Virus record (IMG/VR): IMGVR_UViG_3300033074_002003
Origin: a virus
Strand: one strand, 5' to 3'
Length of the DNA stretch: 53,056 nt
Part shown: in pieces, positions 1-53,056 of the stretch
How the letters are laid out: the number at the start of each line of letters is the position of its first letter
How positions within the stretch are numbered: the stretch's first letter is position 1
Notes under the pieces: model-generated
The model's input: the letters and a program-made list of their open reading frames with translations, nothing else
Databases searched by the model: none
What the model was told of the DNA's origin: nothing
Position numbers and translations under genes: made by a program

Positions 1-38
1 GCAAGAAGCACAAGACAGTCGAGGGTGCTCCCGCACAG

Positions 39-314
39 GTGAAGCCCTCGAAGGCAGAGGTGGCAGAGGCGTTCGCCACACTTGTCCTCACGGAGGCCCG
101 CCTCGAACAGGGCGCTCGAGCCGTGATTCGTGGCGGTGGAGAGCTGACATTCGACATGAAGCTGATGGGCCCATTCATCGCGTGGGTGACAGGTGATGTT
201 CAGAAAGAGTGCGAAGCAGAACTGGAAGCGTCTTCTCTCACGTGGAAAGCAGTATCGCGTGAGGTCGTAGACGCGGCGAAGAAGTGGTACGTTTCGAAGA
301 TCGAAGGAAAGTGA
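39..314 (+). CDS. hypothetical protein (reading frame open to window edge; may be 5'-truncated)
   Basis: ORF with no in-frame stop upstream to position 3; no recognisable motif. Confidence 0.4.
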   Translation: MKPSKAEVAEAFATLVLTEARLEQGARAVIRGGGELTFDMKLMGPFIAWVTGDVQKECEAELEASSLTWKAVSREVVDAAKKWYVSKIEGK

Positions 315-320
315 GGAACA

Positions 321-878
321 ATGGCTACGAGAAAGAAGAAGCCCACTGGTACGAAGACCGCCGCCCTGGCGCCGAGCAACTCACAGTTTCCCGTGAGTGA
401 CGATCGTTCGCCCGGGAACCGGCCCGTCGCGGCGCCCGCCGAACTCGCAGACACCAATCGCGAGATCAAGCCTGGACACACGTACTTCACCTACATCCGC
501 GACGAGCGCAAGCAGCCTATCGCGACGCTCGCGATCATTGCCGACGAAGAGCACATCGGATGGTGTTCTGTCGGAGTCGCTGTCTGTGCACCGGGTGACA
601 AGTTCGATCGCAAGGTGGGTCGCAATATCGCCGAAGGCAGAGCGAAGAAACTCCTCACCGACGACAGTCGCCTCTCGCGCGAGTTCTCGTTCTACGAAAA
701 CGAGAATGACCTGAACAGTCACCTGTACAAGTCGGGAATTCCCGCTATCCTCAGCTCACTTGCTCTCGGTGGCCTGTCGAAGGCCAACAAGCAGTACAGG
801 GCTCGCGAGGGTTTCAGGCCCTTCCCGCGCAGGGTCGCCACAGCCGCTCTGCGCCAGGCAGTCGAACAGTCGTTCTAG
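321..878 (+). CDS. hypothetical protein
   Basis: 185-aa ORF, GGAACAATG leader; basic N-terminus; 'GWCSVGVAVCAPGDKFDRKVGRNIAEGRA' motif; no confident family. Confidence 0.5.
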   Translation: MATRKKKPTGTKTAALAPSNSQFPVSDDRSPGNRPVAAPAELADTNREIKPGHTYFTYIRDERKQPIATLAIIADEEHIGWCSVGVAVCAPGDKFDRKVGRNIAEGRAKKLLTDDSRLSREFSFYENENDLNSHLYKSGIPAILSSLALGGLSKANKQYRAREGFRPFPRRVATAALRQAVEQSF

Positions 879-887
879 GAGAAGATA

Positions 888-1817
888 ATGCAACAAGTCA
901 TCATGACGGTTGGAATTCCCGCTAGTGGGAAATCGACCTGGGCGAAGAAGTGGGTTCTCGAGTCGTCGGGCGATCGGAAGAGGATCAACCGCGACGACCT
1001 CCGTCTCATGGTGGATGCCGGTGTCTGGTCGCCTGACAACGAGAAGTTCATCCTGAAGCTTCGCGACCAGTTCGTCCTCGCCTCACTCCGCGCCGGGAAG
1101 AGCGTCGTGATCGACGACACGAACCTCAGGAGCGACAACTTCACGAAGCTCTGCACGCTGATCCGTGGCGCGGGTCTCACGGCACTCGTACTCGAGAAGA
1201 TGTTTCCTGTCGACGTCGAAGAGGCTGTCGCTCGAGACGCGAAGCGCACTCCGAACGTCGGTGAGGCCGTCGTTCGCGATATGTGGAAGAAGTTCATCGG
1301 GAAGCACGGGAAGCTCCGCGACCCGCGCACGGAGGCGATCGTCGCCGCGTTCCCGAGCAACGAGACGATCGATCGGATCGAGGGAATCAAGGATGCGATC
1401 ATCTGTGACCTCGACGGTACCCTCGCGCTCATGGGAGATCGATCGCCGTACGACGCGAGCAGGTGTGACGAGGTGGACCTTCCGAACCATCCAGTGATCG
1501 AGTGTGTGAAGGCAATGCACGAGGCGGGTCACGGCGTGATCTTCATGTCGGGGCGTGAGGACAAGGATCGTGCCGCGACAGAGAGGTTCATCTCGAAGTG
1601 GGTGAAGGGTCGGAACGGCGATGTCATTCCACACGCGCTCTTCATGAGGCCCACAGGTGACCAGCGCAAGGACAACATCGTGAAGCGCGAGCTCTTCGAC
1701 ACTTGGGTGCGTGGGAAGTACAATGTGAGGTTCTGCCTCGATGATCGCGATCAGGTCGTCGAAGGGTGGCGGGCGATGGGACTGACGTGTTTTCAGGTTC
1801 AGCCCGGCGCGTTCTGA
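888..1817 (+). CDS. pnk: polynucleotide 5'-kinase/3'-phosphatase (T4 Pnk-like)
   Basis: N-terminal P-loop 'GIPASGKST'; C-terminal HAD phosphatase motif 'ICDLDGTLA'; size 309 aa matches bifunctional Pnk. Confidence 0.8.
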   Translation: MQQVIMTVGIPASGKSTWAKKWVLESSGDRKRINRDDLRLMVDAGVWSPDNEKFILKLRDQFVLASLRAGKSVVIDDTNLRSDNFTKLCTLIRGAGLTALVLEKMFPVDVEEAVARDAKRTPNVGEAVVRDMWKKFIGKHGKLRDPRTEAIVAAFPSNETIDRIEGIKDAIICDLDGTLALMGDRSPYDASRCDEVDLPNHPVIECVKAMHEAGHGVIFMSGREDKDRAATERFISKWVKGRNGDVIPHALFMRPTGDQRKDNIVKRELFDTWVRGKYNVRFCLDDRDQVVEGWRAMGLTCFQVQPGAF

Positions 1818-1833
1818 GAAGTAAAAATAAGTC

Positions 1834-2109
1834 GTGCCCTACACAAATGTCGATCAGTGGGACATCGTACCCGGAGACGTCGTCTCGTCGGTGAACAATG
1901 AGACGATCGCTGACTACGAAGCACCGTGTGGTCGAATTGACGACTGGCGTCTTCACCGCGGCACAGGTGTATGCAAGAGGATCGCCGAGATACAAACCAA
2001 ACGCACGGTAGAACGGTTCTTTCAGATTAAGTGGCTTGAGGGTACCACCGTGTGGCACAGATTCGGAGATCTTAGGAGAGTAACCTCCCGCGCCGGAACG
2101 AAGGAGTAA
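1834..2109 (+). CDS. hypothetical protein
   Basis: 91-aa ORF in gene-dense + strand run. Confidence 0.35.
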   Translation: MPYTNVDQWDIVPGDVVSSVNNETIADYEAPCGRIDDWRLHRGTGVCKRIAEIQTKRTVERFFQIKWLEGTTVWHRFGDLRRVTSRAGTKE

Positions 2110-2112
2110 ATT

Positions 2113-2334
2113 ATGATCGTTACGACGTCGACATCAATTAAGATTGAAACAGGAAGTGCGCTTCAGATGCACTTCTTGCGTTCTTCGGAGCACCCGGGTT
2201 GTGTTCAAGTGACAATTGACGGTAACGTTTTTCAGCTCCCGGGAAATAAAGAAGAGGCTGAAATGTTTATTGCTGCTTATCGCAGATGCATCAACCATGA
2301 GATCGGTTACAGGAAACGAGAGGTCGAGCGTTAA
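2113..2334 (+). CDS. hypothetical protein
   Basis: 73-aa ORF immediately after previous stop. Confidence 0.35.
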   Translation: MIVTTSTSIKIETGSALQMHFLRSSEHPGCVQVTIDGNVFQLPGNKEEAEMFIAAYRRCINHEIGYRKREVER

Positions 2335-2354
2335 ATTCTTGCTTGTGACGTGAG

Positions 2355-4166
2355 ATGTACTTATTTGTCGAAATGAAACCGAAAAACAGCACTTCGCCGC
2401 GTGAGGTGCATCTCACAGCGCCGTCAAATACGCTCCGAGCCAACGCGTGGGGACAGGCCTTTCACCTGACAGAACCCGCGCCACCGTATGACGGTACGCC
2501 CGAGTCGATCCTTGCGATCGTATCGTGGTTGGGTGTAGAGAAAAGCGGGCGCTGGCGGCCCAAACCCGGGACGACGTATTGCAACGTCTATGCGTACGAT
2601 CTCTGCAACGCGATCGGAGCATATGCCCCTCGCGTGTGGTGGGGCAACAAATCAGACGCTGAACCCGTTCTGGGCAAAAATGTCTTTGAACTCAGCGCAA
2701 ATGCCCTCTACTCGTGGTTTGTGCAGCACAGCGAAGAGTTTGGTTGGAAGAAAGTTAAGACCCTAGACGAGCTGCAGGATGCGGCCAACGCTGGCAACGC
2801 CGCGGTCATTGTCGGGAAGAACAAGAACGCACAGGCAAGCGGACACATCTGTTGTGTCGTTCCCGAGTCTGGAAAGCTGATGGCAAAGCGCGTGGATGGG
2901 CAAGTCGTCCTACCCGTGCAGAGCCAAGCCGGTGCCTACAACTACGAACTGTCACTCATCAGTGAGTGGTGGAAGAGCCCGAGTTTTGCGGAGTTTGGGT
3001 TCTGGGTTCACTCGAAACAGGTTGCTGTACAACCCGCAGAAGAGCCACAGCCCGTAACGATCGTAGTGGATGCGACGCAACCTGTTCCCTATTTACCCCA
3101 CATGGGAACGAAGAACGCTCCTTCGGGATTCGGCGTCTGGATCGCATTTCAGGGAATGATCGGTTCGATCGACGAATCGATCAGGCGCATGAAAGCGATC
3201 GGTGCAACGTGGGTCGCGCCTCGCGCGGGCGTGGGCTCGAAGCGTGACGGAAACTGGACGCCCGAAAAAGCTCGTGCGGCGATTGCAAAGTACCACGCAG
3301 CGGGCATCAAAGTTTTTCCGTGGGTCTACTCGCGGCCCGACAGTTACCTTGAGGAGATTCCTGTCTTCAAAGCCCTCATGGATGAGGGCGCCGACGGAGT
3401 GTTCATCGACGCCGAAATTGAGTGGGAGGGTCCTGGTGGCGTGCACCGCGCCGCGGCGGCCGATTTCATGGAGAGACTCAGAGTTGAGCTCGGTGAAGGG
3501 TGTTTCATCGCTCACGCGCCCTTCCCGTACGTTCTCTGGCACCAGGATTTTCCGTACGTCGAGTTCGGAAGCAGGTGTGATGCCGTCTGTGACCAGCTCT
3601 ACTGGACAGAGATCAACGGCGCGAGCGCAGCTTCTCACGTCGAGAACACTGGGAAGCAGTGGGCTGAGTATCTCAAGAAGAATCCGACAGCGTGTAAGCT
3701 GCGTTCGCCGATCGGTATCACCTACGGCTCGGAGCTGAAGGGCGTCGCGAAGCCGCCCCCGGGCAAGATGCGCCCCGAGGACCTCAGATTCTTCATCGAG
3801 TGGTGCAAGAAGCAGTGCCTGCCATTCTACTCGATCTACTCGCTTGAGGCTTCGACGCCCGAGTCGATCGCAGTGCTCCAGGAACTCGCTGGGACGGATA
3901 CGTCAGTGTGCTTCGATGCGCCGCCAGAGGGATCGACATTTCCGCAGAGCAACTGGTCGACGTACCGCAACATCTTCAATGCGTGGCAGACACGCGATGA
4001 CGCTCACGACTTGATCGGTTCGCTCGCGGGTCCAGACGTACCAGAGCAGAAGAAAGAGGACGCGCTTCTCGCGCCAACAGATGTGCAGGGCCTTCCGTGG
4101 TACATTTCGTTCATTCGTTTTATACTTGGATTGCTAGCCGCACTCTTTAGCAAGAAATCAGGGTGA
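2355..4166 (+). CDS. putative multi-domain peptidoglycan hydrolase (Cys/His peptidase-like N-domain + glycoside-hydrolase-like TIM-barrel domain, C-terminal TM helix)
   Basis: 'GTTYCNVYAYDLCNAIG' ... 'SGHICCVVPE' Cys-His arrangement like CHAP/NlpC-P60; middle 'GFGVWIAFQGMIGS...IKVFPWVY...GADGVFIDAEIEW' resembles GH25/Rv2525c-like barrels; C-terminal 'WYISFIRFILGLLAALF' hydrophobic helix. Confidence 0.5.
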   Translation: MYLFVEMKPKNSTSPREVHLTAPSNTLRANAWGQAFHLTEPAPPYDGTPESILAIVSWLGVEKSGRWRPKPGTTYCNVYAYDLCNAIGAYAPRVWWGNKSDAEPVLGKNVFELSANALYSWFVQHSEEFGWKKVKTLDELQDAANAGNAAVIVGKNKNAQASGHICCVVPESGKLMAKRVDGQVVLPVQSQAGAYNYELSLISEWWKSPSFAEFGFWVHSKQVAVQPAEEPQPVTIVVDATQPVPYLPHMGTKNAPSGFGVWIAFQGMIGSIDESIRRMKAIGATWVAPRAGVGSKRDGNWTPEKARAAIAKYHAAGIKVFPWVYSRPDSYLEEIPVFKALMDEGADGVFIDAEIEWEGPGGVHRAAAADFMERLRVELGEGCFIAHAPFPYVLWHQDFPYVEFGSRCDAVCDQLYWTEINGASAASHVENTGKQWAEYLKKNPTACKLRSPIGITYGSELKGVAKPPPGKMRPEDLRFFIEWCKKQCLPFYSIYSLEASTPESIAVLQELAGTDTSVCFDAPPEGSTFPQSNWSTYRNIFNAWQTRDDAHDLIGSLAGPDVPEQKKEDALLAPTDVQGLPWYISFIRFILGLLAALFSKKSG

Positions 4167-4187
4167 CGAGCGCAGCGGGACACCAAG

Positions 4188-4898
4188 ATGTACGTCTCCT
4201 GTACCGTAGACCCAAACTTGCACATAGACGTCGAGACGTGTCAGGTCAAACAACCTATCGTTGTTCGTGTCAATGAGTTTGATGAGAAATCGGCGCAGAT
4301 CTTTGCGAGACAGGTTTCTATCGCAGAGGACATGGGACAGCCAATAATCCCTGTCGTGATAGACTCATACGGTGGAGATGTCTACAGTCTCCTCGCGATG
4401 GTGGACGTCATCAAATCTTGCAAGGCGATCGTGGCTACGATCGTCGAGGGAAAGGCGATGAGCTGCGCTGCCGTACTGTTCTCTTGTGGCACAGAGGGCT
4501 ATCGATTCGTCTCCGAGCACGCGACAGTGATGATCCATGACACATGGCAGGAAGACGATCGCCCGCGGAAAGCAGAGGATCTGAAGGTAGACGCCGCAGA
4601 ACTCGGGCGTATCAACAAGCTCTTCTACGAGATCCTCGCGGGCTCCACGGGTCACGATCCACAGTATTTCATCGATATGCTCTCGAAACACAATCGAGCG
4701 GACGTGTACTTCAGTGCGCAGGAAGCTGTGAAGCACAATATTGCGAATCACATCGGGATTCCTGACCTGACGCTCGAAGTGGCTGTGTCGTACAAGATTT
4801 CACTGACTGACGCACCCGAACAAGCTCCGCTCGCCGCATTGGTCTCAGACTTGCCGAAAAAATCCGTGCGAAAGAAAAAAGAGGCGGCACCGCGATGA
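4188..4898 (+). CDS. ClpP-like serine peptidase (S14 family)
   Basis: 'IIPVVIDSYGGDVYSLLAMVDVIKSCKAIVATIVEGKAMSCAAVLFSCG...ATVMIHD' matches ClpP core (INSPGG-like, GxAxSxA Ser, MIH His). Confidence 0.7.
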   Translation: MYVSCTVDPNLHIDVETCQVKQPIVVRVNEFDEKSAQIFARQVSIAEDMGQPIIPVVIDSYGGDVYSLLAMVDVIKSCKAIVATIVEGKAMSCAAVLFSCGTEGYRFVSEHATVMIHDTWQEDDRPRKAEDLKVDAAELGRINKLFYEILAGSTGHDPQYFIDMLSKHNRADVYFSAQEAVKHNIANHIGIPDLTLEVAVSYKISLTDAPEQAPLAALVSDLPKKSVRKKKEAAPR

Positions 4899-5116
4899 AC
4901 GCTGAGAATCGCAAGAGGATCGTAGAGGCGGCACGACGTATGGGCGACGAGCTGAACGGTCGCCTCCCGGAACACCGAAATCACCCTGACGGTAGAAATT
5001 CGTATGCCCACGTCTGGAGCGTCCTGAAGTCGCGATTCGGTGACTACAAAGAGCGGCCTGACGATGAGTTTGACGATATCATGCGCGCTATCGAGTCGTG
5101 TAAGTCAGATTTGTAA
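4895..5116 (+). CDS. hypothetical protein
   Basis: 73-aa ORF, ATGA-type junction with upstream gene. Confidence 0.35.
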   Translation: MNAENRKRIVEAARRMGDELNGRLPEHRNHPDGRNSYAHVWSVLKSRFGDYKERPDDEFDDIMRAIESCKSDL

Positions 5117-5179
5117 ATTTCCCACTTGAGCGGTATGATGTGCCTACTATGGGCGACCGTACCAGGGGGAAGAACTGAC

Positions 5180-6394
5180 ATGGGCGGGAATGCAAGGGCG
5201 ATCGATCGCGCCACAGGCAAAGAGATGCTCTTTGAGGGCAAACTCGCACACGCCGAGCGCATACACACCACTGCATTTGACGGGAAGTTCGCTTGGTACG
5301 TTCTCAAGACGCTTCTGCTGCTCGATCACGAGTGTGATAGCATCTGGGCTCAGAGCTCATTTGCACACCACGAGCTCTTCGGAAAGTGCCGGGCGTTCTC
5401 GGGTTCGTCAAGGTTGCTAATGGCATCTGAGACGAGCGGAAACAGAACACCTGAGCACTTGAGAGTGTTAGGTGATATCGATGTGATGATCCCACACGAG
5501 AAATTGGGTGAGCTGTTTGACGTTCTCGCGAGACTAGAGGGAAAGTCGCTGTGGCACAATCGTGTAACGTACGTCGGGCAGAACAAACACCAGCAGTCGG
5601 GACATCAGATCAACGCGATCTTCGCGTTTGCGCATCCGGAGTCGAGTTGGGAGCAGTTTGTTCAAATCGATTTTGAGGGTGTCGAATTCGATGCCAACGG
5701 GGTGCCAACTGAGTTCAGCGAGTTCGCACACTCCACATCACCCGCCGATGCTGACGCTGGCATCAAGGGCGTCGCGCACAAATATCTCCTGACAAATTTG
5801 ATCCGCGCCGCGTCAGAGCTGCAAGATGCGCTCGTATTGACGGAGAAATCTCCACCCCCGCCAGACTGTCGCATCTCGATGTCAAAGAAAATTCCCAGAG
5901 AATACGCGTTCTCTGTCGATCGCGGCCTCAGAAAGAAGCTCGAACCGGTCATGTACAACGGCGCGCAGTTTCGTGTCGGTGATAAGAGGGTATTTCGCGA
6001 GCTGGCGACAGACGAAAGCATCTACGATACTAACATCGCGAATATTGCGAAAGCTGCGCTGGGGAAGGGCGTTCACCAGAGCTACACTCATCCCTTTGAT
6101 GCGGGCGCGTGGACAATGTGGTCATTCGTGGGACTGTTGTTCCTCTGTCGTCACTACAGAAGCAACGCGATTATGTCGCGCGCGTTCGAACTGATGCTCG
6201 TAGAGAACCTCTACGGACCCGGTGCGCAGAAGCTCTCTCGTACGAGCTGTTGTGTAGATCAGGACGTGAAGAACAAGATCATCGAGAGGATGTACGTCGC
6301 GTTCCCGCACCTGAAAGAAGAGTTCGGTGAGCGTGTCGATGAGATGTCGCGCAAGTTTCAGGAGAACTACTTCGATGCTCGATCTCTCGATTAA
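5180..6394 (+). CDS. hypothetical protein, possible Pol-beta-type nucleotidyltransferase fold
   Basis: GGGGGAAG SD 8 nt before ATG at 5180; 'FSGSS...RVLGDIDVMIP' loosely resembles G[SG]...DxD NTase motif; located between Pnk and RNA ligase. Confidence 0.4.
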   Translation: MGGNARAIDRATGKEMLFEGKLAHAERIHTTAFDGKFAWYVLKTLLLLDHECDSIWAQSSFAHHELFGKCRAFSGSSRLLMASETSGNRTPEHLRVLGDIDVMIPHEKLGELFDVLARLEGKSLWHNRVTYVGQNKHQQSGHQINAIFAFAHPESSWEQFVQIDFEGVEFDANGVPTEFSEFAHSTSPADADAGIKGVAHKYLLTNLIRAASELQDALVLTEKSPPPPDCRISMSKKIPREYAFSVDRGLRKKLEPVMYNGAQFRVGDKRVFRELATDESIYDTNIANIAKAALGKGVHQSYTHPFDAGAWTMWSFVGLLFLCRHYRSNAIMSRAFELMLVENLYGPGAQKLSRTSCCVDQDVKNKIIERMYVAFPHLKEEFGERVDEMSRKFQENYFDARSLD

Positions 6395-7751
6395 GAAGGC
6401 AAACCTATCACAACAGCTGCCCCGCAGTTGTGAAGTCACAGAGAAGTACGACGGCACGAAACTGTCACTGCTGCGTGCTGGAGACGAAACTCTCCTGTCT
6501 TACAAGGGAATCATTATCGATCCGGTCGTTTTCCCGCGCGAGAAATCGGCGCTCGATGAGATTCGCGAGTTCTCGTGTGGGTACTCTCAGTACGCTCTTG
6601 TAGCTTCTGATGCACAAGGAAGCTTCGGTGGGTGTTTCGACGGCGCGGAGATGCTCTTCGAGTTCATCCAGCGCAAGCCGACAGTACTCCGCGAGTACGA
6701 CAGATATCACGATTTGATCGCAATCGCCTCAGCAGCATCAGATTATTTGCTTTCAGGCCAACGAGTTTACACTCTCCCGAGAACAGTGTGGTATCCGTGC
6801 TACCCAGAGAAGAACGGATGGCTTCCCGTCTTCCAGACACCAGCGAAAATTCTAGTTCCTGGGCAGGTGAGAACATACATTGACCTCAAAGAATATATTG
6901 AGGGCACCCAGTCGTCACTTGGAGGTGTTGCAGAGGGATGTGTTGTTCATAACGGGGCTACGGGTGAACTCACAAAGATCGTTCGAGACGACCAGTGCGA
7001 TCGTACGGTAAGAGCGAAGAAAAAAGCCATGACTGTTGGGTTTGATCGCGATCAGAAGTATTGGAACGCTGTGATCGGTTCGGCCTCACGTGTGGTCTCG
7101 AATTTCGAACACCCGTTTTTTTTCGACGGAGCACGACTGGAAGCGGCCCACGCTGCAGAGTTTCACGACTTCGTCAACGTGTCGCCACACAATCGGATGC
7201 GCGTCGCCGACGACATCTTCTTGTCAGCGACAATTGCGAGCTCGACAGTGAGGACATTCCCAGGCAACAAGATAGGATTTTACCCTGGCGCTTTCAAACC
7301 CCTGCATCGCGGGCACTGGAACGTCATCAAGCGTGCTTCTGAAGAGTGCGACACCGTGTTGGTCGTCGCTTCTGAGTCGGATCGCTGTGAAATTTCGCAC
7401 TCGCAGATGTTCTTGGCATGGAAGAAAATCTTCTTCGAGAAGTTGCCGCGCAATGTCGTGTTTCGCTTCTCGAAGAATCCGATACAAGAGTGCAAGAACG
7501 AGATCGAGAACATCCAAAAATACACGGGAGCTCGTACGACGATTTACACGGGCGAAGACGATGCAGACAAGCGACGGTCTGCATTTTTGGGTCAGCACGT
7601 CTCGATTGTCCCGCGCAACGGTGTCTCAAGCACAGAATTTCGTGCGGCGCTTCGACAGAGGATCCAACGAAGTGCACCCGACGAATTCATGCCAGAGTGT
7701 CTAAGCAGTCTAGAGTCGCGGCTGTACGTAGAACTTTTCCGTGACCGTTGA
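6375..7751 (+). CDS. RNA ligase (ATP-dependent, KxDG family) fused to C-terminal HIGH-motif nucleotidyltransferase (NadD/NMNAT-like) domain
   Basis: AGGAGA SD before ATG 6375; ligase motif I 'EKYDGTK', motif IV 'AEGCVVH', motif V 'LTKIVRD'; C-terminal 'GFYPGAFKPLHRGHWNV' (HxGH) and terminal 'VSSTEFR' (NadD ISSTxIR-like). Confidence 0.65.
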   Translation: MLDLSIKKANLSQQLPRSCEVTEKYDGTKLSLLRAGDETLLSYKGIIIDPVVFPREKSALDEIREFSCGYSQYALVASDAQGSFGGCFDGAEMLFEFIQRKPTVLREYDRYHDLIAIASAASDYLLSGQRVYTLPRTVWYPCYPEKNGWLPVFQTPAKILVPGQVRTYIDLKEYIEGTQSSLGGVAEGCVVHNGATGELTKIVRDDQCDRTVRAKKKAMTVGFDRDQKYWNAVIGSASRVVSNFEHPFFFDGARLEAAHAAEFHDFVNVSPHNRMRVADDIFLSATIASSTVRTFPGNKIGFYPGAFKPLHRGHWNVIKRASEECDTVLVVASESDRCEISHSQMFLAWKKIFFEKLPRNVVFRFSKNPIQECKNEIENIQKYTGARTTIYTGEDDADKRRSAFLGQHVSIVPRNGVSSTEFRAALRQRIQRSAPDEFMPECLSSLESRLYVELFRDR

Positions 7752-7792
7752 AGTTTGCCATTTCACGCTTACTTATCGTAGGTGGAAATCAA

Positions 7793-8266
7793 ATGAAAAT
7801 CAAGCTCAGCGAAGTTCGCAAGATTGTCAGAGAGGAACTCGCGGCGAAGTCGCAGAGGTCGGGCGCCAAGAATCTCAATGAGAACATCGGGTTTGCCACT
7901 GCACGCCCAAAGGGCGTTCTTCCGCAGACGTACGAGGACTTCCGCAAGTGTTTCGAGGCATCGTTCGTGAAGCTCTCACTGCACGGCATCGCCGGGAAGG
8001 TGATGAACCTCAACGAGAGCAATAGCGTCATTGACGTCCTGAGTGAGATGTGGACGATTGTCGAGCGTGAGAACAACTCTGGACTCACTGGTGCTCCGAA
8101 GCCACACTTTGCCGAAGGAAGGCAGTTCTGGGACTATTTCGGACCCTCGTTCGAGGCACCCCTCGCGAGGCTCATCGAATCGCAGCTCCCGGGAACGTCT
8201 CTTGCGAAGTCAAATACCAAAGAGCTTGCAAAGAACGTTATCGACATTTTGAAGGCTGGGTCATGA
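7793..8266 (+). CDS. hypothetical protein with conserved N-terminal leader 'MKIKLSEVRKIVREEL' (paralog family member A)
   Basis: AGGTGG SD 6 nt before ATG 7793; N-terminal 16 aa shared with 16580(-) and 47867(+) genes. Confidence 0.55.
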   Translation: MKIKLSEVRKIVREELAAKSQRSGAKNLNENIGFATARPKGVLPQTYEDFRKCFEASFVKLSLHGIAGKVMNLNESNSVIDVLSEMWTIVERENNSGLTGAPKPHFAEGRQFWDYFGPSFEAPLARLIESQLPGTSLAKSNTKELAKNVIDILKAGS

Positions 8267-8484
8267 CAGCAAAGAAGAAAGACGATAAAAAGGACGCAGA
8301 CGACAGCTGCCCTAGTGTCATGTCTGATGACACTGATATTTTGCTTGACGATGAGCTGGAACGCGAGAGCAAAGAGGGCAAAGAGAGCAAGCTTGTCGAT
8401 CCGAAGCTGCGCATGCAGATCAGACAGTACCTCCTAGCGATGGGACTGGCCGGAGTCAAGCGCTCTCACGTCCGCGTGAAGTAA
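8263..8484 (+). CDS. hypothetical acidic protein
   Basis: 73-aa ORF, ATGA overlap with previous gene. Confidence 0.35.
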   Translation: MTAKKKDDKKDADDSCPSVMSDDTDILLDDELERESKEGKESKLVDPKLRMQIRQYLLAMGLAGVKRSHVRVK

Positions 8485-8523
8485 ATCTGAACTTGTGACC
8501 CGGAGTGATGTATAGTCACTTTT

Positions 8524-9153
8524 ATGGGTTTCAAAGCACAGGTACTGATCGCGGATCCCCCGTGGGAATTTGACGACGAACTGAAGGCGATGCGCGACGG
8601 TACGGATCGAAGCGCAGTGTCGCAGTATCCCGTCCTGAACCTCGATGAGATTGCGAAGCTCGATGTTCGACAGTGCGTCGATACGTCTGGGTGTGTCTTG
8701 GCGCTCTGGTGTCCCAGCGTGCTGATCCCAGAGGGACTGCGTGTGATGTCGTCTTGGGGATTCAACTTCAAGGGCACGTATGTCTGGGTGAAGTCAAAGA
8801 AGACTGAGAGCGCGCTCGAGAAGATCGGGATCACGAAAGATCTCAATGACATTCTCGGGTTTGGAATGGGAAGGCTATTTCGACAGACACACGAGGTGGC
8901 TCTCATCGGAACGATGGGCAAAGTCTACGCGGGCCTCGCGAACAAGTCACAGCGGTCAGTGTGTGTCGCCGAAAACAAAGGACACTCGATCAAACCAGAT
9001 TCGCTTCACGAGAGCCTCGAGCTCATGTTTCCGGCAGCTCAGAAGCTAGAGCTGTTCGCGCGTCGCCCGAAAGACGGTTGGACGTGTATTGGCAATGAAG
9101 TGTGCGAGGGCGAAGACATTCGTGACTCGCTGAAGAGACTCGCTTCTGAATGA
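8524..9153 (+). CDS. MT-A70 family N6-adenine methyltransferase
   Basis: 'LIADPPWEFDD' DPPW catalytic motif near N-terminus, ~200 aa typical of phage MT-A70-like MTases. Confidence 0.7.
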   Translation: MGFKAQVLIADPPWEFDDELKAMRDGTDRSAVSQYPVLNLDEIAKLDVRQCVDTSGCVLALWCPSVLIPEGLRVMSSWGFNFKGTYVWVKSKKTESALEKIGITKDLNDILGFGMGRLFRQTHEVALIGTMGKVYAGLANKSQRSVCVAENKGHSIKPDSLHESLELMFPAAQKLELFARRPKDGWTCIGNEVCEGEDIRDSLKRLASE

Positions 9154-9168
9154 AAGACTCGCGCGCAG

Positions 9169-9720
9169 ATGGCAAAGTCAAAGAGAAAATTCACAGACGC
9201 TCAAAAGAGAGTGCTGCTTCTCAGCTGTAACTACGAGGTACTGAACTTCGTCTCGGACGTTCGCGCGATTCTCATGCTTACACGTGAGAAGGTGGACGTC
9301 ATCTCGCACTGGGACGATCACACTTTCAATACACCGAACGTCAAACTTCCGATTCCATCGATCATCCGTCTCAGATCGCCGATCCGTCGCAAGCACGGGC
9401 CCGTGCGGTATCACAGGATTGTAGTGTTTAGGAGAGATGGTTGGCGCTGCCAGTACTGCGGAATTACTGTCTCGAAGCGCGACGCGACCATCGATCACGT
9501 GAACCCACAGTGCAAGGGTGGGCGTACAAACTACAAGAACTGCGTCACCGCGTGTCGTGCTTGCAATCACAAGAAAGCGTTCAAGACACCCGAAGAAGTC
9601 GGAATGGCACTCATGTCAAAGCTCGAGATGCCGAACGTGCTTCACCTCTACAACATTGACGTGAGACACGGGTGGCACCCGTCATGGGACGATTTCATCG
9701 GGCACCTCAAGTCTACTTGA
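9169..9720 (+). CDS. HNH endonuclease
   Basis: 'GWRCQYCGITVSKRDATIDHVNPQCKGGRTNYKNCVTACRACNHKK' HNH/Zn-finger signature. Confidence 0.8.
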   Translation: MAKSKRKFTDAQKRVLLLSCNYEVLNFVSDVRAILMLTREKVDVISHWDDHTFNTPNVKLPIPSIIRLRSPIRRKHGPVRYHRIVVFRRDGWRCQYCGITVSKRDATIDHVNPQCKGGRTNYKNCVTACRACNHKKAFKTPEEVGMALMSKLEMPNVLHLYNIDVRHGWHPSWDDFIGHLKST

Positions 9721-9808
9721 GTGCCGCTCGTACGTCCCTACAAATTTCAGAATATCTGGCGTGTAGTTCGCGGTACAGGGGCCAATTTCCCCTAAGGAGA
9801 CGATCACA

Positions 9809-10072
9809 GTGAGCGTAAGATTCGGCACCAATGGTCTCGAGAAGTGCTTGGTTTTCGATATCGGGTCCAAACATCACATTCTTGAAGTACAAGCTGTCAG
9901 CAAACCCCTGCACAGTAGCGAAATCATTGACATTTCTTGTTTTCGCCCACTCGATGACTACAGACCGCTTTGCGTCGAACAGGATGCTGACGGATCTTTC
10001 ATGGTGGTTGCTCCCAAGAAGATTGATGACATAGTCGCGTGTGTGCTGCTCGACAAAGGATACGCCTCGTAG
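9809..10072 (+). CDS. hypothetical protein
   Basis: GTG start preceded by AAGGAG SD (9 nt); lower-GC island. Confidence 0.45.
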   Translation: MSVRFGTNGLEKCLVFDIGSKHHILEVQAVSKPLHSSEIIDISCFRPLDDYRPLCVEQDADGSFMVVAPKKIDDIVACVLLDKGYAS

Positions 10073-10136
10073 GCGATCTGAAAAGTAATCGTAGAGAGAC
10101 GTGTGAAGCTTCATTAAGATACATAGGAGTGAAATC

Positions 10137-10358
10137 GTGGAAAGAATCAATACGCTGCGCCAAGGGTTGGCACTTGCCAACGACGAGCCGATCCCGTTGA
10201 AGTTTGGAATCATGTTCCCACGCGGGAACATGGCGATCGTCGCAGGAGGGGCGTCACAGGTCTCGTACGAAAAGAAGACGTTCATCTGCCTCGACCTGAT
10301 GCCTCCGCACCTGCAAGAGCAGATCAATACGTTTATCGAATTCGCTTCGAAGCCCTGA
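10137..10358 (+). CDS. hypothetical protein
   Basis: GTG start preceded by AGGAG SD (8 nt); convergent with Dps-like gene. Confidence 0.45.
   Translation: MERINTLRQGLALANDEPIPLKFGIMFPRGNMAIVAGGASQVSYEKKTFICLDLMPPHLQEQINTFIEFASKP
10211..10232. repeat. perfect 9-bp inverted repeat CATGTTCCC-acgc-GGGAACATG
   Basis: read directly; lies inside ORF 10137..10358. Confidence 0.6.
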
Positions 10359-10361
10359 GCT

Positions 10362-10943
10362 TCAGCAGATCGAAGCGCGTCTAAGCAGGTATGACGCTCT
10401 CTCACGATCATCGATGAGCTGCGAAAGCATGTTGTCGATGCCCTTTGAGAGCGTGCCTGCCGACTCCATTTTCATGATCGCGTAGTTTGTAGCGCCCACG
10501 AGGCATTCCTCTGCTGCGAGGCTCAACCTCACGAGATCGGTGTCAGACGGTATCACAGACGTTTCCGAGCAGTAGATCGCCTTCATCCACTCTGTTACAG
10601 TCGCGACCAACCGAGCGACCCGCGTCATCTCGACGAGAGCAGCGCCGCCAGCTCCGACAGCCTTCTCAGCAACAGCGTCAACGTGCTCGAGCACCGATGA
10701 GTAGACGTCCTCAAACATCTTGTGATCGCCGAAGAAATCCTGCCCCCGTGCCTGCCAGTGGTGTGTCTGGTGAATGTGCGCGACACACTTGGTGAAGACA
10801 AGGACTGTCGCGAGCTCAGAGAACTGTGACTCCATGAACTCAATTTCGATTTTATCGAAAAGCTCTGTCACGTTCCTTGCCTGTGACTCTTCACCCGCTC
10901 CGACGACCGCAAACGTGTTGAACGGTGAGAACATTCGCTTCAT
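10362..10943 (-). CDS. Dps/ferritin-like protein
   Basis: 'HHWQARGQDFFGDHKMFEDVYSSVLEHVDAVAEKAVGAGG' matches Dps HWxxxGxxFxxxHxxFEE ferroxidase motif; AGGA SD before ATG (minus-strand start 10943). Confidence 0.6.
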   Translation of the reverse strand: MKRMFSPFNTFAVVGAGEESQARNVTELFDKIEIEFMESQFSELATVLVFTKCVAHIHQTHHWQARGQDFFGDHKMFEDVYSSVLEHVDAVAEKAVGAGGAALVEMTRVARLVATVTEWMKAIYCSETSVIPSDTDLVRLSLAAEECLVGATNYAIMKMESAGTLSKGIDNMLSQLIDDRERASYLLRRASIC

Positions 10944-11030
10944 GTCGATCCTACCTGTGCGAGTAAGTATCTCTCTTCTGGATACACTGTGTGAGCACAC
11001 CGTAAAATAACAGAAGGTTACCGTGACGCG

Positions 11031-11246
11031 ATGAAAATACACACGCGATTCATAGTTTACGTCGTGTTGGCATTTGTGTGTGCGGTGATCACAGCCGTGT
11101 CTGTCACCATTTGCATCGTTGCGCCGCACATGATGAAGCTTGTGTTCCCGTACGTCGTATTTTCGTGCGTCATCTCTGGATTTCTGATCGGAATGATCGT
11201 AACGAACATTTCGTTCATCTTCTACGGAAAGAAGAGTGATGTCTAA
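11031..11246 (+). CDS. small membrane protein (2 predicted TM helices)
   Basis: 71 aa, two hydrophobic stretches; overlaps start of next gene. Confidence 0.45.
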   Translation: MKIHTRFIVYVVLAFVCAVITAVSVTICIVAPHMMKLVFPYVVFSCVISGFLIGMIVTNISFIFYGKKSDV

Positions 11247-12219
11247 AACTGACACTAGGTCTATCGTCCTCGTCACCGGCGGCGCGGGATTTCTTGGTTC
11301 GCACATCTGTGACAGGTACAAGGACAAGTATCACGTTGTCGTCGTCGATAATTTCATGACAGGTAGGCGTGAGAACGTACCGGCGGGGTGTGAGGTCATC
11401 TCGATTGACGTCACGAGCAATCTCTTCCTCGAAGAGATGCGGATGCTGTATTACAAGCGCGATATCTCGAGGATCTTCAACTTTGCGTGTCCCGCTTCGC
11501 CACCGAAGTATCAGCTCGATCCCGTTCACACGATGATGACGTCTGTCGTCGGCACGAACAACACGCTGAAGCTTGCGCGCGATTTCGGTTCGATCTTCGT
11601 GCAAGCTTCAACGAGTGAGGTTTACGGCGATCCGGAAGTTTCTCCACAAGCAGAGTCGTATCGAGGTTGTGTCAATACGATCGGTCCCAGAGCGTGTTAC
11701 GACGAGGGCAAGCGCGCCGCCGAAGCTCTGTGCTACGACTACGCTCGAATGGGCACCAACGTGAGGGTCGCTCGAATCTTCAACACTTACGGTCCGAGAA
11801 TGGATGTCGATGACGGTCGCGTCGTCACGAATTTCGTGAAGCAGGCGCTGCTCGGCGACGACATCACGATCTACGGTGATGGTTCGCAGACACGATCGTT
11901 CTGCTATGTCAGGGACCTCATTGACGGCATCGTTGGCCTCGCTGAGACACTGAGCCCGCCTCAGCACCCCGTGAACATCGGAAATCCCACCGAGTTCACA
12001 GTTCGTGAGCTTGCAGACAAGGTGCTCGAGCTGCTACCAGAATCAAAGTCAAAGATCGTCATGTGTGATCTCCCGACTGACGATCCGAAGCAGCGCAAAC
12101 CCGACATTGGTTGTGCCGAGAAGTACCTCGGGTGGAAAGCCGGAATTAAGTTGGGTTGGGGACTGTCGATGATGATCGATTACGTTCGTGATGAACTGAA
12201 AAGGATGGGACGCCTGTGA
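11236..12219 (+). CDS. UDP-glucuronate decarboxylase (UDP-xylose synthase)-like SDR
   Basis: 'LVTGGAGFLGSHICDR' Rossmann, 'ASTSEVYGDPEVSPQAESY...GPRACYDEGKRAAEALCYDY' (YxxxK) closely matches UXS/dTDP-glucose-dehydratase-type extended SDRs. Confidence 0.7.
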   Translation: MMSKTDTRSIVLVTGGAGFLGSHICDRYKDKYHVVVVDNFMTGRRENVPAGCEVISIDVTSNLFLEEMRMLYYKRDISRIFNFACPASPPKYQLDPVHTMMTSVVGTNNTLKLARDFGSIFVQASTSEVYGDPEVSPQAESYRGCVNTIGPRACYDEGKRAAEALCYDYARMGTNVRVARIFNTYGPRMDVDDGRVVTNFVKQALLGDDITIYGDGSQTRSFCYVRDLIDGIVGLAETLSPPQHPVNIGNPTEFTVRELADKVLELLPESKSKIVMCDLPTDDPKQRKPDIGCAEKYLGWKAGIKLGWGLSMMIDYVRDELKRMGRL

Positions 12220-12431
12220 AATCTCTGACCCTCAAGCAGTTTGCAGACTACTGTCAGCTCGTGATGTCGGTTACGGGCGCCGTTGCTTCCGCGTCGAAAC
12301 TTGTCGGCGTCATTCAGGCGCGCCGTGGCAAGAAGAAGTTGAAGTATGTGATCGATGTCGAGGGTCTCACCGAAGAGCAGGTTATCGAAGCCTACCGCGA
12401 GCTGATGTCCCGTTCTGTCGCGGCAAAGTGA
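12216..12431 (+). CDS. hypothetical protein
   Basis: 71-aa ORF overlapping previous stop. Confidence 0.35.
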   Translation: MKSLTLKQFADYCQLVMSVTGAVASASKLVGVIQARRGKKKLKYVIDVEGLTEEQVIEAYRELMSRSVAAK

Positions 12432-12465
12432 ACTTTTTCTCCCCTCGGTAGAGGATCGGAGTCCG

Positions 12466-15400
12466 ATGTCTCGAGTTCCCAATCGGTTCTTTGGGTTGCA
12501 CGCCCACACTAGCGTGGGTAGCCCGTATGATGGGCTGGGATACCCTCCCGAGCATTTTGATTTCGCCATCCAGAACGGGATGGACGGGATGGCGATCACA
12601 GACCACGGGAACATGAACTCGTTCTCGCACGCCTACATGGCAGCCGAGGCGCTTCACAAGAAGGGCGTACACTTCAAGTACGTTCCTGGGTGTGAACTTT
12701 ACCTGCATCCCGATCTCGAGGAGTGGCGCAAAGAGAAGCTCCTTGACGAAGAGCTCAAAGGGATGAAGAAAGAGGCCGAGAAAGCTCGGAAAGCCTCTCG
12801 AGAGAAGGTTGTGACGCCCATCGAGGTCGAGACAGACGAGGCGGGTGAGGTGATCGATGTCACCAACGCGCTCACGATCGAAAACGAGGATGAATCGAAA
12901 TCGCAGAAGTTCTTCAATCCCATCAATCGCAGGCACCATCTCGTGGTCCTCCCACGAACTTCGGAAGGCCTTCAGAGGCTCTTTAACCTCGTGTCGATGG
13001 GATACATGGATGGCTTCTATCGATTCCCGCGGGTCGATTATTCGATGTTGCGCGCTCTCTCGGAGCGCGAACACTTCATTGTCAGCACCGCTTGTATTGC
13101 GGGCGTCCTGAATTTCGAGGTGCTGTCTGAGCTCCGCGGCGTGCCGTTCGAAGAGCTTCACCCACGTCTCTTGGACGATCCGAACCTCATGGCGCGTGTG
13201 CAGAGTAACATCGGCAACGCAGTCGATCGCCTTGCCGATTCTGTGGGCCGAGACAACCTCTTTGTCGAGGTACAGTTCAACAAGCTCGGTGCGCAGCACG
13301 TCTGCAACCGAGCGCTCATTGAGTTTGCGTCGCGGAACGGGTTCAAGCTCCTCGCGACAGCGGACTCTCACTACTTCAAGCCGGAAGTCTGGAAAGAGCG
13401 CGAGATCTACAAGAAGCTCGGCTGGCTGAACTACACCGACATTGATCCATCGAGCCTGCCAAAGAGCGTCGATGACCTGAAGTGCGAGCTCTACCCGAAG
13501 AACGCCTCCCAGATGTGGGAGGAGTACAAGAAGGGCAAGGGCGACCTCTCTTTCTACGACGATGACACGATCTGCGACGCCATCGAGCGCTCGCACGACC
13601 TCGCGCACCAGATCATCGGCGACATCAAGCCAGATCGCTCGATGAAGCTGCCCTCTTACGTCGTCCCTGAGGGAAAGACGGCAATGAAGGCGCTCATGGA
13701 CGAGTGCAGAAGCGGGATGATTTCGCTCGGTATTGCGAACAAACCCGAATACGTCGAGAGGCTGAAGCACGAGCTCAAAGTCCTCAAAGAACTGAAGGAT
13801 AAGGACAAGGACTTCTCGATCTACTTCCTGACGCTGAAGGCGATCCTTGACGTCGCACGAGAGAAGATGCTTCTCGGTCCCGGCCGCGGGTCGGGTGCCG
13901 GCTCCCTCATCTGTTACTGCCTCAGGATCACAGACGTAGATCCCATCAAGTTCGAGCTTCTGTTCGAGCGATTCCTCAACATTCACCGCGCCGAGCCGCC
14001 CGATATCGACACCGACGTCGCCGATCGAGATATGCTGTTGGGTCTCCTTCGCGAGAGATTCGGCAGTGACAACGTCATCCCAATCTCCAACTACAACACG
14101 TTCAAGCTCAAGACGCTCGTGAAGGACGTCGCGCGGTTCTACGGCGTTCCGTTCGAAGAGGCGGGCGCTGCTACGAAGACGGTCGACGAGGACGTTCGAA
14201 AGGCCGTGCTGAAGCACGGCATGGACAAAAACCTTTTCGTTCTTACGTACGAGGACGCGCTGAAGCACAGCCCGCCGTTTCGCGAGTTCCTCGAGAAGTA
14301 TCCACACGTCGCCGAGCCGATGCAGGTTCTCTTCAAACAGAACAAGGCACTCGGTCGACACGCGGGAGGTGTGATCGTCTCCGAGAAGATCAAGGAGCGT
14401 ATGCCCCTGATCACCTCAAAGGGAGAACCTCAGACACCGTGGGTCGAGGGGCTCAATTACAAGCACCTCGAAGAGTTCGGATGGGTGAAATTTGACCTGC
14501 TCGGCCTCGAAACGCTGCGAATCATTGCGCGAGCGATCGAGCTGATCCTGAAGCGTCGCTGCGGGATCGATCACCCGACCTTTGCGGATGTGAAGAAGTG
14601 GTTCGAAGAGAACATGTCCCCGCAAGTCATCGACTTTGACGATCCACACGTTTACGATCGCGTCTATAATGCTGGCAGGTGGGCGGGCGTATTTCAGCTC
14701 ACCGAATCGGGTGCGCAGAGGTTGTTCACGCGGGCGAAGCCAATGTGTCTCAATGACATTGCGGCTCTCACTTCAGTATACCGTCCAGGACCGCTCGCAG
14801 CGGGCGTCGATGACCTCTACATCGATGCGAAGAACGTGAAGCCGTACGACTGGGGGCACCCACTCATCAACGCGACGCTCGCGCCGACGTACGGGCTCAT
14901 CATCTTCCAGGAGCAGGTGATGCAGCTCGCGCACGAAATCGGCGGGTTCCCACTCGATGAGTGTGACAAGGTGCGCAAGGCGATCATGAAGCGCTCGATC
15001 TCGGGCGGCGACGAGGCGAAGAAGAAGGCCCAGGAGCTCAAAGAGAAGTTCGTGAAGGGCGCAGTCACGAAGGGAATCCCGGAAAGCATCGCCGACAACC
15101 TCTACGAGAAGATCCTGTACTTCGCTGGGTACGGTTTCAACAAGTCGCACGCGATCTCGTATGCAATGGATTCGTTCTGGTGCGCGTGGTTGATGACGTA
15201 CTACGAGCCCGAGTGGCTGTGCGCGTACCTCGAGTCGAAGTCAGGAAATCCTGATGACCGCGCGAAGGCATTCGGCGAGGTGAAGAGCCTCGGGTACGAG
15301 ATCGTTCCGATCGATATCAGCTACGCGACGAGCGGGTGGACGATCATCGACGGCAAGAAGTTCATGCCCTCGATGTCATCGTGTAACGGTGTCGGTGGCA

Positions 15401-16065
15401 CTGCCCTCGAAGAGCTCGAGAGCATGCGACCCTTCTCGTCTCTGAAGGAGATCCTGTGGCACGAGGACGGGAAGTGGCGACCCAGCAAGTTTAACAAGAA
15501 GGCGCTCGAGTCCCTCATCAAAATCAGGGCGTTCGAGTCACTCGATATCGTTGGTGAGGGCAAGCTCTTCGAGTCGTACAAGCAAATGCATGCCGTCCTC
15601 ATCGAAGGGTCCGTAGAGATCAAGAAGAGCGGCAAGCGCGATCCTTTCTGCGGGCAGAAGGCGTTCGAGGCCCTCATTGAATCAACGAAGGGCATCGGTG
15701 AGTGGACCAAACGGGAGCTCGCCGAATTCTCTCGTGAGGTGCTGGGTTCAACTGACGTCGGACTCTTGGTGACACCGGCAACGCAGGACCGCCTCGCCGA
15801 GAAGGGTGTGCGACCCATCGACGCCTGGGACAAGAAGGACCTCTACTGGGCCGTAATCACCGACTGTGTCGTGAAGAAGACGAAGAAAGGCAAGGACTAC
15901 CTCCTCTTCAAGCTGATGGGTGTCGGTGGCAAGGACGTAAAGTGCTTCTGTTGGGGTTGGAAGGGCGACAAGATGTACGTGCCCAACACACCCATCGTCT
16001 TGGAACTAGAGAAGGGCGACTTCGGTTTCTCGACGCAGGCATGGCGCGTGCGGGAGATCAAGTGA
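12466..16065 (+). CDS. dnaE: DNA polymerase III alpha subunit (DnaE-type, PHP + polymerase core)
   Basis: N-terminal PHP 'GLHAHTSVGSPYDGLG', polymerase 'LGPGRGSGAGSLICYCLRITDVDP', 'FNKSHA', 1199 aa. Confidence 0.9.
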   Translation: MSRVPNRFFGLHAHTSVGSPYDGLGYPPEHFDFAIQNGMDGMAITDHGNMNSFSHAYMAAEALHKKGVHFKYVPGCELYLHPDLEEWRKEKLLDEELKGMKKEAEKARKASREKVVTPIEVETDEAGEVIDVTNALTIENEDESKSQKFFNPINRRHHLVVLPRTSEGLQRLFNLVSMGYMDGFYRFPRVDYSMLRALSEREHFIVSTACIAGVLNFEVLSELRGVPFEELHPRLLDDPNLMARVQSNIGNAVDRLADSVGRDNLFVEVQFNKLGAQHVCNRALIEFASRNGFKLLATADSHYFKPEVWKEREIYKKLGWLNYTDIDPSSLPKSVDDLKCELYPKNASQMWEEYKKGKGDLSFYDDDTICDAIERSHDLAHQIIGDIKPDRSMKLPSYVVPEGKTAMKALMDECRSGMISLGIANKPEYVERLKHELKVLKELKDKDKDFSIYFLTLKAILDVAREKMLLGPGRGSGAGSLICYCLRITDVDPIKFELLFERFLNIHRAEPPDIDTDVADRDMLLGLLRERFGSDNVIPISNYNTFKLKTLVKDVARFYGVPFEEAGAATKTVDEDVRKAVLKHGMDKNLFVLTYEDALKHSPPFREFLEKYPHVAEPMQVLFKQNKALGRHAGGVIVSEKIKERMPLITSKGEPQTPWVEGLNYKHLEEFGWVKFDLLGLETLRIIARAIELILKRRCGIDHPTFADVKKWFEENMSPQVIDFDDPHVYDRVYNAGRWAGVFQLTESGAQRLFTRAKPMCLNDIAALTSVYRPGPLAAGVDDLYIDAKNVKPYDWGHPLINATLAPTYGLIIFQEQVMQLAHEIGGFPLDECDKVRKAIMKRSISGGDEAKKKAQELKEKFVKGAVTKGIPESIADNLYEKILYFAGYGFNKSHAISYAMDSFWCAWLMTYYEPEWLCAYLESKSGNPDDRAKAFGEVKSLGYEIVPIDISYATSGWTIIDGKKFMPSMSSCNGVGGTALEELESMRPFSSLKEILWHEDGKWRPSKFNKKALESLIKIRAFESLDIVGEGKLFESYKQMHAVLIEGSVEIKKSGKRDPFCGQKAFEALIESTKGIGEWTKRELAEFSREVLGSTDVGLLVTPATQDRLAEKGVRPIDAWDKKDLYWAVITDCVVKKTKKGKDYLLFKLMGVGGKDVKCFCWGWKGDKMYVPNTPIVLELEKGDFGFSTQAWRVREIK

Positions 16066-16193
16066 TGAGGCGCTGGGATATCGCAACACTGTTGATTGTC
16101 GTGTCGCTCGCTGTCGGATCGCTGTCAAATGACGCCACCCGCGCGCAGGGTGTCATTGTCGGAATTTGCTGCGCGGTACTGGGAATAAAATGA
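16066..16193 (+). CDS. possible small membrane peptide (42 aa)
   Basis: ATG directly follows dnaE TGA (TGATG); 'IATLLIVVSLAVGSL' hydrophobic helix. Confidence 0.25.
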
Positions 16194-16202
16194 GCGCCGC
16201 TG

Positions 16203-16580
16203 TCAATCTTCAAATACGACCTGTTCAAGAGCAGTTACTGGAATTCGATCGGGTGTCCAATACGCACCGTCACCCGCGTCAAGATCGTGGTAGAAAACAG
16301 TGCCAGTGGGCAATTTGTTGACGTGGACAATAAAAGCTTCGCTTTGCCCAGCGTGGCCGATTATGTCATACATGTCGAGAGCTTCCCTTAGACTATCCAT
16401 GAAGAAAATTGCCGGAACGGGTGTGTCCCAGTTGTTGTAGGGTATCAATCCGTTCTGAAGAATTAGAGGAACATTTCGCGAGGATGTAGCGTGATAGAGC
16501 ATGTCAGGAACATTCTTCGCTTTTTTCATCTCCATTGTTTCTCTAATGAGTTTTCGAAGTTCGTTGAGCGAAATTTTCAT
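16203..16580 (-). CDS. hypothetical protein with N-terminal leader 'MKISLNELRKLIRETM' (paralog family member B)
   Basis: internal ATG at 16580 gives leader matching 7793 and 47867 genes; 'LYHATSSRNVPLILQNGL' region. Confidence 0.5.
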   Translation of the reverse strand: MKISLNELRKLIRETMEMKKAKNVPDMLYHATSSRNVPLILQNGLIPYNNWDTPVPAIFFMDSLREALDMYDIIGHAGQSEAFIVHVNKLPTGTVFYHDLDAGDGAYWTPDRIPVTALEQVVFED

Positions 16581-16612
16581 GCATTTAGGTATGTGAACAG
16601 GAGTCGGTACTA

Positions 16613-16933
16613 ATGAGCGCAAAATTTGAGAACGAAACGCATCTTACGCGCGAGCAATTTGTCGAGCTGCTGCACTCTGACGTCGATGCGTTCAGATGGC
16701 CACAAGACGACATGAAGCAGACATTCAGGGCGTGGATGAAGGAGTTCGTCACTGCCTCTCCGTGCATGCCCTACACGTTCATGAAGTGTGAGAAAGAGTC
16801 AAACAAGGACGTTCACACAGAGCACTGCTGTGTGCACCACGGGTGCAAATACAGCGATGCTGACTGCACTGTTGCGAAGGGGACGAAGTCACAATCATAC
16901 CCATGTGAGTGGTGCAACGAAGAGACGTGGTGA
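16613..16933 (+). CDS. hypothetical Cys-rich protein
   Basis: AGGAG SD 10 nt before ATG; 'CCVHHGCKYSDADC...CEWC'. Confidence 0.45.
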   Translation: MSAKFENETHLTREQFVELLHSDVDAFRWPQDDMKQTFRAWMKEFVTASPCMPYTFMKCEKESNKDVHTEHCCVHHGCKYSDADCTVAKGTKSQSYPCEWCNEETW

Positions 16934-16947
16934 AGGAGGCGCACGTG

Positions 16948-17193
16948 GGATATCACAAGAAGAAAATCGATCGGTACCCGTTCGGGACCGCGTACAAGAT
17001 CAAGGAAGAGTGCGAAGAGCTGCTCGATGCTTACGAACAGCAAGCGTCTATCCTGATGTTGTGTGAGCTCGCTGACCTCTACGGCGCGATGGAGGGATTT
17101 CTCACCGAGAGGTTTCCAGGCATCGGGATGAGCGACATCAGACAGATGTCTAACCTCACAAGGTCAGCCTTCCTCGAGGGAGAGCGAAAATGA
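16948..17193 (+). CDS. MazG-like nucleotide pyrophosphohydrolase (small all-alpha NTP-PPase)
   Basis: GAAGGAGG SD 5 nt before GTG 16948; 'KIKEECEELLDAYEQ...LCELADLYGAMEGF' MazG-like EExxE pattern. Confidence 0.5.
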   Translation, partial: GYHKKKIDRYPFGTAYKIKEECEELLDAYEQQASILMLCELADLYGAMEGFLTERFPGIGMSDIRQMSNLTRSAFLEGERK

Positions 17194-17378
17194 GAGCTGT
17201 GTTTCTCGCGTGCATTCTGCTCCTCATCTGTGGGTGTCAACAAAGCGGTGTGGGGAGGTGTGCGGAAGCGTGTCGTGTGTCTGGTGGGGCGATGCAGTTG
17301 TATTCCGGATTCACTGGTGAGTGCATCTGCACACCCAACACAATTCCGGCGCCCTCACAGTCGCAGGTGCCAAAGTGA
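17190..17378 (+). CDS. small lipoprotein
   Basis: signal peptide + lipobox 'LLLICGC'; ATGA overlap with upstream gene. Confidence 0.45.
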   Translation: MRAVFLACILLLICGCQQSGVGRCAEACRVSGGAMQLYSGFTGECICTPNTIPAPSQSQVPK

Positions 17379-18040
17379 AAGGGAACGTCTGGGAGTACAT
17401 CTCACAGTCGATAAATCTCTACCAGAACGCCGGGTACGAGTACATCGACGTCCCGTGGATCGTCACTCGTGAGGCACTCGCGGTTACATTGCCTCCCTAC
17501 AAGACGGGATTCAGTATCTTTGAGACCATACGTCTCAACAGCGAAGCGAATTGTCTCGTGGGTTCTGCGGAGCAATCGTTCATTGACATGATGATTTCCG
17601 GACACCCAGCGATGCGGGCGGGCGGTCGCTATGTTGCTGCATCTCCCTGCTTCAGGGACGACGCGCCCGACGAACTTCACAAGACGTGGTTCTTCAAGGT
17701 CGAGCTCATTGACGTGTTCCCGAGCGCTCTTACTCGCGTCGGTCCGAAGCGCGAGGAGGCGTGGAGAATGTGCAACACCGCACTGCGGGTGATGAGGGAC
17801 GTCGCGGGAGCGGTTGACGATGAGATGAAGATCGTCGAGACGCCCGAGGGCTTCGATATCGAATACTGCGGCATCGAAGTGGGTTCGTACGGCGTCCGTG
17901 AGCTCAATCATCCCAAAGCGAAGTACGAGTGGGTTTACGGTACAGGGATGGCGATTCCGAGGTTTCAGATCGCGTCCGATATTCACCTGAAAGAATCTCG
18001 TAAGTACTGGGACAGATTTGTTGAGCCTACATCGGAATAG
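17375..18040 (+). CDS. class-II aminoacyl-tRNA-synthetase-like catalytic core protein (AsnA/EpmA/HisZ-like paralog)
   Basis: 'ASPCFRDDAPDELHKTWFFKVELI' matches class II motif 2 (fRxE...H..eF..lE); GTGA start/stop overlap with lipoprotein gene. Confidence 0.5.
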   Translation: MKGNVWEYISQSINLYQNAGYEYIDVPWIVTREALAVTLPPYKTGFSIFETIRLNSEANCLVGSAEQSFIDMMISGHPAMRAGGRYVAASPCFRDDAPDELHKTWFFKVELIDVFPSALTRVGPKREEAWRMCNTALRVMRDVAGAVDDEMKIVETPEGFDIEYCGIEVGSYGVRELNHPKAKYEWVYGTGMAIPRFQIASDIHLKESRKYWDRFVEPTSE

Positions 18041-18049
18041 TTAGGGTTT

Positions 18050-18631
18050 ATGCGTCCCCTGATTAAAGAGCTCGTGTCGTTACTTGTCGAAGCTGTTCTT
18101 TCGGACGATGATGCAGATATTCTGTCTGACAAATACGAGTTAGAGGCGAAAGACAAGGATCCAACAATTGCACGCGAGCGCATGCGTTGGATTGCTCGCG
18201 CGCACGGAACCCCACTCGCGGATTCGATCGCCGCTATCGATTGGCGTCTGAGAGACTTTGATTTCGTGCGCACGGTCCTGGAAGATCTAGATCGTCGTGT
18301 GTGTGTGAAGGTCGCGCTCGAGTGTGTCAGGCCCACTGTAGAGCTCGCGCCCGCAACATACGAGGATAGTGAGGAGTGGGCGAAGATCGCGATGGAAGCA
18401 GCTGAGTCTTGGCTTCGTGGTGAAACAAGCACCGAGGAGTGTTTTCATGCTGCTTCTGGTGCTATGGGCGTGGGTGACGAATTTGCTGTGGCTGCTGGTT
18501 GGGTCGCTTACGCAGCCTCTTACGCATCATCGCCCGGCGAGGCAGCTGCTGAGGCAATTTCCCGTGTTCAGCCTTCTCGCCGCGTATTTTTTCAAGCTGC
18601 GATCGACGCATGGCACGCTGAACACGGTTGA
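18050..18631 (+). CDS. hypothetical protein
   Basis: 193-aa ORF. Confidence 0.4.
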   Translation: MRPLIKELVSLLVEAVLSDDDADILSDKYELEAKDKDPTIARERMRWIARAHGTPLADSIAAIDWRLRDFDFVRTVLEDLDRRVCVKVALECVRPTVELAPATYEDSEEWAKIAMEAAESWLRGETSTEECFHAASGAMGVGDEFAVAAGWVAYAASYASSPGEAAAEAISRVQPSRRVFFQAAIDAWHAEHG

Positions 18632-18993
18632 ACACGTCCGGTCACTGCGGTAAAATACCTTACATGCTCACGCATCACTGCTACGGAAATCCGTGCTTGT
18701 TGTGTCACCCGACCACCGAGGGAAACCAATCAATGGTCGAAGATTTGCTGCACGAGAGGTTGGTTCCCGCGACGGGAATTAGCGTCGTGTTAGCAGAGCT
18801 CTTGGAGGACATATTCCGCTACGGCATCGAGGAAGACGCGTACTGGTGGCGTCAGACTGACAATCAACTATCGCTCTCTAAGATCGAGCTAGAGCGCACA
18901 CACGTCAGTGATACCTCACTCGAGGCGAAGTTGCTCGACAAGTTGATCAGTTACATGAAGAACAGCGACGAAGTACGGAGAGAACGCCCATGA
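18628..18993 (+). CDS. hypothetical protein
   Basis: 121-aa ORF, ATGA overlap. Confidence 0.4.
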   Translation: MNTSGHCGKIPYMLTHHCYGNPCLLCHPTTEGNQSMVEDLLHERLVPATGISVVLAELLEDIFRYGIEEDAYWWRQTDNQLSLSKIELERTHVSDTSLEAKLLDKLISYMKNSDEVRRERP

Positions 18994-19019
18994 CACACTG
19001 CCTCTTTACGATCTAATTG

Positions 19020-19994
19020 TCAAAAGTGGCGTGTGCTGTCAAAATATGCAACGCTAGTTAGTGGCAGTGCATCATCATAAGTCACAATAGCGTCATCAGT
19101 GATTCTCAGCAGGTGCAATTTGTGTTCAACGAACCACAGTTCTTGAGCTCGATCTGTCTCATATTTCTTGACGATAGAATTTGATCGAGGATTCATCGAT
19201 TGTCGGTGTTCTTCTAATGGACGATCAAGTCCATGCCAATAGACACCGTCGAGTTGAATGTACGTGCCCGAGCTTCGGATCAGGAAATCGAACGACCATT
19301 GCTTCGGTGTCCCTGGAACGTAGACTTGTCTTTCGATGTCGTCAGCTCCGTATTGAGTACACAAGATCACATAGAGGAGATCTTCAGGTTTTGACTTGCG
19401 ATAAGTCCCATTTCGTTTCATAGTTTCGTGTGCACGTTTCGCGTGAGCAGCCCAATCTACTTTTGATTTGATCTCATCATTTCCAAGTGCAGATTTGTGA
19501 CCGTATCTGGCAAGATTTGTCTTGTGCATTTTCTCGATCGTTGAAGGGAGTTTGGATGTGTGTTCGACACCGTACTCGGCAAGCCAGCGAGCTTTTCTTC
19601 GATTCACGACGTCCGAATTTTTCATTGGGCTAATATCACCATATCGTTCTTCACACGTGTGTCTACGCTTTGTTTCTACTACGTCAGACTGTGTGTGATG
19701 TTCTGTTCCGTATCGAGCGAGTGATGTTTGACGTATCTTTTTGTCTAAGACATTGTTCTTTTTGTGCGCGTGTGAAACACACGTTCGTGAACAGAAATGA
19801 ATTTCTTTCTTCAAAATCGCTGTATAATGTGCAGCGCCCAAGTAATGTCGTTTGCACTGATTGCACTCGAGTTTTACCCGATAGTGTGTGGTTTGTTTAC
19901 CTGTTGGCGTAGTAACGGGCACCTCGATGACTTGGATGATCATTGTTCTGTGACTAAGTAATATGTAGCTAAGCAAAAATTTGCTGAGGAACAC
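19020..19994 (-). CDS. free-standing homing-endonuclease-like protein (Zn ribbon + 'xRYG' repeats + DUF559/Vsr-like PD-(D/E)XK nuclease domain)
   Basis: 'CNQCKRHY...CSRTCVSHAH'; four ~22-aa repeats (ARYGTEHHTQSDVVETK / EERYGDISPMKNSDVVNRRK / AEYGVEHTSK / ARYGHKSALGNDEIKSK); C-terminal 'SFDFLIRSSGTYIQLDGVYWH'; AT-rich island, opposite strand to neighbours. Confidence 0.6.
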   Translation of the reverse strand: MFLSKFLLSYILLSHRTMIIQVIEVPVTTPTGKQTTHYRVKLECNQCKRHYLGAAHYTAILKKEIHFCSRTCVSHAHKKNNVLDKKIRQTSLARYGTEHHTQSDVVETKRRHTCEERYGDISPMKNSDVVNRRKARWLAEYGVEHTSKLPSTIEKMHKTNLARYGHKSALGNDEIKSKVDWAAHAKRAHETMKRNGTYRKSKPEDLLYVILCTQYGADDIERQVYVPGTPKQWSFDFLIRSSGTYIQLDGVYWHGLDRPLEEHRQSMNPRSNSIVKKYETDRAQELWFVEHKLHLLRITDDAIVTYDDALPLTSVAYFDSTRHF

Positions 19995-19998
19995 TTGA

Positions 19999-21297
19999 AT
20001 GACCCACTTGTTGATTGCCCCACAGTATTCAAATTACAATCGTGATGGCATCTACATGCTTCATGCAGACTCAACCGCAAACATGACGTTCAACAAGCTT
20101 CGTGTCATGTTGCAACTCGATCCCGAATTCACGGCAGATGTTCTTGTCCCGCCGCGCGAGCTCACCCAGATTCAGCCCGAAGACCTGACAGCCTCGATTC
20201 CTGGTATCGAGCGGGTGACGTTTCTGAGGCATGGGCTCGCTCCCAACGCAGCCCGCACGCGCTACGATTTCCGGTACGAGGAGATGAAACAGATCCTCGC
20301 GAGTAGGGAAAAGTACACGCACGCGTACATCATGGATCCGATGCACGTGAGGAACTACAAGGCATTGTTCTTCCTCGAGCTGAAGTACATGCCGAAGATC
20401 GTGTGCAACTCTCACTTCATCGATGATCCCGACAATCCCGTCGTAGCGAAGGACATTCAGTACTGGTTCGGGCAGGTAGAGGGCCATGTGAAGGCTGACC
20501 TGAACGTCTGGCAGTGCAAATCTGCTCAGGATGTTTTCGAGCGCGCGGCGATCAAACACGGCCTCAATCCAGAGTTCGTCGAGGGACTCTCTGAGAAGAG
20601 CTACTGTTGGGACGCAGGGTACTCTCACTACGAGATGTCACAGCCCGTGAACGAGGTACTCGCGAGGAAGAGGTTCCTGCGCGATTTCAGTGACATCGAT
20701 CCAGACAAGTTCCGCGTCTTCGTTCCCAATCGCATGGGCGGGAAGATCAACGGCGTCGAGAGGTCGCTCGACTACACGAACGCCGGGAAATTTGTCCTCG
20801 AGGTGACGAACGACGTCTGGACCCGGCGACAGGATTTCGTCGTCATTGCCGGAAATCCGAACCAGAAGATTACGAACGCAGAGATCGAGGAGCGCGTCCC
20901 GGCGTACTTCAGGATGCTCCGCGACGGCACTTTTGAGCGCGAGGAGTATCGCTACGTCGCGAAGAAGTGTGACATCGTCGTGGGCGCGTTCACAGTCGAC
21001 TCTTACGGTGGGACGGCGTGGCGCGAGTGTGTCGACCAGGGGTGTATGCCAGTGCTCGCGGACTGTTACGAGCAGCACGTCATCCTCGAGGCGGCGCAGT
21101 GGCCGATGGAGATGCGCATTAGGCCCGATCTGAGTAATATGGCGTCAGCTCTCGAGGCGACGATGGACTACCTGCGATCTCTCGAGAAGCGCGGGCCGGC
21201 AAATCCGCTTCTCGACAGGATCAAGAAGATCGTTCGGGAGGAGTGCTCTTTCGAGGAGACGACCCGTCCCGCGATGGTCGCGATGGGAATGTTGTAG
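19999..21297 (+). CDS. GT-B fold glycosyltransferase
   Basis: C-terminal 'FVVIAGNPNQK...CDIVVGAFTVDSYGGTAWRECVDQGCMPVLAD' resembles GT4-type EX7E donor-binding domain. Confidence 0.5.
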   Translation: MTHLLIAPQYSNYNRDGIYMLHADSTANMTFNKLRVMLQLDPEFTADVLVPPRELTQIQPEDLTASIPGIERVTFLRHGLAPNAARTRYDFRYEEMKQILASREKYTHAYIMDPMHVRNYKALFFLELKYMPKIVCNSHFIDDPDNPVVAKDIQYWFGQVEGHVKADLNVWQCKSAQDVFERAAIKHGLNPEFVEGLSEKSYCWDAGYSHYEMSQPVNEVLARKRFLRDFSDIDPDKFRVFVPNRMGGKINGVERSLDYTNAGKFVLEVTNDVWTRRQDFVVIAGNPNQKITNAEIEERVPAYFRMLRDGTFEREEYRYVAKKCDIVVGAFTVDSYGGTAWRECVDQGCMPVLADCYEQHVILEAAQWPMEMRIRPDLSNMASALEATMDYLRSLEKRGPANPLLDRIKKIVREECSFEETTRPAMVAMGML

Positions 21298-21320
21298 CGC
21301 GATCGTGCTACTTAGTCGTC

Positions 21321-21560
21321 ATGCTAAAAGGACGACTCCCGACGCTTCGTGAGGCACTTCTCGGTGAGGGCGTCCTGACACAGGACGAGTTCTACGTGAA
21401 GCAGATGATCAACATGGCCCTCGGGCAGGGTCTCATGAAAGTCCTACGAGACAGGCACGTTGAGGTAGGTGAGGACGAGATTTTTGATCTCATTCCCGCA
21501 GACGTCCACTCGCAGATTGAACAGTTGGCTCGGGCGGCGGTAGAAAAGCTAAAAGTCTGA
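21321..21560 (+). CDS. hypothetical protein
   Basis: ATG at 21321 after GT stop. Confidence 0.35.
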   Translation: MLKGRLPTLREALLGEGVLTQDEFYVKQMINMALGQGLMKVLRDRHVEVGEDEIFDLIPADVHSQIEQLARAAVEKLKV

Positions 21561-21602
21561 CGGGTCGTGCTACGTTGCACTTCCCTGCTGAAACGGGGAA
21601 AG

Positions 21603-23174
21603 ATGCAGAAAATTACGAAGCGCGATTGGGTGAAGTACTTTCCGTTTGACGCACCCCGAAAGGACCAAGAGGAGTTCATCGACTTCGCCCTGAACGCGTT
21701 CATGCGCGAGGGGAAGCGTTTTGTGATCGGTGAGCTCCCGATGGGCATCGGCAAGTCTGCTGTCGCCGTGACGATCGCGCGCTACCTGGCGGCGACCGAT
21801 CCCCCGACAGAACTAGACGACGAGGGCGAACCAATCGTGACGCGCGGCGCGTACGTGCTCACGACACAGAAGATCCTGCAGGAACAGTACCTCGCCGACT
21901 TCCAGAAGTTCGACATGGAGTCGATCAAGTCGAGCTCCAACTACCAGTGCAGATTCTACACAGAGCAGAGCTGTGCGGAATCACTGAGGGTGCTCACAAA
22001 GCTTGAGAGCCGCATCATGGGCACTCCGTTTTTCAAACAGTGCAAGGGGGCGTGTGCCTACAAGGAAGCCAAACAGGTTTTTCTGAGGGCAGAGATGGGC
22101 TGCACGAACTTCTCGTACTTCCTCGCGGAAACGATGTACGGCGGTGCCCTCGTCCCGCGCCAGCTGCTCGTGATGGACGAGGCTCACAATGTCGAGGGCG
22201 AAGTAGCGAAATTCGTTGCGGTGAAGATCGACCCTACGTCAGATCGCGAGGTCGTGAAACTTCCCGTTCCGTCGTTCGCAGACCAGGGCGCGGCCTTCGA
22301 TTGGGTGCGTGCTACCTACATTCCCGCTGCGTTGAAGATCAAGGACAAGCTCACGAAGAAGATCGAGAAGGCCATCGCGAAAGAGGACAAGCCCTCTCGC
22401 TCGACGATGCGCGCGATGAAGGACAACGAGTCGCTCGACAAGCACATCTGCAAGCTCAATCGGTTCGTTGACTCGTACAACCCTCGCGACTGGGTGTTCA
22501 ACGCGGGAGAAAATACGATTGAGTTTAAGCCCGTTGACATCTCTCGTCACACGGACTTTCACCTCTTCAAGCACTCGCCGAAGATTCTGATGCTGTCGGC
22601 GACGATCCTCGATTTCGATTTCTACTGCGACACGCTTGGTATCGACAAGTCGCAGGCGGCGTTCAGAAGCTTTGACTCGCCGTTTGACGCGGCGAACCGT
22701 CCCATTCACTACGTTCCCGTGGGAAAGATGAACGCCGGTGAGATCGACAAGACGCTGCCCTCGCTCGTCGAGATGGTGCGCGAGATCATGAAGCAGCATC
22801 CCAAAGACAAGGGTGTGATACATTGCTTTGCGGGCGAAACACCAATAAAAGTAGTTGATGGGAGTGTCGTGTGTGAAAAACGAATCGACTCTCTCGTTAT
22901 CGGTGACGCTGTCATTACGTGGAATGAGATGGGCGGAAGGTTTGAGACGAGTTGTGTCGACGCTGTCATCGACAACGGGAATCTCGCGTGTGTTGAGCTT
23001 ACGTTTGACAACGGTCGTACACTTACGTGCACACCAGAACACGAATTCTTGACAAGGAATCGCGGTTGGGTTACTGCAGCTGATCTAGATGAAAAAGACG
23101 ACGTGATTGATACGTTGGATGATACATATATGAATGCCACCTCACATCCTTCCCAAGTTGTTTCGAATCGGTGA
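21603..23174 (+). CDS. Rad3/XPD/DinG-family helicase, N-terminal fragment (motifs I-II + FeS Cys cluster) ending in split-intein N-fragment (IntN, ~116 aa)
   Basis: 'FPFDAPRKDQ', Walker A 'GELPMGIGKS', 'LLVMDEAHN' (DEAH), 4 Cys 'YQCRFY...QSCAES...KQCKGACAYKEAK'; intein block A 'CFAGET' at 22824, block B 'TCTPEHEFLT'; stop after IntN. Confidence 0.8.
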   Translation: MQKITKRDWVKYFPFDAPRKDQEEFIDFALNAFMREGKRFVIGELPMGIGKSAVAVTIARYLAATDPPTELDDEGEPIVTRGAYVLTTQKILQEQYLADFQKFDMESIKSSSNYQCRFYTEQSCAESLRVLTKLESRIMGTPFFKQCKGACAYKEAKQVFLRAEMGCTNFSYFLAETMYGGALVPRQLLVMDEAHNVEGEVAKFVAVKIDPTSDREVVKLPVPSFADQGAAFDWVRATYIPAALKIKDKLTKKIEKAIAKEDKPSRSTMRAMKDNESLDKHICKLNRFVDSYNPRDWVFNAGENTIEFKPVDISRHTDFHLFKHSPKILMLSATILDFDFYCDTLGIDKSQAAFRSFDSPFDAANRPIHYVPVGKMNAGEIDKTLPSLVEMVREIMKQHPKDKGVIHCFAGETPIKVVDGSVVCEKRIDSLVIGDAVITWNEMGGRFETSCVDAVIDNGNLACVELTFDNGRTLTCTPEHEFLTRNRGWVTAADLDEKDDVIDTLDDTYMNATSHPSQVVSNR

Positions 23175-24001
23175 ATACACGCTTGACAAAACAACTCTTA
23201 CGCTACAACATCTCCATCAGCGCAAAGACAGTTCGGGTCGAAAGCGTCGGTTTGAATATCCTTGTGATGATTGTGGGAAGATTTACGTAACGAAGATCAA
23301 AGATGAGATCGGCAAACAACTTCCCTGGATTTGTCGAAGCTGCCGTTGCAAAAAAGAATGGCAAGATCCGCGCTACCGTGAAGCTATTCTAGCTGGATTC
23401 ACAGAGAAAACTCGTGAGGCACTGCGGGAATGTGGGAAGCGAAATATGCACAAGATGTGGAACGATCCCACAAAAAGAGCGGAATTGTGTGCGAAAGGGA
23501 AAGCGAGGGATCCAGAGTGTTATGCTCGCGCTGCACGGAGCTCTAAGAGATCGAACATTAGAATTCACTGGAAAACTGGACAAGAACTAGTTTGCGTCGG
23601 TGGTTATGAACTCGCATTTGTGAATTGGGCGAACGCAAATTTCATTGATTTTGATTGGCAGATTCCTCATGTCATGGAAAATGGGCGAAAGTACATCATA
23701 GATGCGTTCATAAAAACGGGTGAATTTGCAAATACGTGGATCGAAATAAAAGGAACTTGGAACAGGCAGAACGGGCACATCGGAAGAGAGAAGTGGGAAG
23801 CTTTTCACACAAAATACGCAAATTCTGCTTTGTGGATGCAACCGGACCTTGAAAATTTGGGTATTTTAGTTCGTGGTAAACCGAACAAGAGGTGGGAAAG
23901 TGAAATTGATTGCAAGGAAACAGGTGGGTCTGCGACGAGTATTTGACATTACGGTGCGCGGGACGCACACATTTGTCGCCGCTGACGCTGTAGTTCACAA
24001 C
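22824..24001 (+). mobile_element. naturally split intein (IntN 22824-23171, IntC 23900-24001) with intervening free-standing endonuclease gene
   Basis: IntN and IntC in different reading frames separated by stop codon and an independent ORF; IntC 'MKLIARKQVGLRRVFDITVRGTHTFVAADAVVHN|C' resembles DnaE IntC. Confidence 0.75.
23134..23946 (+). CDS. homing-endonuclease-like protein (CxxC Zn finger + PD-(D/E)XK-like core), paralog of 26444..27319
   Basis: 'YPCDDCGKIY...WICRSCRC'; 'RKYIIDAFIKTGEFANTWIEIKG' (D...ExK); AT-rich; start codon uncertain. Confidence 0.5.
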   Translation: MPPHILPKLFRIGEYTLDKTTLTLQHLHQRKDSSGRKRRFEYPCDDCGKIYVTKIKDEIGKQLPWICRSCRCKKEWQDPRYREAILAGFTEKTREALRECGKRNMHKMWNDPTKRAELCAKGKARDPECYARAARSSKRSNIRIHWKTGQELVCVGGYELAFVNWANANFIDFDWQIPHVMENGRKYIIDAFIKTGEFANTWIEIKGTWNRQNGHIGREKWEAFHTKYANSALWMQPDLENLGILVRGKPNKRWESEIDCKETGGSATSI

Positions 24002-24430
24002 TGCCACTCATACAAGATTCTGAACGCTCTTCGCGATGGGATCAAAGACAAGCGCCTCCTCTTTCAGACCTCCGGCGACGTCCGCGACAAGATCCTGCAG
24101 GAACACGCGCTCACCGATGCTCCCACGGTGCTCGTCTCGCCCTCGATGACAGAGGGCGTCGACCTGAAGGACGACCTCTCGCGGTTCCAGATCTTCTGCA
24201 AGGTGCCCTTCCCGTACCTCGGAGACGAGTACTGCAAGCGCAAGATGAGCCGAACACCCGATTGGTACCCGTACGTCACCGCACGCACGATTATCCAGGC
24301 TTCCGGGCGCTCGATCAGGAACTCGTCAGACTGGGCTGTGACGTACATGCTCGACGGGAGCTTTGACTGGTTCTACAGGCAGAACAAGCGTTTCTTCCCG
24401 GAGTACTTCAAGAAGTCCGTACACATGTAA
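23900..24430 (+). CDS. split-intein C-fragment (35 aa) + helicase C-terminal fragment (motifs IV-VI)
   Basis: GAGGTGG SD 4 nt before GTG 23900; 'VVHN|CHSYKIL', 'SMTEGVDL', 'QASGRSIRNSSDW' (motif VI). Confidence 0.75.
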   Translation: MKLIARKQVGLRRVFDITVRGTHTFVAADAVVHNCHSYKILNALRDGIKDKRLLFQTSGDVRDKILQEHALTDAPTVLVSPSMTEGVDLKDDLSRFQIFCKVPFPYLGDEYCKRKMSRTPDWYPYVTARTIIQASGRSIRNSSDWAVTYMLDGSFDWFYRQNKRFFPEYFKKSVHM

Positions 24431-24497
24431 GCTTCCAATTGTTTGATCGCTGAACAAAATTCTTCGCTCCCCATACTCATAAATTGGGGCGTCAAGA

Positions 24498-25160
24498 ATG
24501 CACAGAACGTGGAAGTGGTTGATCGCGCTGTGCATCATTGCCGCGCTTGTCTCGTGTGCGAAGGGAATGAGCACCTCTACGAGGTACCTCACGAACGGGA
24601 AAGGGTACCAGTGTTCGGTCCCGATGCCTATCTTCAAGCGTGCCGTCTACGTTGACGAGAAGTTCACACCCGTACAGGTTGTGCTCCTCTCAGAGGCGAT
24701 GGCAAAGTGGCGCCGCTCGACAGTCGGGTTCGTAGACTACGAGATCAAGGGCAGCTTCAAACACAACAAGTTCGGCAGCCTCCCGGAGTTCTCTAGCGAG
24801 TCTGTGTACATCTTCTACGGTTCGAGTGACGACCCAGAGGGGAAGCGCGATCCGATGATCCTCGGTTCTGCGAATCGGACGTCGATCGATATTGTGATGG
24901 ATCGCATCGTTGACAGTTCACCGTGGGATCGGAAGCTTGTGGGCGTCACAATGCACGAGATCGGGCACACGATCGGGATCGGTCATATCAAGGACGAACC
25001 CGATGCCCTCATGGCACCCATTTGCAGCACGGCCTGCAGCGACCCGCAGATCACGATCTATGACCTGACGGCGATGTGTAACTCTGCGTTCGAGCAGGCA
25101 AAATCAGACGGGTGGACGCACAACCTGCGGTACTCTGTAAATGGTGAGCCGACGCAGTAA
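24498..25160 (+). CDS. metzincin-type zinc metallopeptidase lipoprotein
   Basis: signal peptide + lipobox 'ALVSC'; 'VTMHEIGHTIGIGH' HExxHxxGxxH. Confidence 0.6.
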   Translation: MHRTWKWLIALCIIAALVSCAKGMSTSTRYLTNGKGYQCSVPMPIFKRAVYVDEKFTPVQVVLLSEAMAKWRRSTVGFVDYEIKGSFKHNKFGSLPEFSSESVYIFYGSSDDPEGKRDPMILGSANRTSIDIVMDRIVDSSPWDRKLVGVTMHEIGHTIGIGHIKDEPDALMAPICSTACSDPQITIYDLTAMCNSAFEQAKSDGWTHNLRYSVNGEPTQ

Positions 25161-25169
25161 AATCTGTGC

Positions 25170-25739
25170 ATGAGCAAAGAGGAGATTTATGTGAGCGTGG
25201 ATATCGAGGCCACGGGCCCCGCTCCTGCGCTCAATTCGATGATTTCACTGGGTGCCGTTGCCTTCTACAAGGGCAAGGAGATTGCTTCGTTTGAAGCAAA
25301 CATTCGTGAGCTACCTGAGGCTACTCGCGATCCCTCGACAATGTCCTGGTGGCGAGATCACCTAGAAGCTTGGGACTACGCCCAACAAAATCAGGAGCAC
25401 CCCTCACATGTAATGTTGCGCTTCAATGATTGGGTGAAGAACCTCCCGGGCCGTCCGATCTTCCTTGCGTACCCCGCAGGATTTGATTTCACGTTCGTGT
25501 ATTGGTACTTTCACGCTTTCGTCGGGTCGTGCCCGTTCACCTTCTCAGCCATTGACATGAAGTCATACGCGATGGCTTGTCTCAAGACACCGTACAGCGA
25601 GACTGTCAAGAGAAATTTCCCGGCCGAGTGGCAGGATCCGGCGGGCGTCGTGAAGCACAATCACCACGCGGTAGATGACGCTCGGGAACAGGGTGAGATG
25701 TTCATGAGAATCATGGAGAGCAACGGACACAAATGGTAA
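25170..25739 (+). CDS. DnaQ-like 3'-5' exonuclease (DEDDh)
   Basis: Exo I 'VSVDIEATGP', Exo III 'HHAVDDA'. Confidence 0.75.
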   Translation: MSKEEIYVSVDIEATGPAPALNSMISLGAVAFYKGKEIASFEANIRELPEATRDPSTMSWWRDHLEAWDYAQQNQEHPSHVMLRFNDWVKNLPGRPIFLAYPAGFDFTFVYWYFHAFVGSCPFTFSAIDMKSYAMACLKTPYSETVKRNFPAEWQDPAGVVKHNHHAVDDAREQGEMFMRIMESNGHKW

Positions 25740-26188
25740 GCACAGAATCACAACAGACAGCAGAACCCATTGACATTGAACTGGTATTGGACGCTCTCGG
25801 CGAGGAACGATCGCTTGACGAGATGTTTACCGACGCGGTGAAGCTGTGGGACGCCGAACGCTCAGACAGGGCGAGGCTTCTTGTGCGCGTACTTCACTAC
25901 TTGAAGAACCTCGCTGAACGTCCCATGACTGGCGCAGTGCCGCGCGCGCCACGCGCGAAGAAGATCGAGCGCTCGCCCGAAGAGGGTACGCTACATCCGA
26001 AGGCGATCGAGGCTGGCCTCTCGCCCGATATGAAGCTCCTCGGGAAGTATCCCGTCGCGTGTCCGGCGTGCGGCGGAACTGAGATGGTCGTGAAACAGAC
26101 ACGCGACGGGTCGAGGTGGTTCCTCGGATGCCCACAGTATTCTGTGACGGGATGTAAGGGAGCGATCTCGTACAAGGAATTCAAGTAG
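25733..26188 (+). CDS. hypothetical protein with C-terminal topoisomerase-type C4 zinc ribbon
   Basis: 'CPACGGTEMVVKQTRDGSRWFLGCPQYSVTGC'. Confidence 0.45.
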   Translation: MVSTESQQTAEPIDIELVLDALGEERSLDEMFTDAVKLWDAERSDRARLLVRVLHYLKNLAERPMTGAVPRAPRAKKIERSPEEGTLHPKAIEAGLSPDMKLLGKYPVACPACGGTEMVVKQTRDGSRWFLGCPQYSVTGCKGAISYKEFK

Positions 26189-26425
26189 ATGGGTTACCAA
26201 ATTCCGAGCAACGCTCACATCTCGGCGCTCATGCATAAGGTACTCGAAGAGGAAAGAACGGGTGCGCGGGCCCTGTCGAGTGTAGATGCTCTCGAGGTCG
26301 CTCGTAGCTTTGCTCACGCGCGCACTGATCAACCGCTCGGTCCTTTGGTGTATTACCTCACGCTGCGTGTGAGCGAGCTTGAGGCGAAGCTTGCCACACG
26401 CGAGAAGAAAAAGAGGAAGAAGTGA
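26189..26425 (+). CDS. hypothetical protein
   Basis: 78-aa ORF. Confidence 0.35.
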   Translation: MGYQIPSNAHISALMHKVLEEERTGARALSSVDALEVARSFAHARTDQPLGPLVYYLTLRVSELEAKLATREKKKRKK

Positions 26426-26443
26426 GCGGGAATAGATTTCTAT

Positions 26444-27319
26444 TTGTTAGACGGTGATGACACAACTGATTCATCGAACATAGTTAAAGCTATGAGCAAA
26501 TTTGTTGGTCACTTTAAGTGTGAATTTTGTCTGGAAGACTTCGAAAAAGAAGTGCATTCGAGTGCGAAGAAAATGCCACGATTTTGCAGCAAATCGTGTG
26601 GTAGCAAGTGGCTACACGCAAATGGCAAAAAGTGTACACTAAACAGCAAGACGACATACGAATGGTGGATTGAAAAACACGGACAAGAAGAAGCTGATAG
26701 ACGATTTAGTGCTTGGAGACAAAAGATCTCAGAGCGTACGTCTGGCGAAAACAATGCGATGTTTGGTAAGCACGCACACACTCACGGGTTGAAAAAATAC
26801 GCGTTCGAAAAGACGGGTAAGTCACTCGAACAGATCCATGGTGTTGAGCTAGCAAAAGATATCAAGCATAGAGTCTCAGTGAGTATGACGGGCGAAAACA
26901 ATCCTGCGTACGGGAAAGTATATCCAAATGCGGGACGATCTGTCAAGGGTCACTATAAAGGCATCTTCTTCCGAAGTCTATTTGAGTACTCGTTCTTGAA
27001 GCACCTGGAGTCAATAGGAGTCGAGTTGACAGACGTAAAGTGTGAATCGTTCAGGATTCCGTATGCTGAGGGCAGAACGTACATACCTGATTTTTATGTT
27101 CCTGAACACAAAACTGTTTACGAGGTGAAACCCTCGTCTTGGCACACTAACACAACAGTGATTGCAAAATGTGAAGCTGCAAAGAGATTTCTGGCTGAAA
27201 AGGGACTTGAGTTCAAGATGGTCACCGAGCTTGATTTCCCGAAGATACGCTTCGACGAAGCACGCAAAGATCCAAACGTAGTTTGGAAGGAGAAGTCATT
27301 TGAGCACTTCAAGAAGTAA
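26444..27319 (+). CDS. free-standing homing-endonuclease-like protein (Zn finger + PD-(D/E)XK), paralog of 23134..23946
   Basis: 'FKCEFCLEDF...RFCSKSCGSKW'; 'RTYIPDFYVPEHKTVYEVKPSSW'; AT-rich island. Confidence 0.55.
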   Translation: MLDGDDTTDSSNIVKAMSKFVGHFKCEFCLEDFEKEVHSSAKKMPRFCSKSCGSKWLHANGKKCTLNSKTTYEWWIEKHGQEEADRRFSAWRQKISERTSGENNAMFGKHAHTHGLKKYAFEKTGKSLEQIHGVELAKDIKHRVSVSMTGENNPAYGKVYPNAGRSVKGHYKGIFFRSLFEYSFLKHLESIGVELTDVKCESFRIPYAEGRTYIPDFYVPEHKTVYEVKPSSWHTNTTVIAKCEAAKRFLAEKGLEFKMVTELDFPKIRFDEARKDPNVVWKEKSFEHFKK

Positions 27320-27848
27320 GATCATCATACTCGACGGACCCGATCGCTGCGGCAAAACAGAGATTGGCAAAGCTCTCGCACGAATACTTGATTGTAATTA
27401 CTTCAAAAATGACGTCGAGCGCCAGATGTTCGGCTCTTCAGAAGAGTACTTCCTAGGCGCGATTCGCTACGGTCTCCCGCACATTCTCTCTCTTCTGAGA
27501 CAGTCTGAGTTCGGGTTGGTCCTCGATCGTAGCTACCCATCAGAGTGGGTATATTCTCGAGCTTTCAATCGGCCCACAGACGAAGACGCAATCAGGCTGT
27601 GCGACGCTCAGTTCGCAGAGCTCGGCGGGCACGTCGTGATCACGAGGAGGAAATCTTACGAGGGGATCGTAGACGACACACACCCTCACCTCGTCAACAC
27701 AGAGATGCTGAAGAAGCTCGACGGGCTTTACGAGGAGTTCGCTGCGCAGTGTATTGCTCCCTGTCACACGATTTTCGTTGACGACGAGAATTTGAATCGA
27801 GAAGTCGATGAGATTCTCTCCAAGATCGAAGGATGGACAGATGACTGA
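27300..27848 (+). CDS. P-loop deoxynucleoside/deoxynucleotide kinase (Tmk/dNK-like)
   Basis: 'IIILDGPDRCGKTEIGKALARIL' Walker A in dNK/Tmk context, 182 aa. Confidence 0.55.
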   Translation: MSTSRSKIIILDGPDRCGKTEIGKALARILDCNYFKNDVERQMFGSSEEYFLGAIRYGLPHILSLLRQSEFGLVLDRSYPSEWVYSRAFNRPTDEDAIRLCDAQFAELGGHVVITRRKSYEGIVDDTHPHLVNTEMLKKLDGLYEEFAAQCIAPCHTIFVDDENLNREVDEILSKIEGWTDD

Positions 27849-28089
27849 CGAGGGCGACGCAGACTCTGGGATGAGGGAAGCACTTGAGATGTGCTTCAAC
27901 ATGGCATATGGGACGGCGATCGATATCGCTGAGAAGCAACCGGGCGTGAGCGCGCTCTACGTCGAATCGCAGGCGAAGACTGTGATGCGCGCCGCGCTTC
28001 AGGCGACGGGTCTCTTCTCGCCGAGCGAGATCGACATGCACGTTGATTCGATCACCGTGAGAAATGCTGCAGAGAGGGATTCGTCGTGA
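27808..28089 (+). CDS. hypothetical protein
   Basis: 93-aa ORF overlapping kinase 3' end; weak. Confidence 0.25.
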   Translation: MRFSPRSKDGQMTDEGDADSGMREALEMCFNMAYGTAIDIAEKQPGVSALYVESQAKTVMRAALQATGLFSPSEIDMHVDSITVRNAAERDSS

Positions 28090-28940
28090 GCGAATACGTC
28101 AGGTCACAAGACGCGTGCGCTTTCATTGAGTCGTTGGAGGACGCGTCTGTCGGTCTTGTCCTGATTGACCCGCCGTACTACGGCATCGTTGACGATTCGT
28201 GGGACAACCAGTGGGCGTCAGAGGACGACTACGTGAGCTGGCTGTCTGTCATGTGTTACGCCGCGCGAAAGAAGCTGACGCCGACCGGATCGCTGCTCGT
28301 ATTCGGCGGTGTTGGGAAGCACGGTTCGCACCCGTTCTTCAGGGTCATTTCGGAGCTTGAGAAGAAGTTCCACTTTCGCAACCTGATCACGTGGAAGAAG
28401 AGGCGTGCCTACGGGAAGAAGTTCAACTATCTTCATTGTCGGGAGGAAATTGTTTGGTATTCCAAATCAAGTGTAGAGTCAGAAGTGACTTTTAACATTC
28501 CATATCTCACTGAAAAGCGCGGGTATGCAGGATTTAACAAGAAATATCCAGCGAAAAGTCCCTATTATCGAGTCTCTAACGTCTGGGCAGATATTGGCGA
28601 ACTAATGCGTCCCAAGCGTACTGCTGAAAAACCCATACCCCTTCTGGAGAGGTTGATACTCACACATTCAAATCCCAATGATCTTGTTGTTGATTTTTTT
28701 GCAGGGACGGGCTCCACGGGCGTGGCGGCACTGAAGAACGGTCGCAGATTTCTTGGCTGTGATATGGACAACACTGCTGTACAAATGGCAAATGCGCGCT
28801 GCATTTCTGTTTACGATTCAACTAGTTATCATCATGGCGCGAACACAGAAGACAGTAATTTATGTGTATCTGATCCTATGCAAGATCAACAACAAGAGAT
28901 ATGTGGGGATCACTGCAAAAACAGTACAGAAAAGATTTAA
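28086..28940 (+). CDS. DNA methyltransferase, beta-class (DPPY first; N6-adenine or N4-cytosine)
   Basis: 'LVLIDPPYYG' motif IV near N-terminus, 'VVDFFAGTGSTG' motif I near C-terminus; 3' ~35 codons overlap the GIY-YIG gene. Confidence 0.7.
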   Translation: MSEYVRSQDACAFIESLEDASVGLVLIDPPYYGIVDDSWDNQWASEDDYVSWLSVMCYAARKKLTPTGSLLVFGGVGKHGSHPFFRVISELEKKFHFRNLITWKKRRAYGKKFNYLHCREEIVWYSKSSVESEVTFNIPYLTEKRGYAGFNKKYPAKSPYYRVSNVWADIGELMRPKRTAEKPIPLLERLILTHSNPNDLVVDFFAGTGSTGVAALKNGRRFLGCDMDNTAVQMANARCISVYDSTSYHHGANTEDSNLCVSDPMQDQQQEICGDHCKNSTEKI

Positions 28941-29655
28941 GCGTCACCTACGTGACGCTGCGAACGGGTGTCAAAACGCACTGCATCGAGCGATACGAGC
29001 ACATGGAGTTGAGAATTTCGAGTGTCAATCGCTCGAAATTTGTTCGTCTTGGGAAGAAGCCTGTCAACGTGAAATAGTGTTGATTCGTGAACTTCAAACA
29101 CGTGTCGAACAACACGGTTACAACATGACTGACGGAGGCGAAGGGGGATGGGGATTGCAGTGGTCGCTAGAAGCTCGAGCAAGACAGAGTGCTATTCACA
29201 AAGGGTTACACACTCGAGATAAGCTGAGCTCTGAAACGTTGAAGAAGATGAGTGATGCTCGAAAAGGTAAACCGATGAACGATGAGCAAAAACGAAAACT
29301 TTCGATCTGGAACACTGGTCGCAAACACACTGAAGAAGCTAAGCAAAAGATGGCTGATTCACATCGTGGCTCTAAACGCACAGAAGCTACGAAACAGAGA
29401 ATGCATGAAAGCAGTCCACACAAAAAACGTGTTGTGCAATTTGCTACTGATGGAACGACATTGTCTGTGTACCCATCTATGAAAATTGCTGCGCGTATCA
29501 CAGGCGTTGCACACGCAAATATTAGTGCATGCTGTCATGGCAGGAGACCACGCGCTGGTGGATTTGGATGGTGCTTTGAAAATATCAATACACTGACTGA
29601 GCAAGTCATAGAATTAGTCAATTCGAGGTGTGTGGAAGCTGCGGGAGGTGCGTGA
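28834..29655 (+). CDS. GIY-YIG homing endonuclease with NUMOD3-like repeats and C-terminal DNA-binding module
   Basis: 'VIYVYLILCKINNKRYVGITAK' GIY-YIG; repeats 'SETLKKMSDARKGKP / DEQKRKLSIWNTGRKHT / EEAKQKMADSHRGSKRT'; 'VVQFATDGTTLSVYPSMKIAARITG'; AT-rich. Confidence 0.75.
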   Translation: MARTQKTVIYVYLILCKINNKRYVGITAKTVQKRFKRHLRDAANGCQNALHRAIRAHGVENFECQSLEICSSWEEACQREIVLIRELQTRVEQHGYNMTDGGEGGWGLQWSLEARARQSAIHKGLHTRDKLSSETLKKMSDARKGKPMNDEQKRKLSIWNTGRKHTEEAKQKMADSHRGSKRTEATKQRMHESSPHKKRVVQFATDGTTLSVYPSMKIAARITGVAHANISACCHGRRPRAGGFGWCFENINTLTEQVIELVNSRCVEAAGGA

Positions 29656-30593
29656 TGTCAAAGAAGGCGTGGGTCACCGGCGGCGCCGGTTTCATTGGAA
29701 GTCACCTCGTCGATCGCCTCGTGCGGGAGAACTATGACGAGGTGATCGTTGTCGATGATTTCTCGAGCGGAGATCCCAAGAATCTCGCGAAGAGTCACGG
29801 GCTGGTGAGGCTCTACACCGAGGATTTTGCCTCTGATAGGACGTTGAAGCTCCTCGCAGAAGAGAAGCCAGACGTGGTATTTCACCTCGCCGCTCGGCCT
29901 CGCGTTGCTTACTCCGTCGAACACCCGGCGGAGACGAACGAGGTGAACGTGCAGAAGTCATTGCGTCTCCTCGAGGCGTGCCGCGACGCGCACGTAAGGA
30001 GATTTGTCTTCTCGTCATCTTCGTCTGTTTATGGCGGTGCAGACGAGCTACCGACGCCAGAAGAGTATCCGAAGGATCCGAAATCACCCTACGCGCTCCA
30101 GAAGTCGGTGATCGAGGACTACTGTCGGATGTTCTCGTCGCTCTACGACATGGACACTGTCTGCCTGCGATACTTCAACGTGTTCGGTCCCAGGGCAAAG
30201 GGCGACGGCGCGTACGCGACTGCAGTCAGCGCCTGGATCTCAGCGATCAAGTCTGGGAAGCCCGCGCGGTCCGACGGAGACGGTACGCAATCGCGTGACA
30301 TGTGCTACGTCGCGAATGTCGTTGACGCAAACATTCGCGCAGCACAGTCATCGTATGATTTTGTCGGTGACACGTTCAATGTTGCGTGTCAAGACAAGGT
30401 GACAAACAACGAGATCCTCGAGTACCTGAAGAAGAAGTTTGACTTCTCGATTGTTCACGCTCCGGAGAGGTTGGGTGACGTGAAGCACACGTGCGCTGAC
30501 ATTACCAGGGCAAAGATGATCCTGGGCTACTATCCCATGATTCGTTTCTGGGACGGGCTTGCTATGACACTCGAGGCAGAGGGGCTCAAGTGA
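29655..30593 (+). CDS. NAD-dependent nucleotide-sugar epimerase/dehydratase (GalE/WbpP-like)
   Basis: GGGAGGTG SD; 'AWVTGGAGFIGSHLVDRL', 'SSSSSVYG', 'SPYALQK' (YxxxK); ATGA overlap with HEG stop. Confidence 0.7.
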   Translation: MSKKAWVTGGAGFIGSHLVDRLVRENYDEVIVVDDFSSGDPKNLAKSHGLVRLYTEDFASDRTLKLLAEEKPDVVFHLAARPRVAYSVEHPAETNEVNVQKSLRLLEACRDAHVRRFVFSSSSSVYGGADELPTPEEYPKDPKSPYALQKSVIEDYCRMFSSLYDMDTVCLRYFNVFGPRAKGDGAYATAVSAWISAIKSGKPARSDGDGTQSRDMCYVANVVDANIRAAQSSYDFVGDTFNVACQDKVTNNEILEYLKKKFDFSIVHAPERLGDVKHTCADITRAKMILGYYPMIRFWDGLAMTLEAEGLK

Positions 30594-30728
30594 GAGCCGC
30601 GCTCTTCTTCGTCCTCATTGTCCTGCTGGGAATGCCGGATTCCCGTGGGACGAGCGACGACTGCGGAGCGTGGGACAGCGCTGACAAGAGTTCTGAACAA
30701 TAGCTCACCTGTGGGATAGAAATACGCA

Positions 30729-31712
30729 ATGAGATCATTCAGTTCGTTCAATGATGCTTTCGCGGGTCTCGTAGACGAGGTCTGGAACCATCACACGTAC
30801 GTCTCGCGCCCACGCGGGCAGACAGTGAAAGAGAAGCTCGCTGTTCAGTTTTCGATCACCGACCCGCGCAGGCGCCTCCTCACGATTCCCGAGCGCGACG
30901 CGTCTCTCTGCTATGTCATCGCCGAATCGCTGTGGTACCTCCTCGGCAGCGACAAGACGGAGTGGATTGCGAACTATTCTGCCTTCTGGAAGAATATTTC
31001 GGATGATGGGGTTACCGCTAACTCAGCGTACGGCTCTAGAATTTTCAAGAGGCATCCAAAGGTGGCTGGTGGCCGCCTGACGCAGTGGGATTACGTCAAA
31101 GAGGAGCTGAAGAAGGACCCCGACTCGCGGAGGGCTGTCGTACTCATTCGCACGCCCGATGATTCGATCGACGCGCAGCTCGACGTTCCCTGCACGCTCT
31201 CGCTGCAGTTTTTTATCCGCGACGGGAAGCTACACCTCGTTTCGACGATGCGATCGTCCGATCTCATCCTAGGAATCACCAACGACATCCCGGCGTTCTG
31301 CCTCTTCCAGGAACTTCTTGCCCGCGACCTCGGTGTGGAGCTGGGTACGTACACACACACGAGCAACTCACTTCACGTCTACGAGAGGCACTTCCCGATG
31401 TGTGAGACGATCGCATCTAGGAAGCGGGGAGTGCCCTACTCTGTTGCGCTTCCACCGCTACCGCCGGGTGAAATCCCTGTCGCGCAGGTGGACAGGGTAC
31501 AGGAAGTCGCTAGATCGATTACCACACCCGCTGGCCTGGAGCAGTTCTACAACACGGGCCTTCACTTCATCATGGACGGACAGGATCCGTACTGGTGTGA
31601 CTGGGCGAAGATTCTCGTCGCGCACCGTGCTGGGAAGCTCGGTGAACCGCAGATGATGGCCGACATGATCGCTGGCACAGAATTTACGGGCTATCACGCC
31701 TTCAAGAAGTGA
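30729..31712 (+). CDS. thymidylate synthase (ThyA) family enzyme (thymidylate synthase or deoxypyrimidylate hydroxymethylase)
   Basis: 'DVPCTLSLQFFIRDGKLHLVSTMRSSDLILGITNDIPAFCLF' aligns to ThyA 'LPPCHALFQFYV...QRSADVFLGVPFNIASY'; catalytic Cys present, His after Cys replaced by Thr. Confidence 0.7.
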   Translation: MRSFSSFNDAFAGLVDEVWNHHTYVSRPRGQTVKEKLAVQFSITDPRRRLLTIPERDASLCYVIAESLWYLLGSDKTEWIANYSAFWKNISDDGVTANSAYGSRIFKRHPKVAGGRLTQWDYVKEELKKDPDSRRAVVLIRTPDDSIDAQLDVPCTLSLQFFIRDGKLHLVSTMRSSDLILGITNDIPAFCLFQELLARDLGVELGTYTHTSNSLHVYERHFPMCETIASRKRGVPYSVALPPLPPGEIPVAQVDRVQEVARSITTPAGLEQFYNTGLHFIMDGQDPYWCDWAKILVAHRAGKLGEPQMMADMIAGTEFTGYHAFKK

Positions 31713-31719
31713 GGAAAGA

Positions 31720-32301
31720 GTGAAAAGAGCACCAGAATTTATCGTGGCGACGGGCCCGATGTTCTCGAACAAGACGACGTTCCTCCTGTCTTATGTCGAG
31801 AAGTGCAAGTATCAGAAGAAGAAAGTAATCGCCTTCAAACCGAAGAAGGATAATCGCTATGGCGAAGATGAGATCGTTTCGCACAACGGTTGGAAGATTC
31901 CGGCACACGTGATAGAGACGGGTGACGACATCATTCGAATGCTCGCTTCAGATGATGTTGTGTACGATGTGATCGCGATCGATGAACTGTTCATGGTTCC
32001 GGGCGCCGCGACTGCGCTCATTTGGGCATTTCGTAGCGGCATCTCAGTCGTCGCGTCTACTCTTGACCTGTCGTCTCGCTGCAAGAGCTTTGCGGAGGTG
32101 AAGAAGATTCTTCCGTGGGCGACAAAGATCATAAAGTGTACTGCTGTCTGCGAAGTGTGCGGCGCAGACGCTCGATACACACACATGAAGGCAGATCTCG
32201 AGGGTACGGGTGAGATTTTTGTGGGTGGAGCGAGCGAGTACGAGCCACGCTGTGCAGTTCATCACCCGTACTTCCATGAGGTCACAAATGACATCCCGTG
32301 A
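31720..32301 (+). CDS. tdk: thymidine kinase
   Basis: 'ATGPMFSNKTTFLL' P-loop, C-terminal Zn ribbon 'CTAVCEVCG...CAVHH'. Confidence 0.85.
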   Translation: MKRAPEFIVATGPMFSNKTTFLLSYVEKCKYQKKKVIAFKPKKDNRYGEDEIVSHNGWKIPAHVIETGDDIIRMLASDDVVYDVIAIDELFMVPGAATALIWAFRSGISVVASTLDLSSRCKSFAEVKKILPWATKIIKCTAVCEVCGADARYTHMKADLEGTGEIFVGGASEYEPRCAVHHPYFHEVTNDIP

Positions 32302-32743
32302 CGAAGAACACGACATTGTGCGCCCGTCGTGGGACGAGACATGGATGATCATGGCAACGGCCGTGTCACACAGGTCACACGATCCGAAGTTCAAGGTGGG
32401 TTGCCTCGTTGTGTCTGACAAGAACACACACGTACTCAGTGTGGGCTACAATGGAGCGCCGCCCGGGTGGCCGCACGTTCGCGACTCTGACGAGCCCGGA
32501 AAGAGCGGCTTCATTCACGCTGAGGCAAACTGCCTCATCAAGATGAACTTCAACGACCCAGCAAAGAAGATCATGTACGTGACACTGTCGCCGTGTGCCG
32601 ACTGTGCGCGGCTAGTCGTAGCGGCTGGGATCGAAGAGGTTGTCTACATGTCGTGCTACAGGGACATGTCGGGCCTCGATGTCCTCGCGCGGAGTGGCAT
32701 CCCATTCAGGCAGTTTGAGCCCGAGCGAAAGATTGTTTTCTGA
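32288..32743 (+). CDS. dCMP deaminase
   Basis: 'HAEANCL' and 'SPCADCA' zinc-binding CDA motifs; GAGG SD; overlaps tdk 3' end. Confidence 0.8.
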   Translation: MTSRDEEHDIVRPSWDETWMIMATAVSHRSHDPKFKVGCLVVSDKNTHVLSVGYNGAPPGWPHVRDSDEPGKSGFIHAEANCLIKMNFNDPAKKIMYVTLSPCADCARLVVAAGIEEVVYMSCYRDMSGLDVLARSGIPFRQFEPERKIVF

Positions 32744-32794
32744 GCCAACTCGTCCGCGATGTCTTGCATATTTAGTCCGACGAGGGTGGCGTGA

Positions 32795-33079
32795 ATGGCG
32801 AAGACACTTACAGACACTGACGTGCTGCGCATCATCAAAGAAGAGTGGGAGAAGCTCATCTCAGAGGTTGACGGAGAGCTCGACGTTCTCTTCAAGCCAA
32901 AGAAGGGCACGTCCGAGATAGACGTGATCAGTCCCGAGCTCAAAGTGATGCACAAGAAATCAGGATTTCGCTACACCGTCGACGCGACGTCCACAAACAC
33001 AGTGACGCTGCGAACCCCAGAGGGCGATCACCTAGACGTGACGCACGAAGAGTTCGAAAATGACTACCAGCTCGACTGA
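32795..33079 (+). CDS. hypothetical protein
   Basis: 94-aa ORF. Confidence 0.4.
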   Translation: MAKTLTDTDVLRIIKEEWEKLISEVDGELDVLFKPKKGTSEIDVISPELKVMHKKSGFRYTVDATSTNTVTLRTPEGDHLDVTHEEFENDYQLD

Positions 33080-33098
33080 TGTCTTGAAAGGAAAGAAC

Positions 33099-33785
33099 AT
33101 GTCAGAAGACATCATTAAGAAGGCAATTGAGGGAGCGATTCCCGATTTCTACGCGGCGGATGCTGCCTCACTGACCGAGGCGTACGTCGCGCAGCCGAAG
33201 CACTACGACCTTCCGGCTGAGTCTGTGAGCCAGCAGACGAAAGAGGCTCACCTCGAGCTCTACAACGGCTACGTTGAGTCACTCAATCGCGTCGCGGCGG
33301 AGCTAGAAGCCGTCCAGCGCGTAGAGGCGAATAGTAGATCGTCACGTTACCGTTCTTTGAAGCAGGACGAGACGTACCTTCTGAACGCGACATACCTCCA
33401 TGAGCTCTACTTTGCGAACGGGTTCGATCCTTCGTCTGACGTCTATGAGAGCTCACTCGCTTGTATGAGGCTGTCACGAGACTGGGGAGATTTCGATCGC
33501 TGGCAGCGCGACTTCTATGCCTGTGCGCTGTCCGCGCGCGAGGGGTGGGTCGTCACCGGATTCAACACGTTCCTCAAGAAGTACGCGACGGTGTTCATCG
33601 ATGGACACTCTGCGAGCGTTCCCGTCGGATTCTACCCGACGATTGTCGTTGACATGTGGGATCACGCGTCGAAAGACTTTTCCGACAAAAGAGAGTATAT
33701 TGTGTCTCAGATGCGAGAGCTCAATTGGGATGTCATCGAAGAGAGATTTCTCCGTGCCGAGAAGATTGCGGAGGCTGTAAAGTGA
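33099..33785 (+). CDS. Fe/Mn superoxide dismutase-like protein (divergent)
   Basis: AAAGGAAAG SD; N-terminal 'QQTKEAHLELYNGYVESLN', 'ATYLHELYFAN', 'GWVVTGFN', C-terminal 'PTIVVDMWDHAS' align to SOD His/His/Asp/His ligand positions. Confidence 0.5.
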   Translation: MSEDIIKKAIEGAIPDFYAADAASLTEAYVAQPKHYDLPAESVSQQTKEAHLELYNGYVESLNRVAAELEAVQRVEANSRSSRYRSLKQDETYLLNATYLHELYFANGFDPSSDVYESSLACMRLSRDWGDFDRWQRDFYACALSAREGWVVTGFNTFLKKYATVFIDGHSASVPVGFYPTIVVDMWDHASKDFSDKREYIVSQMRELNWDVIEERFLRAEKIAEAVK

Positions 33786-34288
33786 GAAAAAAGACGAAAG
33801 TGCCGTCTTACGAAGACGTTCACTGGCTTGATTCGATCATCAAAGAGTCTGCAGTCGACGCAGAGGGCGATCACCGCTCGTACGAACACGACTCTCTAGA
33901 CACAGCGATCGATTCTCAGCTGATGCAAGCAGAGAAAAACGCCGCTGTGACCAACGAGAGGCGCTCGCTCCGTGCTGCACTCCTCGAGGCCGATGATGAA
34001 GAGGCGGCTCCCCCGCCCGAGAAGCAGAAGGCGCCGTTCAATCCTGAGATTTTCGCTAGCGATCTTGCGAGGATCGTCACACACGCCACAGACCTTCTTG
34101 ATGTGGAGGGCACGATCGTTCGCCGCGCGCTGAACCTCGTCGTGCGCAACCAAGACCACACGACGGCCGAAAAAGTGCGGTCTATTCTCGAGACAGACTA
34201 TCACGTGTCGATCACACCAGAGTCAGAGAAAAACGACAACACGACTGACATAAATGCTGTGGGCGCGGGACCAGAACTGGGTGGCTGA
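33782..34288 (+). CDS. hypothetical protein
   Basis: GTGA overlap with SOD-like stop. Confidence 0.35.
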   Translation: MRKKTKVPSYEDVHWLDSIIKESAVDAEGDHRSYEHDSLDTAIDSQLMQAEKNAAVTNERRSLRAALLEADDEEAAPPPEKQKAPFNPEIFASDLARIVTHATDLLDVEGTIVRRALNLVVRNQDHTTAEKVRSILETDYHVSITPESEKNDNTTDINAVGAGPELGG

Positions 34289-34686
34289 TGTACAACAGCG
34301 ATGTGTTCTCAAAGAGAAAGTGCGTACACATCAAGCTGCAGACGCGGTTCGTTGAGTCATTTCGTGCGGAACTCCTGAAGCGGAGGCTCTCTATGCAGGA
34401 GGCCTTTGACGAATTTGCCGGGCTAGTGTCGCAGGGCGATGCTGTGACACTCAAACTCCTAGACAGAATCGTCTACAACAAAAATCGTGAGAAGATGAGC
34501 AAGCTTCTCGGATCTGACGTCAAACCGACGAAGATCCAGGACAGAGTCTTGCAGACGTCAACTGAGGCACCCGTCGAACCTCACGACGCGAATACGTTTA
34601 TGGAGATGCTCGAGAGAGCTAACCCGCTACACGGAGACGGCCGACACAAGGGACGCAGAAAGAAGAGAACAGATGAAGACGCGTGA
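34288..34686 (+). CDS. hypothetical protein
   Basis: 132-aa ORF. Confidence 0.4.
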   Translation: MYNSDVFSKRKCVHIKLQTRFVESFRAELLKRRLSMQEAFDEFAGLVSQGDAVTLKLLDRIVYNKNREKMSKLLGSDVKPTKIQDRVLQTSTEAPVEPHDANTFMEMLERANPLHGDGRHKGRRKKRTDEDA

Positions 34687-35002
34687 TATCTCTCGTTCGC
34701 TATCAGCAGTGAAAAATTGGGCCTCCGCAATTGTGAATTTCGGGAAGCTCAGGCTGAGGTTAGCTGACACTGAGATATACGTTCTCAGTTTGCTGGAGGA
34801 GAACTCTGAGCTCAGGGGAAAGATTTCGCAGCTTCAGCGGCGCCTCGACGATCAAGATGAGAAGATTGACTGCGTCGCTCTCGAAGCCGCCGGAACGCGC
34901 CTTGCTGTTGGGAAGATCATAAATGCGATCTCGGCGAGTCACGACAAAGACATCACGCGACTGGGCCCCGTGACAAAGAAGACAGATCCGGCGGTGAACT
35001 GA
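34673..35002 (+). CDS. hypothetical coiled-coil protein
   Basis: 109-aa ORF. Confidence 0.4.
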   Translation: MKTRDISRSLSAVKNWASAIVNFGKLRLRLADTEIYVLSLLEENSELRGKISQLQRRLDDQDEKIDCVALEAAGTRLAVGKIINAISASHDKDITRLGPVTKKTDPAVN

Positions 35003-35409
35003 TGCTTGGAAAACTTTCGATCGCGTGGTTGTTCATCAAGAAGTATTGGTCGATATTTCTGGCGGTCGCAATTTTCTTGGGCGCGATCGTGCTTCGAATA
35101 TCAACACAGGCGCGTGTAGATGAGCTCAACAAACAGCTCGAAGAGATCGAGAAGCGTCACCGCGAGGACCTTGAGAAAATAAACACCGCACACAACGTAG
35201 AAACGACCGAGAGGGAGAAGCACATTGCTGATCTCGAGGCGACCCTGAAAGCGATCGAGCTGCGATACGCCGAAGAGAAGAAGTACCTCGACGAATCGAA
35301 GCGCCGCGAGGTGATCGAGCTCGTGCAGAAGTACGGAGACGATACAGAGGAGCTCGCTCGTCGACTGTCGGAGGCGACCGGCATTCCCATCTCACTGGAG
35401 ACGAAGTGA
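35002..35409 (+). CDS. type-II membrane protein with periplasmic coiled coil (i-spanin-like topology)
   Basis: N-terminal TM 'IFLAVAIFLGAIVL' then charged coiled coil. Confidence 0.4.
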   Translation: MLGKLSIAWLFIKKYWSIFLAVAIFLGAIVLRISTQARVDELNKQLEEIEKRHREDLEKINTAHNVETTEREKHIADLEATLKAIELRYAEEKKYLDESKRREVIELVQKYGDDTEELARRLSEATGIPISLETK

Positions 35410-35915
35410 TGTTTCGAAAATTCGTTGCGCTCCTAACACTGATTTCGCTGGTGTTCTTCTGGACACCGCTTCGCGCCGAAGAGAAGCTTCGCTCGACGTC
35501 AGCGCCGACCGTCGCGGCGTCAGCACAACCGATCCCGCCGGCACTCATTGTCGTGCTGAAGAAAGGCCAGCTTGCGCCCTGGGATGGTGTCCTGCTGAAC
35601 TCTACGGCAACAGCACAGATTACTGTGGACAAAGAGAACTCAAAGAAAGAGTGCGATATCACAGTCAAGTCAGAGGTCGAAAAGCAGAAGGCATTTGATG
35701 CCGTGAAGCTTGCCGACAAAGAGAGCGAGCTGAAGTATACGCGTGACACTCTGACTGCACAGGTAAAATCGCGTGACGCCGAACTTGATGCAATGAGGAA
35801 GCGCTCTGCGAGTTCTTCTGGTGACTGGGTGCTGTGGATGTCACTCGGTGCAGCGGGCGGGATCGTCCTCACAGTCGGTGCTGTTTTCCTCGTTTCGTAC
35901 GTGAAGAACAACTGA
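35406..35915 (+). CDS. secreted protein with signal peptide and C-terminal TM anchor
   Basis: 'MMFRKFVALLTLISLVFFWTPLRA', C-terminal 'WMSLGAAGGIVLTVGAVFLVSYV'; ATGA overlap. Confidence 0.4.
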   Translation: MMFRKFVALLTLISLVFFWTPLRAEEKLRSTSAPTVAASAQPIPPALIVVLKKGQLAPWDGVLLNSTATAQITVDKENSKKECDITVKSEVEKQKAFDAVKLADKESELKYTRDTLTAQVKSRDAELDAMRKRSASSSGDWVLWMSLGAAGGIVLTVGAVFLVSYVKNN

Positions 35916-35936
35916 CGCGAATTTGCCTCGGCAAGG

Positions 35937-36251
35937 TTGTATTTAACGGTCATGGCTGAAACAGAAGTCGTCACGCCCCCGCCACCCGAGACACCCGCAA
36001 AGTCGTGGTTCTGGATCAAGGACACGGCGGGATATCCGTCAGTAACCGTCACATTCGTCACGATCGCGTTCGTTGTGACCACACTATGGTACCTCGCCTC
36101 GATATTTCACAAGCTCGGCCCCGTCGAGATCAGACCGTTCGATCCCGCCTCGGCTAGTGCTTATCTCGGACCGATTCTCGCGCTCTACTTCGGCAGGCGC
36201 TGGACAGATGCCAAGATGGGTGTGACGCCGGGTTCAACACCGGGAAAGTGA
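35937..36251 (+). CDS. small single-pass membrane protein (holin-like size)
   Basis: 'VTVTFVTIAFVVTTLWYLASIF' TM. Confidence 0.35.
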   Translation: MYLTVMAETEVVTPPPPETPAKSWFWIKDTAGYPSVTVTFVTIAFVVTTLWYLASIFHKLGPVEIRPFDPASASAYLGPILALYFGRRWTDAKMGVTPGSTPGK

Positions 36252-36257
36252 AGTAAG

Positions 36258-37430
36258 ATGTCAGGCATGGTCGTCACTGAGACAGCTGTAAGAAGCATCA
36301 TTTGTGAACTTCTGAGGAGTGACGTGCCCGCTGTCTCCAACGAGCTGCCTTTTCAGGATAACGGCTGTCCCATAGACGTCAATTCTGAGATCGACACGAC
36401 ATACCGCGCTTTCGATGGGACGTACGAGATCCCAGTCGGGACTGATATCGTTCCACACGATAAACGTGAACTCGAGGCGGTAATTAAAGCATTCTTAGTG
36501 GGCGTTCCGAACACAAGTGTTCCGAAGCTCTTTCACAAGATACAGCGCGCGTTTGATGAAGTCGCAGATGACGACGAGGGAGTTCCGATGAAGAAAGTGA
36601 ATGCCAACCCGATGCAGGGAAAGAACATTGAGGAGTCGATCCGTAAGGCCATCAGGAAGCTCCTTGAGGGTCCTGAGATGAAGAGCGCCCTCAATTTTTC
36701 CGGGTATGACGTCGGCGGCGATTCTGACGATGACGAGCCCCTGAAAAGGAAGCGCGACATCAATCTCGCAGACAAGTCAGATCCGAGTCGCCTGACATAC
36801 GCGCAGCTCGCAAAGAAGCGCGGCGAGCTGGATGCCAAGAAGTCAAGCATGTCGCCTGAGGAGCTCGCAGCGGCTACGCGTGAGCTTGACGACGAAGATC
36901 CCCGCGAGATGTCACACGACGAGATGCTCCCGTACATGGGACATGCTGGCGTCACAGGTGTGAAGGGCGAAGAGTACAAGACGATCCAGAAGGCGAAGTT
37001 CCTCGCAGACATGGACCCGCAGACACGTTCCAAGCTGATCGGCACCGCTCGCGACGAGTACGTGCAGTTCCTCGCTGACGGCGGTGACCTTGAACCAGAA
37101 GAGGTCGACATGCTGAAGAAGCACCCGGCCGCTGTCGAGGAGCTCGAAGGGTTCCGCGACTGGCTCGATGCCTACGTGTGGAACGACCTAGAGGCAGCAG
37201 ATCCCGTCCACTACATCCCGGGCAAGGAATACGACGCGATCCGCGCCGACAAACAAGCGAAGGGCATCGAGCCCGCGTGGCCAAAGGGTCCGAAGGGCGA
37301 GCCTGTCCACAAGAAGGGCGATTGGACAGACAAGCAGCGCGCGCAGGCAGCAAATTCGGTTCGCGATCGCGAAAAAGAGCGTAACAAAGAGAAGAAGGCA
37401 GCTGACAAGGCGACCAAGAAGGGCGAGTGA
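36258..37430 (+). CDS. hypothetical highly charged protein
   Basis: 390 aa, D/E/K-rich, no motif. Confidence 0.45.
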   Translation: MSGMVVTETAVRSIICELLRSDVPAVSNELPFQDNGCPIDVNSEIDTTYRAFDGTYEIPVGTDIVPHDKRELEAVIKAFLVGVPNTSVPKLFHKIQRAFDEVADDDEGVPMKKVNANPMQGKNIEESIRKAIRKLLEGPEMKSALNFSGYDVGGDSDDDEPLKRKRDINLADKSDPSRLTYAQLAKKRGELDAKKSSMSPEELAAATRELDDEDPREMSHDEMLPYMGHAGVTGVKGEEYKTIQKAKFLADMDPQTRSKLIGTARDEYVQFLADGGDLEPEEVDMLKKHPAAVEELEGFRDWLDAYVWNDLEAADPVHYIPGKEYDAIRADKQAKGIEPAWPKGPKGEPVHKKGDWTDKQRAQAANSVRDREKERNKEKKAADKATKKGE

Positions 37431-37433
37431 TGA

Positions 37434-38171
37434 ATGGGTCTCGGGGGAGCTATCGCAGCGGCGCAGTTTGCTCCCGTGCAAGGAGACCTGTCGCACAATA
37501 TAGGGATCGCGCTTCAGATTTCGTTTGAGGCAGCACTCGCCGGCGCGAAGCTTGTCGTGCTACCAGAGCTCTGCGTTTCTGGGCCCGACATCTTCAGCGT
37601 AAAAGAGGCCTCACGGGCGGCCCAATCTTCTATGGGTTGGCAGACGCGCGAGTTCCAGAATATCGCTTCTTCGGCGGGAATCTACATCCTCTTCGGCTAT
37701 GTCGAGGCCGCAGAGGGCAACTTCTACAACTCCTGCGCTCTGGTGGGTCCAGATGGGTCTGTTCACAACTTCAGGAAGCGAAACCTCTGGAGCTCTGATT
37801 TCTTCTGGGCCACGTCATCATCTGACGAGCGCGGTGAGATCGCTGTCACACCGCTGGGACGCATCGGAGCGCTGATCTGTCGCGATGTGCAGAACAGAGA
37901 CAGGAAATCTGTCGATGGTACGGGACAGCCATATTACGCGCGTGGAAGTGTTGACATCGTGTGTGTCCCGGCGAACTGGAGTACTGCTGCAGAATTTCCG
38001 CATCACGAGTGGGTTGAGCTCGCAGAAGAGACGCGCGCCACAGTTGTCGTCGCGAACAGGTGCCCTGAGCTTGACGATCCGCACGTCGGTGGATCGTGCA
38101 TCATAAGCCCGACACTCGAAGTAATCGTGGGTGACAAGTATACAGCGTGCATCGTGGGAGCATTTCTATGA
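37434..38171 (+). CDS. carbon-nitrogen hydrolase (nitrilase superfamily)
   Basis: E 'VVLPELC', K 'FRKRNLW', C 'GALICRDV' catalytic triad spacing. Confidence 0.65.
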   Translation: MGLGGAIAAAQFAPVQGDLSHNIGIALQISFEAALAGAKLVVLPELCVSGPDIFSVKEASRAAQSSMGWQTREFQNIASSAGIYILFGYVEAAEGNFYNSCALVGPDGSVHNFRKRNLWSSDFFWATSSSDERGEIAVTPLGRIGALICRDVQNRDRKSVDGTGQPYYARGSVDIVCVPANWSTAAEFPHHEWVELAEETRATVVVANRCPELDDPHVGGSCIISPTLEVIVGDKYTACIVGAFL

Positions 38172-38509
38172 GGACAGAGACACCGATCACTGTTCGGGAG
38201 AAAGCACCGGCTCCCCTACGACCCACGATGCGCTGGGTGTCAGCGCCCGAGGGATCTCTCTACAAGAAGTTCGTCTTCAAGTCGACAGAAGAGAGGAATC
38301 GCTTCATTGTTGACATTCTCGAGTACGAGCGTGTCTGTGGACACTCGGCAACAATGAAGATCGCCGAGGGATGTGTCATGATGTCGCTGATCACACATGA
38401 CATCGGTGTCGTGACCGAGCTTGACAAAGAATTCGCTCGCGAGGCAGATGTTGTGTACAAGGACGTGACGGAGACGTATATTTCGAGCCATGACAACTGG
38501 CTTGGATGA
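38168..38509 (+). CDS. pterin-4a-carbinolamine dehydratase (PCD/DCoH)-like protein
   Basis: 'CGHSATMKIAEGCVMMSLITHDIGVVTELDKEFA' matches PCD core; ATGA overlap with upstream gene. Confidence 0.5.
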   Translation: MRTETPITVREKAPAPLRPTMRWVSAPEGSLYKKFVFKSTEERNRFIVDILEYERVCGHSATMKIAEGCVMMSLITHDIGVVTELDKEFAREADVVYKDVTETYISSHDNWLG

Positions 38510-38894
38510 TGGGGACGTTTACTTTAGCGAAGAGATCAGAGACGCAGTAGAGACGACACTCGGTCCCGAAGAGAACGGGAGATCCGAGTCTATGTGTTTC
38601 TACTGTACTTTTTTCAAGTTCAACGCCTTTAAACCCGAGAGCTTCGGCCCCGTTCCTGTGTGGAAGTTTTCCACATTCCCAAAGAAAACTGGTTCAGTTT
38701 GGGCCGAGGTATCCTTTGAGACTACCCGGAAAGATTTTCTGGAGCTGTTCTCGGGCCAACCCATCTCAGGATTTGAGCTCTCAACAGAACTAGACGGCTT
38801 GCGAGTCGGTTCTTGGCACGGAGACGCTTGTGTGTCTGTCGAGGAGTCGTCTGGTGTCTACGCTGTAAAGATTGGAATCGTTTGTGCTGAATAG
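38490..38894 (+). CDS. hypothetical protein
   Basis: 134-aa ORF. Confidence 0.35.
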   Translation: MTTGLDDGDVYFSEEIRDAVETTLGPEENGRSESMCFYCTFFKFNAFKPESFGPVPVWKFSTFPKKTGSVWAEVSFETTRKDFLELFSGQPISGFELSTELDGLRVGSWHGDACVSVEESSGVYAVKIGIVCAE

Positions 38895-38910
38895 TTAGCT
38901 GCAGGATAAA

Positions 38911-39132
38911 ATGTCAGACAAAACACGCGATCTTGAGAGTCTCCTTCTGGAGCAGGCTGAACGTGATCACGATGACGAGATGGACTTTAGCAGGTTCATG
39001 ACGGGCGTCGTTGAGTCACAGGAGAGGAGCTCGAAGCTCATCGTTGAGACGAAGGAGACCGAGACTGCCGCTCGGAAGTTGCAGCGCCGTCGTCGCGAAT
39101 CGCCCATGGGAAAAATCAGGTTCGGGACCTGA
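38911..39132 (+). CDS. hypothetical protein
   Basis: 73-aa ORF. Confidence 0.3.
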   Translation: MSDKTRDLESLLLEQAERDHDDEMDFSRFMTGVVESQERSSKLIVETKETETAARKLQRRRRESPMGKIRFGT

Positions 39133-39144
39133 TAGGAGCTCACA

Positions 39145-39789
39145 GTGAAGAACAAGCGCGTCGAAGAGTCATCGACACTGATGGAGTACGTATCGTCGCT
39201 CGTAGAAGCGAGCGTCGAAGCAAATATGCGCGAGCTCGAACTTCTCGAAGATGACGACGACGGCATCTTCAGTGACAAGCCCGCGAAGAAGGGACCGGCT
39301 GTTGCTCCCACAGCGGATGCGCCCGCACAGCAACCGCAGCAGGCACCGGAGCCCAATCCCTACGCCGCGAAGCAACACCCGCAGGAAAACTTCGAGGAAC
39401 CGACGATCGACATGGTTGTCGATAAACTCAACGCGATTCGAAGCGGTCGTTCGTTCCGCGACTCTTCGGTGAAGGGCGCGATGGAGCAGTACTTCGAGAA
39501 GCTCGGCAAAGAAGAGCGTGCCGCGATGCTCGCGTTCCTCAAGGGCATCTCACAGATCGTTACGGGAGAGGTCGAGGGACAAGCGGCAACAGATCCAAAC
39601 GATACGCCTTCGCCCGGTGTGAAGATGACGTCGGCCACACCCGCAAAATCAGGGGCACCTCACGGCGGAAAACCTGTCAAAAATGTGACTGTCGCGCGCG
39701 CCAAGACTGCACAAGGTTCTGGTGGCGCACCCGCGAAGTCAATGGAAGACACATCAGCACCAGCGCCGCTCCGCCCGCGCACTAAGTGA
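39145..39789 (+). CDS. hypothetical protein (acidic N-terminus, Ala/Pro-rich C-terminus)
   Basis: 214-aa ORF. Confidence 0.4.
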   Translation: MKNKRVEESSTLMEYVSSLVEASVEANMRELELLEDDDDGIFSDKPAKKGPAVAPTADAPAQQPQQAPEPNPYAAKQHPQENFEEPTIDMVVDKLNAIRSGRSFRDSSVKGAMEQYFEKLGKEERAAMLAFLKGISQIVTGEVEGQAATDPNDTPSPGVKMTSATPAKSGAPHGGKPVKNVTVARAKTAQGSGGAPAKSMEDTSAPAPLRPRTK

Positions 39790-40831
39790 AAACGTCCTCG
39801 TTGACTTTGTAGGTCGGGCGACCGCCCTGCGAAATCGCGGCGAGCGCCATGAGGTTGTCCAGTTTCTCTCGCCTGAGGGGCATGAAACCCTTCTCTGATA
39901 CGAGACACAGCAGGTCGACGCTTTCAAATGCTCGAGAGGGCAGTGCAAGCGTCGACCAGTGTCGCTTTATGATTTCCGGATCTGTGAAGGCGGGATTGTC
40001 TAGGTGAATCAACATGTCGGCCTGTAGTGGCGTGAGGCCGAGCTTTGAAATCGCCGTAGAGAGACGCTCGCCGGAGAGCTCAAAGACCTTCAGAGTGTTC
40101 ACAACATGCCTAGCGTGCGCAGTCAGCCAGAGCCCGGTGTCCTTGAAGTGAATCTTCTGTCTCCATTTTTCGAGGTTTAGCTTCGCTCTCTTCACGTTTG
40201 CGAGTGCCCTTGTCGCCTGCAAGAGGCCAAATCCCTGCTTAGATCCGCCGAGCTCGCTGCCAAACACCCTTCCTTTTGACATGACGCCGCGGGCGATCAT
40301 CGGAACGTCGTCCGCCACGAACTTTCCGAGCGAATCGTGAGTCTCAGTGGGTAGGAGTAGCTCTAGAAGCTCGCTCAGGGATGTGTACGCGGCGGCGATG
40401 TCATCCGCGAGACGCCTGAAGAACGTGTAGCCCTCCATCACAGAAATCATTCCTTCGGCTCCTACACGAACCTGTCGCGCGGCACCGGGCTTCTTGATTT
40501 CGATCTTCTTGCCGATGAAGTATTCCTGCGGGCACCACGCCGCGAGGCTCGTGAACTTCACCCGAGCCGCTTCAATCCTCTCGCGGGTGATCGAGATGTC
40601 AAATGACTCTTTTTGTCCCGAGACGAAGATGCGAAGCAGCTCGAGCAGCTCTGGATCGTTAGGATCAGAGACGGAGATCCCTAAGAGGGCGGCGGTCGCG
40701 GCGAGCTCACCTTCACCGAGGCCGAAGCGCGTCGCGGCCCCAAATAGTGATCCAGAACCCTCGGGCCAGGCGTTCATCTCGTCTATCAGAGCGACCGTAC
40801 CGTGGTGTTTGAAAGCGTAGCCTTCGCTCAT
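39782..40831 (-). CDS. hypothetical protein (minus-strand, own promoter region)
   Basis: 350 aa with normal composition; ATG at 40831 (MSEGYAFKHHG...); convergent with upstream + genes, divergent from Nudix gene. Confidence 0.5.
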   Translation of the reverse strand: MSEGYAFKHHGTVALIDEMNAWPEGSGSLFGAATRFGLGEGELAATAALLGISVSDPNDPELLELLRIFVSGQKESFDISITRERIEAARVKFTSLAAWCPQEYFIGKKIEIKKPGAARQVRVGAEGMISVMEGYTFFRRLADDIAAAYTSLSELLELLLPTETHDSLGKFVADDVPMIARGVMSKGRVFGSELGGSKQGFGLLQATRALANVKRAKLNLEKWRQKIHFKDTGLWLTAHARHVVNTLKVFELSGERLSTAISKLGLTPLQADMLIHLDNPAFTDPEIIKRHWSTLALPSRAFESVDLLCLVSEKGFMPLRREKLDNLMALAAISQGGRPTYKVNEDVFT

Positions 40832-40863
40832 TTGACACAAATATAAGCTCTTGATGCACTGTG

Positions 40864-40890
40864 TTTAGAACACATCGTCCGGTGTATAGT
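40864..40890 (+). promoter_or_regulatory. possible sigma70-like promoter (TTTAGA-N15-TATAGT) in divergent intergenic region
   Basis: hexamers read from sequence ~6 nt upstream of Nudix ATG region; spacing short. Confidence 0.2.
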
Positions 40891-40895
40891 ACATT

Positions 40896-41342
40896 GTGAA
40901 AATGGAAAAGCATGACGATATCGGGAAGAAGAGAACGATTTCGTGCGGGTGCTTCATTGTTCGTGAGTTTACGCCCGGGCTCAAAGAAGTTCTCCTAGTG
41001 AAGCCGTTCCCGCAGCGCGACAACTGGGGTGTGCCGAAGGGACACATCGAGGAGGGCGAGACGTACGTTGATTGCGCACTCCGCGAGGTAAGGGAGGAGA
41101 CGGGGATTCGCCCACAGATCGTCGAATCTGTCCCATATTTCACTTGCGTCACCCGCAACCACCACGAGGTGAAAACGGTCGTGATCTTCCTTGCGAAACT
41201 GGGAGAGCACCAAGATATTGTGAGCGACGGTGAGAATTCAGACATCGAGTGGTTTCCGCTCACTGCGCTGCCGACACTACACAAGTACCAGCAAGATGCT
41301 CTCGCCGCCGCGATCCAACGCGTGATGTCGGAGAAGATCTGA
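40896..41342 (+). CDS. Nudix hydrolase
   Basis: Nudix box 'GHIEEGETYVDCALREVREETGI'. Confidence 0.8.
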   Translation: MKMEKHDDIGKKRTISCGCFIVREFTPGLKEVLLVKPFPQRDNWGVPKGHIEEGETYVDCALREVREETGIRPQIVESVPYFTCVTRNHHEVKTVVIFLAKLGEHQDIVSDGENSDIEWFPLTALPTLHKYQQDALAAAIQRVMSEKI

Positions 41343-41365
41343 GCGCAGCTTCATATTTAGCCTCG

Positions 41366-42625
41366 ATGGAAAAGTCAGAGTTGCTCCGCGAGGTCATCAA
41401 GACAATCCTCCAAGAGGAGGATTATGGCGGCATCGGTGCGGGCGGGTACTACGGCGGCTACGGTGGTGGCTCTGGCGGTTATGGGTACGGAATGGGTGGT
41501 TGGGGCGGGGAGAGCGTTCTCAGCGTCTTCGGCACTCCATTCCTTGACGTATTCAAGACAGCGGCTGGTTCCGGCAAAGAGGTCGCGAAGCAGGCGAAGG
41601 GCCTCGTCAGGACGGGCATCGAGGCGTCGCTGTCGCTCGTCCTCCCGTTCGTGAGCGGCGAGTACGGAAAAATCGCCAAAGAGACGCACGAAGAGGTGCT
41701 GAAGGTGAAGAAAGAGTACGAGGGTGTCTACAAGAAGAACCTCGACGCGTTCTTCAACACTGACCTCGTCACGCTCGCGTTCTTCTTGAACCCGGCGGCA
41801 GTCGTCACGGGTGCCGCATTCGACAGGTTCCTGTACACAGCACCCGACGCGGCGATCAGTGCCCTCGGATGGTTCATTCCAGTTTCGGGCCAGAAAATGT
41901 GGGATCGCACGCTAAAAGCTCTCGATCCAGAGCGCCTCCAGAGGATCTTGAAGACAGCGTCGGGTCGCGGTGAGAGCACGAGGCTCATCGTCTGGGACGA
42001 CAAGAACAGAAGGAAGCTCTACTCGAACGTCCGCCGCGCGATGGGAATCGAGGCAGACCCGAATGACAGGGCGACAGAGTCTCTTTCTCTGAAGGGCGTA
42101 GTGATCCTCGAGGACGGTTCGGCGGGAACAACGTTCCAAGACGTCGTGAAGGGGATTTTCCACGATCCGACGATTGTTGACGCGATGACGTCGTCGGAAC
42201 AGGCGAAGCGCCTGAAGGGCGTCGCGACAAAGATGATCTCTCGGAGGCTCGGTAGGGTCGTAGACCTCGTCAGAAAAATCACGTCTGCTCCGACACCGGA
42301 CTCTATGGGTGCGCCCAAACTTTCTGAGGGTGACATGCCGAAGGTGAAGCAGGAGGTGAAGGAGCGGATCAGCAAGTCTCTCGCCGCCGAGCTCGAGGCG
42401 ATGGTGAAGCAGGGCGTCGACCCGAAAGAGACGGGCGTGCAGAAGATGTACGATCAGGCGATCTCAAACATCACAAACCTTCCTGTGAACATCGGGGCAC
42501 CTGAGAGTAATGTCTCCATGCAACAGCAGGGAGATAAAGATACACATGTCCAACACGGCAAAGAAGACGGACACGACGGGACAGGAACAGCCGGACGAGC
42601 TGGGCGCCCTCAGGGAGCTAGTTGA
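41366..42625 (+). CDS. hypothetical protein with Gly/Tyr-rich N-terminal segment
   Basis: 'GGYYGGYGGGSGGYGYGMGGWGG'; ATG 41366. Confidence 0.4.
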   Translation: MEKSELLREVIKTILQEEDYGGIGAGGYYGGYGGGSGGYGYGMGGWGGESVLSVFGTPFLDVFKTAAGSGKEVAKQAKGLVRTGIEASLSLVLPFVSGEYGKIAKETHEEVLKVKKEYEGVYKKNLDAFFNTDLVTLAFFLNPAAVVTGAAFDRFLYTAPDAAISALGWFIPVSGQKMWDRTLKALDPERLQRILKTASGRGESTRLIVWDDKNRRKLYSNVRRAMGIEADPNDRATESLSLKGVVILEDGSAGTTFQDVVKGIFHDPTIVDAMTSSEQAKRLKGVATKMISRRLGRVVDLVRKITSAPTPDSMGAPKLSEGDMPKVKQEVKERISKSLAAELEAMVKQGVDPKETGVQKMYDQAISNITNLPVNIGAPESNVSMQQQGDKDTHVQHGKEDGHDGTGTAGRAGRPQGAS

Positions 42626-42839
42626 GGAGTTCGTCAAGAAGCACGAGCACATCGAGAACGAGATTGCGACTCTCGTAGAGGCGCGCAAGGACCTCATGGA
42701 CGAGTACAAGGAGAAGCTCGACATGAAGACCCTGAAGGCAGCTCTTCGCGTCGTGAAGATCAAGAAGGGTGTGGAGCACCAGGATACGTTTGACTCGTTC
42801 ATGACAGTCCTTGACGACACGGAGAAGTGGGACAGCTGA
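42546..42839 (+). CDS. hypothetical protein
   Basis: ATG 42546; overlaps 3' tail of previous ORF. Confidence 0.3.
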   Translation: MSNTAKKTDTTGQEQPDELGALRELVEEFVKKHEHIENEIATLVEARKDLMDEYKEKLDMKTLKAALRVVKIKKGVEHQDTFDSFMTVLDDTEKWDS

Positions 42840-43147
42840 TGTCCGCCGCGAAGAAGCAGATCACGGCGAAGCCGACGCTCGCGGCACTGAACCTCACAAA
42901 TGCCGAGCTCGAACACTTGAACGAGCTCTTCTCGGTGATCCTCCCGTCTGAGAAGGGGGTCACCGTCTCTGAGGAGCTCGCGCAGACCTGCTCGAGGGTG
43001 GTCGTCGAGCAGAAGCTCTGGGAGAAGATCAAGAAGCTCTGCGACAAGCAGGGCATCGTCACCGGCGATGATTCTCCTGATTATGCAGTCGTGCCTGTCG
43101 GTCCCCCACCGATGGGCCTCGTTCGCGTCGAGGTGGAGAGGAAATGA
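42827..43147 (+). CDS. hypothetical protein
   Basis: 106-aa ORF. Confidence 0.35.
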   Translation: MGQLMSAAKKQITAKPTLAALNLTNAELEHLNELFSVILPSEKGVTVSEELAQTCSRVVVEQKLWEKIKKLCDKQGIVTGDDSPDYAVVPVGPPPMGLVRVEVERK

Positions 43148-43488
43148 CGTACTCCTTGAAGCAGAAGCTGTACCTGTGCACGTCATCTACGACGCAGGTA
43201 TTGTTTGAAGACTTCAAAGTCGCTGTTGTCCTCGTAACGAGGAAGAGCGAAGTTCTGTTGGGAACCGGCGAAGTTCAGACATCTTACCACGTTCGCACGC
43301 CCGGGGGTCAGAACGAGATACTTCTGAGCGATCTTGCAAAAACGTGCGAGATCTTTCCGACGCTCGACGACGCCAAAGCATACCTCTCACTCCAACTCGA
43401 GAAGCAACTCAAAGAGTATGAGCGGGCCCGCACCGCAAATTACGATCGGTTCGTGACGATGCTAACGTCTCAAGACAGCGAAGAGTAG
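43144..43488 (+). CDS. hypothetical protein
   Basis: 114-aa ORF, ATGA overlap. Confidence 0.35.
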   Translation: MTYSLKQKLYLCTSSTTQVLFEDFKVAVVLVTRKSEVLLGTGEVQTSYHVRTPGGQNEILLSDLAKTCEIFPTLDDAKAYLSLQLEKQLKEYERARTANYDRFVTMLTSQDSEE

Positions 43489-43509
43489 AGCGCACGTATA
43501 TTTACGAGC

Positions 43510-43893
43510 ATGTCATCACACCTCATTCGTGAGTACGTTCGAACACTCGTGTCTGAGGTCGATGTCCTGTCACCGGACAAGGACCCGCGCATGGGTGGAA
43601 CGTCCCACGATTCTTTCGACGCACAGAAGAACCCGGCTGATCCCAACAACAAGAAGAAAATTGGGCACTCTAAGGAGTACGGGAACAAAGAGGCGACGCG
43701 AGACAAGGTGCAGAAGGTCATCGCGAAGAAGGTGAAGGGCGGCGGCATTGCGAGCGACGATGACCTTTCGCGTTACATCTCTGATCCGAAGCGCATTCGC
43801 CAAGACGGCGAATTTGAGGATGACGAGGACGTTGACCTCGCCCTCACGGCTCTCAAGATGGTTCCCGTGTCTGTTTGGCGACAGATGCAGTGA
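43510..43893 (+). CDS. hypothetical basic protein
   Basis: 127-aa ORF. Confidence 0.35.
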   Translation: MSSHLIREYVRTLVSEVDVLSPDKDPRMGGTSHDSFDAQKNPADPNNKKKIGHSKEYGNKEATRDKVQKVIAKKVKGGGIASDDDLSRYISDPKRIRQDGEFEDDEDVDLALTALKMVPVSVWRQMQ

Positions 43894-43922
43894 CAAAAAA
43901 CTAAACAAATTCACCGCACGCT

Positions 43923-43928
43923 GTATAA
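43923..43928 (+). promoter_or_regulatory. consensus -10 hexamer TATAAT upstream of SLT gene
   Basis: 'cacgctgTATAATtttgg'; weak -35; followed by hairpin gcaacaattcgttgc and AGGTGAAAGG SD. Confidence 0.25.
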
Positions 43929-43972
43929 TTTTGGCCCCGCAACAATTCGTTGCAGGTGAAAGGTAACAGCAA

Positions 43973-44560
43973 GTGGATTACGCAATTGCTTTCGCGTTCG
44001 CGCAGATGATTTCTGGCATTGACAAGCTTCCTGACACTTCTTGGGTCAAGATCGTGAGGTCAAGGGCCGCAATCGCGACGCAGACAGTCATCGACGTGTA
44101 CGACAACGGGTACCAGGAGACTCCCACGTCTCCCGTTCGTCGTCTGAAGCCCCTCTTTGAGGTGACGCCGACGTTCTCGTACAAAGAGGCACTCGACGCG
44201 ACAGAGAAGCTCGTGATTAGCGTGATCTTTCACGAGTCGTCTTTCAGGGTCGATGTCGAGCGAACGATCGACGGCAGCAGCGACTGTAGTTACATGCAGA
44301 CGAAGCCCGGGTGGATTTCCAAGGTCGTTCCCGGGAAGAACTGCAACGACCTGAAGAAGGATCCGAAGCTCGCCGTGTTCGTCGGCGCAGAGGTGCTGCG
44401 ACTGCACAAGGAGTATTGTCTGAACAAGCTGCCCGCCGAGCAGAAGAATACGATCACTGCCAAGTACTGGCTCGGTGCGTACGCGTCGGGCACGTGCGGG
44501 TTCGCTCAGGTGAAGGCGCGCGAGCTCTGCGGGCCGGCGGGTGTATGTGAACTGAAATAG
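43973..44560 (+). CDS. lytic transglycosylase (SLT domain)
   Basis: 'VIFHESSFRVD...GSSDCSYMQTKPGW' E-S...GLMQ-like SLT motif. Confidence 0.55.
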   Translation: MDYAIAFAFAQMISGIDKLPDTSWVKIVRSRAAIATQTVIDVYDNGYQETPTSPVRRLKPLFEVTPTFSYKEALDATEKLVISVIFHESSFRVDVERTIDGSSDCSYMQTKPGWISKVVPGKNCNDLKKDPKLAVFVGAEVLRLHKEYCLNKLPAEQKNTITAKYWLGAYASGTCGFAQVKARELCGPAGVCELK

Positions 44561-44568
44561 GAGATAAG

Positions 44569-44919
44569 ATGCTAGAGAAGCTCATTAGGAATGCGGTGAA
44601 GTTTGCGAAGCGAGCAGATGATGAGAAGCTCACACCACAGGAGCGCGCGAAGTTCCGCGAGAAGGCAAACCTGTTCGAGCAGGAGCTCGCGATTCGAATC
44701 TTCAACAGGCACGCGGTCTCGAACGCCGAGATCGACGTGAAGCGCGCCAACAAGCTTCTCGCGCGCAGGACGACTGGCCCGCGCAATCTCGTGAAGCGTC
44801 AGGAGGCCCTCCGCGCGGCCGAACTGAAGCTCAGCGAGGCGATGGTCGAGTCGTCCACCATCGAGAAGAGGGCACGCGAGTTCCTCGACGAGCTCATGGG
44901 TCGCATCGCGAAGAAGTGA
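44569..44919 (+). CDS. hypothetical protein
   Basis: 116-aa ORF, AGGAGATAAG SD. Confidence 0.4.
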   Translation: MLEKLIRNAVKFAKRADDEKLTPQERAKFREKANLFEQELAIRIFNRHAVSNAEIDVKRANKLLARRTTGPRNLVKRQEALRAAELKLSEAMVESSTIEKRAREFLDELMGRIAKK

Positions 44920-44925
44920 TGTTGT

Positions 44926-44980
44926 AGGGCACGCCTGGGTGGCAACGCATGCAACGGCGGTTCGATTCCGCTGGTGCCCT
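44926..44980 (+). ncRNA. tRNA-like minihelix (7-bp acceptor stem + canonical T-arm GGCGG-TTCGATT-CCGCT, no anticodon arm)
   Basis: AGGGCAC...GTGCCCT acceptor pairing; T-loop TTCGATT; only 22-nt connector; lies in intergenic gap immediately 5' of FEN start. Confidence 0.45.
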
Positions 44981-44983
44981 CTA

Positions 44984-45856
44984 ATGAAACACCTCATCCT
45001 CGACTGCATGAATTTCATGCACCGCGCGAGATCCGGGTTTGCGCTCGGTGAACACGCGGTGACGTACAACTTCTTCAGGAACTTGCGCGCTCTTATCGGG
45101 ACGCTCGAACCAGATACAGTGACAGTCGTCCTCGAGGGTCACCCGCGCGATCGACACGCCGAGTTTCCCGAGTACAAGGCGAACCGCGAGGAGAAGGTAG
45201 ATCCCAGCGATCCGAAGTCGCTCGCCCGGGCCGCCGAGATGAAGTCGTTCTATCGGCAGGCTGAGGAAGCGATCTCGCTCCTCAAGTCATCGTTCCCGGT
45301 GCTGACCGTGCGGCACCCTCACTACGAGGCCGACGACACGATCTACACGCTCTGCAAGAAGTTTGCTGTGGCGCCCGACGAGGTTGTCGTCGCATCAAAT
45401 GATACCGACTTCATCCAGCTCCTCAACGAATTCCCGAGCGACACCCTGCGCCTCTACAGTCCACACGACAAGGCTTACGTCGAGGCGCCTGAGTATGATT
45501 ACGTCACGTGGAAGTCCCTTCGCGGAGATCCCACTGACAACATTCCGAACCTCCCGGGTGTCGGGAACGTCACTGCGTTGAAAGCTGTCGGGAACCCAGA
45601 GTTCATGACAGAACTCCTCTCGCGCGAGGGACATGCTGCTCAGTTTGAGTCGAACAAGAGGCTCATCGCGCTCAAGGAGATCCCGAGCGACGAACTGGGT
45701 CTCATGGAGCTCTCGGGTGAGAAGCCCGACTGGGTGAACATCATCGGAGAGTTCAAAGAGTGGGGTTTCAAGTCGATCTTCAAGGACAAGACGTGGGAGA
45801 AGTTTCGCTGCACGTTTGAGGTGTTGAAGCCCACGCGAAACATCGTTTCAAAGTAG
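44984..45856 (+). CDS. 5'-3' exonuclease / flap endonuclease (T4 RNase H / T5 D15-like)
   Basis: 'HLILDCMNFMHRA', 'VVASNDTDFIQLL' FEN motifs. Confidence 0.75.
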   Translation: MKHLILDCMNFMHRARSGFALGEHAVTYNFFRNLRALIGTLEPDTVTVVLEGHPRDRHAEFPEYKANREEKVDPSDPKSLARAAEMKSFYRQAEEAISLLKSSFPVLTVRHPHYEADDTIYTLCKKFAVAPDEVVVASNDTDFIQLLNEFPSDTLRLYSPHDKAYVEAPEYDYVTWKSLRGDPTDNIPNLPGVGNVTALKAVGNPEFMTELLSREGHAAQFESNKRLIALKEIPSDELGLMELSGEKPDWVNIIGEFKEWGFKSIFKDKTWEKFRCTFEVLKPTRNIVSK

Positions 45857-45891
45857 CGCCTACATATTCCCGAACGGGAAGGCGGGTCGCG

Positions 45892-46356
45892 ATGAACAAG
45901 TTTCTGAGGGTACTCGGGTACATCTGGTGTTCGCCTGTCACTGCTGTGGGACTCGCTTACGCCCTTCTCTTCTGGGCGGCGGGTTGGTACAGGTGGTGGG
46001 GTGTCGTTGAGGACGCTCTTGTCTGGACAGTGAACCTCGACACCTCGCCGAGCTGGCTCGCGACGCTCTGGAAGGGTTGGGGCGGGCACACAGTCGGTAA
46101 TGTTGTCGTGATGAGGTATAAGCCCGACGTGCGTCCTGTGATCATGGCACACGAGCTCGTTCACGTTGCGCAGTGCATGAAGATGGGCGTCTTCCAACCC
46201 ATCGTCTACCTCATCATCTACCTCACGCTGAAGTTCTTCTGCAAGCACGCCGACGCCTACTACGACAACTCACTTGAGGTCGACGCTAGGAGGGGGGCGG
46301 GACAGCTCATTGACGTCGTCGGTGCGCAGAAGAAGCTTGCTTCCAAGCAGGGCTGA
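45892..46356 (+). CDS. membrane protein with HExxH motif (putative metallopeptidase)
   Basis: two N-terminal TM helices; 'MAHELVHVAQ'. Confidence 0.4.
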   Translation: MNKFLRVLGYIWCSPVTAVGLAYALLFWAAGWYRWWGVVEDALVWTVNLDTSPSWLATLWKGWGGHTVGNVVVMRYKPDVRPVIMAHELVHVAQCMKMGVFQPIVYLIIYLTLKFFCKHADAYYDNSLEVDARRGAGQLIDVVGAQKKLASKQG

Positions 46357-46373
46357 GTCGCATACTTAGTCAC

Positions 46374-47144
46374 ATGTCAGAAGAGTTCAAGTGCGGGTGG
46401 CGACCCGAACCGGCGAGCGACAAGGACTTCTCATTTGAGAGCGTGGCCGGTGCACTTCTGCAGAAAGAGTCGGGAGAGTGCGTCGACCTTCGACAGTGGT
46501 GCTCGCCGGTTGAGAACCAGTTGTCGCTGCAGTCGTGTTCTGGCAACGCTGTTGTCGGTGGGCTAGAGCTCCTTGAGAACGAGCGCGGTGACGAATTCGT
46601 AGAGCTCGCGCGCCTCTTTCCGTACTACAACGGCCGTGCAGCAATTGGCGAGACGGAAAAAGACGAGGGATGTTACATCCGTGACGTGATGAATTCTCTG
46701 TGTGCCTTCGGCGTCTGTCCGGAGGCGATCTGGCCGTATGACGTCGAGAAAGTGAAGATTCGTCCCTCGTGGAAGGCATACAGGGCCGCGTACGCACACA
46801 GGATCAAGAGCTTCTACAAGATCTTTGAGACGGGCGACGAGCTCATTGAGAGGATCAAGTCCGCGCTTCGCTGTAGGCACCCTGTCGTGTTCGGTGCGAT
46901 GGTCTACGAGGCGTTCCCGTACTACAAGAGCGGTCGGGTCGCGATGCCCGCTGGCAAGTGCCTCGGAGGCCACGCGATGCTCATTGTTGGTTTCGACAAC
47001 GTCGCGAAGACGTTCATCGTTCGCAATAGCTGGGGACCGGGCTGGGGCGAGGGCGGGTACTGTCACATGCCGTACGAGTACCTCGCTGCAGCACAGGCAA
47101 ACGACTTCTGGGTCCCGACGCTTCAGATCGAGAGGGCCGAGTGA
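46374..47144 (+). CDS. papain-like cysteine peptidase (C1 family)
   Basis: 'NQLSLQSCSGNAV' (Gln-oxyanion/Cys), 'GGHAMLIVGFD', 'NSWGPGWGEGGY' (His, Asn, Trp). Confidence 0.7.
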   Translation: MSEEFKCGWRPEPASDKDFSFESVAGALLQKESGECVDLRQWCSPVENQLSLQSCSGNAVVGGLELLENERGDEFVELARLFPYYNGRAAIGETEKDEGCYIRDVMNSLCAFGVCPEAIWPYDVEKVKIRPSWKAYRAAYAHRIKSFYKIFETGDELIERIKSALRCRHPVVFGAMVYEAFPYYKSGRVAMPAGKCLGGHAMLIVGFDNVAKTFIVRNSWGPGWGEGGYCHMPYEYLAAAQANDFWVPTLQIERAE

Positions 47145-47521
47145 AGGATTTTCTTCTCCGCGAGCTCCCGTTCGAGCAGCTCTCTCTCGAGCTCCTAGGT
47201 TCGATGTCTCGCCTTCACGAAGAACCCGAGGGGTCTGTTGGGATCATTGTCCCGATCGTTCTCGAGTCGCCCAATGTCGTGACGAGCGATCCCGAAGAGT
47301 GGAGTTCACTGACTGAGCACACGATCCTCATTGAGTCGCTCGTTCCCATCGCACAGGCAGCGAAGTCTGTCGCGCTCGGGAAGGCAGACGACATTGAGCT
47401 CATCGCGGTCGACGGGAACCGGCTCGAGGAGGGTGACAGTCGCCGTGTCATCAGCACGCTCCTGAAGAGGCGCGACATTCGAGCGGGAATCGCGCGCGTA
47501 CTCCGAGATTCTTCGAAGTGA
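47141..47521 (+). CDS. hypothetical acidic protein
   Basis: 126-aa ORF. Confidence 0.35.
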   Translation: MKDFLLRELPFEQLSLELLGSMSRLHEEPEGSVGIIVPIVLESPNVVTSDPEEWSSLTEHTILIESLVPIAQAAKSVALGKADDIELIAVDGNRLEEGDSRRVISTLLKRRDIRAGIARVLRDSSK

Positions 47522-47534
47522 AGGGTACATATTC

Positions 47535-47861
47535 ATGATGCTGTCTCACAAGATCGCGGTGTTGATATCACTCTTTGCATTGGTGTCTTGCAAGGGCTCA
47601 GTGCAACCCGAACCGCAGCCCGCTGTAATAACTGACAGCGAACATTGCGGTCCTGCGTGCGTGCACCTCATGGACCTCGGGTGTGAGGAAGGATTTCCCA
47701 TTCCCGTCGCGCTCCAGGACGGCGGGACACGCATGGCACCATGTTCCGAGATGTGTATCAACACGCAGAGCAAGGGCGTGTGGTTAAATCCCGTGTGTGT
47801 TGAGAAGATCAGCAAGTGTGATCAGATCGAGAACTGCGCAATTTCGAGCGGAAAGAAGTGA
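47535..47861 (+). CDS. small Cys-rich lipoprotein
   Basis: signal peptide + lipobox 'ALVSC'; 8 additional Cys. Confidence 0.45.
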   Translation: MMLSHKIAVLISLFALVSCKGSVQPEPQPAVITDSEHCGPACVHLMDLGCEEGFPIPVALQDGGTRMAPCSEMCINTQSKGVWLNPVCVEKISKCDQIENCAISSGKK

Positions 47862-47866
47862 ACGAG

Positions 47867-48256
47867 ATGAGAATCAGACTAAGCGAACTACGCAGGCTCA
47901 TTCGTGAGGAAGTTCTCCTCGTCGAAGCGCAGATGTCAGACCCAATCGCTGTCGCTGTTGGAAATGCGCTGGTGAATCACATGAAATCGCCTGCATTTGC
48001 GAGCGAGGTGCAAAAGGGCCTCAATGGGAAGAAGGGCGATCCGGACAGGGCCGCAGATGAACTCATCACAACGCTTCCTGGGTCGCAGCTCTTCAGAGAG
48101 CCGATTTACGCCGCTGTCCGTGCAGCAGCGGGAAATGAAAACGCGCTCGGTGGTGACCTTCACAAGGCTCACGCGGCACAGAAGCAACAGTCGCAGCAGG
48201 GACAGCAGCAAGCGCCCGCACCCGCACAGCGTAGTGTTCAACAGCCCTCCGCATGA
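47867..48256 (+). CDS. hypothetical protein with N-terminal leader 'MRIRLSELRRLIREEV' (paralog family member C)
   Basis: leader shared with 7793 and 16580(-) genes; Gln-rich C-terminus. Confidence 0.5.
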   Translation: MRIRLSELRRLIREEVLLVEAQMSDPIAVAVGNALVNHMKSPAFASEVQKGLNGKKGDPDRAADELITTLPGSQLFREPIYAAVRAAAGNENALGGDLHKAHAAQKQQSQQGQQQAPAPAQRSVQQPSA

Positions 48257-48277
48257 TAGAATAGATGGGAGGAACAA

Positions 48278-48712
48278 ATGAGCGAAACACGCACAGCTTC
48301 AGTCGTCGTTCTTGAGATGGGTGATCACGTCCTGTGCATCGAACGCCTCGACGAAGCTTCGCTCGGAAAGTTTGCTCTCCCAGGCGGGAAGCGCGAGGCA
48401 CACGAGACTTACGAAGAGGCGGCGATCCGCGAGATCAAAGAAGAGACGGGTGTTGACATCTTCGACCTCGAGAAGGTCTACGAGTGTGTCGACTGTGAGA
48501 ACTACAACGTCGTGACGTTCAGAGCGAAGTTTCGCGGTGTACCGCGGCCCGCAGAAGGGAAGCGCGTCGTGTGGATGTCCTGGGATGACATCACATTTGG
48601 ACCGAAAGCCGCGTACCCGGAGTACAACAGCGAGGTCCGAAAGGCGATGTCTGTGAAGACTATCGATATCGCAGAAGACGCACACGAGTGTGTCGCTGTC
48701 GCAGCAGGTTGA
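48278..48712 (+). CDS. Nudix hydrolase (second copy)
   Basis: Nudix box 'GGKREAHETYEEAAIREIKEETGV'. Confidence 0.75.
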   Translation: MSETRTASVVVLEMGDHVLCIERLDEASLGKFALPGGKREAHETYEEAAIREIKEETGVDIFDLEKVYECVDCENYNVVTFRAKFRGVPRPAEGKRVVWMSWDDITFGPKAAYPEYNSEVRKAMSVKTIDIAEDAHECVAVAAG

Positions 48713-48743
48713 ACATCCCGCCCTCACTGCGTATAAGTGAAGG

Positions 48744-49034
48744 ATGAGCGACGGTCAGTGCCCACTTTGTAACCGGGACGAGGTCCCACTGAGCGATCAC
48801 CACCTCGTGCCAAAGTGCCGGGGAGGCGTAGATACTCTTCCGATCTGCTGTGATTGCCACTCTGCGATTCACGCCCAATTTTCTAACAAGGAACTAGAGG
48901 GCACGTTCAATACTGTCGAGTCGCTCCTGGCGAACGAGAAGTTCGCGTCTACGGTGAAGTTCATCTCGAAACAGTCTGGGCGCGTTAAGACTCACGTCTC
49001 ACGCGCCCAGCGTCGTCGAGGTCGGAACGGTTAG
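48744..49034 (+). CDS. small HNH endonuclease
   Basis: 'CPLCNRDE...SDHHLVPKCRGG...CCDCHSAIH'. Confidence 0.65.
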   Translation: MSDGQCPLCNRDEVPLSDHHLVPKCRGGVDTLPICCDCHSAIHAQFSNKELEGTFNTVESLLANEKFASTVKFISKQSGRVKTHVSRAQRRRGRNG

Positions 49035-50050
49035 GCTCTACCAGCTGTTCCGCCGCCCGCCATGCCGACGCCCATGCCACGTCCCTGCAGGCCCGTTCCG
49101 AGGAAGCCCATGAGGGCCGAACCCCACGACTGCTTCGACATGTTGAGGATCATGTCGAGGTCAAGGCTGCTTGCGACAGAGTTGTCAAATGCCTTGAAAG
49201 CAGACAGGACCGCGCGAATCGGCCTCATGATGAGGTCACCGCCGAGCCTCGTGGCGAGCTTCGCGAATCCCGGTGCCTTCGAGCGAACGATGCTCTCGAA
49301 CGCCTTCTGGAACTTGTCAGCTGTATTCGATGCGCCCGCAGTCGGCTTGCTCCGCGAGAAGAGCTTGCTGAGGTAACCCTGCTTCATCGGTGTCTCTGCA
49401 CCACCGCCCGTCGCGCGATTGACCTCAGCGTCGTACGCCTCAAAAGTCTCGAGGAGCGACGTCGTCTTCTGCTTGCGCTTCACGACCCAGCTGAGCACGG
49501 GATTGATGATCTCCGCGAGCGCTCCGCTAAAGAGCTCGTCAGACACGGCAACGAGGCCCTTCACCACAGTCGCGACGTCTCCGAAGAGCGCCTTGAACTC
49601 GCCGAGCTTCTTGCGAAACTCGCCCGACATCCCGGCCCCCTCGAGGTCCTCGAGCTCCATGACCATCGCGTGCGCTGCTTCTGCCTTCTGCTGAACCTCG
49701 CTGACGACGCTCTCCGAGACCTGAGCGATGGGAGCGACGCTCTTCACCATTCCAGCGAGCTGGTTCGCCATCTCGTTCACGGACAGCGACGATGCCGCCT
49801 CCATGATCGTCAGCCTCTCTAGGACGATCGCCTCTTTGATCGCCGCCCTGCGAGCGGCAGCAAACTTCCTGGGGGTCCTCGACTCGTTGAGGGAATTTGC
49901 CGCGGCAACGTGCCCCTCAAATCTCGCGCGGGAAGCCGCTTTTTCTTCTCTCAGGGACGCTTTCTCGCTGTCGGAGAACGCAGGCACGTCGACCATCAGC
50001 CGGAACGTCTCGAGGATGACGACAGCTTCGTTCAGCAGATTCTTGTTCAT
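49031..50050 (-). CDS. hypothetical Ala-rich coiled-coil protein with Gly/Met-rich tail
   Basis: minus-strand ORF; ATG at 50050 with GGAG 9 nt upstream; no competing + strand ORF. Confidence 0.5.
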   Translation of the reverse strand: MNKNLLNEAVVILETFRLMVDVPAFSDSEKASLREEKAASRARFEGHVAAANSLNESRTPRKFAAARRAAIKEAIVLERLTIMEAASSLSVNEMANQLAGMVKSVAPIAQVSESVVSEVQQKAEAAHAMVMELEDLEGAGMSGEFRKKLGEFKALFGDVATVVKGLVAVSDELFSGALAEIINPVLSWVVKRKQKTTSLLETFEAYDAEVNRATGGGAETPMKQGYLSKLFSRSKPTAGASNTADKFQKAFESIVRSKAPGFAKLATRLGGDLIMRPIRAVLSAFKAFDNSVASSLDLDMILNMSKQSWGSALMGFLGTGLQGRGMGVGMAGGGTAGRA

Positions 50051-50111
50051 TTCTTGGAGCTCCACGGGTCTAAATATCACACTTGGTACGATGTTGTGAA
50101 ATGAGAGTCAT

Positions 50112-50140
50112 TTGAACAACATGACACAGTTCCATACTAT
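50112..50140 (+). promoter_or_regulatory. sigma70-like promoter candidate TTGAAC-N17-TACTAT in divergent intergenic region
   Basis: hexamers and 17-nt spacer read directly; ~40 nt upstream of AAA ATPase start. Confidence 0.35.
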
Positions 50141-50182
50141 GGTGCTATTCAGTGGTCAGACGTGAACTGGCGAGAGAAAAGA

Positions 50183-51571
50183 ATGTCCGAAAATACGGAA
50201 ACCGCAGTCCGCACCAAGAAGAACAATTTCAGGAAGTGGCTCTCGAAGGCAGAGAGTGCCTTTGAGCGTGCGTCGCAGATCGCAGACATCCTGCACAAGT
50301 GCGCCAAAGAGCCGACGCCGTTCCTCGTGGCGAAAACGACCTTCGACCTGGCCAATGTCGCACAGGCGATGTTCCTCCTGAACTACTACGAGTTCTTCCA
50401 GGGCTGGTCGTCGCCCTACAGCGAGGACTACAACTATGCGATCACCGAGATCCTGAAGAGGATTCCCTACACCGAGCGGGCGGTCTCCGACCAGAACCTC
50501 TCTCTCCGTAAGGTCCTCCTCGAGGTGAACGGTCAGGAGTTCGAGCTCTACTACTGCATCAACGTGGAGCACGAATCCATCGAGGGTATCCACGTCCAGA
50601 ACGAAAATCTCGAGCTGGCCCGTGAGTTCATCAAGCGCGCCTTCTGGGAGAAGTTCGGGGGCGAGTTCCTCCTGATGCACAAGAAGAAGATCGTCGAGCA
50701 CGGTCGCGAGATCGGAGACTTCCTTGTTTTCGATCCCGACAACGACGTCTTCCCACACACGAGCAACCTCGCCGCGAACCTCGCGAAGAAGACGAAGAGG
50801 TTCGTAGAGGGAGGCGTCTCGCGCTCTATCCTCCTGTACGGGCCGCCCGGGACCGGAAAGTCCACGATGGTGAGGGCCATCGTCCGCGAGCTGAAGATGA
50901 CGTCCCTGCGCATTCGCGTGGAGGACCTCGAGGACATGTCGAACGCGACGATCTTCGAGGCGATCAAGATCTTCAATCCAGAGTGCATCATCATCGATGA
51001 CCTCGATCGCATCGGACGCGTGGGGGCGATCCTCGAGACCCTCGAGCGCCTCAACAAGAAGCTGAAGCTCGTATTTGCGACGGTGAATGACAAGGACATG
51101 CTCGGTGCCGCTGTCCTGCGTCCCGGTCGCTTTGACGAGGTGATCGAGATCAGCGACATGGATCCCGAGACTGTCACCAAGATCCTCGGCTCCGAGGAGG
51201 ATGCTCGCGTCGTAGAGCTTCTGAGGAAGTGGCCCGTCGCGTACATCATCGAGTACGTGAAGCGCAGGACCTACATGTCGAGGGTCGACGCGCTCAACGA
51301 CCTCGCCGAGCTTCACCTCCGCGTCACCGAGCTCGATTCTGGAAACTACGACACGCCCGCAGAAGCCGCCGCGGCGCGTGAGGAGTGCGAGGCGATGCTG
51401 AAGAAGATCAGCGACCTCGTTGATGAGACGGGTGAGAAGTCTACCCACGCCGCTTTCACGCTTCCCAAGGCACCCGCAAAGCCGAAGAAGAAGCTCACGA
51501 GGAGGGCACCACTGAAGGCGCCCACTCCCCCGCACGTGTCGAAGTCGAAGGTGAGCAGAAAAAAGAAGTAG
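50183..51571 (+). CDS. AAA+ ATPase (classic AAA clade)
   Basis: Walker A 'GPPGTGKST', Walker B 'IIIDDLD', second region of homology 'VLRPGRFDEVIEI'. Confidence 0.75.
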   Translation: MSENTETAVRTKKNNFRKWLSKAESAFERASQIADILHKCAKEPTPFLVAKTTFDLANVAQAMFLLNYYEFFQGWSSPYSEDYNYAITEILKRIPYTERAVSDQNLSLRKVLLEVNGQEFELYYCINVEHESIEGIHVQNENLELAREFIKRAFWEKFGGEFLLMHKKKIVEHGREIGDFLVFDPDNDVFPHTSNLAANLAKKTKRFVEGGVSRSILLYGPPGTGKSTMVRAIVRELKMTSLRIRVEDLEDMSNATIFEAIKIFNPECIIIDDLDRIGRVGAILETLERLNKKLKLVFATVNDKDMLGAAVLRPGRFDEVIEISDMDPETVTKILGSEEDARVVELLRKWPVAYIIEYVKRRTYMSRVDALNDLAELHLRVTELDSGNYDTPAEAAAAREECEAMLKKISDLVDETGEKSTHAAFTLPKAPAKPKKKLTRRAPLKAPTPPHVSKSKVSRKKK

Positions 51572-51893
51572 AAAAAGTTGAAACATTCACACGGTACCTG
51601 ATATCTTATTCTTACTGAGCGACGTGGTGTCGTTCACAGGTGAGAGGAAGAACGAAGATGACAACCGCGGGAGGACAGCAAGTGAAACAGCTGAATCGCG
51701 GAAGTGATCTGCGCGCCGACTCCCGCCGATCAGGTACGTGTGATAGCGCTCTCGGGCACGGTAATAAGCCACAGTCGGAAATTCCGGCTGCGGAACTTAC
51801 AACCGCCTCCTGAAGAGACAACGCGCGTGCCCCGATCGGATCAGTAGAAGAACCCTCGAGCACGCGCCGGAGGGAGAGGTTCTTGTTGTAATC

Positions 51894-51967
51894 GGACGCG
51901 TGGTGTCAATGGTCAGCACAATCGACTCTTAATCGATTAAGTGCGAGTTCGAATCTCGCCGCGTCCA
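51894..51967 (+). tRNA. tRNA-Lys (anticodon CTT)
   Basis: hand-folded cloverleaf: acceptor GGACGCG/CGCGTCC, D GTGT/GCAC, anticodon stem ATCGA/TCGAT loop CTCTTAA, T-arm GCGAG-TTCGAAT-CTCGC. Confidence 0.8.
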
Positions 51968-51982
51968 CGTGTGATACAGTTT

Positions 51983-52055
51983 CGGTGCATAGAACAAAGG
52001 TTAAGTTCGCCTCTCTGATACGGAGGAAATTTGGGTTCGAGTCCCAGTGCACCGA
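51983..52055 (+). tRNA. tRNA-Ile (anticodon GAT)
   Basis: acceptor CGGTGCA/TGCACCG, D GAAC/GTTC, anticodon stem CCTCT/GGAGG loop CTGATAC, T-arm TTGGG-TTCGAGT-CCCAG. Confidence 0.75.
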
Positions 52056-52103
52056 CCGAAGAACACCCAGCTGTTCTCTCGATCTTTGACAGTCCGTCTT
52101 TTC

Positions 52104-52142
52104 TCGCATCGCGCGCGCCCCCCAAGGGTTCTCGCGATGCGA
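52104..52142. repeat. 10-bp perfect stem hairpin (TCGCATCGCG ... CGCGATGCGA, 19-nt GC-rich loop) between tRNA genes
   Basis: read directly. Confidence 0.5.
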
Positions 52143-52146
52143 ACTT

Positions 52147-52219
52147 GCGCGAGTAGCTCAATAGTAGAGCGGTCTCCTTTGGAGGGGGCAGGTAGGATGG
52201 GCAGAACATCCCTCGCGCG
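52147..52219 (+). ncRNA. tRNA-like element 1 (canonical acceptor and D-arm; aberrant anticodon region CTCC-TTT-GGAG; non-canonical T-loop GGCAGAA)
   Basis: acceptor GCGCGAG/CTCGCGC, D-arm TAGCTCAATAGTAGAGC; no 5-bp/7-nt anticodon arm can be drawn. Confidence 0.4.
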
Positions 52220-52286
52220 CCCGTGATCAGCGAGACGATCGAGCGCCTCGTGAGTGGAGACGTTTCGCGTCTTCCGATCACGACAC

Positions 52287-52357
52287 GTATCGCTAGCTCA
52301 AGAGAAGAGCGCGCCCCTTTCAGGGCGTGATAGAGTGTGCAAATCCTCTGCGATACA
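52287..52357 (+). ncRNA. tRNA-like element 2 (paralog of element 1; anticodon region CGCCC-CTTTCA-GGGCG with 6-nt loop)
   Basis: acceptor GTATCGC/GCGATAC, D-arm TAGCTCAAGAGAAGAGC; T region AGAG-TGTGCAAATC-CTCT non-canonical. Confidence 0.4.
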
Positions 52358-52362
52358 CGAAC

Positions 52363-52433
52363 GGGTCCTTAGTTTATCGGAAGAACGCTGTGCCGCTAGC
52401 GCAGAGGCGAAGGTTCGAGCCCTTCAGGACCCT
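52363..52433 (+). tRNA. tRNA with anticodon loop CCGCTAG (GCT if standard register, i.e. Ser-type anticodon without long variable arm, C at position 33)
   Basis: acceptor GGGTCCT/AGGACCC, D GTTT/GAAC, anticodon stem CTGTG/CGCAG, T-arm GAAGG-TTCGAGC-CCTTC. Confidence 0.5.
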
Positions 52434-52487
52434 CCGAGATCGAAGTGTTGTATCGACAGACAGTCGCGCGCCACACGCTCTCTCATT

Positions 52488-52562
52488 GCACCACTATGAT
52501 TAATTGGTTAGATGGCTTGCCTCTCAAGCAGGAGGAGCTCGGTTCGAATCCGGCGTGGTGCA
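52488..52562 (+). tRNA. tRNA-Glu-like (anticodon CTC), irregular D-arm
   Basis: acceptor GCACCAC/GTGGTGC, anticodon stem CTTGC/GCAGG loop CTCTCAA, T-loop TTCGAAT; D-stem could not be paired cleanly. Confidence 0.45.
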
Positions 52563-52653
52563 CAAAGTTTCTCATTACTCTGTGGTGTATCAGACGCACA
52601 TGAGGTCCACAAGCCCCTCGGAGACCACGTGCAAATCGTGGCAGAGTAACCAT

Positions 52654-52725
52654 GGTGACGTAGCCTAGCGGTCAGGCAGCGAGTTGTCTACTCGCCCAAC
52701 GCCGGTTCGAATCCGGTCGTCATCG
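52654..52725 (+). tRNA. tRNA-Asp-like (anticodon GTC; T at position 37)
   Basis: acceptor GGTGACG/CGTCATC, D GCCT/AGGC, anticodon stem GCGAG/CTCGC loop TTGTCTA, T-arm GCCGG-TTCGAAT-CCGGT. Confidence 0.55.
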
Positions 52726-52848
52726 CAATCGAGCACCGAGAGGTGTGAGATCAGTTCCCCACAAGGGAAACATTCGGGCCTGGTGTATTGAGCAACACGC
52801 GTCCACTTTGGAGGACGAGAGTCACGAGCATAGCGTGGGGCCTGAGCC

Positions 52849-52920
52849 GGGGAGGTAGTGTACGGGCGCACAGCGATCTATTGGTGATCGACGGAGCTGG
52901 TTCAATTCCAGCCCTCCCCC
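52849..52920 (+). ncRNA. tRNA-like gene (anticodon loop TATTGGT: TTG/Gln-type but A at position 33)
   Basis: acceptor GGGGAGG/CCTCCCC, T-arm GCTGG-TTCAATT-CCAGC, anticodon stem CGATC/GATCG. Confidence 0.4.
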
Positions 52921-52933
52921 TGAAACGCGATAC

Positions 52934-53005
52934 TGGGAGATGGTCTAGTGGCATGATACTTCACTCTGAATGAAGCTGGTGCGGGTTCGAGTCCCGCTCT
53001 CCCAT
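52934..53005 (+). tRNA. tRNA-Gln (anticodon CTG)
   Basis: acceptor TGGGAGA/TCTCCCA, anticodon stem CTTCA/TGAAG loop CTCTGAA, T-arm GCGGG-TTCGAGT-CCCGC. Confidence 0.7.
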
Positions 53006-53056
53006 CTGCCTGCTCGGCGCAGAGAGCTGTAGACACCTTGACAACAATGTGGTGTG

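What the first reader, a model, noticed from the sequence alone, without database searches (positions are those of the whole stretch)
51894..53005. tRNA cluster in which most members have non-canonical anticodon arms
Only Lys(CTT), Ile(GAT) and Gln(CTG) fold as textbook cloverleaves. Others have C33 (loop CCGCTAG; a one-nt register shift would present CTA, an amber-reading anticodon), A33 (loop TATTGGT), U37 (loop TTGTCTA) or an unpaired D-stem (the Glu-like gene). This many deviations in one cluster suggests either decayed pseudo-tRNAs or deliberately unusual decoding/decoy tRNAs.
Basis: seen in the sequence. Interest (0 to 1): 0.6.

Follow-up and report, generated by a model that had tools for sequence, protein, structure and literature searches.

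The report
Phage tRNA array, odd anticodon arms
This is the first 1.1 kb of a roughly 30-gene tRNA array in an uncultured large phage; many of its tRNA-shaped genes keep a well-paired cloverleaf body but carry inherited, non-standard or fast-changing anticodon arms, most likely as part of a conflict with bacterial enzymes that cut tRNAs.

Summary
ARAGORN and Infernal reproduce the hand-read loops: C33 (CCGCUAG), A33 (UAUUGGU), U37 (UUGUCUA) and the weak D stem. They add four more odd tRNA-like genes with 6-nt or 8-nt loops.

The window cuts off an array of at least 24 tRNAs that follows an AAA ATPase. Seven related uncultured phage lineages have the same array in the same order.

The oddities are mostly not decay:
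- tRNA-Asp has no A37 in any of six lineages, and 13 of 20 stem pairs show compensatory change.
- Element e3 belongs to a phage family of tRNA-shaped RNAs with a fixed alternative elbow (A19-U56, G55) and a freely variable anticodon arm.
- Between near-identical strains, substitutions pile up in the anticodon arms of e3, e4 and e5 (33% against 1.8% in spacers), and pairing is kept.

The same genome carries an RlaP, RNA ligase and Pnkp repair cassette.

TAG is an ordinary stop codon here, so the amber-suppressor idea is not supported.

My best reading is a mix of normal decoders, nuclease-evading decoders and non-decoding tRNA-like RNAs. It is a new variant of a known kind. Function is inferred, not shown.

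The parts
51894..51968 (+). tRNA-Lys(CUU), canonical loop CUCUUAA
   Evidence: ARAGORN. Rfam tRNA 63.4 bits. Identical in L009. The L017 allele carries the alternative G55/A18 elbow.
51983..52057 (+). tRNA-Ile(GAU), canonical loop CUGAUAC
   Evidence: ARAGORN. Rfam 58.4 bits. Orthologues in 6 lineages, 16 of 17 stem pairs compensatory.
52147..52219 (+). e3: a tRNA-shaped RNA of the 'special elbow' family. Its anticodon arm (52172-52189) is either an 8-nt loop CUUUGGAG or a 7-bp helix with a UUUG tetraloop. T loop GGCAGAA.
   Evidence: Rfam 34.3 bits. Minimum-free-energy cloverleaf with z = -3.98. Family covariation. Three different arm alleles in near-identical strains.
52287..52358 (+). e4: tRNA-like with the 6-nt loop CUUUCA, T loop UGCAAAU (G55) and D loop AAGAGAA (no GG)
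   Evidence: Rfam 36.6 bits. Fold z = -3.7. L017 keeps a 6-nt loop AUUUCA with the closing pair changed from C-G to U-A; L009 has a wholly different arm. IMG/VR locus L048 at 12197 has the same architecture.
52363..52435 (+). e5: class-I tRNA called 'Ser GCU', loop CCGCUAG (C33). It derives from a Cys-like tRNA.
   Evidence: ARAGORN, and Rfam 53.3 bits. The L017 allele is Cys GCA with loop CAGCAAA (A33), the same loop as in distant L008. Genes at the same syntenic position in 5 lineages all have non-canonical loops and 99% paired stems.
52488..52563 (+). e6: tRNA-Glu(CUC) with a canonical loop CUCUCAA but a weak D stem and acceptor junction
   Evidence: Rfam 25.6 bits, below the gathering score of 29. 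Found by ARAGORN only at the lowered threshold. Fold z = -0.9. Orthologues elsewhere score 52-62 bits.
52576..52652 (+). e7: weak tRNA-like candidate with 8-nt loop CCACAAGC, T loop UGCAAAU and an encoded ACCA end
   Evidence: ARAGORN at -ps80/85 only. No Rfam hit. Fold z = -1.0. 5.5% divergent from L009, where the loop is CUACAAGC.
52654..52726 (+). e8: tRNA-Asp(GUC), loop UUGUCUA (U37), discriminator G73
   Evidence: ARAGORN, and Rfam 53.4 bits. Six-lineage alignment A3: 99.2% of cells paired, 13 of 20 pairs compensatory, position 37 is U or G and never A. Its 5' 45 nt are replaced by an ORF insertion in L009, and it is absent in L001.
52774..52848 (+). e9: weak tRNA-like candidate with a 5-bp stem, 8-nt loop ACUUUGGA and T loop AGCAUAG
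   Evidence: ARAGORN at the lowered threshold only. No Rfam hit. The minimum-free-energy fold is not a cloverleaf.
52849..52920 (+). e10: tRNA-Gln(UUG)-like, loop UAUUGGU (A33), with G1-C72
   Evidence: ARAGORN, and Rfam 37.7 bits. The fold gives a 5-bp stem and 7-nt loop. Same loop in L009. The Gln UUG genes of L007 and L012 have U33.
52934..53006 (+). tRNA-Gln(CUG), canonical loop CUCUGAA
   Evidence: ARAGORN, and Rfam 61.5 bits. Eleven differences from L009 in the D arm and anticodon stem, compensatory, with the loop unchanged.
50183..51571 (+). AAA+ ATPase gene that marks the upstream boundary of the array in all related lineages
   Evidence: PHROG and Pfam AAA hits. Homologues at 48-97% identity lead to syntenic arrays.
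888..1817 (+). Polynucleotide kinase-phosphatase (Pnkp), the RNA-end 'healing' enzyme; context for tRNA repair
   Evidence: Pfam HAD_PNKP 1.7e-51 plus AAA_33. Full-length match to PDB 4xrp Pnkp1 (6e-49) and to T4 Pnk 1ltq (7e-37).
1..314 (+). 3' end of an RNA ligase gene (PF09414). RlaP (PF10127) lies just upstream of the window.
   Evidence: Contigs L021 and L022 carry RlaP, RNA ligase, a 185-aa ORF and Pnkp in that order. Window 3-314 translates to the ligase C-terminus.

Best explanation
The interval is the promoter-proximal end of a large tRNA array on one strand. The array holds at least 24 ARAGORN-default genes plus sub-threshold ones and spans about 9 kb, interspersed with small ORFs and homing-endonuclease genes. 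It belongs to a clade of uncultured large phages, with contigs up to 210 kb.

The array holds three kinds of gene.

1. Ordinary decoders for the phage's most-used codons: Lys CUU, Ile GAU, Glu CUC, Gln CUG.

2. Decoders whose anticodon is kept but whose flanking loop positions are altered and inherited: Asp with U37, Gln UUG with A33, the Cys-derived gene with C33, and further downstream Gly GCC with C33. I infer that these remain usable in translation, and that they were selected because the change removes the recognition or cleavage site of host nucleases that cut the anticodon arm.

3. tRNA-shaped RNAs whose acceptor, D and T arms are under strong structural selection, while the anticodon arm is free to vary in sequence and length (e3, e4, perhaps e7 and e9). 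Some arms are zipped hairpins that cannot decode. I infer that these act through the tRNA body, for example as uncleavable competitors or decoys for tRNA-targeting enzymes. Alternatively they are intermediates in rapid arm turnover.

Shown: the genes, their folds, their inheritance and covariation, the clustering of substitutions in the arms, and the RNA-repair genes in the same genome.

Inferred: expression, aminoacylation, nuclease resistance and decoy action.
For: Array and synteny. The same gene order occurs in L002 and in L007, L008, L009, L011, L012, L013 and L014, reached through ATPase homologues of 48-97% identity.

Structural selection on the odd genes.
- Asp: 99.2% of cells paired, 13 of 20 pairs compensatory, covariation score 0.66 against 0.23 in shuffles (0 of 500 as high). 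GUC, U33 and A38 are invariant, and position 37 is U or G.
- Stem analysis of Gly GCC, the e5 family and the special-elbow (oddT) family gives figures equal to the canonical families.
- e3 family: 98.6% paired, 13 of 17 pairs compensatory including all 7 acceptor pairs, score 0.62 against 0.16, and the tertiary 19:56 pair switches between A-U and G-C.
- The arms of that family range from a canonical Lys UUU loop to 8-nt loops, a 10-bp stem and a GUAA-capped hairpin.

Recurrent changes at positions 33 and 37 with the anticodon kept, seen in Leu GAG, Gly GCC, Pro UGG and Asp across lineages.

Excess over reference phages. Aberrant loops are 24 of 119 against 3 of 72 (p = 0.002).

Arm-limited divergence between near-identical strains. 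In e3-e5 the arms differ at 17 of 51 positions, against 12 of 670 in spacers (p = 5e-14). Stems change in a compensatory way and alleles assort independently.

Repair cassette. RlaP, RNA ligase and Pnkp lie in the same genome. From established knowledge, T4 Pnkp with Rnl1 reseals tRNA-Lys cut by PrrC.

Literature.
- Phage tRNAs are proposed to carry loop mutations that evade VapC, PrrC and colicins (PMC10264068).
- T5 tRNA-Lys resists PARIS AriB through two anticodon-stem substitutions. AriB also contacts the D loop, and the authors raise an inhibitor role for viral tRNAs (PMC12409363).

Codon match. The canonical array tRNAs read the phage's preferred codons.
Against: - There is no expression, processing, charging or cleavage data.
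- The host and its tRNAs and nucleases are unknown, so no loop change can be mapped to a known cleavage site.
- U33 and a purine at 37 matter for decoding, so the variants may be poor decoders.
- Asp, Gln UUG, Gln CUG and others are missing or disrupted in strains L001 and L009, so they are dispensable.
- Mosaic replacement also hits tRNA bodies: the 3' half of Lys in L017, and the Gln CUG stems in L009. Arm clustering could therefore reflect recombination rather than selection on the arm.
- e6, e7 and e9 score poorly and show no sign of constraint.
- The tested enrichment of aberrant loops among UUN anticodons was not significant (p = 0.14).
- C33 and 6-nt-loop 'tRNA-OTHER' genes also occur sporadically in cultured phages, without any known function.
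- Structures come largely from ARAGORN, which favours paired solutions.
Confidence: 0.5

Rival explanations
1. Decay. The odd members are duplicated or redundant tRNA genes on their way to loss in a fast-turnover accessory region. Their deviations are neutral damage.
For: - Low or absent tRNA-model scores for e6 (25.6 bits), e7 and e9, and unremarkable fold z-scores.
- The window-lineage e5 anticodon GCU differs from the Cys GCA of its L017 allele. L009 adds a mismatch in the e5 stem.
- Whole blocks are deleted or disrupted in L001 and L009.
- The T5 record annotates a pseudo-tRNA in its array.
- Loop lengths of 5-10 nt in the e3 family look unconstrained.
Against: - Stems of Asp, Gly GCC, the e3 family and the e5 family stay 98-100% paired, with as many compensatory changes as the canonical tRNAs, across lineages whose neighbouring protein is only 48-66% identical.
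- The same odd loop recurs in distant lineages: UUGUCUA in the window and L007, CAGCAAA in L017 and L008, ACGCCAU in L002 and L012.
- The 6-nt loop of e4 is kept while its closing pair changes from C-G to U-A.
- e3 and e4 are the most stable cloverleaves of the set.
Confidence: 0.2
2. Homing-endonuclease-driven mosaicism. Free-standing HNH, GIY-YIG and endonuclease-I-like genes in the array cleave tRNA-gene targets in co-infecting relatives. The hypervariable segments would then be conversion tracts or cleavage-resistant target-site variants, unrelated to tRNA function.
For: - Endonuclease genes differ between strains inside the array: HNH inserted in L004, GIY-YIG with NUMOD3 in L002, an endonuclease-I-like ORF replacing the 5' half of Asp in L009, and HNH_2 (weak) in L009.
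- Sharp-edged replaced segments also affect the 3' half of Lys and the Gln CUG stems.
- Alleles of e3 and e4 assort independently.
- From established knowledge, T4 SegB and the T5 HNH enzymes act in tRNA gene regions. The T5 array record lists several HNH genes.
Against: - It does not explain why replaced arms always keep base pairing.
- It does not explain why particular array positions are non-canonical in every lineage.
- It does not explain why the e3 family keeps an invariant elbow with a free arm in unrelated phages that have no shared endonuclease context.
- No donor copies of the alternative arms were found in the sampled DNA.
- This rival can coexist with the main explanation, as the mechanism that spreads variants.
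Confidence: 0.15
3. Non-translational tRNA-like roles. The conserved-body, free-arm RNAs would serve as RNase P/Z processing punctuation for the small ORFs, as amino-acid donors for a non-ribosomal transferase, or as regulators.
For: - The body is conserved and the arm is free.
- Some members carry an encoded CCA end: e7, L023 and L048.
- Small ORFs are interleaved with the tRNAs.
- The T5 record lists tRNA-like stable RNAs of unknown function.
- A non-decoding pseudo-tRNA with a phenotype exists in Bacillus cereus (PMC3399842).
Against: - No transferase, T-box or similar partner was found in the window or flanks.
- Punctuation would not require an invariant special elbow.
- Members with a canonical Lys UUU loop and A73 look like real decoders.
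Confidence: 0.1
4. Suppressor or recoding tRNA. The CCGCUAG loop would present CUA after a register shift and read amber codons in a recoded phage.
For: Stop-codon recoding with suppressor tRNAs is known in some large phages (established knowledge). A gene at the same syntenic position in L011 has anticodon UUA with A33.
Against: - TAG terminates 15 of 61 ORFs in the window.
- Coding density under the standard code is 74%, and rises only to 78.5% with TAG read as sense. Long genes such as the 1199-aa polymerase are uninterrupted.
- A shifted reading would leave G at position 33 and only one 3' loop base.
- The L017 allele is Cys GCA.
Confidence: 0.03

Closest known systems
tRNA gene region of coliphage T5 (NC_005859)
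   Same: Tandem same-strand tRNA genes interleaved with small ORFs and HNH homing-endonuclease genes. It includes an annotated pseudo-tRNA and several 'tRNA-like stable RNAs with unknown functions'. Deletion variants that lack parts of the array are viable (PMC12409363).
   Different: All 22 genuine T5 tRNAs have U33, a purine at 37 and U55. No sequence similarity to the window. No special-elbow family. Arm-limited hypervariability has not been described there.
Nuclease-evading phage tRNAs: mycobacteriophage cluster C1 and the hypothesis of van den Berg et al. 2023 (PMC10264068)
   Same: A large array of about 30 tRNAs, with anticodon-loop substitutions flanking an unchanged anticodon. Bxz1 itself has two C33 tRNA-Val genes, Asp with G37 and a 'tRNA-OTHER'.
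   Different: The deviations here are more frequent (20% against about 4%) and more extreme: A33, U37, and 6-nt or 8-nt loops. They come with an alternative elbow. The host and its nucleases are unknown, so the defining comparison with host tRNAs cannot be made.
T5 tRNA-Lys(UUU) variant that resists the PARIS nuclease AriB (PMC12409363)
   Same: Resistance comes from substitutions in the anticodon stem. AriB also reads the D loop, and the authors raise the idea that viral tRNAs act as competitive inhibitors. The special-elbow family includes members with a canonical Lys UUU loop and A73.
   Different: No PARIS system or trigger is known for this phage. The family changes the D-loop/T-loop elbow rather than two stem bases. 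In the window lineage the arm no longer carries UUU.
T4 Pnkp with Rnl1 tRNA repair against the PrrC anticodon nuclease; bacterial Pnkp1-Rnl-Hen1 repair
   Same: The window encodes a full-length Pnkp homologue next to an RNA ligase and RlaP.
   Different: The ligase is of the PF09414 type, not T4 Rnl1. The substrates are unknown. The cassette lies about 50 kb from the array.
'tRNA-OTHER' genes annotated in cultured actinophages (Microbacterium phage Fregley gene 63; Bxz1 gt155), and Bacillus cereus tRNA-Other
   Same: A well-formed cloverleaf with a non-standard anticodon loop: Fregley has the 6-nt loop CGAUAU. The B. cereus pseudo-tRNA does not function in translation yet has a phenotype (PMC3399842).
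   Different: Those are single genes with a normal GG/UUC elbow. There is no evidence there of family-wide covariation with a free arm, and no sequence similarity to the elements here.

Membership tests
tRNA (Rfam RF00005) | Cloverleaf scoring at or above the curated gathering score (29 bits) | tested here: met
   Eight genes in the interval score 34.3-63.4 bits. e6 scores 25.6, and e7 and e9 get no hit.
tRNA (canonical elongator) | A 7-nt anticodon loop with U33 and a purine at 37 | tested here: not met
   Not met by e3 (8-nt loop or zipped arm), e4 (6 nt), e5 (C33), e8 (U37), e10 (A33), e7 or e9 (8 nt). Met by Lys, Ile, Glu CUC and Gln CUG.
tRNA (canonical elongator) | G18G19 in the D loop pairing with U55 and C56 in the T loop | tested here: not met
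   Not met by e3, e4, e7 or e9. Across the clade, 14 of 119 tRNAs have G55 and all 14 lack GG (p = 2e-14). Position 19:56 switches between G-C and A-U.
Phage tRNA array | Many same-strand tRNA genes in tandem, interleaved with small ORFs and homing endonucleases, in a phage genome | tested here: met
   At least 24 default ARAGORN genes over about 9 kb in L002. HNH and GIY-YIG genes lie inside the array. The surrounding genes are phage replication genes.
Nuclease-evading phage tRNA (van den Berg model) | Anticodon conserved while the flanking loop or stem positions differ | tested here: met
   Asp, Gly GCC, Leu GAG and Pro UGG keep their anticodon across lineages while positions 33 and 37 change.
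Nuclease-evading phage tRNA (van den Berg model) | The change lies at the recognition or cleavage site of a tRNase present in the host and differs from the host tRNA | not testable with these tools
   The host is unknown. No similar cultured phage exists. The genome-collection hits were chance matches.
Nuclease-evading phage tRNA (van den Berg model) | The tRNA is expressed, charged and resistant to cleavage | not testable with these tools
   This needs tRNA-seq and biochemical assays.
Suppressor tRNA of a recoded phage | Anticodon CUA, UCA or UUA at positions 34-36, and in-frame stop codons in phage genes | tested here: not met
   The anticodon is GCU at positions 34-36. TAG is used as a stop in 15 of 61 ORFs, and there is no gain in coding with TAG read as sense.
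tRNA pseudogene | Loss of structural constraint: unpaired stems, no compensatory change, and a rate like the spacers | tested here: not met
   Not met for e3, e5 and e8. Inconclusive for e4, which has only close alleles, and for e6, e7 and e9.
Diversity-generating retroelement target | Adenine-specific substitutions relative to a template repeat, with a reverse transcriptase nearby | tested here: not met
   The arm differences involve all four bases. No second copy of any arm was found. No RT appears among the scanned ORFs.
T4-type RNA repair (Pnkp plus RNA ligase) | A bifunctional kinase and HAD-phosphatase protein encoded next to an RNA ligase | tested here: met
   Pfam AAA_33 and HAD_PNKP, PDB matches 1ltq and 4xrp, and the neighbouring PF09414 ligase and RlaP. 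Activity on tRNA was not tested.

The most novel reading that the evidence does not exclude
A family of tRNA-shaped RNAs exists that has so far been seen only in phage contigs. Its members have an invariant alternative elbow: a D loop AGYAACA with no GG, a T loop UGUAAGU, and tertiary pairs A19-U56 and A18/G55. Their anticodon arm is a freely exchangeable cassette.

The archetype would be a nuclease-proof tRNA-Lys(UUU). In the window clade the family, together with neighbouring genes, would have become non-decoding decoys. Their arms would diversify rapidly between strains to bind and block host nucleases that cut the anticodon arm. That would make it an RNA-based anti-defence system acting alongside an RNA-repair cassette.
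Probability: 0.2. Interest if true: 0.85.

Novelty: new variant of a known kind. Interest (0 to 1): 0.62.

Why it matters
Why phages carry tRNA genes has been debated for some fifty years. The current leading idea is that they replace or shield tRNAs attacked by bacterial immune nucleases, and it rests on a few model phages.

This array offers a natural experiment:
- the same tRNA positions in related phages carry alternative loops, arms and elbows while the rest of the molecule is held constant
- near-identical strains differ almost only in anticodon arms
- the genome also encodes RNA healing and sealing enzymes

If the odd members are resistant decoders or decoys, they point to which tRNA surfaces (position 33, position 37, the anticodon stem, the elbow) are read by unknown defence nucleases. 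They would also give ready-made variant sets for testing PrrC-, AriB-, Schlafen- or VapC-type enzymes.

If they turn out to be inert, the array still shows that tRNA finders over-call function in phage arrays.

Tried and rejected
- **Similarity to cultured phages.** Neither 'near' nor 'distant' DNA search matched the cluster. The polymerase is at most 28% identical to any phage in the collection.
- **IMG/VR.** Searches with the ATPase and with the e5 arm found nothing.
- **Introns.** ARAGORN's intron mode gave only spurious overlapping calls.
- **Amber-suppressor or recoding reading.** Rejected on stop-codon usage and coding density.
- **Diversity-generating retroelement.** Rejected: the changes are not adenine-specific and there is no template copy.
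- **Intragenomic gene-conversion donors.** None were found for the alternative arms.
- **Aberrant loops concentrated in UUN anticodons (Lys, Glu, Gln).** Not significant on conservative calls (3 of 7 against 21 of 112, p = 0.14). I keep it only as a lead.
- **Host inference.** The special T-arm pattern hit 14 genomes in GTDB, all outside any tRNA context, which is about the number expected by chance.
- **Special elbow in cultured phages.** blastn hits were normal-elbow tRNAs (phiCbK tRNA-Phe, a Stenotrophomonas phage tRNA-Ile) or a 6-nt-loop tRNA-OTHER with a normal elbow.
- **L015.** This 325-kb contig, whose ATPase is 39% identical, has no array after the ATPase.
- **Promoters and terminators.** The scan gave nothing above the shuffled expectation.
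- **Literature on G55/A18 elbows.** Searches found no description.


Full report
**1. What is there**

ARAGORN at its default threshold finds six tRNA genes on the + strand between 51894 and 53006.

| Gene | Coordinates | Anticodon loop | Rfam tRNA bits |
|---|---|---|---|
| Lys CUU | 51894-51968 | CUCUUAA | 63.4 |
| Ile GAU | 51983-52057 | CUGAUAC | 58.4 |
| 'Ser' GCU (e5), short variable arm | 52363-52435 | CCGCUAG (C33) | 53.3 |
| Asp GUC (e8) | 52654-52726 | UUGUCUA (U37) | 53.4 |
| Gln UUG (e10) | 52849-52920 | UAUUGGU (A33) | 37.7 |
| Gln CUG | 52934-53006 | CUCUGAA | 61.5 |

All six exceed the Rfam gathering score of 29 bits. The same search adds three more tRNA-like genes:
- e3 (52147-52219, 34.3 bits), with an oversized loop and the T loop GGCAGAA
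- e4 (52287-52357, 36.6 bits), with the 6-nt loop CUUUCA and the T loop UGCAAAU
- the Glu CUC gene with a weak D stem (e6, 25.6 bits, below the gathering score)

Lowering ARAGORN's threshold adds two weak candidates with 8-nt loops: e7 (52576-52652, which ends in an encoded ACCA) and e9 (52774-52848).

Single-sequence folding gives cloverleaves for most of them. e3 (z = -3.98) and e4 (z = -3.7) are the most stable. In e3 the anticodon arm zips into a 7-bp helix with a UUUG tetraloop, which could not present an anticodon.

For e10, Infernal offers an alternative register with a 9-nt loop that keeps U33. The perfect 5-bp stem with a 7-nt loop and A33 is the thermodynamic optimum.

**2. Is it real, and is it more than chance?**

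An exact-protein look-up with the upstream AAA ATPase (window 50183-51571) found the same locus in independent ENA, JGI and Logan assemblies, L001-L006. The window differs from L002 at 10 positions over 2.9 kb, and only two of these lie downstream of the ATPase gene, one in tRNA-Ile and one in a spacer. Assembly error is excluded.

I ran ARAGORN in the same way on three cultured tRNA-rich phages. Loops that are not 7 nt long, lack U33 or have a pyrimidine at position 37 number:
- 0 of 22 genuine tRNAs in T5
- 2 of 26 in Bxz1
- 1 of 24 in phiCbK

In the window, 5 of 9 Rfam-supported genes are aberrant (Fisher p = 2e-4).

**3. Context**

The window is phage DNA. It carries:
- a Pol III alpha-like polymerase, a helicase and the ATPase
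- ClpP, DNA methylases, thymidylate synthase, thymidine kinase and several homing-endonuclease genes

The polymerase is at most 28% identical to any phage in the reference collection, so this is an uncultured clade.

The window ends inside the array. In L002 the tRNA genes continue for about 9 kb: 24 default ARAGORN calls and 29 + strand calls downstream of the ATPase at a relaxed threshold. They are interspersed with small ORFs, a GIY-YIG/NUMOD3 gene and, in some strains, HNH genes.

The standard genetic code gives dense coding. Of 61 ORFs, 41 stop at TGA, 15 at TAG and 5 at TAA. The canonical array tRNAs read the phage's preferred codons AAG, GAG, CAG, GAC, ATC, CTC and ACG.

At the other end of the window lies a full-length polynucleotide kinase-phosphatase (888-1817). 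It matches Pfam HAD_PNKP at 1.7e-51, Pnkp1 (PDB 4xrp) at 6e-49 and T4 Pnk (1ltq) at 7e-37. The first 314 bases of the window are the end of an RNA ligase gene (PF09414). RlaP (PF10127) precedes it just outside the window. From established knowledge, T4 Pnkp with an RNA ligase reseals tRNA cut by the PrrC anticodon nuclease. This cassette shows that the lineage invests in RNA-break repair.

**4. Relatives and inheritance of the odd features**

Homologues of the ATPase at 97, 66, 66, 63, 63, 61 and 48% identity led to loci L009, L013, L014, L008, L011, L007 and L012. All carry an array directly after the ATPase, in a largely shared order: Lys CUU, Ile GAU, an odd tRNA-like element, a short Cys-like tRNA, Glu CUC, Asp, Gln, Gln, Pro, Pro, Leu, Leu, Thr, Thr, Ile UAU, Gly GCC, Gly UCC, Asn and so on.

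- **Asp.** Six lineages align with 99.2% of stem cells paired and 13 of 20 pairs changed on both sides. The covariation score is 0.66 against 0.23 in shuffles and at most 0.12 for slid controls. GUC, U33 and A38 are invariant. Position 37 is U (window, L007) or G (the other four), never A. G37 in Asp also occurs in Bxz1 and phiCbK, so only U37 is peculiar.
- **Gly GCC.** It has C33 in L002, L009, L012 and L007 and U33 in L008 and L011, with fully paired, covarying stems.
- **Leu GAG and Pro UGG.** They vary at positions 33 or 37 in several lineages while keeping their anticodons.
- **e5.** In a 90%-identical strain (L017) the same gene body carries the arm CUGCC-CAGCAAA-GGCAG, which is Cys GCA with A33. 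Distant L008 has the same loop. At the same syntenic position L007 has CGCAAG, L011 has CAUUAAG and L014 has AUUUAA. No lineage has a canonical loop there, yet 99% of stem cells pair.

Over seven non-redundant lineages, 24 of 119 default calls have aberrant loops. Among 7-nt loops, position 33 is U in 103, C in 8, A in 3 and G in 1; position 37 is A in 91, G in 15, U in 5 and C in 4. The three reference phages give 3 of 72 (p = 0.002).

**5. A family with a special elbow and a free anticodon arm**

The element after Ile GAU in L007, L008, L011, L013 and L014 shares a D arm GUAGCUCAG(Y)AACAGAGC with no GG, and a T arm ending in the loop UGUAANU. e3 aligns with these elements.
- Alignment A2: 99.3% paired and 9 of 17 pairs compensatory. 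The tertiary 19:56 pair switches between G-C (e3) and A-U.
- Pattern scans of IMG/VR found six more members in unrelated phage contigs (L023, L042, L043, L047, and two in L048). The 14 hits in bacterial and archaeal genomes were all outside any tRNA context, and about as many as chance predicts.
- With 13 members and the arm removed: 98.6% of cells pair, 13 of 17 pairs are compensatory (all seven acceptor pairs), and the covariation score is 0.62 against 0.16.

The arm itself takes many forms:
- a canonical Lys UUU loop with A73 (L047, L048)
- an 8-nt loop (L048, L011)
- a Phe-like loop (L042)
- a 10-bp stem (L043)
- a long hairpin with a GUAA tetraloop (L023) or with a UUUU loop (L008)
- loops with A33 or C37 (L013, L007)
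- in the window, the zipped e3 arm

L047 carries both a normal-elbow and a special-elbow Lys UUU.

More broadly, 14 of 119 tRNAs in the clade have G55. All 14 lack GG in the D loop, whereas 100 of the 105 tRNAs with U55 have it (p = 2e-14). None of the 72 reference-phage tRNAs has G55. The same tRNA can switch elbow type between strains, as Lys CUU does between the window and L017. e4 has the G55/C56 version with a 6-nt loop. L048 at 12197 has the same architecture.

**6. Arm-limited divergence between near-identical strains**

Window against L009:
- spacers differ at 12 of 670 positions
- Lys, Ile and Glu are identical
- e3 differs at 9 positions, 7 of them within the arm at 52172-52189
- e4 differs at 14 positions, 11 of them in the block 52311-52329 and 9 within the arm proper (52312-52327)
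- the stems change in a compensatory way, for example CGCCC/GGGCG to CACCC/GGGUG

Three e3 arm alleles exist: the window type, ACUGUAU with C33 (L001 and L009), and AAUGUAA with A33 (L017). There are also three e4 alleles. L017 keeps a 6-nt loop while its closing pair changes from C-G to U-A. L001 combines the second e3 allele with the window's e4 allele.

Summed over e3-e5, arms differ at 17 of 51 positions against 12 of 670 in spacers (p = 5e-14) and 8 of 167 in the rest of those genes. The L017 comparison gives 16 of 51 against 12 of 226. No donor copy of any alternative arm was found.

Two cautions apply. Replaced segments are not confined to arms: the 3' half of Lys differs in L017, and the stems of Gln CUG differ in L009. 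Strain-specific endonuclease genes and indels are common: an insertion removes the 5' 45 nt of Asp in L009, and L001 lacks the block from e7 to Pro UGG. Recombination is clearly at work; whether selection on the arm also acts is inferred.

**7. Interpretation**

Shown:
- The genes exist and their odd features are heritable.
- Their stems are under the same structural constraint as the canonical tRNAs.
- A special-elbow family with a free arm exists in phages.
- Arm variation is concentrated and structure-preserving.
- RNA-repair genes sit in the same genome.

Inferred: the array mixes ordinary decoders, decoders altered at nuclease-exposed positions, and tRNA-shaped RNAs that act through their body.

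This fits current ideas from the literature:
- Phage tRNAs are proposed to carry loop mutations that evade host tRNases (PMC10264068).
- T5 tRNA-Lys escapes AriB through anticodon-stem changes. AriB also reads the D loop, and the authors raise the possibility that viral tRNAs act as inhibitors (PMC12409363).
- Bacterial Schlafen nucleases cut the anticodon arm (PMC13056530).

Against this reading:
- There are no expression or biochemical data, and the host is unknown.
- Several members are dispensable.
- e6, e7 and e9 may simply be decaying.
- Endonuclease-driven mosaicism could produce much of the pattern.

**8. Comparison and novelty**

Arrays with interleaved endonuclease genes, pseudo-tRNAs and tRNA-like RNAs are known from T5. 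C33 tRNAs and 'tRNA-OTHER' genes with 6-nt loops occur sporadically in cultured phages. Loop-mutation evasion is a published hypothesis.

As far as these tools and searches show, the following are new:
- the density and heritability of the deviations
- the A18/G55 and A19-U56 elbow class
- the family with an invariant elbow and an exchangeable arm
- the arm-limited divergence between strains

I rate the finding a new variant of a known kind, with moderate to high interest.

Noticed in passing
window 1-1817 (RNA ligase 3' end 1-314, 185-aa ORF 321-878, Pnkp 888-1817); L021 7339-10930: An RNA repair cassette, RlaP (PF10127), RNA ligase (PF09414), an unknown 185-aa ORF and Pnkp, lies about 50 kb upstream of the tRNA array. 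The window starts inside the ligase gene.
   Followed up: yes
L002, L007, L008, L011-L014 arrays; window e4 52287-52358 and e7 52576-52652: T-loop position 55 is G in 14 of 119 tRNAs of the clade. All 14 lack the D-loop GG, having AG instead, or AA when position 56 is U. This is a tertiary covariation that defines an alternative elbow. It is absent from T5, Bxz1 and phiCbK (0 of 72).
   Followed up: yes
L009 6970-7725; L004 5705-6436; L002 15952-16605; window 9169-9720, 26444-27319, 28753-29655: There are many free-standing homing-endonuclease-like genes (HNH, GIY-YIG/NUMOD, TnsA-like/endonuclease-I-like). Those inside the array differ between near-identical strains, and one insertion removes the 5' half of tRNA-Asp in L009.
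   Followed up: partly
L002 20072-20142; L009 15508-15578; L007 20398-20467: Downstream of the window lies an otherwise textbook tRNA (60 bits, A73) with a 6-nt loop, AUUUUG in L002 and L009 and AUUUAG in L007. It is conserved with compensatory stem changes and may be a Lys UUU derivative.
   Followed up: partly
L011 7508-7578: The gene at the syntenic position of e5 has the loop CAUUAAG, that is anticodon UUA (ochre-reading) with A33. I did not check whether that lineage recodes TAA.
   Followed up: no
L007 15394-16572: An IS605 OrfB/TnpB-like (Cas12f-like) gene sits inside the tRNA array of the 210-kb relative.
   Followed up: no
window 25170-25739: An RNase T / Rv2179c-like 3'-5' exoribonuclease gene, which could trim tRNA 3' trailers. 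Most array tRNAs lack an encoded CCA.
   Followed up: no
L021 604-4254 and L022 1027-4254 against L020 38-2758: The ribonucleotide reductase large-subunit gene carries an intein with an HNH domain in some strains and not in another.
   Followed up: no
window 11236-12219 and 29628-30593; 8524-9153; 28086-28940: There are two NAD-dependent sugar epimerase/dehydratase genes, an MT-A70 methyltransferase and an N6/N4 DNA methylase. These suggest nucleotide-sugar or DNA modification functions.
   Followed up: no
window 50156-51586, minus strand: A 476-aa ORF runs antisense across the whole ATPase gene. It has no PHROG family match and is probably a by-product of G+C-rich coding sequence.
   Followed up: partly
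L050 1458-1531 (Microbacterium phage Fregley gene 63); L018 437-510 (Bxz1 gt155): Cultured actinophages carry annotated 'tRNA-OTHER' genes. Fregley's is a good cloverleaf with the 6-nt loop CGAUAU. Bxz1's has a CUA anticodon.
   Followed up: partly
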